A stretch of 45,556 bases of DNA, taken from contig CAYTIK010000001.1 in NCBI GenBank assembly GCA_964438025.1, positions 1-45,556 on the forward strand, given 5' to 3'. Source of the stretch: an uncultured Bdellovibrionales bacterium. GTDB taxonomy: Bacteria > Patescibacteriota > Minisyncoccia > Moranbacterales > UBA2206. A model generated the notes under the pieces. The model saw only the letters and a list, made by a program, of their open reading frames with translations, did not search any database and was not told where the DNA came from. A program made the translations under genes and the position numbers. Positions 1 through 45,556 of this stretch are shown piece after piece; within the stretch, counting starts at the first letter, position 1; each line of letters opens with the position of its first letter.

Positions 1-988
1 AAGAAAGTTGGAAACCAATATCGTAGCGTAATAATAATGGATTAATCAATAGCATTATTCCCGCCGAAAAAATAATCGCGTTTTGCGCATTCGCCAGACG
101 CCCATTTTTCATCGCCCACAAAAGCAGTGAACCCATAATCCCCGCCCGCACCGCCGAAGCCGGAAAGCCAACCAGTAAAACAAATAAAAATATCCCCGTG
201 AGCGCAAACCAAAAAGCTTGCTTGCGCCACAATCCTAGAAAAATTCCCAAGAGCATCAGATATTCCGCAATAATCGTCACATTATATCCTGACACCGCCA
301 CGATGTGTGTCATACCAGTCCGAGAAAAATTCACTTGCATCTCTTTGGATAATTTGTCATCTCCGCCCAAAAGTAGTCCTGACAACAATCCTGATTGCGG
401 CGCCGGAATGGCTTTGTCGATATTTTTTTGCAGCCGGCTTTTTATTTTTAAAATAACCGCGTAAAATTTATTGCTTTGCTCACGCGCCATTACTTCTATC
501 TTAGCTTTCCGGCATAGATAAAAAATTCCATCTTTAGCCAGGTACATCTGATAATCAAAAGTTTCGCTCTTGGGAATTTCCAAGAGGCATTTCACCTCTA
601 ATTCGTCGCCGTAAGAATATTTTGCGAAGCCATAAATATTAATTAAAAATTTATTCTTATCCGGCGTTCTTACTGTTAAATTTTGATATTGATCCTTAAT
701 TTCCGGCTCTCGGATTATAATTGCCCAGCCACTAAATTCCGTCCCGGCTAAATTTAAATTTTCGAGCTTTTTTAATTTATTTTCCGTGAGCCAGACTCCC
801 AAAATAAAAAAACCTATAAAAAAAGCGACCACCGTCGCCTTGGGATTTTTCCAAAAAATCACCAGAATAATTATAGCCAGAACCGCTAAACTATATTGCC
901 AAAAAGAATCCAGATTTCCAAACGAACGCCAAAACACCCCGCCGATAAAACCTAAGGACAGAAATAAAAAAATGCGCGATTTACTCAC
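1..988 (-). CDS. comEC: ComEC/Rec2 competence protein (3' end runs off the window)
   Basis: Not in ORF track. Manual translation from GTG at 988 gives hydrophobic N-terminus (SKSRIFLFLSLGFIGGVFLAF) and the ComEC motif FSRTGMTHIVAVSGYNVTIIA near 270-330. Confidence 0.9.
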   Translation of the reverse strand, partial: MSKSRIFLFLSLGFIGGVFWRSFGNLDSFWQYSLAVLAIIILVIFWKNPKATVVAFFIGFFILGVWLTENKLKKLENLNLAGTEFSGWAIIIREPEIKDQYQNLTVRTPDKNKFLINIYGFAKYSYGDELEVKCLLEIPKSETFDYQMYLAKDGIFYLCRKAKIEVMAREQSNKFYAVILKIKSRLQKNIDKAIPAPQSGLLSGLLLGGDDKLSKEMQVNFSRTGMTHIVAVSGYNVTIIAEYLMLLGIFLGLWRKQAFWFALTGIFLFVLLVGFPASAVRAGIMGSLLLWAMKNGRLANAQNAIIFSAGIMLLINPLLLRYDIGFQLS

Positions 989-1012
989 GCATTTATTATA
1001 ACAGATAAAAAG

Positions 1013-1043
1013 AAAGGGTTGACGATATATCGCCAACCCTTCA
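1013..1043 (-). terminator. Intrinsic terminator of the 1068-1463 gene
   Basis: Hairpin gaagggttgacgat/atcgccaacccttc followed by T-rich tract on the minus strand. Confidence 0.6.
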
Positions 1044-1067
1044 TATTGTTCTTTGATCTTTCGAATG

Positions 1068-1463
1068 CTAAATTGAAACTTCCAGTGCATTTGCTAAGGT
1101 TTTGAGTTCTTTCGCAAAGGATGCTAGAACTTGTTGTCTTATGGAATTTTCCACCGCCCTAGGCGTAATTCCTTTACCATAGAGATATGCCACATAGTGG
1201 CTACTGCCTTGTTGCCCGCTGTTCTGTAGATTTTTTTTGGCAGTATAATAGATATGGACATAATTGCCTAATTCCATAACCCGGGCGACGTAGCAGTGCC
1301 CTGCTGGCGTTGGAATTTCACATTTTCCAACTGCGAGCAGCACTGTGCGCATTTTTTCATCAAATGCATAAATGGAAAGATTCTTCTTTAGAAATTCAAC
1401 TGGGTTTTTGTCTCCACACAATTCAGTCGCAATTCCATTGCCTAGTTCTAACAAAATATACAT
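1068..1463 (-). CDS. Hypothetical protein (131 aa)
   Basis: ORF with strong SD (AGGAGGAGG) upstream and a terminator downstream; no family recognised. Confidence 0.7.
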   Translation of the reverse strand: MYILLELGNGIATELCGDKNPVEFLKKNLSIYAFDEKMRTVLLAVGKCEIPTPAGHCYVARVMELGNYVHIYYTAKKNLQNSGQQGSSHYVAYLYGKGITPRAVENSIRQQVLASFAKELKTLANALEVSI

Positions 1464-1478
1464 TTTAGCACCTCCTCC

Positions 1479-1697
1479 TTATAGGATTTCGATCATTTTT
1501 GTTCTGGCGGTTCTGCCGCCAATGATTGATAAGGAACCTTTAGGAATCTTAAAATACTCCGCTAATAATCATATTAGCATTTCATTCGCCTGGTTGTCAA
1601 CCGGCGGCGCCGTGATTTTAACTTTATATTCTCCTTCGGAAATTTTCTGCACCTCGTTCCGGCTCGACCGCGGAGACACTTTGACGTAAATTCTCAT
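1479..1697 (-). pseudogene. DUF167/YggU (UPF0235) family gene with in-frame TGA
   Basis: Manual translation: MRIYVKVSPRSSRNEVQKISEGEYKVKITAPPVDNQANEMLI*LLAEYFKIPKGSLSIIGGRTARTKMIEIL; APPVDxxAN motif; TGA at 1569-1571. Confidence 0.85.
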
Positions 1698-1704
1698 AAA
1701 AAAT

Positions 1705-2400
1705 TTATTTTCTAATACCTACTTGGCCAAAATATTTTTCAATTTTGGTTTTTATTTTTTCTAAATCAATCTTTTTTCCTTTGGTTTTTTTCTTGAGTTT
1801 AGGGTCCAAAATCTTCAATTCCCGATATTCCTGCAAATAATAGTTCCGCGTTCCACTAATCCATTCGGCGATGGCCAAAAAATCTTTTTCCATATGAATT
1901 CCCGGCACCACTGTGGTACGAAATTCATAAGGTACACGGGAATTTCTAATCAGATCTACACTTAATTTTATCCGTTCTTTGTCGCCCTTCACGCCGGTGG
2001 TTTGGTCATATTTTTTCAACTGATTCTTAATATCCATCGCGACAAAATCCAGCAATTTTAAGTCTAAAAGTTTTTTCAGCACATCCGGCCGCGTGCCATT
2101 GGTATCCAATTTCACCAAAAATCCCAATCTTTTTATTTTTTGGATAAAATTTACTAGATCCGGCTGAATAGTCGGTTCCCCGCCAGTGATACAGACTCCT
2201 TCAAGTTTCCCCTGGCGTTTTTTGAGAAAATCTAAAAATTCCTTTTCCAAAACGTTGTGAGCTGTAAACTGGGAATTAAGAACTAGCCCAGGATTATGGC
2301 AAAAGGGGCAGCGAAAACTGCAACCCACCGTAAAAACCGTCGCGGCTAATTTCCCCGGATAATCAATCAAGGTCAATCTTTGAAATCCTCCCAAAATCAT
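1705..2400 (-). CDS. nrdG: Anaerobic ribonucleotide reductase activating radical SAM enzyme
   Basis: CSFRCPFCHN (CxxxCxxC), ITGGEPT, LDTNG; directly downstream of nrdD. Confidence 0.93.
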   Translation of the reverse strand: MILGGFQRLTLIDYPGKLAATVFTVGCSFRCPFCHNPGLVLNSQFTAHNVLEKEFLDFLKKRQGKLEGVCITGGEPTIQPDLVNFIQKIKRLGFLVKLDTNGTRPDVLKKLLDLKLLDFVAMDIKNQLKKYDQTTGVKGDKERIKLSVDLIRNSRVPYEFRTTVVPGIHMEKDFLAIAEWISGTRNYYLQEYRELKILDPKLKKKTKGKKIDLEKIKTKIEKYFGQVGIRK

Positions 2401-2470
2401 AATTTAAAATAATTCGGGACGGCACCGCCAGAATGGCAGAGTCGCCCCGCTATCTTTTTATTTAACTGCT

Positions 2471-4636
2471 TTAGCAGTTGGCTTCTTCCGCTACTGCGAA
2501 TTCTTTGCGGTCATTATATTCGGCTCTTTTCCCCTTGTTCCATTGCTCCACCGGGCGGATATAGCCCACCACGCGGGAATAAACTTCGGTTTTCTGTTCT
2601 ACTACGCACTTGGGACAGGTGTAATGTTCGCCGGAAAGATAGCCATGCACCGGGCAAACACTGAAAGTCGGCGTGAGGGTAAAATACGGCAAGGCGTAAT
2701 TTTCCGCAATTTTCCGGACCAGTTTCTTAGTAGTTTCAGTGTCCATGATTCTTTCGCCTAAAAAGCCATGCAGCACTGTCCCACCGGTATATTTCGTCTG
2801 CAAATTATCTTGGAGTTCCAACGCTTCAAAAATATCTTCCGTATGGCCAACAGGCAATTGAGAAGAATTGGTGTAGTAAGGCTCGCCGCCTTCCTGCTTA
2901 ACAATTTTGTCGTTGGCAAAAATTATTTGCGGATATCTTTCTTTATCTATTTTCGCTAAACGATAGGAAGTGCCTTCAGCCGGCGTGGCTTCCAGATTGA
3001 ATAGATTGCCAGTTTCTTTCTGATAACTAATAATCCTGTCGCGCATATGTTCCAAAATTTCTTTGGCTATTTTTTGTCCAGCCTTGGTAGTAATGTCTGT
3101 TCCTAATAAATTCAGCAGCGCTTCGTTCATGCCAATCAGCCCAATAGTGGAAAAGTGATTGCCCCAATAATGTCCGCGGCGTATTTTGATAGCGCCTAAA
3201 TAAAATTTTGTATAAGGATACAAACCTTTTTCCGTTAAATTTTCCACTAATTTTCTTTTAGTTTCCAAGCTTTCCTTAGCCAGATCCATTAAAATATCCA
3301 GCCGCTGAAAAAATTCTTTCTTATTTTTTGAGAGATATCCGAGTCGCGGCATATTGATTGTTACCACTCCAACTGAACCGGTCAGCGGATTAGCACCAAA
3401 AAGTCCTCCGCCTCTTTTGTGCAGTTCACGATTATCTAATCGTAGCCGGCAGCACATAGATCTAGCATCATCTGGATCCATATCGGAATTGACAAAATTA
3501 GCGAAGTAAGGAATGCCGTATTTAGCCGTCATTTCCCAAATCGGATCAAAGCGCTTATCGTCCCAATCAAAATTTTTCCCGATATTATAAGTTGGGATGG
3601 GAAAAGTAAAAATCCGTCCATTGGCATCTCCAGCCGTCATTACTTCCGCAAATGCCCGGTTGATCATATTCATCTCTTCCTGAAAATCTTTGTAAGTTTC
3701 TTTTTGGGGTACGCCGCCAACAATTACCGCTTCGCTGGCTAAATTTTTGGGAGGCGTAATGTCTAAAGTAATATTGGAAAATGGCGTTTGAAAACCCACC
3801 CGCGTCGCAACATTCATATTAAAAACAAATGATTGAATTTCTTGTTTTACTTTTTCATAAGGCAATTTGTCCGAACGGATGAACGGCGCTAAAAGTGTAT
3901 CGAAATTGGAAAAAGCTTGCGCTCCAGCAACTTCACCCTGGAGAGTATAAATAAAATTAACCATCTGTCCTAATGCCGAACCAAAATGCTTGGCTGGCTT
4001 ACACGCTACTTTGCCGGCTACTCCGGTAAATCCTCGGCGCAACAAATCTTGTAAATCCCAGCCGCAGCAATAAGCCGCCACTAACTGCAAATCATGGATA
4101 TGGAAATCACCACTTTCGTGCGCTTCGCGGATATCTTTGGAATAAACTCGATTCATCCAATAATTGGAACTGACAATAGAAGAAACGTAATTATTGAGCC
4201 CCTGCAAGGAATACGCCATATTGGCATTTTCTTTGACCTTCCAGTCAATTTCCTGGATGTATTTATCCACCAAACTTACCGCCTCTTTTAAAGACTCTTC
4301 AGTTTCCCGAATTTTTCGATGTTGTTCACGATAAAGGATATAGGCTTTAGCTGTTTCTTCAAAATCCAAAACCATCAAAACCCTTTCCACCAAATCCTGG
4401 ATTTCTTCAATTTTTGGGATAGAACCTTTTTTGTAATTTTTATTGAGCAATTGGACAACTTTTTCACCGACTCTTTGGGCATCCTTGTGGTTGCCTTCTC
4501 CGGTTGCTGCCAAAGCTTTGCCAACCGCTTTGGTAATTTTTCTAGGATTGAAAGTCACTATATCTCCGTTCCTTTTTACGACTTTCTTGACTTGATTTTT
4601 TATTTTCACTTTCTTTTTCTTTTTGTTTCGCGCCAT
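2471..4636 (-). CDS. nrdD: Class III anaerobic ribonucleoside-triphosphate reductase with N-terminal ATP cone
   Basis: VVKRNG ATP cone, HIHDL, SMCCRLR, EATPAE, Zn site CPVH/CPKC, glycyl-radical loop YSRVVGYIRP. Confidence 0.96.
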   Translation of the reverse strand: MARNKKKKKVKIKNQVKKVVKRNGDIVTFNPRKITKAVGKALAATGEGNHKDAQRVGEKVVQLLNKNYKKGSIPKIEEIQDLVERVLMVLDFEETAKAYILYREQHRKIRETEESLKEAVSLVDKYIQEIDWKVKENANMAYSLQGLNNYVSSIVSSNYWMNRVYSKDIREAHESGDFHIHDLQLVAAYCCGWDLQDLLRRGFTGVAGKVACKPAKHFGSALGQMVNFIYTLQGEVAGAQAFSNFDTLLAPFIRSDKLPYEKVKQEIQSFVFNMNVATRVGFQTPFSNITLDITPPKNLASEAVIVGGVPQKETYKDFQEEMNMINRAFAEVMTAGDANGRIFTFPIPTYNIGKNFDWDDKRFDPIWEMTAKYGIPYFANFVNSDMDPDDARSMCCRLRLDNRELHKRGGGLFGANPLTGSVGVVTINMPRLGYLSKNKKEFFQRLDILMDLAKESLETKRKLVENLTEKGLYPYTKFYLGAIKIRRGHYWGNHFSTIGLIGMNEALLNLLGTDITTKAGQKIAKEILEHMRDRIISYQKETGNLFNLEATPAEGTSYRLAKIDKERYPQIIFANDKIVKQEGGEPYYTNSSQLPVGHTEDIFEALELQDNLQTKYTGGTVLHGFLGERIMDTETTKKLVRKIAENYALPYFTLTPTFSVCPVHGYLSGEHYTCPKCVVEQKTEVYSRVVGYIRPVEQWNKGKRAEYNDRKEFAVAEEANC

Positions 4637-4789
4637 AATTGTCTCTGGAATTTGCCCCGCACAAACTCATTATTTAAAATTATTTATTGCTCATTTTCTT
4701 TATCGGCCGCTCATTAAACACGCCCGGACTCAAATGTTCCTTCAGATACCGGCTTGGCTAAATTTATAAAAAATTAGTAAAAATTCTGA

Positions 4790-5242
4790 TCATTCTTTAT
4801 CTAGTAAGTCCAATTCCTTTTTAAAACTCTCAATACTCCCGAAAGACTTATAGACGCTGGCAAAACGCACATAAGCCACTTCATCTAATTCTTTAAGTTT
4901 CTTAAGAACAATTTTGCCTATTTCCCGAGTGGACACTTCGAGTTTTTCCAGGGCGCTGATTTCATATTCGATATCGCCCATCAATTTAATTATTTTTTCT
5001 TCAGATACCGGTCTTTTTACCAGAGCTCGACGGATGCCATTTTCAATTTTGCTTTTATCATAATCAACTTTTTCTCCATTCTTTTTTACAATCGTAAGGC
5101 GCAAAAGTTCCACCTCTTCATAGGTAGAAAAACGCGCATTACATTTCTCGCATTCTCTCCGCCGGCGGGTAATCTTACCTTCATTGGTTTCCCGCGAATC
5201 TACGACTTTAGTTTCTGTATTATTACAAAATGGACAGTTCAT
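4790..5242 (-). CDS. nrdR: Transcriptional repressor NrdR
   Basis: MNCPFC, KVVDSR, RRRREC..C..RFSTYE, DEVAYVRFASVY. Confidence 0.97.
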   Translation of the reverse strand: MNCPFCNNTETKVVDSRETNEGKITRRRRECEKCNARFSTYEEVELLRLTIVKKNGEKVDYDKSKIENGIRRALVKRPVSEEKIIKLMGDIEYEISALEKLEVSTREIGKIVLKKLKELDEVAYVRFASVYKSFGSIESFKKELDLLDKE

Positions 5243-5336
5243 AAAATTAAGTTAAAAGTCTATCAAATTTATAAAGTTCATAAAGCTTATTTATTTTTTA
5301 CTTTATAGATTTTCGACTTTAAAGACTTTACGGACT

Positions 5337-5358
5337 TATATACTATATATAGTATATA
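5337..5358. promoter_or_regulatory. NrdR-box-like palindrome upstream of nrdR-nrdD-nrdG
   Basis: Perfect 22-bp palindrome tatatactatatatagtatata; core ATACTATATATAGTAT resembles the NrdR box consensus acaCwAtATaTwGtg. Confidence 0.7.
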
Positions 5359-5422
5359 TTGATACAATTATAGCACAATTGAAAAACCTGCCAAGGGGCA
5401 GATTTTAAGCCAAAATTCGGGG

Positions 5423-5431
5423 TTATCCACA
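5423..5431 (+). promoter_or_regulatory. DnaA box
   Basis: Exact TTATCCACA upstream of the nrd operon. Confidence 0.6.
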
Positions 5432-5560
5432 CCTCGCACTAACTTTGCACTGCGCCAAAGGCGCGAAACAAAGAGTACTCCATTTATTTTTTTAGCTTAC
5501 CTTAAAAACAACACCTACTGATTTTAAATTATTATATTAAGGTGCAAAGTTAGTGCGAGG
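5432..5560. mobile_element. MITE-like element, 129 bp
   Basis: Perfect 19-bp terminal inverted repeats cctcgcactaactttgcac (5432-5450) / gtgcaaagttagtgcgagg (5542-5560), flanked by CACA on both sides. Confidence 0.65.
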
Positions 5561-5593
5561 CACAGGGCACAGCGTAAGGTTCTGTTTTTAAAA

Positions 5594-6676
5594 CTACTCT
5601 TCCCCCAAATTCGGTTTGTCTAAAAGTTCTGGTTCGATAACTTTTTCGCTTTGCGTAATTTTCGCCATGTCCCTATCCAGTTTTCCCAATTCCTTGTAAG
5701 CATTATTATAACTATTAAAAGTTGTCTGCAGATTATCACCAATTTTTTTCATAAAACTGTCGAAATTTAAAGCGTGCTTTTTCAATTTTTCCACATTCGC
5801 AATGACTTCTTTGGCATTTTCTTCGATCTCCATCGCCCGCAAGCCCTGTAGCACCGTCTGCAAATAAGCTAGGAACGAGGTGGGCGAAACAATGATCACG
5901 TGTTTGTCCCGGAAAGCGTATTCAATCATGCTCCGCGTATCGATTTTTACCGTTCCGACTTTATTGACCAACAAATCATAATAAATCGCTTCGGAAGGGA
6001 TGAACATAAAAGCAAAATCCATCGTTTTTTCTTCCGGCTTGATATATTTGGAAGTTTCGTCGATGCGATTCTTTAAATCCTGTTTAAAACTTTTTTCCAA
6101 ATCTTCCCGTTCGCTGCCCGCCGCAGTATTCAGGATCCGCTCGTAATTTTCCAGTGAAAATTTGGAATCAATGGGAATGACTTTTTCTTTGACAAAAACC
6201 ACCGCATCCACGATGGAACCATCTTTAAATTCATACTGCATCTTATAGGAACCCGGCGGCAACACATTTTTCAAAGTTTCTTCGAGAAAATATTCACCCA
6301 AGATGCCCCGCTGCTTCGGATTTTTCAAGATATCTTGCAAATTCTGCAGCTGTGCGGAAAAGTTGATGACTTGTTTGTTAGTATCATCCAATTTGGTCAG
6401 TTTTTCCGTAATATCGGAAATTAATTTGGACGATTGGCTACTGATGCTCTGGATGGTCCGATTGACATTAAATAGCTGGCTTTGATTGGCCTGATGAGTT
6501 TCTTTGAGTTTACTGTCCATCACTTCCCGCAGCCGTTCATTCTGGCCGCTCAAGTTAGAAATTTTTTCCATGAGAATCGTCATCCGTTCATCCTTGTTAG
6601 AATCTTTTTTAGTCAAAAGTAAAAAGATTACTGTCCCAATTCCCAAAATCAAAATTATTAAAAGTATTGTTTGCAT
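5594..6676 (-). CDS. rmuC: DNA recombination protein RmuC
   Basis: N-terminal TM and coiled coil, PKQRGILGE, IPIDSKF, DFAFMFIPSEAIY, IVSPTS. Confidence 0.95.
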   Translation of the reverse strand: MQTILLIILILGIGTVIFLLLTKKDSNKDERMTILMEKISNLSGQNERLREVMDSKLKETHQANQSQLFNVNRTIQSISSQSSKLISDITEKLTKLDDTNKQVINFSAQLQNLQDILKNPKQRGILGEYFLEETLKNVLPPGSYKMQYEFKDGSIVDAVVFVKEKVIPIDSKFSLENYERILNTAAGSEREDLEKSFKQDLKNRIDETSKYIKPEEKTMDFAFMFIPSEAIYYDLLVNKVGTVKIDTRSMIEYAFRDKHVIIVSPTSFLAYLQTVLQGLRAMEIEENAKEVIANVEKLKKHALNFDSFMKKIGDNLQTTFNSYNNAYKELGKLDRDMAKITQSEKVIEPELLDKPNLGEE

Positions 6677-6707
6677 AAAAAAATTTTAACTTAAAATATT
6701 ATAAATT

Positions 6708-7328
6708 TTATGATGCTATTTCAAAAATCTTTTTCACCAAAGAAGTTCTTGCGTAAAAAGCTCGACTGGTTGAGCCATGGCCGGATCCCTTAGTTCTGGC
6801 CTGTATCCATTTTCCGTCTTTACCCGTTAAACTTTTAAAACCCTTCTTGATTAATTTTTCTCTAATAAAATCATAATCGGCCTTAATTTCTTTAATTAAT
6901 TCATCGTCCTCGGCAAAATCTAAGCTGGCAACTTTTATTAATTCCCCGCTATCTGAATTCTTACCATGCCACATTACCGCACAAAAAACCATCGATTTTA
7001 GTTTTGCCCAACAATGACTTTCAAAAAAAGAGTGTTCCTTTAGTTCTTTAGGATTTATCATTGTAATTGCCATTGTTTCTTTTGGAACTAGTTTGTTTTT
7101 AACTTCATGAAAACTAACCGATTTTAGCTCATATGAAAGACCATTCGGCGCTTTGGAAACATTGGTTTCTAATCCCGCTAATCTTTCCAAAACCAATCCC
7201 TTCCAACCCTTGTTTTGTTTTCCAGTCTCATAAGTCGTTATCTTGTGTTGCAAGGCAAGTTTTCTCAAATCTTTTCCAAGATGTTTTTTCAAATTCTTTA
7301 TAGCCGTTGCTCTTGTTATTATTTTCAT
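6708..7328 (-). CDS. MutH/Sau3AI family endonuclease
   Basis: NKGWKGLVLE, ELKSV, PKETMAITM, IKADY, IQARTKG, RAFYAR; overlaps MTase stop by 4 bp. Confidence 0.85.
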   Translation of the reverse strand: MKIITRATAIKNLKKHLGKDLRKLALQHKITTYETGKQNKGWKGLVLERLAGLETNVSKAPNGLSYELKSVSFHEVKNKLVPKETMAITMINPKELKEHSFFESHCWAKLKSMVFCAVMWHGKNSDSGELIKVASLDFAEDDELIKEIKADYDFIREKLIKKGFKSLTGKDGKWIQARTKGSGHGSTSRAFYARTSLVKKIFEIAS

Positions 7329-8143
7329 TTTTTTAATTGCTTAAATCTTTTAACTGATAAATCTAAATATTTCTTTTCCATATCAATTCCAATAAATTTT
7401 CTACCGTTCATAATCGCCGCAATTCCAGTTGTTGAACTTCCAGCAAAAGGGTCAAGAATAACATCGTTTTTATCGGTACTAGCCAAAACAATTCTCCTTA
7501 ACAAATCCAAAGGTTTTTGGGTTGGGTGTTTTCCAAAAATTTTTTCAGCTGTTTTTGGTGTTCCCATTGCCCAAACACTTCTCATTTGCAATCCTGGTTT
7601 TTTTAGGAAATCTTCAGGCCAACTTCCATTTTTCATTAAAGCATAATTAAATTTATGCTTTGCTTTTTCTTCTTTTCTCGCCCAGATTAAAGTTTCATGG
7701 CTAGCTGTAAAATAACGGCAACTTAAATTTGGCGAGGCATTCGGTTTAAACCAAGCTATGTCATTCAATATTTTATATCTGGCTCTCTGTAAAGCATAGC
7801 CACATTTATAGATTGAATGATATGTTCCACTAATCCAAATTGCTCCATTTTCTTTTAAAACTCTTTTACAAGCTTTGATCCATTTTAGATGAAATTCAAA
7901 ATCAGCCTCAACGCCATTACTTACATCCCAATCTCCTTTATTCACGCTTACCATTTTTCCAGCATGAACTGTAAAACCACCGTTAGAAAGATGATAAGGC
8001 GGATCGGCAAAAATCATATCTATTGAATTTTCGGGTAATTGCTCCAGTATTTTCAAGCAATCTTCTTTATACAAAACAAAATTATCCTTTTGGAAAAAAG
8101 GTTTTTCTTTTATTGAAGTTAGGATTTTTTTATTTTGAACCAT
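7325..8143 (-). CDS. Beta-class DNA adenine methyltransferase, DpnA/MboIB-like
   Basis: MIFADPPYHLSNGG...SVNKGDWD, ISGTYHSIY, HPTQKP, ILDPFAGSSTTG. Confidence 0.9.
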   Translation of the reverse strand: MVQNKKILTSIKEKPFFQKDNFVLYKEDCLKILEQLPENSIDMIFADPPYHLSNGGFTVHAGKMVSVNKGDWDVSNGVEADFEFHLKWIKACKRVLKENGAIWISGTYHSIYKCGYALQRARYKILNDIAWFKPNASPNLSCRYFTASHETLIWARKEEKAKHKFNYALMKNGSWPEDFLKKPGLQMRSVWAMGTPKTAEKIFGKHPTQKPLDLLRRIVLASTDKNDVILDPFAGSSTTGIAAIMNGRKFIGIDMEKKYLDLSVKRFKQLKK

Positions 8144-8166
8144 GAGTGCTTTTTTTACATTTATAA

Positions 8167-8457
8167 TTAAGATTGAAATCCTATTCCGTTTTTAGGTGCT
8201 TCCGATTCTTCAATTTTACCAAATTGTTCCTCATATTTTTTTAAGTTTTCTTCGATGGCTTTCTGCATTCTTTTGAGATGCCCCGGCGAAAGAATGACCC
8301 GGGCGTTGAGAGTGCCGGTGGGCGGAAAAATATTCAAGAAATCCAGCACGAATTCTTCTTTAGTGTGCAGAATCTGCATCATATTGGAATATTCCCCTCT
8401 TAACTTTTCATCCGTAGCTTTAATTTGGATTTGAGTTGGTTGGCTTTGTTGATTCAT
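8167..8457 (-). CDS. DUF3467 family protein
   Basis: GEYSN...HTKEEFVLDF...ARVILSPGHLKR...L.KYE.QFGKI. Confidence 0.85.
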   Translation of the reverse strand: MNQQSQPTQIQIKATDEKLRGEYSNMMQILHTKEEFVLDFLNIFPPTGTLNARVILSPGHLKRMQKAIEENLKKYEEQFGKIEESEAPKNGIGFQS

Positions 8458-8950
8458 AGTTTTTTATTAAATTTATTACTTTAAATATTAAGGTTTTTTT
8501 TAAATCAATGACTTCTACAAACTTATCAAAATTTATTGCTTCAACTCCCAGAGAATTACATAATTTCATCATTGGATTATCCTGAGTTACGACAACATTA
8601 CCATTTCCATCTTTTATACATTTAACTATAAGGGTAATATCATTAGAACCAACTCTTCCGCTTTGAAGAAATAAGTCTTTACAGTTATCAATTTTTTCTA
8701 CCTTGTAACGAAAACTTAAATTCGGTTTTGATTCAAACAAAGGAATTCCGGTATTCTCTGTTTTGGTTCCAACTGAAGTATAACTCGCAAAATAGCTATC
8801 CACAAGCTCAAAAAAAATACCCTTTGAAGTCTCAGTAAAAACATTTTTATTCAAAAAAGTGGATATTTTATCCTTTTCCTCTATGCTAAAAATATTTTTT
8901 GTTAAAATTTTTTCAAGAACTATGTGAGCACTTTTATCTAAGACATACAT
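8420..8950 (-). CDS. PIN-domain-like protein
   Basis: N-terminal YVLD; C-terminal ND..LI..C...VVVTQD....LC..LGV pattern typical of PIN folds. Confidence 0.6.
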   Translation of the reverse strand: MYVLDKSAHIVLEKILTKNIFSIEEKDKISTFLNKNVFTETSKGIFFELVDSYFASYTSVGTKTENTGIPLFESKPNLSFRYKVEKIDNCKDLFLQSGRVGSNDITLIVKCIKDGNGNVVVTQDNPMMKLCNSLGVEAINFDKFVEVIDLKKTLIFKVINLIKNYESTKPTNSNPN

Positions 8951-8977
8951 AAAAAAATTACAATTCTAATTTTAAAA

Positions 8978-9640
8978 TTACAGGCTCACAAATTCTACCG
9001 GTAAAACTTTGCGGAAAATTCCGGCAACCAAAATATTGTCCGATTCGTCCAGATATATAGGCTGATGGATCGAATTGGTCGAATTGGGGAAAAGTCCAAT
9101 AATTCCGTGCTTGAGTTTTTTATATTTTTTGATCGTCGCCATCCCATTAATGATTGCCACCACGATTTTATCATTAAAATCCTGGCTCGGTTCGCATTTT
9201 TCAAAAACCACATAGTCGCCGTCGTTAATCTCCTCTTTGTCCATGGAATCGCCTAAGGATTTGACCGCAAACAACCGCGCCGGATCGCTTTTGCGGAACA
9301 GGCTTTCGGAAATTTGCAGATAACCGTCCACATTGTTGTCATCGGCATAAGCTAAAGCTTCGCCGCAGGAAGCCAAACCATACATGGGAATGGTAAAAAT
9401 ATTCTTCAAATCGGAATAATTGTCATTTTCCACCAAAAATATTTTTTTATCTTTGTCTCTTTTTAAAATGTCTTTTTTCTCCAGCGCTTCCACTACTTGC
9501 ACCGTCCCCTTGAGGCTGCCCATTTTTACGCCCTCTTCCGTCAAATATTTATGAACCTTATAGGCGGTCGGGTTTTCTCCCCGCTTTTCAATAATTTCCC
9601 GGATGGTTCCTAAGATAGTGTTTTGTTTGGCTGTTAGCAT
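8978..9640 (-). CDS. LexA-like repressor (winged-HTH plus S24 autopeptidase)
   Basis: LTAKQ..IL..I N-terminus, IPMYGLASCG cleavage region (Cys-Gly), GDSM Ser, ATIKK Lys. Confidence 0.88.
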   Translation of the reverse strand: MLTAKQNTILGTIREIIEKRGENPTAYKVHKYLTEEGVKMGSLKGTVQVVEALEKKDILKRDKDKKIFLVENDNYSDLKNIFTIPMYGLASCGEALAYADDNNVDGYLQISESLFRKSDPARLFAVKSLGDSMDKEEINDGDYVVFEKCEPSQDFNDKIVVAIINGMATIKKYKKLKHGIIGLFPNSTNSIHQPIYLDESDNILVAGIFRKVLPVEFVSL

Positions 9641-9773
9641 ACCCAGTAGTAGAACTTCGACATCTTAGTAATCAACTAAGCAATCGAACTTCTTTTTAAA
9701 TTATTAATTAAATTTTTATTACCCAGTTTTTGAGTTCCTTCGGAACTCAGTCGAAGCTTCACTACTGGGCATG
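9638..9773. repeat. Composite palindromic element covering the start codon of the LexA-like gene
   Basis: Arms catacccagtagtagaacttcgac (9638-9661) / gtcgaagcttcactactgggcatg (9750-9773); internal hairpins at 9664-9680 and 9731-9749. Confidence 0.75.
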
Positions 9774-9794
9774 ATGATATAAATTAATGTTTAC

Positions 9795-9847
9795 AGTGAT
9801 ATTCTATCACTACGCTATACTCTGTCAATCATGCTGCCTGTGGATAA
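9795..9847 (-). promoter_or_regulatory. Sigma70 promoter with overlapping palindrome and upstream DnaA box
   Basis: Minus strand TTGACA-16-TAGAAT; AGTGATA-ttc-TATCACT at 9795-9811; TGTGGATAA at 9839-9847. Confidence 0.7.
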
Positions 9848-9869
9848 CTTTCAATCATGACAGTAAAAA

Positions 9870-9907
9870 AGCGCTCCGTTTTTTTGGCGGAGCGCTCCGT
9901 TTTTTTG
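9870..9907 (-). terminator. Terminator-like hairpin downstream of thrC with a 17-bp direct repeat
   Basis: agcgctccg...cggagcgct inverted pair; agcgctccgtttttttg occurs twice. Confidence 0.55.
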
Positions 9908-9921
9908 TGTAAAGACACCTG

Positions 9922-11298
9922 TTAATGTCTCAACAAATATTTTTTCAAAGCTGAGTAATCATTTTGCATGATAAGCGGTGAACCAGTTCTTTGATCTACG
10001 TTTTTCATGCTGAATGGCAGTTCTGGTTCAACTCCCAGCTCCTCCTTAATAACTTCTGGAAACTTGGCCGGATGAGCAGTTTCCAGAAAAACCTGAAAAT
10101 ACTTTCTAGCTTCCGGATATCTAGCTAGAAAAATTCCTAATCCTTCCCAGCCAACCGCACCGTGCGGTTCAAGAATAACACCATAGCACTTAGAGGCCCT
10201 TTTTATCGCTTGGCGAGTTTGCCAGTCGCTGATGCTAACTGCAAAGATTCCTTCTCGCATTAGATCCAGGCGGGGATATCTGTAAACTTTTCCATTTTTA
10301 TCGACCGTCCCTTGATACAGTTCAAACAGTCGAGCCAGATTGCTTGGATGTCCAACATTCATAGCATTAGACAAGCAAGCGCGAGAAGGGGAAATTTTTT
10401 TATACTCGCCCGCTTCCACAAATCGAGGAAATTCGTCATTTTCATTGGTCGCAATAATCAACTTCACTATGGGTAAGCCCATGCGTCGGGCATATTCACA
10501 GCCCAACATGTTGCCAAAATTCCCCGAAGGAACTGAAAAAAAGATCGGTTCTTTGCCATTTGCCAGTTTCGTATAGGCATAAAAATAGTAAATGATTTGC
10601 GGTAGAATTCGGCCAATATTAATAGAATTGGCCGAGGTCAGATTTAAGCCAGTCAAATCTGAATCAGAAAAAGCTTGCTTAACCAGATCCTGGCAATCGT
10701 CAAATTTGCCATCTTCGATAGCAATAGTTTGGACATTGCCACCAATAGTATCCAGCTGTTTTTTCTGTCGACCGCTCACTTCCGCTAAAGGATAAAGGAT
10801 CGTCACATCAATTCCTTCCACTCCTTTAAAAGCTTCGCCCACTGCGCTACCTGTATCGCCAGAAGTGGCAACCAGAACATGCAGGCGTTGGTTCTGATCT
10901 CGAAAATGGCTCATGAGTCGTGCCATAGCCCGAGCAGCAAAATCTTTAAAAGAAGCGGTTGGTCCCCGATCAAGGCGCATGACATATTGGCGATCAGTGA
11001 CATGTTCTATGGGTACAGAAAAATTATATGACGCCCTGGAAACTTCCAGAAGTTCCTCAAAACCAATTTCTTCTGGAGCAAAGAATTTTCTTAAGATCAT
11101 GTTTGCTATAACCCAATAGTCCACTCTCATCATCTGTTCAAGCTCCATGGTCGATACTTGCGGGATGAAATTTGGCATAAAAAGTCCGCCATCCGGCGCT
11201 TGACCCATAATCAACGCTTTTTGAAAAGACACTTCGCTAATAAATCCTCCCGACAAAAGACGATTGGTACTAAAATAGCCGATTACTTTTCTTCCCAT
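9922..11298 (-). CDS. thrC: Threonine synthase
   Basis: APDGGLFMP, GPTASFKDF (PLP Lys), ATSGDTG, SANSINIGR, VPSGNFGN, TAHPAKF. Confidence 0.95.
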   Translation of the reverse strand: MGRKVIGYFSTNRLLSGGFISEVSFQKALIMGQAPDGGLFMPNFIPQVSTMELEQMMRVDYWVIANMILRKFFAPEEIGFEELLEVSRASYNFSVPIEHVTDRQYVMRLDRGPTASFKDFAARAMARLMSHFRDQNQRLHVLVATSGDTGSAVGEAFKGVEGIDVTILYPLAEVSGRQKKQLDTIGGNVQTIAIEDGKFDDCQDLVKQAFSDSDLTGLNLTSANSINIGRILPQIIYYFYAYTKLANGKEPIFFSVPSGNFGNMLGCEYARRMGLPIVKLIIATNENDEFPRFVEAGEYKKISPSRACLSNAMNVGHPSNLARLFELYQGTVDKNGKVYRYPRLDLMREGIFAVSISDWQTRQAIKRASKCYGVILEPHGAVGWEGLGIFLARYPEARKYFQVFLETAHPAKFPEVIKEELGVEPELPFSMKNVDQRTGSPLIMQNDYSALKKYLLRH

Positions 11299-11459
11299 AA
11301 AACACCTCCCTTTCGTTTTTACAGTTAGATTAAACTGAATTATTTTAGGAACTATCCATAAACAACAATAATATAGAATAACATCCGCCTGCTTTTTGTC
11401 AATATCAAAGATTGAACAAAAAACAATCCCGATTACTCGAGATTGTTTTAAAAAAACTT

Positions 11460-11488
11460 GTTATATGCTCTATGTTTTATGCTCTATG
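11460..11488. repeat. Heptamer tandem array next to the ftsZ stop
   Basis: gttatat gctctat gttttat gctctat. Confidence 0.6.
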
Positions 11489-11490
11489 AT

Positions 11491-12690
11491 TTACTTCCCC
11501 ATCTTCCTCCGAATAAACGCCGGTATTTCCAACTCATCGTCTTCTTCCAAATTCTTTTCTTCCCGGACAAAGGCGGTAGTTCTAGACGGAACTTTTTCTT
11601 CCACAATCATCTTGGTCTCGACTTTTTTCGCTGGAAAAGTTATTCTGGGATTTTCTTTTCTTTCTTCATCTTTTTTGTGGAAATCTTCCCGCGTCAGGCG
11701 CGACAATTTTTCAATCGGCGTTTCTCGGACTTTTTCCGCATCAAAACCAGTAGCAACTACCGTGATTTGGATCTCGCCTTTCCGGATGGAATCATCAATT
11801 ACGGCTCCAAAAATAACTTTGGCGTTCGGATCAATGGACTCGGTAATAATATTGGCGGCTTCGTTGATTTCCAGCATCGTCAGGTCGCTGCAACCGCTGA
11901 CATTAAAAAGCACGCCTTTGGCTCCGTCAATGGATAATTCCAAAAGTGGGCTGTTGATGGCCGCCCGGGCCGCTTCGGCCGCGCGATTTTCTCCCGAACC
12001 TAGACCGATACCCATCAAAGCGGAACCGCTATTGGCCATAATAGCTTTCACGTCGGCAAAATCCACATTGACGATCCCCGGCTTGGTGATCAAATCGGAA
12101 ATGCCCTGGACGCCTTGGCGCAAAACATCATCCACAATCTTGAAGGAATTAATGAGCGTAGTTTTTTTATCGATAATTTGTAAAAGTTTGTCGTTAGGAA
12201 TCGTAATTAAAGTGTCCACTCTTTCTTTTAAATTCTCCAAGCCTTCATCGGCGATGGCCCTCCGCTGCGCGCCTTCAAAAGCAAACGGCTTGGTCACGAC
12301 CGCGACTGTCAGGGCGCCCAATTCCTTGGCAGTTTCCGCCACGATCGGTGCAGCGCCGGTACCCGTGCCTCCGCCTAATCCGCAAGTGACAAAAACCATA
12401 TCCGCCCCTTTCAAAACTTCCTGGATCTCCTCCCGATTTTCTTCAGCCGCCTGGCGCCCGATATCCGGATTCATGCCCGCACCCAACCCTTTGGTCAGGT
12501 TCTTACCGATATGCACTTTTTCTTGCGCCCGGTTCTGGTGCAAATCTTGCGCGTCAGTATTAATGGCGACAAATTCGACGCCTTTCAACTTTGTCTCGAT
12601 CATCCGGCTGATGCCGTGGCCTCCTGAACCGCCGACCCCGACGACTTTAATCCTTGCAAAAGTTTCTACGGGGGGTTTTATTTCTGCCAT
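11491..12690 (-). CDS. ftsZ: Cell division protein FtsZ
   Basis: GVGGSG, GGGTGTG, NVDFAD, C-terminal LEIPAFIRR. Confidence 0.99.
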
Positions 12691-12826
12691 ATTTTTTGTG
12701 ATAATCTGATTTTTTTCAGATTAATAAAGTATAAAATTTAAGATAAACCGTCCCAAAATCCTCCTTCCCAAACTTTTTTCTTTAGTAAATAAACTTAGCA
12801 CATCTTATTGCAATGTGTCAAATTTA

Positions 12827-12925
12827 TCTCGCACCTTCAAAAATCCCGTAATTTACTTCCCAAAAAACAACTGCTGGGGATAAGTTATTCCTGCAAAATT
12901 CAGCATTTTGCAAAAAGGTGCGGGA
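12827..12925. repeat. Second MITE/REP-like element between ftsA and ftsZ
   Basis: Ends tctcgcacctt / aaggtgcggga share CTCGCAC with the 5432 element; TTTA on both flanks. Confidence 0.5.
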
Positions 12926-12974
12926 TTTATTTTTGTTTTTATTTCTGTTTGATTTTTATCTTAAAATGCCTTCC

Positions 12975-14234
12975 TTAAGGCAAAAATTTGCCCAGCCAGT
13001 CTTTCAGGCTTTTTACTGAACTGCCGATGCCGGTGGAGATGTTGTTCGCCAGCCGGTTGCCGGCGCCTGTCCCTCTATTCATCGTCGAATTTTCCAAACC
13101 CCAAAGGATTAAACCAGCCACAGTGGCAAAAGCCGGATCGTCAATCTTGTCCACTAGTCCGCCCATGGGCAGCGGAAAACCGGTCTGTGCCGGCAGCGCC
13201 AAAATATTTTTCGCCAAATCGACCGATCCGGAAATTTTTGCCGTGCCGCCGGTCAAAATGATGCCGGCCGGCAGCAATTTATCGCGTCCGATTATTTTCA
13301 ATTCCTTATTGACCATGGAGAATATTTCTTCCAGCCGCGCTTCAATTATTTCCGCCACGTGATGGCGGGAAACCAAACCTTCTTCATTGGTATCGATTTC
13401 CGCCAGATTGACATCTTCTTTTTTGCTGACTTCGCCCGGCAGCGCGCTGCCATATTCCAACTTCACTCTTTCTGCCACTTCAATGGAAGTTCGCAGGCCA
13501 ATCGCGATATCGTTGGTAATATTATTACCGCCGATTGGCAAGATCGCCGTGTGCAGCAAGTCATTTTCTTCAAAAACCGCGACCGAAGTCGTGCCGCCGC
13601 CAATGTCGATCAAAATCACTCCCAATTCTTTCTGCCTCTTGGAAAGGATAGCCTTAGCCGCCGCGAGTGGGGCGAGCACAAAATCATCCATTTCAATATC
13701 GGCTTGTTCGAAACATTTGGCTAAATTGCGGATATAGGGCGTCGTGCCTTCAATAATCAACGTATCGGATTCCAGACGCACACCGTTCATGCCGAGCGGA
13801 TCTTTAATATTTTTTTGGTCGTCCAGAGAATAATTGCGGGCAATCACGTGGATGATTTCTTTGTTGGGCGGGACCGAAATCGCTTGGGCCGCGTTGATGA
13901 CCCGGGCCACATCATCTTCGGTCACTTCCCCGTCGGCCCGGCCGATGGCCACCACGCCTTTGGAATTCTGTGAAGTGATCTGGCTGCCGCCGAGGCTGAC
14001 AATCGCGTGGTCTATTTTCAACCCGCAATTCATTTCCGCTTTTTCCTTGGATTCCCGGACGGAATTCAGCGCTTCTTCCAGATCGACGATTATGCCTTTA
14101 CGGATGCCGGCTGATTCGGCGATGCCCACGCCAATAATCCGAGGCATCTCTTCCTCGGGAAAAATTTGAGCCACGACCGTCCGGACATTGGACGATCCGA
14201 CATCCACACCAACAATAATGTCGTTTCGCGACAT
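12975..14234 (-). CDS. ftsA: Cell division protein FtsA
   Basis: GVDVGSS, LIDIGGGTT, IGGNNITNDIA, AERVKLEYG, LTGGTA, amphipathic C-terminus. Confidence 0.98.
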   Translation of the reverse strand: MSRNDIIVGVDVGSSNVRTVVAQIFPEEEMPRIIGVGIAESAGIRKGIIVDLEEALNSVRESKEKAEMNCGLKIDHAIVSLGGSQITSQNSKGVVAIGRADGEVTEDDVARVINAAQAISVPPNKEIIHVIARNYSLDDQKNIKDPLGMNGVRLESDTLIIEGTTPYIRNLAKCFEQADIEMDDFVLAPLAAAKAILSKRQKELGVILIDIGGGTTSVAVFEENDLLHTAILPIGGNNITNDIAIGLRTSIEVAERVKLEYGSALPGEVSKKEDVNLAEIDTNEEGLVSRHHVAEIIEARLEEIFSMVNKELKIIGRDKLLPAGIILTGGTAKISGSVDLAKNILALPAQTGFPLPMGGLVDKIDDPAFATVAGLILWGLENSTMNRGTGAGNRLANNISTGIGSSVKSLKDWLGKFLP

Positions 14235-14300
14235 GGGTGAAAATTATTATTTTTTATTTAAATTTTAACTCTTTTATCATACAGCAAAAAAAGGCAAAAA

Positions 14301-14666
14301 TCAAAAAGCGGCTTTTAAATGGGGATAAAAAATGATGACGCCGATCACAATCGCCAAAATCGAAGTTACGAGCACGGCCGCCGCCATCAGGTCCTTGATC
14401 AGCTTGGCATACGGATGGACGCTGGGCTTGAGCATATCCACCACCCTTTCCATGACGGTATTCAGGAGTTCCATGATCAAGGTCACCATGATGACCAGAA
14501 AGAGCAGCACGGTTTCCCATTTGGCCAGATTGAAATAAACCATGGCAATCACCACCAAAATAGCCGTGACTAACTCGTTTTGGAAATTTTTTTCATGCCG
14601 GATGACATAGCCCAAACCGCGCATGGCATATTGCAGGCTTTTGGTAAATTGTTCTAAGCGTTCCAT
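14301..14666 (-). CDS. dgkA: Prokaryotic diacylglycerol/undecaprenol kinase family protein
   Basis: EKNF, ELLNTVMERVVD, AKLIKDLMAAAV; follows ybeY. Confidence 0.9.
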   Translation of the reverse strand: MERLEQFTKSLQYAMRGLGYVIRHEKNFQNELVTAILVVIAMVYFNLAKWETVLLFLVIMVTLIMELLNTVMERVVDMLKPSVHPYAKLIKDLMAAAVLVTSILAIVIGVIIFYPHLKAAF

Positions 14667-15106
14667 TTAAATTTAGTTAATAATTTACTTTGCAGCGCGA
14701 ACATTTTCAGACCATGTTTAAAACCTAAAAGATGTAAAATTCCGTGCAAAAAAACTTTAACCAGTTCAGTTTGGGTTTTTAAGCCGTTTTTTGAGGCATA
14801 AGCCTTAATATCATCATAGCATAAAATTATCTCGCCTAAAAACACCTCTTTTTCTCGGCTTTTCTTTATTTCCTCAAAATTTTTAAATTCCGCGAAAGAC
14901 AAAACATCCGTCACCGCGTCCTTTTTCCGCCAAATCCGGTTAATTCTTCTTATTTCCGCCCGAGAAACTAGGGCCAAGCTTAAAGTAAATTTTTTGGCCG
15001 GCAAAGCCAAGATTTTATCGGAAAATATTATTTTCCAGACCGCCGCAAAAAAAGCCTTCCTGACCGGACTCTTAGCTTGGTTATTAATTTCGAGATTAAG
15101 TTGCAT
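14654..15106 (-). CDS. ybeY: rRNA maturation RNase YbeY
   Basis: TDVLSF, LGEIIL, HGILHLLGFKH. Confidence 0.93.
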   Translation of the reverse strand: MQLNLEINNQAKSPVRKAFFAAVWKIIFSDKILALPAKKFTLSLALVSRAEIRRINRIWRKKDAVTDVLSFAEFKNFEEIKKSREKEVFLGEIILCYDDIKAYASKNGLKTQTELVKVFLHGILHLLGFKHGLKMFALQSKLLTKFKWNA

Positions 15107-15150
15107 AAAACAGGCATTCTTTAGCTCATTTCTATTATACCACTAAAACA

Positions 15151-15190
15151 AAAACAGTCCCTCCGCCGGCTGGCGGATTGGGACTGTTTT
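15151..15190. terminator. Terminator hairpin carrying a TCCGCC-N4-GGCGGA palindrome in its loop
   Basis: aaaacagtccc [tccgccggctggcgga] tt gggactgtttt. Confidence 0.65.
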
Positions 15191-15209
15191 TTATAAATTC
15201 AGTAATAAT

Positions 15210-15707
15210 TTAATATGCTCCGTAGCCAGCTGGTTTCAAAAGAACATCCCAAATATGTTCGTTCCCGACTGTCCCCTGACTCATAAGCATAGAGAATGGC
15301 CCCCACAAACAATATGGAGTTCCTTTCACGGCTTGCGTTGATGGCTTCCCATCTTTTGCACATCCCGCATCCCAAGCAATTTTATAATGCCAAATTTCTC
15401 CGGAACCACCTTTTACTTTTCCGTTCCATTCATTATTTTCCCAAGCGGCATAAGGCGGATTGGACCAGCCTTCGGCATTGCCCCTGTCCCATTCGGCATT
15501 CCATTTCATGACCAATTTATCCTTGGCATAAATTCCAAGATAATTAGCAGGCAAACCTTTCGCCAGAGACCAGCTTTCACCTGTACCATTAAAAATTCTG
15601 GCATCATAATTATAGCCGAATTCATTAAAACCACCGGCAGCAAATGCTACGCTAACCAATGCGAAAGAGAAAACAAAAATTCCCAATATAATCGCGTATT
15701 TTTTCAT
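15210..15707 (-). CDS. Secreted Trp/Asn/Gly-rich hypothetical protein
   Basis: Signal peptide ending AFA; SD GGGAGG. Confidence 0.8.
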   Translation of the reverse strand: MKKYAIILGIFVFSFALVSVAFAAGGFNEFGYNYDARIFNGTGESWSLAKGLPANYLGIYAKDKLVMKWNAEWDRGNAEGWSNPPYAAWENNEWNGKVKGGSGEIWHYKIAWDAGCAKDGKPSTQAVKGTPYCLWGPFSMLMSQGTVGNEHIWDVLLKPAGYGAY

Positions 15708-15847
15708 AATTCCACCTCCCTTCTTTGTTTAGTTTTTAAAATTTTCTGATTTATCTGACACCTTTATTATATAACACGAAAAAGAAAAAAGAAAACGGCA
15801 AGCTCGATGAGACAAAGCCTGCCGTCTGGCACAAAATAATCCGACCT

Positions 15848-16195
15848 TTACCGGCAAATGGATACTCTCTGGGGAGCCGTTCCGAGGTATTCTCCCCATT
15901 GATTATAGACCGGGACATAGCGGATATCCTCCCAGCATTGTGGATAGACAATAACAGGAGTCCAAATTGCCCCCGTAACCACGCCGCCGAATATTAGCCC
16001 GCCCCAGGGAAAACCGCCGTGATGACCGCCGCCGCGATAATGGCCACCCGTATGGCCGCCATAATGGCTACCGCTGTGATAACCTCCGCCGCCGCCGCGA
16101 TGGCCGCCAGCCGAAGCTACGCTGGAAAAAAAGCAGATCAGGAACACAGCCAGCACCACCGCCAAAACCACTATTACTACTTTCTTCATGGTCAT
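15848..16195 (-). CDS. Secreted Gly/His-rich hypothetical protein
   Basis: Signal peptide, GGH(Y) repeats, SD AGGAGG, hairpin terminator at about 15794-15824. Confidence 0.75.
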   Translation of the reverse strand: MTMKKVVIVVLAVVLAVFLICFFSSVASAGGHRGGGGGYHSGSHYGGHTGGHYRGGGHHGGFPWGGLIFGGVVTGAIWTPVIVYPQCWEDIRYVPVYNQWGEYLGTAPQRVSICR

Positions 16196-16427
16196 TCCCT
16201 CCTTTCTGGGAAAAAAGTTTGCCTTTCAAAGGACTCCGGCCTTATTTTGTAGTACCCTATTCTAATATAAAACCTCTGAAAAATCAACTGCCTAAAAAAT
16301 TTAATAAGAATAGTTCTTGATTTTTCTCTTGACTTTTTTGGAAAAATGCGCTATAAAAGTAAGTTAACAAAGCGGCTTTTTTTATTAAGAAATATACCCC
16401 CTAATTCAATTACTCAAGGAGGAAGCG

Positions 16428-16838
16428 ATGAAAAAAGGACTGGTTTTTTGTTTAATCATAGTCGCGGTGTTAGGCTCTTTCCCAACCAATCTATCGGCTC
16501 AGGATAAGTTTCGGCTCGAAAATTTATCCAAAAGTCTGGCTTATTTATCCCGAGTTCGAATCCTTGCTAACGTAGCAAGCCAATGTTGTGAACAGCAAAA
16601 ATATTTAACCGCTGTCGATTATCTTAATCAAGCTTCCAAGCTGACTGAGGCCGCCGAATCGTCCCTAGCCATAGAAATTATGTCCCCTTACAAAAGGGCG
16701 GCTACTCAAGAGGATATCAAAAGCTTAAAGAACATGATCGACGATATGAAAAAAAATACCGCCAAGATGATCCTGCTGGAGCGGCTAATAGAAAATCTGG
16801 AGAAAAAAAACAAAAAAGTTCCAGATAAATCTCTTTGA
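16428..16838 (+). CDS. Secreted helical hypothetical protein
   Basis: Promoter TTGACT-17-TATAAA from 16329, SD AAGGAGG, signal peptide. Confidence 0.75.
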   Translation: MKKGLVFCLIIVAVLGSFPTNLSAQDKFRLENLSKSLAYLSRVRILANVASQCCEQQKYLTAVDYLNQASKLTEAAESSLAIEIMSPYKRAATQEDIKSLKNMIDDMKKNTAKMILLERLIENLEKKNKKVPDKSL

Positions 16839-16883
16839 CCTTGAAATTGTTTACCCAAGATATGCTTGAGAAAGGAGTTTAAA

Positions 16884-17159
16884 ATGAACATTGCAATTTG
16901 GGCCAGATTAATGACAAAAATGTTTAGAGACGGAGAGGTAATTATCGAGACTATAAGTCCCGATGGAAAGTATCCCGAAGCCAATGAAAAAGCAATCGGC
17001 GTAAGCAAGGCCTTTCACCCAATCGGTTCAAGCATCAACGTTGAGCTTGTAGGCGACCCTTGCCAATATGGTTTCATCCCCGAAGCCATAGGCGAAGGTT
17101 TAATCAAGGGAAAAACTTCCAGTCCTCTGGGGCTAGAGAGGAACATTCGATTGGCCTAG
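16884..17159 (+). CDS. Hypothetical protein
   Basis: ATG at 16884 behind AAGGAG; terminator follows. Confidence 0.65.
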   Translation: MNIAIWARLMTKMFRDGEVIIETISPDGKYPEANEKAIGVSKAFHPIGSSINVELVGDPCQYGFIPEAIGEGLIKGKTSSPLGLERNIRLA

Positions 17160-17186
17160 GCATCGCCATGCCAGGCCAAAAACCAA

Positions 17187-17226
17187 AAAGGCGTCCGCTG
17201 CACAGCGCGACGCCTTTGTTTTTTTT
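17187..17226. terminator. Bidirectional intrinsic terminator
   Basis: aaaggcgtc...gacgccttt plus T tract between convergent genes. Confidence 0.7.
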
Positions 17227-17246
17227 CTTGAAATTTAAAATTAAAT

Positions 17247-17987
17247 TTATTCTTTGACCGCTTTGACTTTCAGGCTTTCAATCGGCATGCCTTGATATTG
17301 TTTCTTGCTGATATCCGTGTTTTCCGAGAAAATTTCTACGTTAAAACCCGCCACTTTCATTTTGGCGATATAAATATCTTTCATAAGCGCGCCCGCCACG
17401 CAGCCAGATAACAAATCTTTATTATTCTTAATTTCTTCTGGCAATTCTTTCAATAATACGATATCGGAAACAAACATTTTCCCGCCAGTTTTCAAAACTC
17501 GGTAGGCTTCCGCAAAAACCTGATCCTTGTCTGGCGACAAATTAATCACGCAATTGCTGATAATAATATCCACGGATTCATCTTCGACTGGCAATTTTTC
17601 AATCTCGCCTAATTTAAATTCTACATTTTTGTAATTGTATTTTTCGGCATTGGCTTTGGCTTTTTCCACCATTTCCGGCACCATATCCACGCCGATGACT
17701 TTTCCTTGTTCGCCGACTTTTCGCATCGCTAAAAAACAATCGAAACCGGCGCCAGAACCTAAGTCCAAAACCGTATCGCCTGATCGCATTTCCGCCATCG
17801 CGACTGGATTGCCGCAACCCAAGCCCAAATTAGCTTCCGAAAATTTTCCAATATCTTCTTTGGAATAACCAATCTCCTGGGCAATTCTTTCCTGCTCCGC
17901 TTTAGCGCCACAGCAAGAACAGCCACTGCCTTTAGCAATTTGCGTATAACTTTCTTTGACAATCTTTTTCACTGCATCTTGTTGCAT
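17247..17987 (-). CDS. arsM: Arsenite S-adenosylmethionine methyltransferase
   Basis: [35 protein letters not shown]. Confidence 0.9.
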
Positions 17988-18013
17988 AATAATATTTTTA
18001 AAATTTATAACCG

Positions 18014-18910
18014 CTACTTGAAATTTTGCATCTCATCTTTGGTGGGTATTTTCAGCTCAAATTTATTGCTCCCAACCGTATATAGCACTTGCTTGCCAAA
18101 TTTCGAACCTGCGATTCCCAACACTTCGTCAATCGTGGAATGGTGCCATTTTTCACTGCCGGATTCCGTGGCAATACGGAAAATTATCTCTTGCCCATAT
18201 TTTAAACCCACTGCAGACAGCGGAAAAGCGCTGATGATATAATCCGTGCCTGAGCCTCCGCCCACCATGCCAATCTGCGTCAATGGCACTGCATTTCTCA
18301 AAGCTTGGGACTCCACAGTTTCATCTATAAAAGCATAATGGGAAATTTTTGCTCGGCAGGCATGAGAGGTGCATTTCCAACTAACTCCATTGATTAAGGA
18401 AGTGCTGTATTTTTCTCTTCCGGCCGAATATAAGTCTTCTACTTTCAAAACAAACCCGTCGATATTATCACCATCAACGGCCGGCTGATTTTCCGGAATG
18501 ACGCCATACATCTGATGTTTAATATAGAGATATTCCTGATCGGCTCCCATCTGGAAGATTTTATAATCCAGATACGGTAAAGCATACGGCTCGGGATTAT
18601 TGTAGTTTTCTTTGGGATTCTCTTCTTTCTCGGCAAAAAAATCGTTCTGTTCATCTTCAATTTTTATGCCCTTCGCCAGCGCCGCTTCGGATTTTTCCAA
18701 TTCGCTTTGAGTAAACTGTCTCGCGTCATCAGCTAGCGCCAATAAATTTTGCTTTTGCGCTTGTTCTTGCTCGTTCGCTTTCTCTTGGAGAATCTTAGCC
18801 TTCTCGGCCATTCTTGCCGCTTGATTATTATCCTGCCTTGTTTTTGAAAATATAAAAACAGCCGACAGAATCAAGATTATACAGATTATAAAAATGTATA
18901 TTTTTTTCAT
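18014..18910 (-). CDS. Membrane-anchored/secreted hypothetical protein
   Basis: N-terminal TM, Gln/Glu-rich helix, unrecognised C-terminal domain. Confidence 0.75.
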
Positions 18911-19242
18911 AATATTTTTTAAGATTTTGATTTTAACACCATTTCTTCGTATTCTTCCTACAAAACTATCCTGGTATACTCCCCTCCAAAGGCGGACAGG
19001 CAGTATTTAAGGATGGTTTAGTGGTGAATGCTTATAAAGTTTTTCGAGATAATTATACAAGGTAAATAATTAATTACTTACATACTAATTATACCACTAT
19101 TTTAAAACCCGGCATTGAGCCGGGTTTCTGGGTAAAGCTAGCAAAATATATCGCGCATAATCTTTGGCACAACCTCTCAGATATCAGATTTGGCCATTCT
19201 CGAGGTGAGTTATTTGCTTGGTACTAAATACTAGCGAGACCT

Positions 19243-19356
19243 TTATTTTTTCTTTTTTTTCTTGTCTGTTTCGGCAACAGTTGTTGACTTATGCTCTTTG
19301 GCATATTTTTCTGAAACATACTGCCCATCCTTGGCATCCCGATATTTTTTAGTCAC
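19243..19356 (-). CDS. Small basic peptide (37 aa) downstream of ImmA-like gene
   Basis: Not in ORF track. AGGAGG SD then GTG; MTKKYRDAKDGQYVSEKYAKEHKSTTVAETDKKKKKK. Confidence 0.75.
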   Translation of the reverse strand: MTKKYRDAKDGQYVSEKYAKEHKSTTVAETDKKKKKK

Positions 19357-19359
19357 TTT

Positions 19360-19973
19360 TTACCTCCTTTCAAAATTATTTAAATCGTTTAACGCAATCT
19401 CAGCCGCTCCCGAAGAAACCAAAAATTGGGAAGAAATATGCCCTGCCAAATATGAATTTAGCGTTTTTCATCTATATTTTTAAGACTATGCTTTTTGCTA
19501 ACTTCTCTTAATACTTCCTGGCGCATTTTTAGCAATTCTTCTCTGGGCAATAAAAGATAATTGCCAAATTTATTGGCTTGGACCTCCAGATGTGAATATT
19601 CTTCCGCATCAATTTCATTTATAAAGTCTGCAATATCGGAAAAACTTGAAATTTTTAAATCTTTATAAAATTTTTCGTGCAAAATATAATGCCCCAACTC
19701 ATGCGCTAAAGAAAATCGGAATCGATTCGTGTCATTTTCATAATTTTTTTGATCGACATAAATCGCGGAAAAATCCGAAGTTATTTGTGCATCAACTCCA
19801 CATTGATCCATCAAATTCGGTATGGGTATTATTTTTATTTTCAGCTTGATTTCTATTATTTCTTCAATTTCCACAGGAATATCTTTGCCCCAAAATTTTA
19901 ACCTGAATTCATCCGCCTTGATCTTTATTTGATAATTTCCAATGAATGGAACAATTATGTTTTTGTAGTTCAT
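19360..19973 (-). pseudogene. ImmA/IrrE family metalloprotease with an apparent 1-nt frameshift near 19465
   Basis: RFSLAHELGHYILH and EVQANKF motifs; ORF stops at 19458, but adding one A to the A5 run continues TLNSYLAGHISSQFLVSSGAAEIALNDLNNFERR* to 19360. Confidence 0.8.
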
Positions 19974-19990
19974 TTCTCCTTAAATAATGC

Positions 19991-20374
19991 CTAAGCATTT
20001 TTGATTAAGCTAATTATTTTGTCTATATCTTCTTTGTCAGGTTTTTTATTTTTCAGCGTTCGAAAAAATGCCGGCAGAGCGGCTACTAATTCTCTTTCTT
20101 CCATAATTTCAAAGGGGATTATACCTTGAGAAACATTAGCTTGAAAAATAAAATTATCTAATTCTTTTTTATCTTTCTTGAGACCAAGTGTTTTAGCCCA
20201 TAATTCCAGTGTTTTTTTATCTGAAGGCGGAGCAATTTTTCCCCTTTCAATCTTGCTCCAATTGCTGGGATCATAATTGATTTTTCGGCACATTTCCCGC
20301 AAAGTGATTTCTTTTTTGATTCGAAGCTCATACAAAAGTTCTCCGAATTTTTTTAAATTTTCCTGCGTTTTCAT
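19991..20374 (-). CDS. XRE-family HTH regulator
   Basis: FGELLYELR...ITLREMC...SNWSKIERG. Confidence 0.9.
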   Translation of the reverse strand: MKTQENLKKFGELLYELRIKKEITLREMCRKINYDPSNWSKIERGKIAPPSDKKTLELWAKTLGLKKDKKELDNFIFQANVSQGIIPFEIMEERELVAALPAFFRTLKNKKPDKEDIDKIISLIKNA

Positions 20375-20397
20375 AAAGTTTATTTAATATTTATGCC

Positions 20398-20417
20398 TGT
20401 GGTATAATATTACCACA
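20398..20417. promoter_or_regulatory. Palindromic operator candidate for the XRE gene
   Basis: TGTGGTA-taatat-TACCACA overlapping the -10 region; minus-strand TTGACA near 20430. Confidence 0.6.
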
Positions 20418-20606
20418 CTAAGAAAAACTGTCAAGACTACAAAAAAAGCGGCTTATTACCGCTATTTTTCGTTATCCATAATTTCTATCCCTCAGCAATT
20501 TTTATTTCCCCCCAAGCGTAACCCAATTCCAATCTCGATAAACAAAAGTAAAATCCCGATAAGAATAAATAAAAATTTTTTCGAGATAATCATACGAGGT
20601 AAGTTT

Positions 20607-20642
20607 ACCCCGTAGCGTCCGCCGCGGACTGCTTCTGGGGTA
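20607..20642. repeat. REP-like palindrome
   Basis: taccccgtagc gtccgccgcggact gcttctggggta. Confidence 0.65.
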
Positions 20643-20647
20643 ACTAA

Positions 20648-20947
20648 TTACTTATTTTTCTTACGATTCTTAATCTTAAGCTGTTCTATCTTATTCTTTA
20701 AATAGCTGATGGTTTCAAATCCACCTCTTTCACGCATTTGGATTTCTTTAATAACCTTGTCTTTCATTTCTCTTGCTGTTTCCTTTTTGCGTTTTGCTTC
20801 AATAAATTCAGCATAAAATTCCGGATATTCTTCTTGCAATTTTTTCCGCCCAGCAATTACTTTGCCACTGGCGCCCTCCTGTGCCGCCAGCCTTTCCAGT
20901 CGAAACGCTTCGATAATAAACGGGTGATTTTTTAAAAGTTTTGTCAC
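20648..20947 (-). CDS. Hypothetical basic helical protein
   Basis: Co-oriented 99-aa ORF with GTG start; no family recognised. Confidence 0.55.
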   Translation of the reverse strand: MTKLLKNHPFIIEAFRLERLAAQEGASGKVIAGRKKLQEEYPEFYAEFIEAKRKKETAREMKDKVIKEIQMRERGGFETISYLKNKIEQLKIKNRKKNK

Positions 20948-20985
20948 AAGAAAGTGTTACTTAACTAATTACTGAACAAAATTTA

Positions 20986-21543
20986 TTATTTTAAATCCTC
21001 ATTCATTTTTTCAAATCCTTTTTCATCCAAATATCCACTTAGATCATAGCGTTTATTTTTAAAATCAAATGATTCTTTTTTGACTGGATTGACCCACAAA
21101 AAGAAATTATACATACTTCCTTTCCCAACTTTTTTAAATTTTCTGCACAATAATCTAAGTTTTTTTGTTGAAATTGTTATTATGTGTGGACTAATAATTC
21201 TTCTGCCAGCCTTTTTGTCTTCTTGAAGAACATAAATTAGAAAAATAAAATAATCCGCATTGTTCCTAAAAATTACATCTTTTTTAAAGAAAAACCACCC
21301 TGGAGATCCATCGCCGTATTTTATTACCTCGCTTTTTCTTGGTTCAAACGCTCTACTCCCCTTAACTTGCACTGTTAAAGACTTCTTATTGTTTATATTC
21401 ATTAAAATTAAATCGATGTCTTTCATTTGTGCATTAAGTGGCATAAAAACTTCAATGTTTTTAGTAGTTTCACTTCTCAATATCCCAGAAACAACTGCCT
21501 CATCAGTATTTAAGCTCCAAAAATTTTTATACGCTTTTCCCAT
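20986..21543 (-). CDS. PD-(D/E)XK nuclease-fold protein
   Basis: E...DIDLIL...TVQVKGSR. Confidence 0.7.
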   Translation of the reverse strand: MGKAYKNFWSLNTDEAVVSGILRSETTKNIEVFMPLNAQMKDIDLILMNINNKKSLTVQVKGSRAFEPRKSEVIKYGDGSPGWFFFKKDVIFRNNADYFIFLIYVLQEDKKAGRRIISPHIITISTKKLRLLCRKFKKVGKGSMYNFFLWVNPVKKESFDFKNKRYDLSGYLDEKGFEKMNEDLK

Positions 21544-21628
21544 AAATTTATTTTTCTCTGAATTTTGAAGTAAACGATTAATTACATAATTTTATGAGAA
21601 AATTATCAAATCTATTCTTCGATAGAAG

Positions 21629-22333
21629 TTATAAAAAAAATCTTTTAAATTTATCATATTTATCAAACGTTTCTTTTATTTGTTTTTTGTAATTATCAAA
21701 AACATCATCATACAAGACATCCGCTTTCCAATAAGTTAAACCAAGATCCTTGGGATTTACCCCGCTAAGCATTCCTTTATTATGTTGGCACCTTAAATGA
21801 TCAAAAAACAAATCTCTACAAAAACCACCACAAAAATTTTGGGTATAAATAAATGCTAAAAAATTATTTTTATTATTTACCTTATAAAATAAAGCATCTT
21901 TTTCTTTTTCCTTTCCATGCAAAATAGGAATGTATCTTTTATAATAACAATCTATATCTTCTTGAATTTCGCTTTTAATATTAATTAAAAACAAAAATAC
22001 TGGAAAATTAAACCCTTTCCAATAATTTAAGGTTTCTATCTTTATTTTAAAATCGCTTTTATATTCCGGCAGTAAATTTCGCCTGCTTTTTTCTTTTACA
22101 AGTTTAATTTTTTTATTTGTACGTGTTTTGACCTGTACTCCGAAAAGCAATTGGGTTGGTTTTTCTCCATAAACCCATTCACACAAAAAATCCAATCCAA
22201 CATCTTTCGAACTGTCAATTTTATGTGCAATTGCATATTTCGAAATTAAGCTTTCGAAAAATGCTTCTCCCTTATTTCCTATTTGCTTAGATTTTAAATA
22301 CTTAACCATACACACACTCTCCGAATTACACAT
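21629..22333 (-). CDS. DUF4365-like PD-(D/E)XK nuclease
   Basis: GNKGE...DVGLDFLCE...FGVQVKT...LNYW...PVFLFL; start may be ATG at 22309. Confidence 0.75.
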   Translation of the reverse strand: MCNSESVCMVKYLKSKQIGNKGEAFFESLISKYAIAHKIDSSKDVGLDFLCEWVYGEKPTQLLFGVQVKTRTNKKIKLVKEKSRRNLLPEYKSDFKIKIETLNYWKGFNFPVFLFLINIKSEIQEDIDCYYKRYIPILHGKEKEKDALFYKVNNKNNFLAFIYTQNFCGGFCRDLFFDHLRCQHNKGMLSGVNPKDLGLTYWKADVLYDDVFDNYKKQIKETFDKYDKFKRFFL

Positions 22334-22368
22334 TTAACCACTCTCCTGAAATTTAAAAATTTTAGGCG

Positions 22369-23163
22369 TTATTTTTTCTTACATGATTTAATAAACTCTT
22401 TTAGCAATAAAGCACTAAATGCAATCTGATTATTTTTTAAGTTAATAGTCGTTTCATATAGTGTTGGTTTTTTATTTTTTTTAATTAACCAAACAACACC
22501 ATCCAGTATGGCAATATGAATAGCTTTTTTACTTTTATGTTTAACAAATGAAATGCCTTCTCTAAAACTCTTATCCTGTGTTCCGCCACTCATACTAATA
22601 AATTTTGCTTCACCAATTATGAATTTATTGTCAATTTTCAACACAAGATCCAAGCCTTTTTGACCTTTATAGCCCAACTCTTCTTTCGCAAACTTCATCA
22701 AAGCCTCATCTCCACCGTCTAAAATGGCGATTTTTTTATTTTTTAAAAACTTATCTCTGGGTAAAACGGGATACCCTAACTTATGAAGATATTTTCTAAA
22801 CAGCTGACCAATCTGACGCGAAGGTGTTTTGGCTCTACTTGCTCCAATAATCAAATTATCAAATCCCATTTTAAATAACCTTTCGCCTATACGTTTAACC
22901 GTTTTAGGATTTTTATTAATTGCTTCTTTGTCTTTTCTTAAAAAACCAATATAAGGATCATCTATTGGAAATCTTTCAAGATCTAATAATATCAATATCA
23001 ATTCTTTGCTTTTTTTTCTAATTAATGCTTTTTTTATTTTTTCTTTTTCTTCTTCATTAATATTTCTCTCCAGCTCTAAATTAATAGGATATATATCTGA
23101 TAAATTATCAAGATATCCCCGAGAATTTGCTAGCAATATGCTTTTTTTAACCCATTCATTCAT
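22369..23163 (-). CDS. Tsp45I-family type II restriction endonuclease
   Basis: W..KSI.LAN..GYLD.L..IYP, FPIDDPY, NPKTV.RI, RQIG, KGLD...IGEAKF...GG.Q; family recognised from memory. Confidence 0.7.
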   Translation of the reverse strand: MNEWVKKSILLANSRGYLDNLSDIYPINLELERNINEEEKEKIKKALIRKKSKELILILLDLERFPIDDPYIGFLRKDKEAINKNPKTVKRIGERLFKMGFDNLIIGASRAKTPSRQIGQLFRKYLHKLGYPVLPRDKFLKNKKIAILDGGDEALMKFAKEELGYKGQKGLDLVLKIDNKFIIGEAKFISMSGGTQDKSFREGISFVKHKSKKAIHIAILDGVVWLIKKNKKPTLYETTINLKNNQIAFSALLLKEFIKSCKKK

Positions 23164-23205
23164 TTTATTAAAATAAAAATTTTTTAATTATAGTTTTGTT
23201 AAATT

Positions 23206-24360
23206 TTAAAATAGTGCTGATTGTCTTTTGGCATAATTTAAGTTATTAAGATATAAATAATTAATAAACTTATAAACGAAATCGAAGGAAATTCTTTTTC
23301 TGTTATTATCGCGGAAGTTGGTCAAAAATAAGGACAAATGTTTTTCTCTAGCTTCTTGGAGCTCTCTGTTAAAACACTCAATTAGTTTTTTTTGCTCACT
23401 AATAGATAGGGGGGTCTTAAACAGCAAATAAGCCATGTTTCTAGAAGAATTTTTGCCAATCAAGCCATAAACTTTATAGTCTCTTATATTTTCTAGCCGA
23501 ATTTTTTTGCCATTTTTACTATCTATCGCCCTGAGAAAGAGGATATTTTTTTCTACAGCTTTTTTAAACTGTTCATCTACCAGATGGTCTTCAACATTTT
23601 TTATGTTATTAAAAGCTAATTTAATTTTTATCGGCCCATCTTTAACATGATCTGCAGTTAATCTGTAGACGCCCAAAACATTTTTTACCGAATTGATTTT
23701 AGCCGCAAATTCACCACCGATTTGCCAACTATACGCTTCGGATAATTTTACTTTTATTTTATTTCCTTCTGGAAAAATGTAGGCATCAAAACTTATTTCG
23801 CTTCTATATTCTTTCTTTTTTCTATAGTAAAAAGAAATAACATTGTATGTGGTATCATCAAAAACTTGCTCCGTAAAGATATTAAGCCTCACGATATCAA
23901 ATTTTTCAAAAAATATTCTTCTTATTTTTTCAGAATTTTCAGCCGAAAGAAAATTAAGCGGAACAATCATTATTCCTTCTTCAGAATCAAGAATAGACAT
24001 TATGGATAATTGATATAAATCTTCAAAAATAGAGTTTCGGAAGTATTTATCCTTTGTTTGTTTATCCGCCTTGTTCACATTTAAATATGGCGGATTAGTT
24101 AAAACAAAGTTATATTTTTTAGGGGATAAAATACTATCATCTAAAAATACTTTTCTATTGTCCACGTGTTTTTTATCAATATCGTATCCGAAAATTTTTC
24201 CAACCTTATTATTTTTTGCCCATTGAATTAAGTCTCCCGCACCAACAAAAGGATCAACAACTATCTTGTTTTTTATAAATTTTTCAAAACCACATAAAAT
24301 ATTATCAGAATTTGTGGTAAAAAATTGTCCTAATTGTTTTTTCTTAATTATTGCGTTCAT
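23206..24360 (-). CDS. Gamma-class N6-adenine DNA methyltransferase
   Basis: LGQFFT, DPFVGAGDL before TNPPY, DLY, IVPLNFL. Confidence 0.88.
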   Translation of the reverse strand: MNAIIKKKQLGQFFTTNSDNILCGFEKFIKNKIVVDPFVGAGDLIQWAKNNKVGKIFGYDIDKKHVDNRKVFLDDSILSPKKYNFVLTNPPYLNVNKADKQTKDKYFRNSIFEDLYQLSIMSILDSEEGIMIVPLNFLSAENSEKIRRIFFEKFDIVRLNIFTEQVFDDTTYNVISFYYRKKKEYRSEISFDAYIFPEGNKIKVKLSEAYSWQIGGEFAAKINSVKNVLGVYRLTADHVKDGPIKIKLAFNNIKNVEDHLVDEQFKKAVEKNILFLRAIDSKNGKKIRLENIRDYKVYGLIGKNSSRNMAYLLFKTPLSISEQKKLIECFNRELQEAREKHLSLFLTNFRDNNRKRISFDFVYKFINYLYLNNLNYAKRQSALF

Positions 24361-24379
24361 TTTTATGTTGATATTATTT

Positions 24380-24433
24380 ATAGTGATATTATATCACTAT
24401 TTGTCAACCCCTAAAATCCCCTGCTGTGGATAA
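24380..24433 (-). promoter_or_regulatory. Palindrome and DnaA box upstream of the MTase/REase operon
   Basis: ATAGTGATA-tta-TATCACTAT (24380-24400), minus-strand TTGACA (24402-24407), TGTGGATAA (24425-24433). Confidence 0.7.
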
Positions 24434-24435
24434 CT

Positions 24436-24603
24436 TTATTTTTTACTCCGATAGTCGCGAATGATTAAACTGCCATTGGCTTTTTTCACCACTACTCTTT
24501 GTCTTTCGCGCCAGCCTAATTCCCTCACCATTTCAATCGGCAAGGTTAGGCCGATACTTCTTTTCCCAATCCTAGTTAATTTTCTAATTTCTTTATTTTT
24601 CAT
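24436..24603 (-). CDS. AbrB/MazE/SpoVT family DNA-binding protein (55 aa)
   Basis: RKLTRIGKRSIGLTLPIEMVRELGW; ATG at 24603 preferred because the longer ORF reads through repeats. Confidence 0.85.
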   Translation of the reverse strand: MKNKEIRKLTRIGKRSIGLTLPIEMVRELGWRERQRVVVKKANGSLIIRDYRSKK

Positions 24604-24605
24604 AT

Positions 24606-24642
24606 TGTTACTTACCTTGTTACGTAACAAGTTACGTAACAA
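24606..24642. promoter_or_regulatory. Tandem GTTACGTAAC palindromes, probable AbrB autoregulatory operator
   Basis: ttgttacgtaacaa (24617-24630) then gttacgtaac (24631-24640). Confidence 0.6.
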
Positions 24643-24650
24643 ATAATTTT

Positions 24651-24698
24651 CTGGATTCCCGCTGGAGTTTATACCCGCAAAGCGGGTGCGGGAATGAC
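24651..24698. repeat. REP-like element GTCATTCCCGC...GCGGGAATCCAG with inner hairpin
   Basis: ctggattcccgc tggagtttat acccgcaaagcgggt gcgggaatgac. Confidence 0.75.
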
Positions 24699-24730
24699 AA
24701 TACTTCATGCTCCCAATATTACTCCTAACG

Positions 24731-25690
24731 CTATCTTTTTAAAATCAGCAAAATCAGCCCAATCAGACGATCTTTATCTTTCGGATTACTTTCCGCCACC
24801 AATAAAGTCAAGGCGGTCAAAGCTTCCGGAGTCAATCGGCGGATATCCAAAATTTTGGCTTTTTGTAAAAACCACACAAAGGCAAAGGCCCCGCTTCTTT
24901 TATTGCCATCATTGAAAGGATGATTTTTAACCATAAAATATAAAAGATGCGCCGCTTTTTCTTCCAATGTCGGATAAAGATCTTTTCCGCCGAATGCTTG
25001 CAAGACATTGCCCAAGATTCCAGCCGCGCTATTCTTTCCTCTTTCTCTGCCGAATAATTCGCTTGCCACCTTTTTGGCAATCAATTCTTCCTTGAATTTC
25101 AGTAAGGCTTCAAAAAAACTAGCCGCCGTTATCCTCACCTGTTTTTTGGTGGCACCTGATTTGGGCAAGGATTCCTTGTCATAAGCCTCCAGTGAAAGCC
25201 AAGTCGAAGCGAACACTTTCATAAGTTCCAAAGCGTCCTCTGCTCCCACTTGCCCGCCAGCTGGCAAAAGTTTTTTCACATCTTCAACTGCCTGCAAAAA
25301 CATGGCATAATTTTTGGCCAACCGTTTTTTGTTGAGCGTATAGCCTTCCAAGATATGCTGGCGCAAAGTTTTGGTCGCCCATTGGCGGAATTGAATTGCT
25401 CTAACAGAATTTGTTCTATAGCCAACTGCCAAAATAACATCCAGATTATAGTATTGCACTTGATAGATTTTTCCATCCCTTGCAGTATGTGCAAAATTTG
25501 CACATACTGAATTTTTATCTAATTCCTTATCTTTTAGAATATTCCTAACATGTTTTGTAACAACGGATCGTTCAACATTAAAAAGACTGGCTATTTGCGC
25601 CTGGCTTGCCCACAAAGTTTCTTTTTTAAAATCTCCTTTAAATTCTATCGCTCCTGATTTATTTTGATAGATGATAATATCCTTTTTCAT
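24731..25690 (-). CDS. RhuM-Fic/Doc fusion protein
   Basis: ETLWASQAQIA, YNLDVILAVGYR..S..A..FRQWA (RhuM); HPFNDGNKRSG (Fic/Doc). Confidence 0.92.
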   Translation of the reverse strand: MKKDIIIYQNKSGAIEFKGDFKKETLWASQAQIASLFNVERSVVTKHVRNILKDKELDKNSVCANFAHTARDGKIYQVQYYNLDVILAVGYRTNSVRAIQFRQWATKTLRQHILEGYTLNKKRLAKNYAMFLQAVEDVKKLLPAGGQVGAEDALELMKVFASTWLSLEAYDKESLPKSGATKKQVRITAASFFEALLKFKEELIAKKVASELFGRERGKNSAAGILGNVLQAFGGKDLYPTLEEKAAHLLYFMVKNHPFNDGNKRSGAFAFVWFLQKAKILDIRRLTPEALTALTLLVAESNPKDKDRLIGLILLILKR

Positions 25691-25760
25691 ATTGTTTCAA
25701 GATTATAACAGTGTATAATATACCTCTATATTAGGCCAAAAAGGCTTAAAAATCAAACAA

Positions 25761-25790
25761 AAAACGGTGGGAAACATGGTCACCACCGTT
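25761..25790 (-). terminator. Intrinsic terminator
   Basis: aaacggtgg...ccaccgttt with A tract on the left. Confidence 0.6.
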
Positions 25791-25818
25791 TACAAACGAT
25801 CCGTTATTGGACACGAAT

Positions 25819-26559
25819 TCATGCATGCTTTTTTTTGAACTCATCATTCACCATTTCAATGATTACGGGATCAAAGAAATATCGCGGTTCTATCACGCCG
25901 ACATTGGGATCGCCAAGCAGCACAATCCCTGCCACAAAACTGACAGCCGCCAGATTTTCGCTTCCATAGTCACGCGCATAATCCGGAGAAATCAGGTAGA
26001 CAATATGCTTTTCCATTTTCGGATCATCGAAAGTTTTGGCCATACCACTTCGCTGATTTTCATTCGGCCAACTTTTGATCTTACCCACGAACGGGATCCG
26101 GAAAGAAGCTAGGCCTTCTCTGTATTTTTCCAGAGGCGCCATAATCGGAAAGGTAAATTGATAATTGAAAATGTTACCCTGATCGTATTCACCGAACCAT
26201 TGAAAAACTTCCGTCGCCTCTAGCTTGCCTTCTGCGGGTTTCAATCGCAATGTTGGACAAAAAACTTCTTCTTCGCAAATTTTGTACACGGGATCAATGG
26301 CGTATTTCTCATAGCCGGGCAAAACCGCACACGTCCCGCCGAGGGAAATTGGAACATCCACATTCCTGACCAGAAATTTCCAAGTCAGATCGTCATTGAC
26401 CTCTCCCCAGAGGCAATAATAGTCGTTGTAGCAAAACCAACGCTGGCCGCAGGCGGGACATTTAAATGTGTTGCTCTTTCCCGATTTGTATCCTCCAGGC
26501 GGAAAAAATGGTTCTTCCTTGTAACTATCCTCTACTTTTTCGCAATTAGGGCAAGCCAT
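25819..26559 (-). CDS. Hypothetical protein with N-terminal Zn ribbon
   Basis: CPNC...CPAC; SD GAGGAGG; promoter TTGACC-17-TAGTCT near 26700. Confidence 0.75.
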   Translation of the reverse strand: MACPNCEKVEDSYKEEPFFPPGGYKSGKSNTFKCPACGQRWFCYNDYYCLWGEVNDDLTWKFLVRNVDVPISLGGTCAVLPGYEKYAIDPVYKICEEEVFCPTLRLKPAEGKLEATEVFQWFGEYDQGNIFNYQFTFPIMAPLEKYREGLASFRIPFVGKIKSWPNENQRSGMAKTFDDPKMEKHIVYLISPDYARDYGSENLAAVSFVAGIVLLGDPNVGVIEPRYFFDPVIIEMVNDEFKKKHA

Positions 26560-26783
26560 AAGCACACCTCCTCTTTCTTTTTAGTTCGTATTGTTTTCTT
26601 TGAGTTATTATCACCCGTATTTGTCGCGTTTTGAAAAATTTTATATTTCTAACAAGCCTCGTAGAGCTTGTTTTGGTTGTAAATGAACTTCCAAGCAGAC
26701 TAGCAAAATTAAATACCTTGGTCAAGTATTGTTGCATAATTTAAAAGTCGAGGATCGTCCTCGACTCGCTAACCTGAATTGCC

Positions 26784-27284
26784 TTAGCGCAAGAATTTTT
26801 CCATTACATGCTCATCAATATACTTGCCCTTAAATTTCATTTCTTTGTGCAATGTTCCGGCGATTTTAAATCCCAGTTTTTTGTAGAGCTTTACGGCCGA
26901 AAGCCGGCCCGTGTTCACATTGAGATTTATTTTTTCAATTTCTGTATTTTTTGCAATTTCCACTAGCAATGCTTCCATAAGTTTTATGCTGACACCTTTC
27001 CCGCGATAACTTTTTCTCAAATACACTCCCCAAATATAGGCAATGTGTTTTAAGTTGACGCCTTTTTCCTGATAGGCGCCAGCCATACCGATTGCTTGGC
27101 CTTCATCGCAAACAACGACAGTTGGATTTTTGAGATTGGCTAGTTTTTGTTTCCATTCATCATCACTATGCGCAGCAGATTCCGCATAAGAACTGCCAAA
27201 AGCATCACCATCTTCTCTCAATGCTTCCAATCGCAAATCTTTAAGTTTTTTCCAATCTTTTGGAGTAAGCTTAAATATTTCCAT
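26784..27284 (-). CDS. GNAT family N-acetyltransferase
   Basis: IWGVYLRKSYRGKG, AVKLYKKLGF. Confidence 0.92.
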   Translation of the reverse strand: MEIFKLTPKDWKKLKDLRLEALREDGDAFGSSYAESAAHSDDEWKQKLANLKNPTVVVCDEGQAIGMAGAYQEKGVNLKHIAYIWGVYLRKSYRGKGVSIKLMEALLVEIAKNTEIEKINLNVNTGRLSAVKLYKKLGFKIAGTLHKEMKFKGKYIDEHVMEKFLR

Positions 27285-27300
27285 AAAATTTTTCCAAAAT

Positions 27301-27903
27301 TTATTCCTTGGCCACTTTTTTTATATCCTCCACAATTTCCGGAAAATGTTCTTGCAGAAAATGTCCGCGGTCTTTAAAAATGTGCAACTTGGCTTCCGGC
27401 AGTTCTTTTTGGTATTTTTCCGCTTCCGCGAAAGACACAAGCGGATCATCCTGGTTTTGATATAAGTGAATATTATCGCATTGCTCTTCAATATTTTTCA
27501 GCGGCTTCTTTAAATCGAAGCTAACCGAACCTTCCATATCCGAATGCGGCGCGGCCACCAAAAACAGCGCTTTAACTTTTTTCGGAAATTTATTTTCCGA
27601 TAAATACTTCGCTAAAAATATACCTCCCAGCGAGCCTCCTAGCAGGATAGTTCCATCTTCGACAAATGGAAATAATCTCTCAAACCAGATTTTCCATTCG
27701 GCATATTTGGCATTGTCCTGGCAAGGCATCCGTGGAATCAAGATTTCCCAGTCCGCGCCCAGCTCTTTCGATAAATTATTTTTCCAATTTTTCCGGGGAT
27801 AAAAATACTCCCGCGTCACTTCCCGATTTTTCAAATAATCCAGGTATTCTTCATGCGTGGCAAAAGCCTCCCCGCCGTGGATGATAATGATTTGTTTTGG
27901 CAT
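27301..27903 (-). CDS. RBBP9/YdeN-like alpha/beta hydrolase
   Basis: IIIHGG, GGSLGG nucleophile elbow, DDPLV, RGHF. Confidence 0.88.
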   Translation of the reverse strand: MPKQIIIIHGGEAFATHEEYLDYLKNREVTREYFYPRKNWKNNLSKELGADWEILIPRMPCQDNAKYAEWKIWFERLFPFVEDGTILLGGSLGGIFLAKYLSENKFPKKVKALFLVAAPHSDMEGSVSFDLKKPLKNIEEQCDNIHLYQNQDDPLVSFAEAEKYQKELPEAKLHIFKDRGHFLQEHFPEIVEDIKKVAKE

Positions 27904-27914
27904 AAAATTACTTC

Positions 27915-28472
27915 TTATTTTAATAATATCTTAGCCGCTGCGTATTTAGGACGAATAATTTTTTTCGAGCTTGCGAAATGTAATTTTTTCCACTTATTTT
28001 CCAATTTTTTTAAAACAGCCTCTTTGGCGGCGCCTTGATCTAAATGTTCGTAGACGAAAGCCGCTTTAAAAATGCCAGCGATAGTTTCAAAGTTACTCAA
28101 AGCATCCGCATCGGCCAAAATTTTCTCCTCCAAACTTTCGCGTTTACCGCGTTGCGAACCCCGATGATTCAAAATACATTTCTTAACCAACTTTATTTTG
28201 TCAGTGGGATAGTTTAATTCTTGCAATTTTTTCTCGGCTATTTTGGCGCTGGTCAGATGGTGATCGCTTCGACCAGAAACTATGGAACCGATATCGTGCA
28301 GCCAAGCCGAGAGTAAAACTATTTCTTTGTCGCCGTCGAGATTATTTGCTAATTTTCCGGCATATCTAGCCACCGGCGTAAAATGAAAAACAAAAGGCTC
28401 AACGCCATATTTGCTGCCGGATTTTTGGCATTCATTTTTTACAAAATTTTTAATTTTTTGAACAATATTCAT
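27915..28472 (-). CDS. HD-domain phosphohydrolase
   Basis: H...AWLHDIG...HH...ILNH...ILADAD. Confidence 0.9.
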   Translation of the reverse strand: MNIVQKIKNFVKNECQKSGSKYGVEPFVFHFTPVARYAGKLANNLDGDKEIVLLSAWLHDIGSIVSGRSDHHLTSAKIAEKKLQELNYPTDKIKLVKKCILNHRGSQRGKRESLEEKILADADALSNFETIAGIFKAAFVYEHLDQGAAKEAVLKKLENKWKKLHFASSKKIIRPKYAAAKILLK

Positions 28473-28630
28473 AAGCTTTTCCCTGCCTTTATTTTACCGC
28501 CAAAAGGCTCGAAAATCAATTAAAAAAATAAATTTGCTTTTTCATAATTTTTTGCTATAATTTCCCAATTGCGGAATCGTGACAGCTCTTTTTTTATTAA
28601 CCATTATTTTTTCAAGAAAGAGAGGAAGCT

Positions 28631-28774
28631 ATGAAAAGATTGGCCTGGACCTTGGCAACAACGATAATTTGCTGTTCGGTTTTCCTTTTTATTACTAGCT
28701 GCACTTTTGACAAGGATTATTGCCGAAAAGACAAGGATCTCCCGGATATCCATCGGCCGGGAGGACTGCGGTAA
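28631..28774 (+). CDS. Small putative lipoprotein or gene remnant (47 aa)
   Basis: Promoter TTGCTT-16-TATAAT, GAGGA SD, MKR plus hydrophobic stretch ending ITSC. Confidence 0.4.
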   Translation: MKRLAWTLATTIICCSVFLFITSCTFDKDYCRKDKDLPDIHRPGGLR

Positions 28775-28914
28775 ACAATTTTATTACTTCTGTACCTGGG
28801 CGGCCGGAAGATTCAATAGAATCCGGCCGCTTTTTCATTATCTAAAAACCCTGCCCTTTTTATTCACCTTCATTATTATAGCCATACCATCTCTATTATA
28901 AGAACATAATGAAT

Positions 28915-28948
28915 ATTTCACCTACTGGCATATGCCAGTAGGTGAAAT
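28915..28948. repeat. Perfect 34-bp palindrome with no loop
   Basis: atttcacctactggcat|atgccagtaggtgaaat. Confidence 0.85.
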
Positions 28949-29066
28949 GTCATATTCTATACGCTAAAACTTTTTCCAATTAAATTTGTTAGAGTCGGTT
29001 CCAATTTAAATCAATCTACAATAGAATAAAAAAGGCCGGGAAAATTCCCAGCCTTGTTGGCCAGAT

Positions 29067-29375
29067 TTATCTGGCGTAAATAATCCTATATGAGAGAGTT
29101 AAATCGGGATAAAGCAGGCAAGATCGCCCAGCCGGAACGTGCACTGCGATTGTACTTCTTTTAAGCAATCTTACTTTTGATTTCCGCATGGCAACCTCGA
29201 TTATCAAATACCCAACGCCGGGACCAAAAATAAGCCACCTACCCAATTGTTCCGGATCTTTCAGGATAGTTTTCCGGGCGGACAAACTTTCTTCGGTAAC
29301 AGCTCCGATCATTCCCTCTTTGCGCAATCTTTCAATCGCCTCGTTTATTCCCGGAAAAAACCGTTTTGTCAGCAT
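29067..29375 (-). CDS. Hypothetical protein
   Basis: ATG at 29375 behind GGAGGG; third gene of a three-gene unit. Confidence 0.6.
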   Translation of the reverse strand: MLTKRFFPGINEAIERLRKEGMIGAVTEESLSARKTILKDPEQLGRWLIFGPGVGYLIIEVAMRKSKVRLLKRSTIAVHVPAGRSCLLYPDLTLSYRIIYAR

Positions 29376-29737
29376 GTTTTTCCATCCCTCCTTTCTCTTT
29401 TTCTCATTTGGCTGTTGAAATACCACACCTGTTTAGCCTTATTTTTTACTACTTGCTCTAACAGGCGAAATTCTTGGAGGATATAATTGATTTCAGCATA
29501 AACCACAAATCTGAGCTTAAAATTATGCTGCTTGGCATAAAACCTTTCTACCAAATCTCGCGTCACTTCTAGAACCGAAATTTCTTCTCCCCTGTATTCC
29601 TTGACCACAAATACCATGGAAACACTGGATATTCCATTGGCCATAATCCGTTGGATAATCTCATTGGTATTGGCATCCGCTAGATTTCCTTCAAATCCGA
29701 TGTAGAGAGCAAATTGGCCTTTTTTCTTTTTTCCCAT
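29369..29737 (-). CDS. Hypothetical protein
   Basis: ATG at 29737 behind AGGAGGG. Confidence 0.6.
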   Translation of the reverse strand: MGKKKKGQFALYIGFEGNLADANTNEIIQRIMANGISSVSMVFVVKEYRGEEISVLEVTRDLVERFYAKQHNFKLRFVVYAEINYILQEFRLLEQVVKNKAKQVWYFNSQMRKRERRDGKTC

Positions 29738-29754
29738 CACAGCCGTCCCTCCTT

Positions 29755-30153
29755 TCAGCAATCTTTGGCATATTTCTGCATCAGCCAGGATAAGATTTTT
29801 TTCAGTTCGTTTTTCAAGTTCGGCCCATCGCAATGGATAATTTCGTCTTTCCGAGCCTTGAAAACCAGATAATCCACCGGCGTAATCGGTACTAGCGCGT
29901 GCCTTTTTCTTCGCGGCAGAAAAGTGACTTTATAGCCGTCTTCCGCTTCAAGCCAGAAAAGTTCTCGCTGTTTTTCCAGCGCCAGCCAGAAGATGCCCTG
30001 GCCGACAATGATTACTTCACCCACTTCCGGATGATAGTGCCAAGGAATGCTCTGTCCGGCTTTCGACACATGTCGCACACAGATCATTTCTTTTTCCGGC
30101 CGCATAACCGCATCCAGCGCCCTTTCCTGATTGAGATAAGTGTCAATTCGCAT
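29755..30153 (-). CDS. Cupin-domain protein
   Basis: PWHYHP..E....QG and P....H cupin motifs; SD AGGAGG. Confidence 0.75.
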   Translation of the reverse strand: MRIDTYLNQERALDAVMRPEKEMICVRHVSKAGQSIPWHYHPEVGEVIIVGQGIFWLALEKQRELFWLEAEDGYKVTFLPRRKRHALVPITPVDYLVFKARKDEIIHCDGPNLKNELKKILSWLMQKYAKDC

Positions 30154-30310
30154 AGCTTGAACCTCCTTTATATTTTTAACTATTTTTTTGTCAAAGAAAC
30201 CGCTTTTTTGCTTCCTTTATAAAGCATTCTACCATAACAAAATAATTTTAAAAATGCAAAGAAAAAAGCACCCTATTAATTCAAGGTGCTCTTTAATTCC
30301 TAACCCATAA

Positions 30311-30763
30311 TTACTGCAACTTTTCCTCCACTATCTTCTTGACCAAGCTCCCCTCCGCCAGGCCTTTCAATTTTCCCATGACCGGACCCATGACTTTCCC
30401 AATATCGGCCTTAGAGTTTGCGCCAACTTTGGCGATAATTTCTTCGACGACTTTTCGTACTTCTTCTTCGCTAAGTTGTTGCGGTAAATAAGCTATAAGA
30501 ATTTCGATTTCTTTATTTTCCTTCTCTGCCAATTCCGGCCGGTTACCGGCAGTGTATTGCGCGGCCGCATCTTTCCGCTGTTTGACCGCGCGAGAAATAA
30601 CTTCTTGCACTTCGCTATCATCTAAGCCTGCTTCTTTTTTTAATTTTTCAATTTCCGTATTCTTAACCATGGCATCGAGCATCCGCAACACATCGCGCTT
30701 CAAAGTCTCGCCCGCTTTCATGGCGGCTAATAAATCTTGGGTTATTTTTTGTTTCAGAGCCAT
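30311..30763 (-). CDS. yqeY: GatB/YqeY domain protein
   Basis: AMKA, KQRKDA..Y....R.ELAEKE..E...L..YLP.QLS, IGKVMG; follows rpsU. Confidence 0.93.
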   Translation of the reverse strand: MALKQKITQDLLAAMKAGETLKRDVLRMLDAMVKNTEIEKLKKEAGLDDSEVQEVISRAVKQRKDAAAQYTAGNRPELAEKENKEIEILIAYLPQQLSEEEVRKVVEEIIAKVGANSKADIGKVMGPVMGKLKGLAEGSLVKKIVEEKLQ

Positions 30764-30869
30764 AAAATAAATTCCTTTCTCTACTAATTACGCAACTGCT
30801 TCGCTTTATAAATATACACGATACGAATTAATAAATATTCGTACATTCGTACAAATTCGTAATTCGTAG

Positions 30870-31124
30870 CTATTTAATTAATTTCTTTTTGACGTTTTTG
30901 AAAGTTCCTTCGTCGAACTTGCCCATTTTTTTCAGCCGGTCGACAATTTTTTTGACTTGACCCCGATACATAGCGCCTTCCCGGATTTCCCGCTTACTTT
31001 TCTCTTCGCCGCGGAAGCGCACTTTGCGGGCACGCACTAAAACCCCGCTCTGCTGGACCCGGCGTCCAAAGCGGCGAATTAAACTTTCGCTGGTCTCTCT
31101 TTCTTTTCTTTTGACTTCGATCAT
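30870..31124 (-). CDS. rpsU: 30S ribosomal protein S21
   Basis: IEVKRKERETSESLIRRFGRRVQQSGVL; ATG at 31124; upstream of yqeY. Confidence 0.85.
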   Translation of the reverse strand: MIEVKRKERETSESLIRRFGRRVQQSGVLVRARKVRFRGEEKSKREIREGAMYRGQVKKIVDRLKKMGKFDEGTFKNVKKKLIK

Positions 31125-31158
31125 AAAAACCCTCCCTTCTATAATTGATATTTTTAAT

Positions 31159-32664
31159 TTAACCGTTCTGATTATTGGCCGGATTAGAGCTTTCGCCATT
31201 CCCGCTGCCCTCTCCGTTGTGATATATGATTACACTGTCAGCTTTCAATTTTTTCTTGATCAAATCGACTAATTTATCGGCGCTGACAATTTCCTGCACG
31301 CCGGTCTTCATATTTTTCACGATAACTGTCTGATCCAGCGCTTCCTTCTGTCCCAGAATCAAAGTAATTTCCACACCCAATTTATCCGCTACTTTCAACT
31401 GCGATTTAAGACTGCCTCGGCCGAAACTTTCCGCCACCAAAATGCCATTCTTCTCCAGCTCGGAAAATAATCCTAAGCTTTTTTTCTTGGCAAAATCGCC
31501 CAGTTGCGCCAGAAAGACTTTCGGCTTAGGATAGCGGTAAGCTTTGGCCTGCACCCTTTTCATCTCGCTAATCAACCTTTCCACACCCAGCGCAAAACCG
31601 ACGGCCGGCGTATCTTCGCCACCCAAAGTTTTCATCAGGCCGTCGTAGCGACCGCCGCCGCCTAAAGAATATTTCCGGCCTTCTTCCTGTCCGGACCAGA
31701 TTTCAAAAACTGTTTTGGTGTAATAATCCAAACCACGCACCAGATGCGGATTGATGGTATAAGGCAGATTTAGTTCGTCCAGATATTCCAGCAAATTATG
31801 GAAATGCAGACGGCAGTCTTCGCATAAATGATCGATGGATTGCGGAGCAGTCGCCGCTACCTGCGAACACTTGTCTTCCTTACAATCCAAAGTTCTAAGC
31901 GGATTAAACTCCATCCGTCTTTTACAATCCTGGCAGAGTTTATTTTTTTTTGATTCCAGATAATTAACGAGCAGTTCCCGGTATTCTTTCCGGCAAGCCG
32001 GACAGCCGATGGAATTGACTTGGATCTGGATAGCTTTGATGCCTAAATTTTGGACCACGCGCAGTGCGATCTGGATAATTTGCGCATCCAGAATTGCATC
32101 TTGTTCGCCAAAAGCGTCATAATTGACCTGATAATGTTCTCGATATCTGCCTTCTTGCGGCCGTTCATAGCGATAGGCCGGACCAGTGGAAAAAAGCTTG
32201 ACCGGCTTACTCAAAATATTCATGCCGTGCTGAATGTAGGCGCGGCAGATGCTGGCCGTCATTTCCGGCCGCAAGGAAACCTTATCGCCGCCGCGCGTCA
32301 AAAAACTGTACATCTCTTTTTCAATCACATCCGTGCCTTCGCCGATGCCCCGGGAAAAAAGATTGGTGTATTCCAAAAGCGGCAAATCAATCCGGGCAAA
32401 TCCATAATCGCGCGCTAGCCTTTCCGAAACGCGCCTTACTTGATCCCAATAAGGCTGCTCTTCTGGCAAAATATCTTTCATACCGCGCAATGGCTGCAAT
32501 AATAACTCTTCCCGCTCTTTGAATTTTCCGCCTCTAGCGGATCCCTGCCTGCCGGCAGGCACGGCGCTTTGGGCGGATAACACTTCTTTAAATTTCTGCG
32601 TTTTTTTTCTCATCGCTTTTTTTCGATTGCCCAACATTTTTTTCCTTTTTTTAGATTTAGCCAT
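31159..32664 (-). CDS. hisS: Histidine--tRNA ligase with basic N-terminal extension
   Basis: RGMKDILP, KEMY, LRPEMTA, RYERPQEGRYRE, LVRGLDYY, GGGRYD, GFALGVER. Confidence 0.97.
   Translation of the reverse strand: MAKSKKRKKMLGNRKKAMRKKTQKFKEVLSAQSAVPAGRQGSARGGKFKEREELLLQPLRGMKDILPEEQPYWDQVRRVSERLARDYGFARIDLPLLEYTNLFSRGIGEGTDVIEKEMYSFLTRGGDKVSLRPEMTASICRAYIQHGMNILSKPVKLFSTGPAYRYERPQEGRYREHYQVNYDAFGEQDAILDAQIIQIALRVVQNLGIKAIQIQVNSIGCPACRKEYRELLVNYLESKKNKLCQDCKRRMEFNPLRTLDCKEDKCSQVAATAPQSIDHLCEDCRLHFHNLLEYLDELNLPYTINPHLVRGLDYYTKTVFEIWSGQEEGRKYSLGGGGRYDGLMKTLGGEDTPAVGFALGVERLISEMKRVQAKAYRYPKPKVFLAQLGDFAKKKSLGLFSELEKNGILVAESFGRGSLKSQLKVADKLGVEITLILGQKEALDQTVIVKNMKTGVQEIVSADKLVDLIKKKLKADSVIIYHNGEGSGNGESSNPANNQNG
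32527..32577. repeat. Nested palindromic insert (51 nt) in the hisS reading frame
   Basis: Outer TCCGCC...GGCGGA unit (30 nt) interrupted by ccgTGCCTGCCGGCAGGCAgg (21 nt); translates SAQSAVPAGRQGSARGG. Confidence 0.75.
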
Positions 32665-32687
32665 AAAAATTACCATTAAACCAACAA

Positions 32688-33320
32688 TTAGAAAACTGCC
32701 ATATTATCGAGCGGCCAAGCTCGGAGCAATACTTTACCGATAATGTCTACGCTGCCCACCGAACCCCAATAGCGCGAATCAGAGCTGAACATCCGGTTAT
32801 CCCCCAGCACAAAATATTCATCCTCGTCCAATTTTAACACCAACTCTCCTCTGGTACGAACGCTTTCCGAGAGATAGCTTTTTTCATCCAGCGCCAAGCC
32901 ATCAGGATTAGCGGAATTATAAATAAGCACCTGATTATTTTTGATTTCGATTTTTTCTCCCGGTAAGCCAACAATCCTTTTGATAAAAAATTGGCTGCGA
33001 TTCTTGGGATAACGGAAAACCACCACGTCGCCACGTTCCAATTTCTTGAACGGCTCAACCGCAAAAAAACTTTTGCCTGGTATGCCCACTACCGTCTGCT
33101 TGTAGCCGAATTCATTGATGATTAAGTATTCGTTATTTTCAAAAGCCGGCTCCATGGAAGCGCCTTGGACAAAAAACGGCTGGAACAAAAACATTCGGAC
33201 TGGGGCGATGATCAAAAAAGCCCAAAAAACAATTTTAATCAATTCCAACAGGAAGCCACCTACGCCATAGGAGCTGTTTTTTTCCGTGTTTGGCGATTTT
33301 TTTTTCTGGAAAGATTCCAT
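32688..33320 (-). CDS. lepB: Signal peptidase I
   Basis: GASMEP, FIKRIVGLPGE, YFVLGDNR..SSDSR. Confidence 0.95.
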   Translation of the reverse strand: MESFQKKKSPNTEKNSSYGVGGFLLELIKIVFWAFLIIAPVRMFLFQPFFVQGASMEPAFENNEYLIINEFGYKQTVVGIPGKSFFAVEPFKKLERGDVVVFRYPKNRSQFFIKRIVGLPGEKIEIKNNQVLIYNSANPDGLALDEKSYLSESVRTRGELVLKLDEDEYFVLGDNRMFSSDSRYWGSVGSVDIIGKVLLRAWPLDNMAVF

Positions 33321-33467
33321 CTAATAGCTAAAGGGGTAAAAATCTTCCCTTAGCTTAGCAGAAAAAAAGCTTTCTGGCAAGGCTTCTTTAGGGCTCAAAA
33401 AAGCCTAACTTTGCGCTTGGCCGCTTAGCTGTTATGATTAGATCAGCTCTTGACTGTTGATAAAAAT

Positions 33468-34937
33468 ATGCAGGTATTTTCTTACAAGCTTTTTTTTATT
33501 TTTTTGACCTTTTTGCTTTTGGGCATCATTGGTTATTTTTCTTTTTTGATTTATAAAATTGACTCTGTCGGCAAAAAAATCACCATCCGGGAAACAGCGG
33601 AAAAATCCAAGAGCAGTTTTATCAAAACCGCCCGCTCTTTCGCTGCATTGGACGCCCAAGAAAGTTTACGGGGATATTCAGAAGAGCGCCTCAATATTTT
33701 ACTTTTGGGCACAGCCGGCCAAGGCAAGCCGGGACAAAATCTCACAGATACCTTGATCGTGCTCAGCCTCAATCCCCAAAGCGGCCAAGTAGCGCTTTTG
33801 TCTTTGCCGCGAGATTTATACGTGAGCGTGCCTTTTCTAAATTTCGGAACGAAAATAAATTCAGTCTATCAGCTGGGACTCAATAATGCCGGCCAAGATC
33901 AACATGCCGCCGCGGAAATAATCCTTAAAACCATTGAGGATACCACTTCTTTGAAGCTGCATTATTATGTCATTCTTAATTTTAACGGCTTTGAAAAAAT
34001 TATCGACAGTTTGGACGGCGTCAATATTGAAAACGAAAGAGATATTTATGACGCACGCTACCCCGGACCCAATTATAGTTATGAAACTTTTGCATTGCCC
34101 AAAGGCTTCCAGCATCTGGATGGAGCTACTGCTTTGAAATATGTACGAGTCAGGCATGGTGATCCGGAAGGCGATTTTGGCCGGGCGAAAAGACAACAGC
34201 AAGTCATGGAGGCCGCCAAGAATAAATTCTTTTCCGCCGGCACGCTGCTTAATATTTTTTCTCTCAATGAAATTTTCAATGCCTTGGGAGAAAACATCGT
34301 CACCGATATCGCACCGGAGGAAATCGCCGGTTTTTTGGAACTAGCTAAAAACTTAGACACGCGTAACGCTACTAATGTGGTGCTGGATGCTTGGAAAAAA
34401 GATAGTTTGCTGAAAGTCTACCACGTGCCAACAGAGAGAGGTTTGGCCTTTGCCTTAGTCCCTCGCACCGGCAATTGGAGCGAAATCCATGAACTTTCCC
34501 GGAATATTTTCCAGCTGGAACTATTGGAGAAAAAACGCGCCGCTGTCCAAAAAGAAGAGGCGCGCCTAGCCATTCTTAATAAAAGCGGCAACTTTTCTTT
34601 ATCGGAAAAGATCAGAAAATTTTTAAATTCCGGATTGGATTATCAGAACGTTTCCCTGTTCACGGACAGAAGTTCTTTTTTGGAGGAAAAAAGCGTTGTG
34701 ATTGATTTAACGAATGGGCAGAAGCCTTTTTCTCTGGAAGAAATCGCTTTAAAACTTCCGGCGGCTGTTTCCTATCAAATACCTTACTGGCTGACAGAAA
34801 CTTTGAAGAACCAAAAAACAGATTTGGTGGTAGTGATTGGAAAAGATCTGATTGACAGCTATAATAAAGAAGAAGGGACGTTGGAAGATTTGGAAAGAAA
34901 TCAGGCAGAAGAAGAGAGCACAAATTTTCAATTTTAA
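33468..34937 (+). CDS. LytR-CpsA-Psr (LCP) family protein with LytR_C-like tail
   Basis: TM, NILLLG, TDT, SLPRDLYV, KINS, ALKYVRVR, DFGRAKRQQ. Confidence 0.93.
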   Translation: MQVFSYKLFFIFLTFLLLGIIGYFSFLIYKIDSVGKKITIRETAEKSKSSFIKTARSFAALDAQESLRGYSEERLNILLLGTAGQGKPGQNLTDTLIVLSLNPQSGQVALLSLPRDLYVSVPFLNFGTKINSVYQLGLNNAGQDQHAAAEIILKTIEDTTSLKLHYYVILNFNGFEKIIDSLDGVNIENERDIYDARYPGPNYSYETFALPKGFQHLDGATALKYVRVRHGDPEGDFGRAKRQQQVMEAAKNKFFSAGTLLNIFSLNEIFNALGENIVTDIAPEEIAGFLELAKNLDTRNATNVVLDAWKKDSLLKVYHVPTERGLAFALVPRTGNWSEIHELSRNIFQLELLEKKRAAVQKEEARLAILNKSGNFSLSEKIRKFLNSGLDYQNVSLFTDRSSFLEEKSVVIDLTNGQKPFSLEEIALKLPAAVSYQIPYWLTETLKNQKTDLVVVIGKDLIDSYNKEEGTLEDLERNQAEEESTNFQF

Positions 34938-34946
34938 TAATTTGTT

Positions 34947-35064
34947 TCCCCCTTTAGAAAAGGGGGAGTGAATGCGAGCGAACGTAGCATTCACGGGGAT
35001 TTGAAATTATGTTTAGTTTTTCAAATCCCTCCCCGCTTCGCGGGACTCCCTTTTCCAAAGGGAG
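34947..35064. repeat. Composite REP-like palindrome cluster
   Basis: tcccccttt-aga-aaaggggga ... cccgcttcgcggg ... ctccctttt-cc-aaagggag. Confidence 0.7.
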
Positions 35065-35082
35065 AAAGTTTAATTTAAAATT

Positions 35083-35619
35083 ATGCAAATAATAATCGGA
35101 TTGGGCAATCCGGGCGAAAAATATCTCGGCACTCGCCACAATCTCGGATTTGAATATTTGGACAAACTGCAAGCGGAATGGCATTTCCCCGATTTTCAAT
35201 TGGAAAAAAAGTTTAACGCGGAAATATCTAAAAAAACACTCACAATTCGAAATTTGAAATTTGAAATTTTATTAGTTAAGCCGCAGACTTTTGTAAATCT
35301 TTCCGGCCAATCCGTTTTAAGCGTTTTGCATTTTTATAAAATCCTGCCGGAAAATATTTTGATTCTACATGACGATTTAGACTTGCCCCTCGGCACTTTC
35401 CGCCTGGCGGAAGATTCGCGTAGCGCCGGCCATAACGGCGTGCAGAATATCATCGATCTGCTCGGCACCCAAAAATTCAAAAGGCTCCGTATTGGCATCG
35501 GCGTTGAAAGCGACCTAACATCGGAAAGTTTTGTTTTGCAGAAATTTTCTCTCGCAGAACGCGAGCAAATAGAAAAACTCTTTCCGGAAGTTTTGGAAAA
35601 GATTACGGAAATTATTTAA
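35083..35619 (+). CDS. pth: Peptidyl-tRNA hydrolase
   Basis: GLGNPG, TRHNLG, KPQTF.N.SG, HDDLDL, GHNG, RLRIGIG. Confidence 0.97.
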   Translation: MQIIIGLGNPGEKYLGTRHNLGFEYLDKLQAEWHFPDFQLEKKFNAEISKKTLTIRNLKFEILLVKPQTFVNLSGQSVLSVLHFYKILPENILILHDDLDLPLGTFRLAEDSRSAGHNGVQNIIDLLGTQKFKRLRIGIGVESDLTSESFVLQKFSLAEREQIEKLFPEVLEKITEII

Positions 35620-35630
35620 TGAAATTTAAA

Positions 35631-35667
35631 AAACGGGAGACCTGAATAAGCCTGCCCGTTTCTTTTT
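35631..35667. terminator. Bidirectional terminator
   Basis: aaacggg...cccgttt between convergent genes. Confidence 0.6.
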
Positions 35668-35689
35668 GCTAAATTCTCTGTTTGGATTT

Positions 35690-35917
35690 TTAATATCGCA
35701 CTTTTTTAAAGTAATGACGAAAAATGTTGCGAATGGCTCTTACTATGCCGATAACTCCAGCCAAAACTGCAAAAACTCCCGCTACTCCTAAAATTCCCCA
35801 AAAGGCGATTATTATAGGAATAGTAGAGGAATCTGGCTGAAACCCGTAATATACAGCCGCTAAACCTACTAAGATAAACACAATATTCGTAATCAGATTA
35901 TCTATGTATTCCTTCAT
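35690..35917 (-). CDS. Small two-TM membrane protein (75 aa)
   Basis: ATG at 35917 behind GAAGGAGGG; two hydrophobic helices and a basic tail. Confidence 0.7.
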   Translation of the reverse strand: MKEYIDNLITNIVFILVGLAAVYYGFQPDSSTIPIIIAFWGILGVAGVFAVLAGVIGIVRAIRNIFRHYFKKVRY

Positions 35918-35977
35918 TTTTCCCTCCTTCTCCACTTTTTAGTGGTTTAGATTATTTTACAGAAATTTTATATCCCA

Positions 35978-36109
35978 TTTGGTTTTCAATGTCCCGTCCG
36001 CAAGTGATATCCTTTTGTAAATAATTACAATCAAATATGCTTACTCTCAAGCAAAAAATAAGGAGGAATTTTTGCCTTTGAACTCACGAACAGGACGCTG
36101 AAAACCAAA
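35978..36109 (-). ncRNA. Candidate structured leader/ncRNA
   Basis: 28-bp closing stem on the minus strand (22 Watson-Crick, 5 G-U, 1 C-A) enclosing two hairpins. Confidence 0.6.
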
Positions 36110-36135
36110 ATATGCGATTTTCTAAAGAACCCAAC

Positions 36136-36164
36136 AGTATAGCGCATTCTCCCGTTTTTGTCAA
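36136..36164 (-). promoter_or_regulatory. Sigma70 promoter
   Basis: TTGACA-17-TATACT on the minus strand. Confidence 0.75.
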
Positions 36165-36303
36165 TAGTCGAAAAAGTGCTATATTAAAAGAAAATATATG
36201 GCTTAAAAATTATTTTCCAAAGATATCCTTTCAAGTTAATCATAAATAATTAGTCAAATTACCGCATATGCAATATTTTGACTAATCGACAAAACAAACA
36301 TTT

Positions 36304-37380
36304 ATGCAATATTTAAACGCTTTAAATAAAATCAACGGCCTGGGTCCCCAGCGGATGAAAAAACTTTTGAGTTTTTTTGGCACGACCGAAAAGGCTTGGC
36401 AGGCTGGCGCGGGAGAATTGGAACAAAGCGGCATCGGCCCGGCCATGACCGAAAAAGTTATCGCCCAGCGTCCGGCAATTAATCCGGATGAGGAGTGGGA
36501 AAAATTAACCCGCGAAAATATTCAACTGCTCACGCCGGAAAATTTGGACTATCCGCAACTACTCAAAGAAATCCCCAGCGCCCCTTTTATTTTGTATAAA
36601 AAAGGTAACCTGGATTTGAATTCCGCTCCGCTCATTTCCGTGGTCGGTTCGCGCAAATTTACCTCTTACGGAAAACAAGCGACCGATTCCTTGGTGCATG
36701 ATTTAGTGCAAACCGGTTTGATTATTGTCAGCGGTTTAGCATTAGGCATTGACGGCATCGCCCACCAGGCGGCGCTCGCTAATGGAGGGAAAACAATCGC
36801 AATTCTGGGTAACAGCTTGGATGAAAAAAATATTTATCCTCGTGCCCATATCAATCTTGCACGAGAAATCGCAGAAAGCGGCGCTTTGCTTAGTGATTAT
36901 CCGATAGAGATGCCAGCAAGCGAATTTACTTTTCCAGCTAGAAACCGCCTGATTGCTGGATTATCTTTAGGCACTTTAATCATTGAAGCCGGTGAAAAAA
37001 GCGGTTCGCTCATTACCGCCCATCTAGCTTTGGAATTCAACCGGGAAGTTTTTACCGTTCCCGGTTCGATTTTTTCCGCCCAATCGGTTGGCGCTAACCA
37101 ATTATTAAAAAAAGGCGCTAAATTAGTTATGGGCGTGAAAGACATTTTGGAAGAATTGAATCTGGCAGAAAAAAATGGGATAAAAAATGTTCCTGTTAAA
37201 ATTCCCAGTAATAAAGAAGAGGAAATTCTCCTAAAAATTCTTTCAAGCGACCCGATCCACATTGACAATCTCGCCAGAATATCTAAACTGGGAACAGCGT
37301 CTCTTTCCGCCGCGCTCTCGCTGATGGAAATCAAAGGCTGGATTAAAGATATCGGAGGACAGAACTATATAATCATATAA
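36304..37380 (+). CDS. dprA: DNA-processing protein DprA
   Basis: YPQLLKEI, VVGSR, VSGLALGID..AH, FPARNRLIAGLS, SGSLITA, C-terminal winged helix. Confidence 0.96.
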   Translation: MQYLNALNKINGLGPQRMKKLLSFFGTTEKAWQAGAGELEQSGIGPAMTEKVIAQRPAINPDEEWEKLTRENIQLLTPENLDYPQLLKEIPSAPFILYKKGNLDLNSAPLISVVGSRKFTSYGKQATDSLVHDLVQTGLIIVSGLALGIDGIAHQAALANGGKTIAILGNSLDEKNIYPRAHINLAREIAESGALLSDYPIEMPASEFTFPARNRLIAGLSLGTLIIEAGEKSGSLITAHLALEFNREVFTVPGSIFSAQSVGANQLLKKGAKLVMGVKDILEELNLAEKNGIKNVPVKIPSNKEEEILLKILSSDPIHIDNLARISKLGTASLSAALSLMEIKGWIKDIGGQNYIII

Positions 37381-37445
37381 CATACAACATAGAACATAGA
37401 ACATAAATAAAAAAATGTTCCGTGCTCCATGTTCCATGCTCCATG
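37377..37445. repeat. Inverted pair of heptamer arrays between dprA and topA
   Basis: ataacat acaacat agaacat agaacat ... atgttcc gtgctcc atgttcc atgctcc atg. Confidence 0.75.
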
Positions 37446-39740
37446 AAGTTAGTTATCGTCGAGTCTCCCACCAAAGCCAAGACCATCGCCAAATTTTTAG
37501 GGAAAAAATATACTGTTAAATCTTCTTACGGCCACATTCGTGATTTGCCGGCCAAAGAAATGGGCATCGATATTCCCAATGATTTTGAGCCGCAATATGT
37601 TATTCCGCCCAAAGCCCAAGAGCGGGTAGCGGAACTGAAAAAATTGGCCGCCAAAGCGGACAAAGTGATTCTCGCGACTGATGAAGACCGTGAAGGCGAA
37701 GCCATTTCTTGGCATTTAGTAGAAGCCTTAGGATTGAAAAAATCCCAGAGCTATGAAAGAATCGCTTTTCACGAAATTACACCCAAAGCTATTGAAAAAG
37801 CGCTGACTAATCCGCGCGCCTTGGATTTGAATTTAATTGACGCTCAGCAAGCCAGAAGGATTTTGGATCGCCTGGTCGGTTTTGAACTTTCTCCGTTTCT
37901 TTGGAAAAAAATCCGCCGCGGGCTTTCCGCTGGCCGCGTCCAATCGGTAGCCCTGCGCTTAATCGTGGAAAGAGAAAAGGAAATTGAAAAATTTAAATCC
38001 GAAAAATTTTTTACCGTTGCCTCCAAACTGAAAACTGGCGATAAACAAGAAGTTTTTGACTCCAACCTAACCGAAATAGCCGGAGAAAAAATTGAACGAT
38101 CTCTGACTTTAAAACTATTTGCCGGCGATTACAAAATCAAAAAAACTCTCATTGATAGCCAGTCAAAGGCTGATGCCATTATCGCCGATTTAAAGCACGC
38201 CCAGTTTAAAGTCCAAAATATTACCGAAAAAGAAACTTTACGCTATCCTTCTCCGCCTTTTACCACTTCGACTCTCCAGCAAGCGGCAATTAGTGATTTA
38301 GGATTTTCTGCTAAATTTACTATGAGTATCGCGCAAAAAATTTATGAAAAAGGTTACATCACCTACATGCGTACCGACAGCCTGAATCTTTCTTTGGAAT
38401 CAATCCTCGCCGCGCAAAAAACTATCACTCAATTATTCGGAAAAAATTACGCGCTGCCTGACCCGAAATTTTATAAAACCAAATCTCAAGGCGCCCAAGA
38501 AGCGCACGAAGCCATCCGTCCGGCTTATCCTGACAAAACTCCGGATGATCTTAATGCTGAATTGGAGCCTAGCGAGCAAAAATTATATAGTCTCATTTGG
38601 AAACGCATGCTGGCTTCCCAGATGCAGCCGGCTATTTTTGATTCAGTCAAATTAGAAATTGAAGCTCTTGGTAAACAGAATTATTTATTACAGGCTAATG
38701 GATCAACAATAAAGTTCGCTGGTTATCTGAAAGTTTATCCTGCCCGCAATGCTACGCCCGCTCGCAACGATGTGGCGACTTCGGGCGAGCATAGCGTCGC
38801 AGGCGGGAATGGCAAAGCTAATGGCGAGAATCTCTTGCCTAAAATGAAAATCGGAGAAGCTTTAAGTTTGGTTGAAGCTCTCGCCGTCCAAAAAGAAACG
38901 TCCGATCCTCCGCGCTATAATGAAGCTACACTGGTAAAAGTTATGGAAGAAAATGGTATCGGCCGGCCATCCACTTATGCGCCGACTATTTCCACCATTT
39001 TGGAAAGAAAATATGTCGACAAAAACGAAGAAAAAAGATTATATCCGCTGGAAATCGGAACATTGGTCAATGATTTACTGGTAGCGCATTTTCCGGAAAT
39101 CGTGGATATTAAATTCACCGCTACTATCGAATTAGATTTTGATAAAATTGCTGAAGGCAAGCGGAAGTGGGTTCCAGTCATTGCTGAATTTTATAAGCCT
39201 TTCCATAAAAATTTGAAATCCAAAACTAAAGAAGTCAAAAAGGAAGATTTTCAGGAAAAGCTCGATCGACAATGCCCTACTTGTGGCGGCGATTTAATCA
39301 TGAAATTTGGTCGCTTTGGAAAATTCATCGCTTGCTCCAATTATCCGAATTGCCGTTTCACGGAAAAAACTGATGAAGAAAAAAAGATTGATGAAGAGCA
39401 TCAAGGAATAATTTGCGAAATTTGCGGCGCACCGATGGTAGTCAAGCGCGGCAAATTCGGAATTTTTTTAGGCTGCTCTAATTATCCGGAATGCAAGGGC
39501 ATCAAAAAAATAGAAAATAAAACCGGCGTTAAATGTCCGCAATGTGATAAAGGCGAAATTGTGGAAAGAAAAAGCCAAAAAGGCCGGGCTTTTTTTGGCT
39601 GCAATAATTACCCTGACTGCAAATTTGCCCTGTGGAGCAAGCCGAACGGAGAAAAATGCCCGCAATGCGGCTCCCTCTTAGTCTTTGCCGCTAAAGGCAT
39701 CGTCAAGTGTTCCGCTAAAGGATGTAATTTTAAGAAATAA
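37443..39740 (+). CDS. topA: DNA topoisomerase I with Zn-ribbon C-terminus
   Basis: LVIVESPTKAKTI, ATDEDREGE, SAGRVQS, ITYMRTD, AHEAIRP, GIGRPSTY; ATG at 37443. Confidence 0.98.
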   Translation: MKLVIVESPTKAKTIAKFLGKKYTVKSSYGHIRDLPAKEMGIDIPNDFEPQYVIPPKAQERVAELKKLAAKADKVILATDEDREGEAISWHLVEALGLKKSQSYERIAFHEITPKAIEKALTNPRALDLNLIDAQQARRILDRLVGFELSPFLWKKIRRGLSAGRVQSVALRLIVEREKEIEKFKSEKFFTVASKLKTGDKQEVFDSNLTEIAGEKIERSLTLKLFAGDYKIKKTLIDSQSKADAIIADLKHAQFKVQNITEKETLRYPSPPFTTSTLQQAAISDLGFSAKFTMSIAQKIYEKGYITYMRTDSLNLSLESILAAQKTITQLFGKNYALPDPKFYKTKSQGAQEAHEAIRPAYPDKTPDDLNAELEPSEQKLYSLIWKRMLASQMQPAIFDSVKLEIEALGKQNYLLQANGSTIKFAGYLKVYPARNATPARNDVATSGEHSVAGGNGKANGENLLPKMKIGEALSLVEALAVQKETSDPPRYNEATLVKVMEENGIGRPSTYAPTISTILERKYVDKNEEKRLYPLEIGTLVNDLLVAHFPEIVDIKFTATIELDFDKIAEGKRKWVPVIAEFYKPFHKNLKSKTKEVKKEDFQEKLDRQCPTCGGDLIMKFGRFGKFIACSNYPNCRFTEKTDEEKKIDEEHQGIICEICGAPMVVKRGKFGIFLGCSNYPECKGIKKIENKTGVKCPQCDKGEIVERKSQKGRAFFGCNNYPDCKFALWSKPNGEKCPQCGSLLVFAAKGIVKCSAKGCNFKK
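38739..38807. repeat. Nested palindromic insert (69 nt) in the topA reading frame
   Basis: Outer 36-nt hairpin split by an inner 33-nt hairpin; translates PARNATPARNDVATSGEHSVAGG. Confidence 0.85.
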
Positions 39741-39752
39741 AAAGAATAAATT

Positions 39753-40484
39753 TTACTTGCGATTATCATTTCTAAACTCCAGCTCTCTGAAAGACTGGGG
39801 AGTTTTAGAAGCAGACAGCCAATAGCGGTATTGCTTTATCAATGCTCCCAACCCTAGCCCATGGGAATGAGCTACCGAAAATTTAGCATCTTTCACGGCA
39901 ACATAACCTTTTTCGAACCAATGCCTGGCCCAAGCTTCATCTTCCCCGCCCCAGCCATATCTTTCATCAAATTTATGTATTTCCCATAAATCTCTGCGGA
40001 TTATGGCGTGCGTAAATCCCATCACACCCATCCTAGCTTTATTAACCGTAACTTTGCGGTTTAACAGCAAGGCTAATTTTATCTTAAAATTATTGAAGCA
40101 AACTTTTTCCCACCAAGTGCCATCCGGCAGGGCTCGTATTCCTCCGTAAACCCCCAGAATTTTATCACTAGTAAAATTTTTTATCCCATCTTCCAGCCAA
40201 GTTTTGGAAAGCGGCAAAGAATGTCCGCTTAAGAATACGAAATATTTAGTGGCCTCCGCCTTACTGCAACCATAATTAAGAGCTGCTGGGAAAGAAAATT
40301 CTTCCGGTTCAATTTGAAACAACCTGGTGGGAAATTTCTGGATTATTTCCAGCGTCTTGTCAGTCGAGCCGGAGTCGACAATGATTATTTCAAAATCCCG
40401 GTAAGTTTGTTCGATAAGTCTTTTTAAAACCTCCCCGATCCATTTTTCTTCATCTTTTGTCCTGATAATTATAGCTGTTTCCAT
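39753..40484 (-). CDS. Glycosyltransferase family 2
   Basis: IIIRTKDE, EIIIVDSGSTD, ALNYG, FDE...GED. Confidence 0.9.
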   Translation of the reverse strand: METAIIIRTKDEEKWIGEVLKRLIEQTYRDFEIIIVDSGSTDKTLEIIQKFPTRLFQIEPEEFSFPAALNYGCSKAEATKYFVFLSGHSLPLSKTWLEDGIKNFTSDKILGVYGGIRALPDGTWWEKVCFNNFKIKLALLLNRKVTVNKARMGVMGFTHAIIRRDLWEIHKFDERYGWGGEDEAWARHWFEKGYVAVKDAKFSVAHSHGLGLGALIKQYRYWLSASKTPQSFRELEFRNDNRK

Positions 40485-40660
40485 AAGCGTTTATCCTTGA
40501 TTTTAAGCTGCTTAAATTATACCATAAAAAATTCCAACAATGTTAACTTACTAAAAGACAGCTTCTCTTTTTGCCATGGTCCAAAATTTGGCCAAAGACC
40601 CTCTTTCCTTATTCCCTAGTTCTGATTATAATAAATATGTTCCTAAATCCATCCTTAAAT

Positions 40661-42175
40661 ATGGCACTGACTATTGAAGATGTCTTCAAAAATTTAAGAG
40701 TTGAATTAAATCCTGACAGAAAAGAACTGATTTTAAGGGCTTACGAATTCGCCAAAAAAGCGCATGCAAGCCAAAAAAGGAAAAATGGTGAGGATTATAT
40801 TCAACACGCTCTCCATACGGCAGCTAATGTCGCCCGCATTGGCATGCGTTCCAAAACAATTGCCGCCAGCCTTTTGCATGATGTGCCGGAAGACACCAGC
40901 GTCACTTTGCGGGAAATCGAAGAAAAATTCGGCAAAGAAATCGCCTTTATCGTTAGCGGCATCACTAAATTGGGCCGTATCAAGCTGCGGGAAACCCGGG
41001 AAGAACTTTATCTGGAAAATTTGCGCCGGATGTTTTTGGCTATGGCTTCGGATATCCGTGTGGTTATTATTAAACTGGCTGACCGCTTGCACAATATGGA
41101 AACTTTAGATTCTTTGCCAGCAGAAAAAATAAAAAGGATTGCCCTGGAAACTATGGAAATTTTTGTACCGATCGCCAATCGGCTGGGTATCGGCGATGTC
41201 AAAACCAAATTGGAAGACCTGGCTTTCAAATATCTGGAACCGGAAAATTACGAAAAAATCAAGAAACTGGAAGAAACCGAATACGAACAAATGGAAAAAA
41301 ACATGGAACTGGTGGTTTCCGAATTAAAAAAAGAATTAAAAAAAGAAGGGATAAATTTTATTGATATTTCCGGCCGGGCCAAATCGCTTTACCGGCTCTT
41401 TGTCAAGCTCAAGGATCATAACATGGACATCCATAAGATTTATGATTTGGCCGGCATCCGCATCATCGTGCCGTCCATTTCCGACTGTTATGAAACTCTG
41501 GGCATTGTCCATCGGATATATCATCCGCTGATCGGCCGCATCAAGGATTATATCTCTTTGCCTAAGCCTAACGGCTATCAATCCATCCATACGACAATTT
41601 TTGCCCCGGAAGGTAAATTTTTGGAAGTGCAGATCCGCACCCAGCAGATGCATGATGAATCCGAATTCGGCATCGCTGCCCATTGGATCTATAGCGAGCA
41701 TAAAAAAGATTGGCGGGATTTTTTCACTTTTGGCAAGAAAAAGATTGTTCCCGAAGAAGAATTGACCTGGATCAAGCAACTCAAAGATTGGCAGACGGAA
41801 ATCGGCAAAGATAACAAGGAATTTTTGGAAGATTTAAAAATCGATTTTTTTAAAAACCACATTTTCGCTTTCACCCCTCGCGGCGAAGTCATCGATCTGC
41901 CGGAAGAATCTACGCCGATTGATTTTGCCTATCATGTCCACAGTGAAATTGGCAATCGAACTACCGGCGCCAAGGTAGACGGGAAAATGGTACCGCTGGA
42001 TTATAAGATCAGAAATGGAGAAGTAGTGGAAATCATCACCTCTCGCGATCCAAAAAAACCCAGCCGCGACTGGCTACGCTTCGTGAAAACTTCGGTAGCT
42101 AAAAGTCACATCCGCAAGAATCTGAAAGAAGATCCGTCTTCCGGCTTAAGAAATTTTTTCCAAAATAGATTTTAA
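40661..42175 (+). CDS. rel: RelA/SpoT (p)ppGpp synthetase/hydrolase (HD, synthetase, TGS)
   Basis: LLHDVPED, KLADRLHNM, GRAKS, KDYI..PKPNGYQSIHT, EVQIRT, FTPRG, DFAY.VH; start uncertain (40637 or 40661). Confidence 0.93.
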   Translation: MALTIEDVFKNLRVELNPDRKELILRAYEFAKKAHASQKRKNGEDYIQHALHTAANVARIGMRSKTIAASLLHDVPEDTSVTLREIEEKFGKEIAFIVSGITKLGRIKLRETREELYLENLRRMFLAMASDIRVVIIKLADRLHNMETLDSLPAEKIKRIALETMEIFVPIANRLGIGDVKTKLEDLAFKYLEPENYEKIKKLEETEYEQMEKNMELVVSELKKELKKEGINFIDISGRAKSLYRLFVKLKDHNMDIHKIYDLAGIRIIVPSISDCYETLGIVHRIYHPLIGRIKDYISLPKPNGYQSIHTTIFAPEGKFLEVQIRTQQMHDESEFGIAAHWIYSEHKKDWRDFFTFGKKKIVPEEELTWIKQLKDWQTEIGKDNKEFLEDLKIDFFKNHIFAFTPRGEVIDLPEESTPIDFAYHVHSEIGNRTTGAKVDGKMVPLDYKIRNGEVVEIITSRDPKKPSRDWLRFVKTSVAKSHIRKNLKEDPSSGLRNFFQNRF

Positions 42176-43054
42176 TTCTTCAGGAGAATAATATTCAATG
42201 ACAATTTTTCCTCCTTGTCCGGCTTTTTGCAATTTAACCTTAGTTCCCAGGGTGCCCGTTAGCCTGTCTTCTACTTCTTTTACTTCCGGATCAATATTGA
42301 CCAAACGTTTATGCTTTCTGACGGAAATTTCCTTGGTTTTACTTTCTACCTGTCTGACCGTTAAATTATTTTTCAAAATCAATTCAAATAAGGCGCGCTG
42401 TTTTTCCGGATCTGCAATCGCTAAAATCGCTTTAGCATGGCCTTCGGTTATCTTTTCCTCTTGCAACGCCCGTTGAATTTCAGCCGGTAATTGTAATAAT
42501 CTCAACTTATTAGCTACCGCGCTGCGGCTTTTGCCGACTTTCTCGGCCACTTCTTCTTGGCTTAGGCCGAATTCTTGGGAAAGTTTTTGGTAAGAATCCG
42601 CTTCTTCTATTGGATTCAAATCGTGCCGCTGAATATTTTCAATAATAGCCAATTCCAATTTTTGTTGTTCATTGGCTTCACGAATAATTACCGGCACTTT
42701 GGTTAATCCCGCCAGTTTCGCTGCTTTCAACCTCCGTTCACCGGCGATTATTTCCAATCGTCCGCCGCGCGCTGTTACCAATATCGGTTGGATAATACCG
42801 TTCTTTTTTATGGAGTTGGCTAATTCTTGAATTTTTTCCGTGTTAAAATCTTTCCGAGGCTGATGTGGATTAGCAATAATCTTAAAAATTTCCACTTCTT
42901 CCACTTTTTGGCCTTCCGTCAAAAGAAACGGAGAAACCTTGGGATTGGCGACTTTTGCGCCGAAATAATTAAAATTATCCGCCGGTTTAGAAATTTTACT
43001 CTTGGGCGGAATCAGCGAAGATAATCCCCGGCCGAGTCCAAAATTTTGAGACAT
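42146..43054 (-). CDS. parB: Chromosome partitioning protein ParB
   Basis: GLGRGL, NPHQPR, IIAGERR, ENIQR.DLNPIEEA; ATG at 43054. Confidence 0.96.
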   Translation of the reverse strand: MSQNFGLGRGLSSLIPPKSKISKPADNFNYFGAKVANPKVSPFLLTEGQKVEEVEIFKIIANPHQPRKDFNTEKIQELANSIKKNGIIQPILVTARGGRLEIIAGERRLKAAKLAGLTKVPVIIREANEQQKLELAIIENIQRHDLNPIEEADSYQKLSQEFGLSQEEVAEKVGKSRSAVANKLRLLQLPAEIQRALQEEKITEGHAKAILAIADPEKQRALFELILKNNLTVRQVESKTKEISVRKHKRLVNIDPEVKEVEDRLTGTLGTKVKLQKAGQGGKIVIEYYSPEELKSILEKIS

Positions 43055-43063
43055 ACTAATTAG

Positions 43064-43153
43064 AAATTCCAAATCCCAAATTCCAAATCCCAAACATTTT
43101 TAATTCAAACTCTCGCTTTTTGTTTAGTATTTCGATATTCGGATTTCGGATTT
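43064..43153. repeat. Inverted pair of heptamer arrays between parA and parB
   Basis: aaattcc aaatccc aaattcc aaatccc ... tatttcg atattcg gatttcg gattt. Confidence 0.7.
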
Positions 43154-43163
43154 TTTATATTAA

Positions 43164-43955
43164 TTATATTGTAAAACTTTTTTGGCTGTTGGCTTTTTCT
43201 AGTTCAATCACTTCCCGTGCTAGATTTTTATACGCCCGCGCGCCTTTGGAAAAAGCGTCAAAGCCTAGGATGGATTTACCGAAGCCCGGCGCTTCCGCCA
43301 GGCGGATGCTGCGCGGGATGATGCTGTCAAAAACATGCCCGGGAAAATGGTCCTGTACTTCTTTGACGACCTGGCGGGCTAGGCGATTGCGCTTGTCATA
43401 CATCGTGAGCAGCGCTCCTTTAATTTTTAATTCCGGTTGTAAATTTTCTTTAACTAAATTAATAGTGTTGAGTAATTGGCTCAATCCCTCTAACGCGAAA
43501 TATTCCGTTTGTACCGGAATGATAACTTCATCGCTAGCGACTAAACCATTGATGGTCAATAAGCCCAGGCTCGGTGGAGAATCAATAATGATAAAATCAT
43601 AATTGGTCCGTACTTCTCGGAGCACATTATACAGGCGAAATTCCCGATTTTCCATATGCACCATTTCAATGCCGGCTCCGGCCAAATCCTGGGAAGCGGG
43701 AATGATATCTAAACCTAAAGTGGAAGTTTTCAAAATAATTTGCGCTGGCGATTCGTTTATAATCATCGCGTGATACAGGCTTTTTTCAATCTGGCGGATA
43801 TCCAAGCCCAATCCGGAAGAAGCATTGCCTTGCGGATCCAAATCTACCAGCAATACAAATTTTCCGGCGGACGCTAAACATGTCGCCAAGTTGATTGCCG
43901 ACGTAGTTTTTCCAACTCCGCCTTTCTGATTGACGAGTGAAATAATCTTTGCCAT
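43164..43955 (-). CDS. parA: ParA/Soj ATPase
   Basis: NQKGGVGKTT, DLDPQGN, IDSPP, LAEAP. Confidence 0.97.
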   Translation of the reverse strand: MAKIISLVNQKGGVGKTTSAINLATCLASAGKFVLLVDLDPQGNASSGLGLDIRQIEKSLYHAMIINESPAQIILKTSTLGLDIIPASQDLAGAGIEMVHMENREFRLYNVLREVRTNYDFIIIDSPPSLGLLTINGLVASDEVIIPVQTEYFALEGLSQLLNTINLVKENLQPELKIKGALLTMYDKRNRLARQVVKEVQDHFPGHVFDSIIPRSIRLAEAPGFGKSILGFDAFSKGARAYKNLAREVIELEKANSQKSFTI

Positions 43956-44019
43956 AATGCTTGAGTATATTATACTATATTTAGAGGAAAAATAGAAAAA
44001 ATATTGCTAAGCCGAGATG

Positions 44020-44103
44020 GCCCAAGTGGCGGAATTGGTATACGCGTACGACTCAAAATCGTATAGGAGCAATCCTATGAGAGTTCAAGTCTCTCCTTGG
44101 GCA
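44020..44103 (+). tRNA. tRNA-Leu(CAA)
   Basis: Acceptor GCCCAAG/CTTGGGC, anticodon arm TACGA-CT-CAA-AA-TCGTA, long variable arm, T arm GAGAG-TTCAAGT-CTCTC; CCA not encoded. Confidence 0.95.
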
Positions 44104-44116
44104 CAATAATTATCTT

Positions 44117-44181
44117 GGGTTTCCGCCGCCCAAGCGGACGGATCCCGCCGGATGGCGAGACGACTCCCTTCCTCGGCACCA
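44117..44181 (+). pseudogene. 3' fragment of a second tRNA with a 39-nt palindromic insert in the T loop
   Basis: GGGTT[44122-44160]CGACTCCCTTCCTCGGCACCA. Confidence 0.6.
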
Positions 44182-44230
44182 GTAAAAATATTAAAAAACG
44201 CTTATTGGCGTTTTTTGTTTTAATAAAAAA

Positions 44231-44263
44231 TGGCATGGGGAGCGACGAGACGCTTCCCATGCC
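44231..44263 (-). terminator. Intrinsic terminator
   Basis: ggcatggggagcg...cgcttcccatgcc with A tract on the left. Confidence 0.6.
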
Positions 44264-44283
44264 GGAGGTTTAAAAATGAGCTC

Positions 44284-44526
44284 TTAAATGCCCCATGCCA
44301 CCAGAGGTTCTTTTCGCACCATTCTTATTTTTCTCCTCGGACTATTTCCGCTGCACTTTTCATAATTGGTTTGTCCTGAACCATCGCGAACCACTCCTTC
44401 TTGACAAGTCCCATTGCCTACATGATATCCGCAAACAGGTGTTTTTTGCGTGAATAGGCATCTGCTTTTACATTTTTTGTCATCAATAATTCCCACATCC
44501 GATGCGACTCCTCCACCTCTTGGCAT
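44284..44526 (-). CDS. Small Cys-rich hypothetical protein (80 aa)
   Basis: SD GAGGAGG; five Cys; terminator downstream. Confidence 0.6.
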   Translation of the reverse strand: MPRGGGVASDVGIIDDKKCKSRCLFTQKTPVCGYHVGNGTCQEGVVRDGSGQTNYEKCSGNSPRRKIRMVRKEPLVAWGI

Positions 44527-44554
44527 AAGCTATTCCTCCTCTTTTTTTGTTTTA

Positions 44555-44650
44555 CCGCTCGGACCATCCGAACGGCACTAAAAAATCCGCTTGCGGGCGG
44601 ATAATTTTCTTTTGGTTATTTGAGAAAAATTATGTTAATCCGCCCGGTGA
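44555..44650 (-). promoter_or_regulatory. Candidate attenuator (terminator/antiterminator)
   Basis: Minus strand AUCCGC-ccgcaa-GCGGAU-UUUUU competes with upstream CGGGCGGAU. Confidence 0.5.
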
Positions 44651-44757
44651 AAAACTACCCAAAATAATCAGGTTAAAAATCCACAAGGATAAATTTTTCG
44701 TTGAGCTTTTTAACATATTTTAATTATAAGGATAATTTGAAAAGTGTCAAATTCTGT

Positions 44758-45556
44758 CTATTTTTTACTCGCTAGATAAGTATTTCTCAAGAGACAAGCG
44801 ATGGTGACTGGACCGATGCCGCCAGGCACGGGTGTTAAGAAAGCCGCTTTCTTTTTGACGGAAGCAAAATCCACGTCCCCTAAAACTTTCTGACCTTTTT
44901 TCGTAATTCCCCCGTCCACGATAATTACACCTGGTTTTATCATTTTATCCGTTATCAATCCCGGCTGGCCGACAGCCGAAATAATAATATCGGCTTTTTG
45001 TACTTTTTCAATATTTTTATTCAATTCCTTGGATAAAAGATATGCTCCGGATATTTTTTTCTTCCCAAGAGTATTCGCCATTACCTCGCCGAATTTTTCC
45101 GAATTGGTAATCACTAGAGCTTTTTTATTTTGAAGTTTTACCCGGCTGGAAAGCAGTATTTCCAGAATGGCTTGCGGAAAAACCGGCTGCAGATTGGCAG
45201 TATTTTTAGCGGAAAATCCATCTGCATCTTTTCGTGGATCAATGGCGTTAATTATCTTTTGCGTCTGGAAATTTTTGGGCAACGGCAACTGGACAATCAT
45301 CCCGCTGATTTTTTTATCGGCGTTTAATTCTTGGATTTTTTTGATTATTCTCGTTTCTTTAATTTTTGCAGAAAATTGAAAAAGCTGAAAATTGATCCCA
45401 TTTTTTTCCGCCGCTTTTTTCTTGAGCTTCACGTATAATTGAGATGCTTTGTCATTGCCGACTAAAATAACCGCCAAGCCTGGCTTGTTTTTATCAGCAC
45501 TTATTTTTTTCTTCAAATCCCCAAGAATCTTATCCGCGATTTTTTTACCTTTCAAA
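44758..45556 (-). CDS. folD: Methylenetetrahydrofolate dehydrogenase/cyclohydrolase (5' end probably outside the window)
   Basis: PGLAVILVG, S.LYV, VQLPLP, KDADG, GDVD, TPVPGGIGPVT. Confidence 0.95.
   Translation of the reverse strand, partial: LKGKKIADKILGDLKKKISADKNKPGLAVILVGNDKASQLYVKLKKKAAEKNGINFQLFQFSAKIKETRIIKKIQELNADKKISGMIVQLPLPKNFQTQKIINAIDPRKDADGFSAKNTANLQPVFPQAILEILLSSRVKLQNKKALVITNSEKFGEVMANTLGKKKISGAYLLSKELNKNIEKVQKADIIISAVGQPGLITDKMIKPGVIIVDGGITKKGQKVLGDVDFASVKKKAAFLTPVPGGIGPVTIACLLRNTYLASKK

Follow-up and report, generated by a model that had tools for sequence, protein, structure and literature searches.

A shared palindrome at two methyltransferase-nuclease operons: a candidate LexA-type operator in a Patescibacteria lineage

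Introduction

SOS boxes described elsewhere include the Gram-positive Cheo box, GAAC-N4-GTTC, and that of E. coli, CTGT-N8-ACAG, and in Bacillus subtilis and Corynebacterium glutamicum the LexA regulon has been reported to include methylase or restriction-modification (RM) genes. For the Patescibacteria, a LexA-binding motif and SOS network were reportedly described by Sanchez-Osuna, Barbe and Erill in Environ Microbiol in 2017. DNA-damage regulators can also control anti-phage defence, as CapH/CapP and WYL-type regulators do. A Moraxellaceae activator belongs with them according to the available part of PMC12392091, and PMC8565304, in the part available to us, presents a duplication model in which a second LexA paralogue has another motif.

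Here we consider a stretch of 45,556 nt (the window), in which one and the same palindrome lies before two operons encoding DNA methyltransferases and nucleases. Judging by comparison with orthologous promoters, the palindrome is most likely the operator of a DNA-damage repressor (LexA) encoded at 8978-9640, and induction of the RM and nuclease defence genes probably accompanies the DNA-damage response. Titles and abstract openings in the LexA and restriction-modification literature yielded no description of LexA boxes that head type II RM operons, which is not proof of absence.

Results

A sequence-only reading of the window had reported AGTGATA-N3-TATCACT at 9795-9811 (site A) and 24382-24398 (site B), and both exact copies are present (Table 1). 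As it had also noted, the arms at site B lengthen to 9 bp (24381-24399), and on the plus strand TGTCAA (9823-9828; 24402-24407) and CTGTGGATAACTTT (9838-9851; 24424-24437) lie 3' of both copies. Two copies were reached in none of 100 shuffles of the window (shuffle mean 0.07). The accompanying claim that there is no other copy holds within the window, where a third with two or fewer mismatches is absent, but not genome-wide, since an exact one lies at C31:2101-2117 and one with a single mismatch at C21:11341-11357.

Table 1. Positions of the genes and promoter elements of operons A and B.
Feature	Coordinates	Strand	Remarks
RmuC	5594..6676	-	probably last gene of operon A
MutH/Sau3AI-like nuclease, 206 aa	6708..7328	-	MutH, Sau3AI models below cut-off; PADLOC REase_II 4.2e-09
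N6_N4 DNA methyltransferase, 272 aa, DPPY	7325..8143	-	192 bits
DUF3467 protein, 96 aa	8167..8457	-	
176-aa protein, no family	8420..8950	-	first of 4-gene cassette inserted between lexA-like gene and rmuC
LexA-like repressor, 220 aa	8978..9640	-	wHTH + S24 peptidase; conserved Cys-Gly, Ser, Lys; first gene of operon A
128-bp insertion, ~20-bp terminal inverted repeats	9642..9769	-	operon A 5' leader, between ancestral start-codon position and present ATG
Candidate LexA-type box A, AGTGATA-N3-TATCACT	9795..9811		over extended -10 of lexA-like operon; 25.7 bits (orthologue-promoter matrix)
Operon A promoter	9801..9828	-	-35 TTGACA (9828-9823), 16-nt spacer, TG, -10 TAGAAT (9806-9801); 11/12 matches
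AAAGTTATCCACAG, contains TTATCCACA	9838..9851	-	companion element upstream of box A
Terminator-like hairpin	20463-20447	-	end of operon B
Two ORFs without family, 185 aa + 99 aa	20648..21543	-	
DUF4365 nuclease-like protein, 234 aa	21629..22333	-	
Tsp45I-family type II restriction endonuclease, 264 aa	22369..23163	-	237.6 bits
Eco57I/N6_Mtase-type methyltransferase, 384 aa	23206..24360	-	NPPY at residue 89
Candidate LexA-type box B, TAGTGATAT-N-ATATCACTA	24381..24399		contains extended -10 TGATATAAT (24396-24388, minus strand); 28.2 bits (orthologue-promoter matrix)
AAAGTTATCCACAG, second copy	24424..24437	-	exact TTATCCACA 9-mer, as at site A

All genes of both operons lie on the minus strand, along which the elements follow each other as AAAGTTATCCACAG, TTGACA, palindrome and ATG, with the palindrome centred on an extended -10 (TGATAGAAT / TGATATAAT). 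The TTGACA of site A qualifies as a proper -35. At site B it is just 8 nt from the TATAAT within the palindrome and, because of this spacing, cannot be its -35. Elsewhere in the window, an XRE gene (19991-20374) of a neighbouring XRE/IrrE-type pair carries a palindrome, GTGGTA-N6-TACCAC, over its own extended -10.

The methyltransferase and endonuclease genes of operon B adjoin each other, and operon B is, as predicted from its genes, a type II restriction-modification system. An N6_N4 methyltransferase gene likewise adjoins a nuclease gene in the cassette of operon A, where the nuclease family matches are below cut-off for both MutH and Sau3AI. In two relatives rmuC lies directly 3' of the lexA-like gene; in G229 and G247 the gene of the 272-aa methyltransferase has a box of its own, and in G229 the MutH-like gene comes after it. 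The sequence-only reading had proposed a form of control other than by a controller (C) protein, which agrees with the gene content: there is no C gene in operon A or B, the LexA-like protein being the sole ORF with an HTH family match, and sites A and B have one palindrome per promoter, not paired C-boxes.

The S24 peptidase domain (PF00717) of the LexA-like repressor scores 62 bits, against a cut-off of 23.3, and its wHTH (PF01726) 18.6 bits, under the cut-off of 23.7. TIGR00498 scores 77.2, also under its curated cut-off (110.95), in an alignment that spans residues 2-211; the architecture is that of a full-length LexA. Orthologues with 59-90% identity occur in most families of the host's order, and in 28 of them conservation reaches 90% or more for the putative cleavage-site Cys-Gly (aligned with the Ala-Gly of a second LexA), GDSM and ATIK. 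That second LexA gene (C3) passes TIGR00498. We considered it as the main LexA of the genome and rejected it, since it is present in 6 of 18 family genomes and in none of 12 genomes from the order's other families. Its promoters have another palindrome, GACT-N4-AGTC, in five of seven cases, and the box matrix described below scores at most -0.1 there.

A motif search upstream of orthologues, proposed along with the sequence-only reading, found the box kept at 23 of 29 lexA-like loci. For three of the remaining six the box is one gene upstream, before a Bro-N or 129-aa gene lying 5' of lexA (L015 via L043, L017 via L102, L030 via L058); at locus L026, whose upstream flank is the same as that of L030, no box was located. 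Across the 23 orthologue sites, box positions outside the promoter consensus are invariant. At one mismatch or fewer the box occurs in 54 of 71 family genomes, in up to 11 copies each, and the reversed-pattern control in six of the 71, with one match each. In a phylum sample from outside the order, 47 of 400 genomes have the box, with no more than two copies and at about the control frequency. Genus g6 has the arms GTGTTA/TAACAC (right arm in 12 of 12, left in 9 of 12), and the HTH region of its protein differs too; as the right arm varies between TATCA and TAACA also among the non-g6 orthologues, this co-variation is only suggestive.

For the genome-wide scan, likewise proposed earlier, we used a box matrix built from the 23 of 29 orthologue promoters with the window's own site left out. 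The 914-kb genome contains four sites of 25.7-28.2 bits and no other above 19 bits, the next scores being 18.8 and then 15.4 or less. These four sites belong to the lexA-like operon, the MTase/Tsp45I operon, an SDH-protease operon that ends in EcoRII-C/Dcm and sits on another contig, and a small nuclease-like (PD-(D/E)xK-like) gene. No known RNA follows the fourth box, Rfam having returned a tRNA only for C21:11200-13000. The overlap with an extended -10, put forward initially as a possible source of the symmetry, does not explain it: of 34 genomic TGATA[G/T]AAT sites, only five precede ATCA (four of them ATCAC), and these five are the four strong box sites and a weaker one at C21:5946.

What kind of genes does the box control? 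This assembly yielded no recA, a gene that 69 of 71 family genomes possess. uvrA, rarA and a Bro-N gene are present, and the matrix scan puts a box at none of them; the SOS character of the regulon therefore rests on the relatives. There, the box stands before recA at 10 of 30 loci (10 of 17 when genus g6 is left aside). The first genes behind 59 annotated boxes, which are the first-listed sites and not a random sample, from kin that are not independent, include Bro-N (17), lexA-like (5), N6_N4 MTase (4), RarA (4), RecA (3), DinB (2) and FtsK (2) genes, and uvrA is found behind the box in one instance. RM genes in box-headed operons of relatives comprise R.HinP1I, DpnI, DpnII, TdeIII, GmrSD, Vsr and D12 MTase. 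Because the box precedes recA, dinB, uvrA, rarA, Bro-N genes and several RM systems in relatives, we consider it quite likely that it is the SOS box of this lineage, and that RM and other nuclease cassettes have been wired into the regulon. The earlier idea of a LexA-controlled RM regulon is supported, with a qualification: the box does head RM and nuclease operons, yet the predicted regulon is not RM-specific, but rather the SOS regulon of the lineage. Its core, that the LexA-type repressor of operon A would bind its own promoter and that of the second RM operon, gains support as a prediction from the orthologue boxes, the matrix scan and the presence of recA, dinB, uvrA and rarA behind boxes in relatives.

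DnaA binds to DnaA boxes, which cluster at the replication origin. The companion element AAAGTTATCCACAG contains TTATCCACA, which we take to be the DnaA-box consensus. In relatives, 30 of 64 boxes have TTATCCACA no more than 90 nt upstream. In the present genome it occurs 32 times, and 9-mers of the same composition average 7.5. Perfect DnaA boxes form no cluster near dnaA in this genome, where we sought one, and we have not adopted a DnaA reading of TTATCCACAG. The spacer between AAAGTTATCCACAG and the palindrome varies from 11 to 27 nt and is unrelated in sequence. A DnaA-box-like element beside the LexA box would suggest a second regulatory input.

Discussion

How might such a regulon work? 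The LexA-like repressor would be the main, vertically inherited LexA of a Moranbacteria-like family, with the 17-bp palindrome as its operator. We envisage that a repressor dimer, with both arms occupied, sits over the extended -10 and excludes RNA polymerase. DNA damage, and perhaps also phage-made single-stranded DNA, would lead to RecA-stimulated self-cleavage of the repressor at Cys-Gly by the Ser/Lys dyad, upon which the promoters would open, as the conserved residues and the regulon in relatives suggest. The first unit under the box would be the repressor's own operon, with the four-gene cassette of methyltransferase and MutH/Sau3AI-like nuclease inserted before rmuC; the MTase/Tsp45I operon, the EcoRII-C/Dcm-ending operon and the small PD-(D/E)xK-like gene would be the others. 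RM and nuclease cassettes would, in this way, belong to the SOS regulon rather than bring along their own controller protein.

There are other scenarios that might place the same palindrome before these operons. One is that it is the operator of another regulator, the XRE/IrrE-type pair or some other factor, and that the lexA-like gene is simply one target. The XRE gene with its similar-looking palindrome over its own extended -10 and the second LexA encoded in the genome both speak for this scenario, which we nevertheless regard as unlikely. The box tracks the lexA-like gene through varied contexts at 23 of 29 orthologue loci, its targets in relatives are classical LexA targets and, suggestively, its arms shift with the HTH region of the LexA-like protein in genus g6. 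As for the two candidate regulators, the XRE palindrome differs in spacing, and the second LexA, confined to 6 of 18 family genomes, goes with GACT-N4-AGTC instead.

A second scenario, to which we give very little credence, takes the module of about 70 bp (AAAGTTATCCACAG, spacer and palindrome) not for a transcriptional switch but for a recombination site or mobile-element end carried along with defence cassettes. Across genomes the module does precede different cargo genes, with similarity ending at the module, a four-gene cassette has been inserted into the lexA-rmuC operon, and small hairpin/TIR elements have landed in these promoters. However, unrelated spacers of 11-27 nt are what one expects of a pair of protein sites rather than of a single repeat, core genes including recA and lexA itself also stand behind the module, and neither site A nor site B adjoins an integrase or transposase. 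Finally, it is most improbable that there is no repressor site at all and that a shared strong promoter (extended -10 plus -35) is palindromic by chance: although 9 of the 17 bases belong to TGnTAnAAT and extended -10 promoters are very widespread in the genome, ATCA follows so few TGATA[G/T]AAT sites, four of them the strong ones, the positions outside the promoter consensus are invariant among the orthologue sites, and the reversed-pattern control is nearly empty in the family.

Returning to LexA as the preferred regulator, we tentatively suggest a broader possibility, namely that the SOS repressor of a family of ultra-small CPR bacteria serves as a common switch for incoming defence cassettes, which would be tamed by the host's LexA and not by controllers of their own. 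A composite module, with a DnaA-box-like site at about -50 and a lineage-specific LexA box on the -10, would then head many type II RM systems of unrelated kinds, together with stand-alone nucleases, toxin-like genes and a protease-linked system, so that damaged DNA or stalled replication, as under phage attack, might raise defence. One puzzle here is that making more restriction enzyme while DNA is under repair would seem hazardous to the cell. Regulation is nearly unexplored in the CPR/Patescibacteria, which are not growable alone, and the regulon predicted here (a single repressor acting through a 17-bp box on four targets, in a genome of 0.9 Mb) is concrete and testable.

How does this regulon compare with known systems? 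In C-protein control, too, a palindromic operator at the RM promoter sets the expression of methylase and nuclease. Operons A and B differ in that they have no small HTH C gene and a single box in place of paired C-boxes, and in that the predicted regulator is a chromosomal and putatively self-cleaving LexA-type protein shared with repair genes. If the RM cassettes are truly LexA-repressed, they would represent an alternative to C-protein control of restriction enzymes.

With the Patescibacteria system of 2017, the present one shares the superphylum, the regulator family and the comparative approach; the box may nonetheless be a different motif, since its enrichment is limited to this family and some neighbours and does not extend to the phylum sample. 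The LexA/SOS systems of other phyla are alike in having a wHTH + S24 repressor of the self-cleaving type and an autoregulated gene (cleavage and autoregulation being predicted here), a palindromic box that overlaps the promoter and, as seen in relatives of this genome, recA, dinB, uvrA and lexA in the regulon. Unlike in those systems, the box here is merged with an extended -10, the scores of the protein fall short of curated LexA cut-offs, and the predicted targets include several type II RM and nuclease cassettes. The combination of a lineage-specific motif with a further LexA paralogue that has its own motif recalls the duplication model, as far as the available part of PMC8565304 sets it out, and the arms GTGATA/TATCAC with N3 match none of the LexA motifs named in that part.

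If true, the regulon would add a further case of defence tied to a DNA-damage signal, through the classical SOS repressor. The Moraxellaceae activator (as far as the available part of its description goes), CapH/CapP and the WYL-type regulators similarly couple defence genes to DNA damage; what sets the present case apart from them is that the proposed coupling would run via a classical LexA repressor and involve plain type II RM systems.

The palindromic box

As the sequence-only reading had claimed, AGTGATA-N3-TATCACT stands before both operon A and operon B of the window, and no further copy is found there at up to two mismatches. Shuffled versions of the window hold a mean of 0.07 matches, with two copies in 0 of 100 shuffles. 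TGTCAA and CTGTGGATAACTTT do follow both boxes on the plus strand; on the minus strand, which carries all genes relevant to the boxes, the order at each site is AAAGTTATCCACAG, a spacer, TTGACA, the palindrome and the first gene. An extended -10 lies at the palindrome centre (TGATAGAAT at site A, TGATATAAT at site B). Site A is a good promoter, with TTGACA 16 nt from the -10; at site B this distance is merely 8 nt, so that the promoter relies on its extended -10.

Such an arrangement might suggest that the symmetry is a coincidence brought about by the extended -10, a caveat raised at the outset. TGnTAnAAT is indeed very widespread in the source genome. However, ATCA follows at just 5 of 34 TGATA[G/T]AAT sites, namely four strong boxes and one weaker site, which argues that the palindrome is more than promoter sequence.

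Boxes, companion elements and genes of the boxed operons (C21 and C31 are other contigs of the source genome)
Feature	Position	Strand	Location
Box A, AGTGATATTCTATCACT (sequence read)	9795-9811	palindrome	site A
Box B, AGTGATATTATATCACT (sequence read)	24382-24398	palindrome	site B
Third box, exact	C31:2101-2117		
Fourth box, one mismatch	C21:11341-11357		
Companion element AAAGTTATCCACAG	9838-9851 and 24424-24437	minus	
LexA-like protein, 220 aa	8978-9640	minus	operon A
176-aa protein, no family		minus	operon A
DUF3467 protein		minus	operon A
N6_N4 methyltransferase		minus	operon A
MutH/Sau3AI-like nuclease		minus	operon A
RmuC		minus	operon A (probable member)
Eco57I-type methyltransferase with NPPY		minus	operon B
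Tsp45I-family endonuclease		minus	operon B
DUF4365 protein		minus	operon B
Two ORFs, no family		minus	operon B
Terminator-like hairpin	20463-20447		operon B

At 30 of 64 boxes in relatives the 9-mer TTATCCACA, which equals the DnaA-box consensus, is present no more than 90 nt upstream, compared to a chance expectation of ~0.1 in 64 estimated from its 32 copies in the source genome. TTATCCACAG has 10 copies in that genome, of which three belong to box promoters and most of the others precede different promoters, and AAAGTTATCCACAG is found upstream of many promoters genome-wide. Between modules of different genomes similarity ends outside the companion element and box, and spacers are variable. 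We looked for a cluster of the companion 9-mer near dnaA and found none.

The putative repressor and its link to the box

The LexA-like protein was expected to bind its own promoter. Most of the 30 best orthologue loci share this upstream architecture and, leaving out the window's own, 23 of 29 keep the box (up to 3 mismatches) within 260 nt of the start, consistent with this predicted target. At three loci (L015, L017 and L030) the box stands one gene upstream, before a Bro-N or 129-aa gene preceding lexA; L026 shares the upstream flank of L030, yet no box was located there. In one genus of relatives, g6, orthologue promoters carry the arms GTGTTA/TAACAC (right arm 12/12, left arm 9/12, two loci being identical), and the protein itself is different in its HTH region. 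This joint change would tie protein to box, but is no more than suggestive, since some sites outside g6 have TAACA too.

The protein aligns over its full length to the LexA model, scoring 77.2 against a cut-off of 110.95; a second LexA of the source genome (C3:9272-9910, locus L003/L136), beside which lies a small divergent HNH gene, exceeds that cut-off with 134 bits. Full-length orthologues of the window's protein (59-90% identity) are found across most families of the order and, within its own family, in 65 of 70 genomes; the C3 type turned up in only 6 of 18 genomes of the family and in none of 12 from other families of the order. Five of seven C3-type promoters carry a different palindrome, GACT-N4-AGTC, and none of the seven has the AGTGATA box. 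Despite its sub-cut-off score, the window's protein is the conserved one of the two. Conservation among 28 orthologues reaches at least 90% for its Cys-Gly (aligned to the Ala-Gly cleavage site), GDSM serine and ATIK lysine. Architecture, residues, autoregulation and regulon likely place it in the LexA family, with curated score cut-offs unmet.

Boxes across the source genome

Scanning the source assembly (914 kb, 40 contigs, 39% G+C) with a matrix made from the 23 orthologue sites (training range 21.0-28.4 bits) returned four sites at 25.7-28.2 bits; the next best, a split-arm site within the C31 operon, scores 18.8 and all others at most 15.4. The C31 box heads an operon with genes for an SDH-type protease, a 261-aa protein, DUF6941, a 169-aa protein, an EcoRII-C nuclease and a C5 methylase. 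The genes uvrA, rarA and a Bro-N gene are present without a box detectable by the matrix. Neither a Pfam search nor tblastn found recA in this assembly, rated 98% complete; recA is present in 69 of 71 family genomes, at a contig end in the same-genus genome, and here probably falls within an assembly gap.

A promoter-like site in the C31 operon (L001 3190-3225) has AGTGATA and TATCACT arms 15 nt apart, the outer half-site spacing of relatives' three-half-site promoters (TTGACAGTGATA...AGTGATAnAATATCACT). A far longer palindrome, with arms of 19 nt (L002, C21 11322-11376), has the fourth box as its core. This box stands before a 117-aa ORF with, by eye, a PD...EAK pattern typical of restriction-type nucleases; the ORF has no family match, and no known RNA was found at the locus. 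This ORF adjoins a tRNA gene and follows genes for a UvrD-like helicase (1095 aa) and a trypsin-like protease (625 aa).

The probable regulon in relatives

Up to 11 copies of the box (at most 1 mismatch) occur per genome in 54 of 71 family genomes; a reversed-pattern control matches once each in 6. Of 400 genomes in a phylum-wide sample, 47 contain the box, none of them more than twice, near the control level of ~40 genomes, so that enrichment is clade-specific. At 16 bits or more, 10 of 30 recA loci are boxed (0/13 in g6, 10/17 elsewhere). First genes were called for 62 of the 64 boxes (in 65 loci; the first-listed sites of the family scan, not a random sample), of which 59 were scanned once duplicates and the window's own site had been excluded: Bro-N (17), lexA-like (5), N6_N4 methyltransferase (4), RarA (4), RecA (3), DUF3276 (3), DinB (2), FtsK (2) and RhuM (2). 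One uvrA lies behind a box. Later genes include R.HinP1I, DpnI, DpnII, TdeIII, GmrSD, Vsr and D12 methyltransferase, along with PemK toxins and GIY-YIG nucleases. The candidate LexA-controlled restriction-modification (RM) regulon of the sequence-only reading is supported insofar as RM operons are boxed, but the set in relatives (recA, DinB, RarA, uvrA) is not RM alone; it looks to be a regulon of SOS type that has repeatedly taken on cassettes of RM and other nuclease genes.

History and surroundings of the operons

Two genomes, one of them from the same genus, have rmuC directly after the lexA-like gene; the four genes between them in the source genome are in 0 of 29 orthologue loci, so its lexA-rmuC operon received an inserted cassette. 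In two other genomes the methyltransferase gene (MTase272, 272 aa; 76% identity) has a promoter to itself that bears the box, and in one of these, G229, the MutH-like gene comes next (81% identity).

A 128-bp element with ~20-bp terminal inverted repeats (9642-9769) occupies the leader of the lexA-like gene, spanning exactly from the orthologues' start-codon position (ATCATCATG) to the present ATG; contigs C2, C4 (twice) and C12 have similar ends. Upstream of the lexA-like gene at three loci in relatives (L013, L016, L019) a GC-rich hairpin lies within the TTATCCAC element, flanked by two copies of that element, as though small hairpin elements used the box as a target.

Immediately upstream of site B (24436-25690), genes for a RhuM/Fic-domain protein (319 aa) and a MazE/AbrB-type protein (90 aa) resemble a toxin-antitoxin or defence pair. 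Immediately after operon B (19458-20440) follow genes for an XRE-type HTH protein (127 aa) and an IrrE/M78 peptidase (171 aa), whose separate palindrome, TGTGGTATAATATTACCACA, also covers an extended -10. In kind the two genes resemble the DdrO/IrrE or CapH/CapP damage switches.

Comparison with known systems

A family search of the genes of operons A and B found no controller-type HTH gene, in line with the view that the usual C-protein control is missing. No account of plain type II RM operons lying recurrently behind an SOS box came up in the literature searched, and the box may or may not be the Patescibacteria motif published in 2017. Compared with the known LexA/SOS box, the switch is predicted to work like any other.
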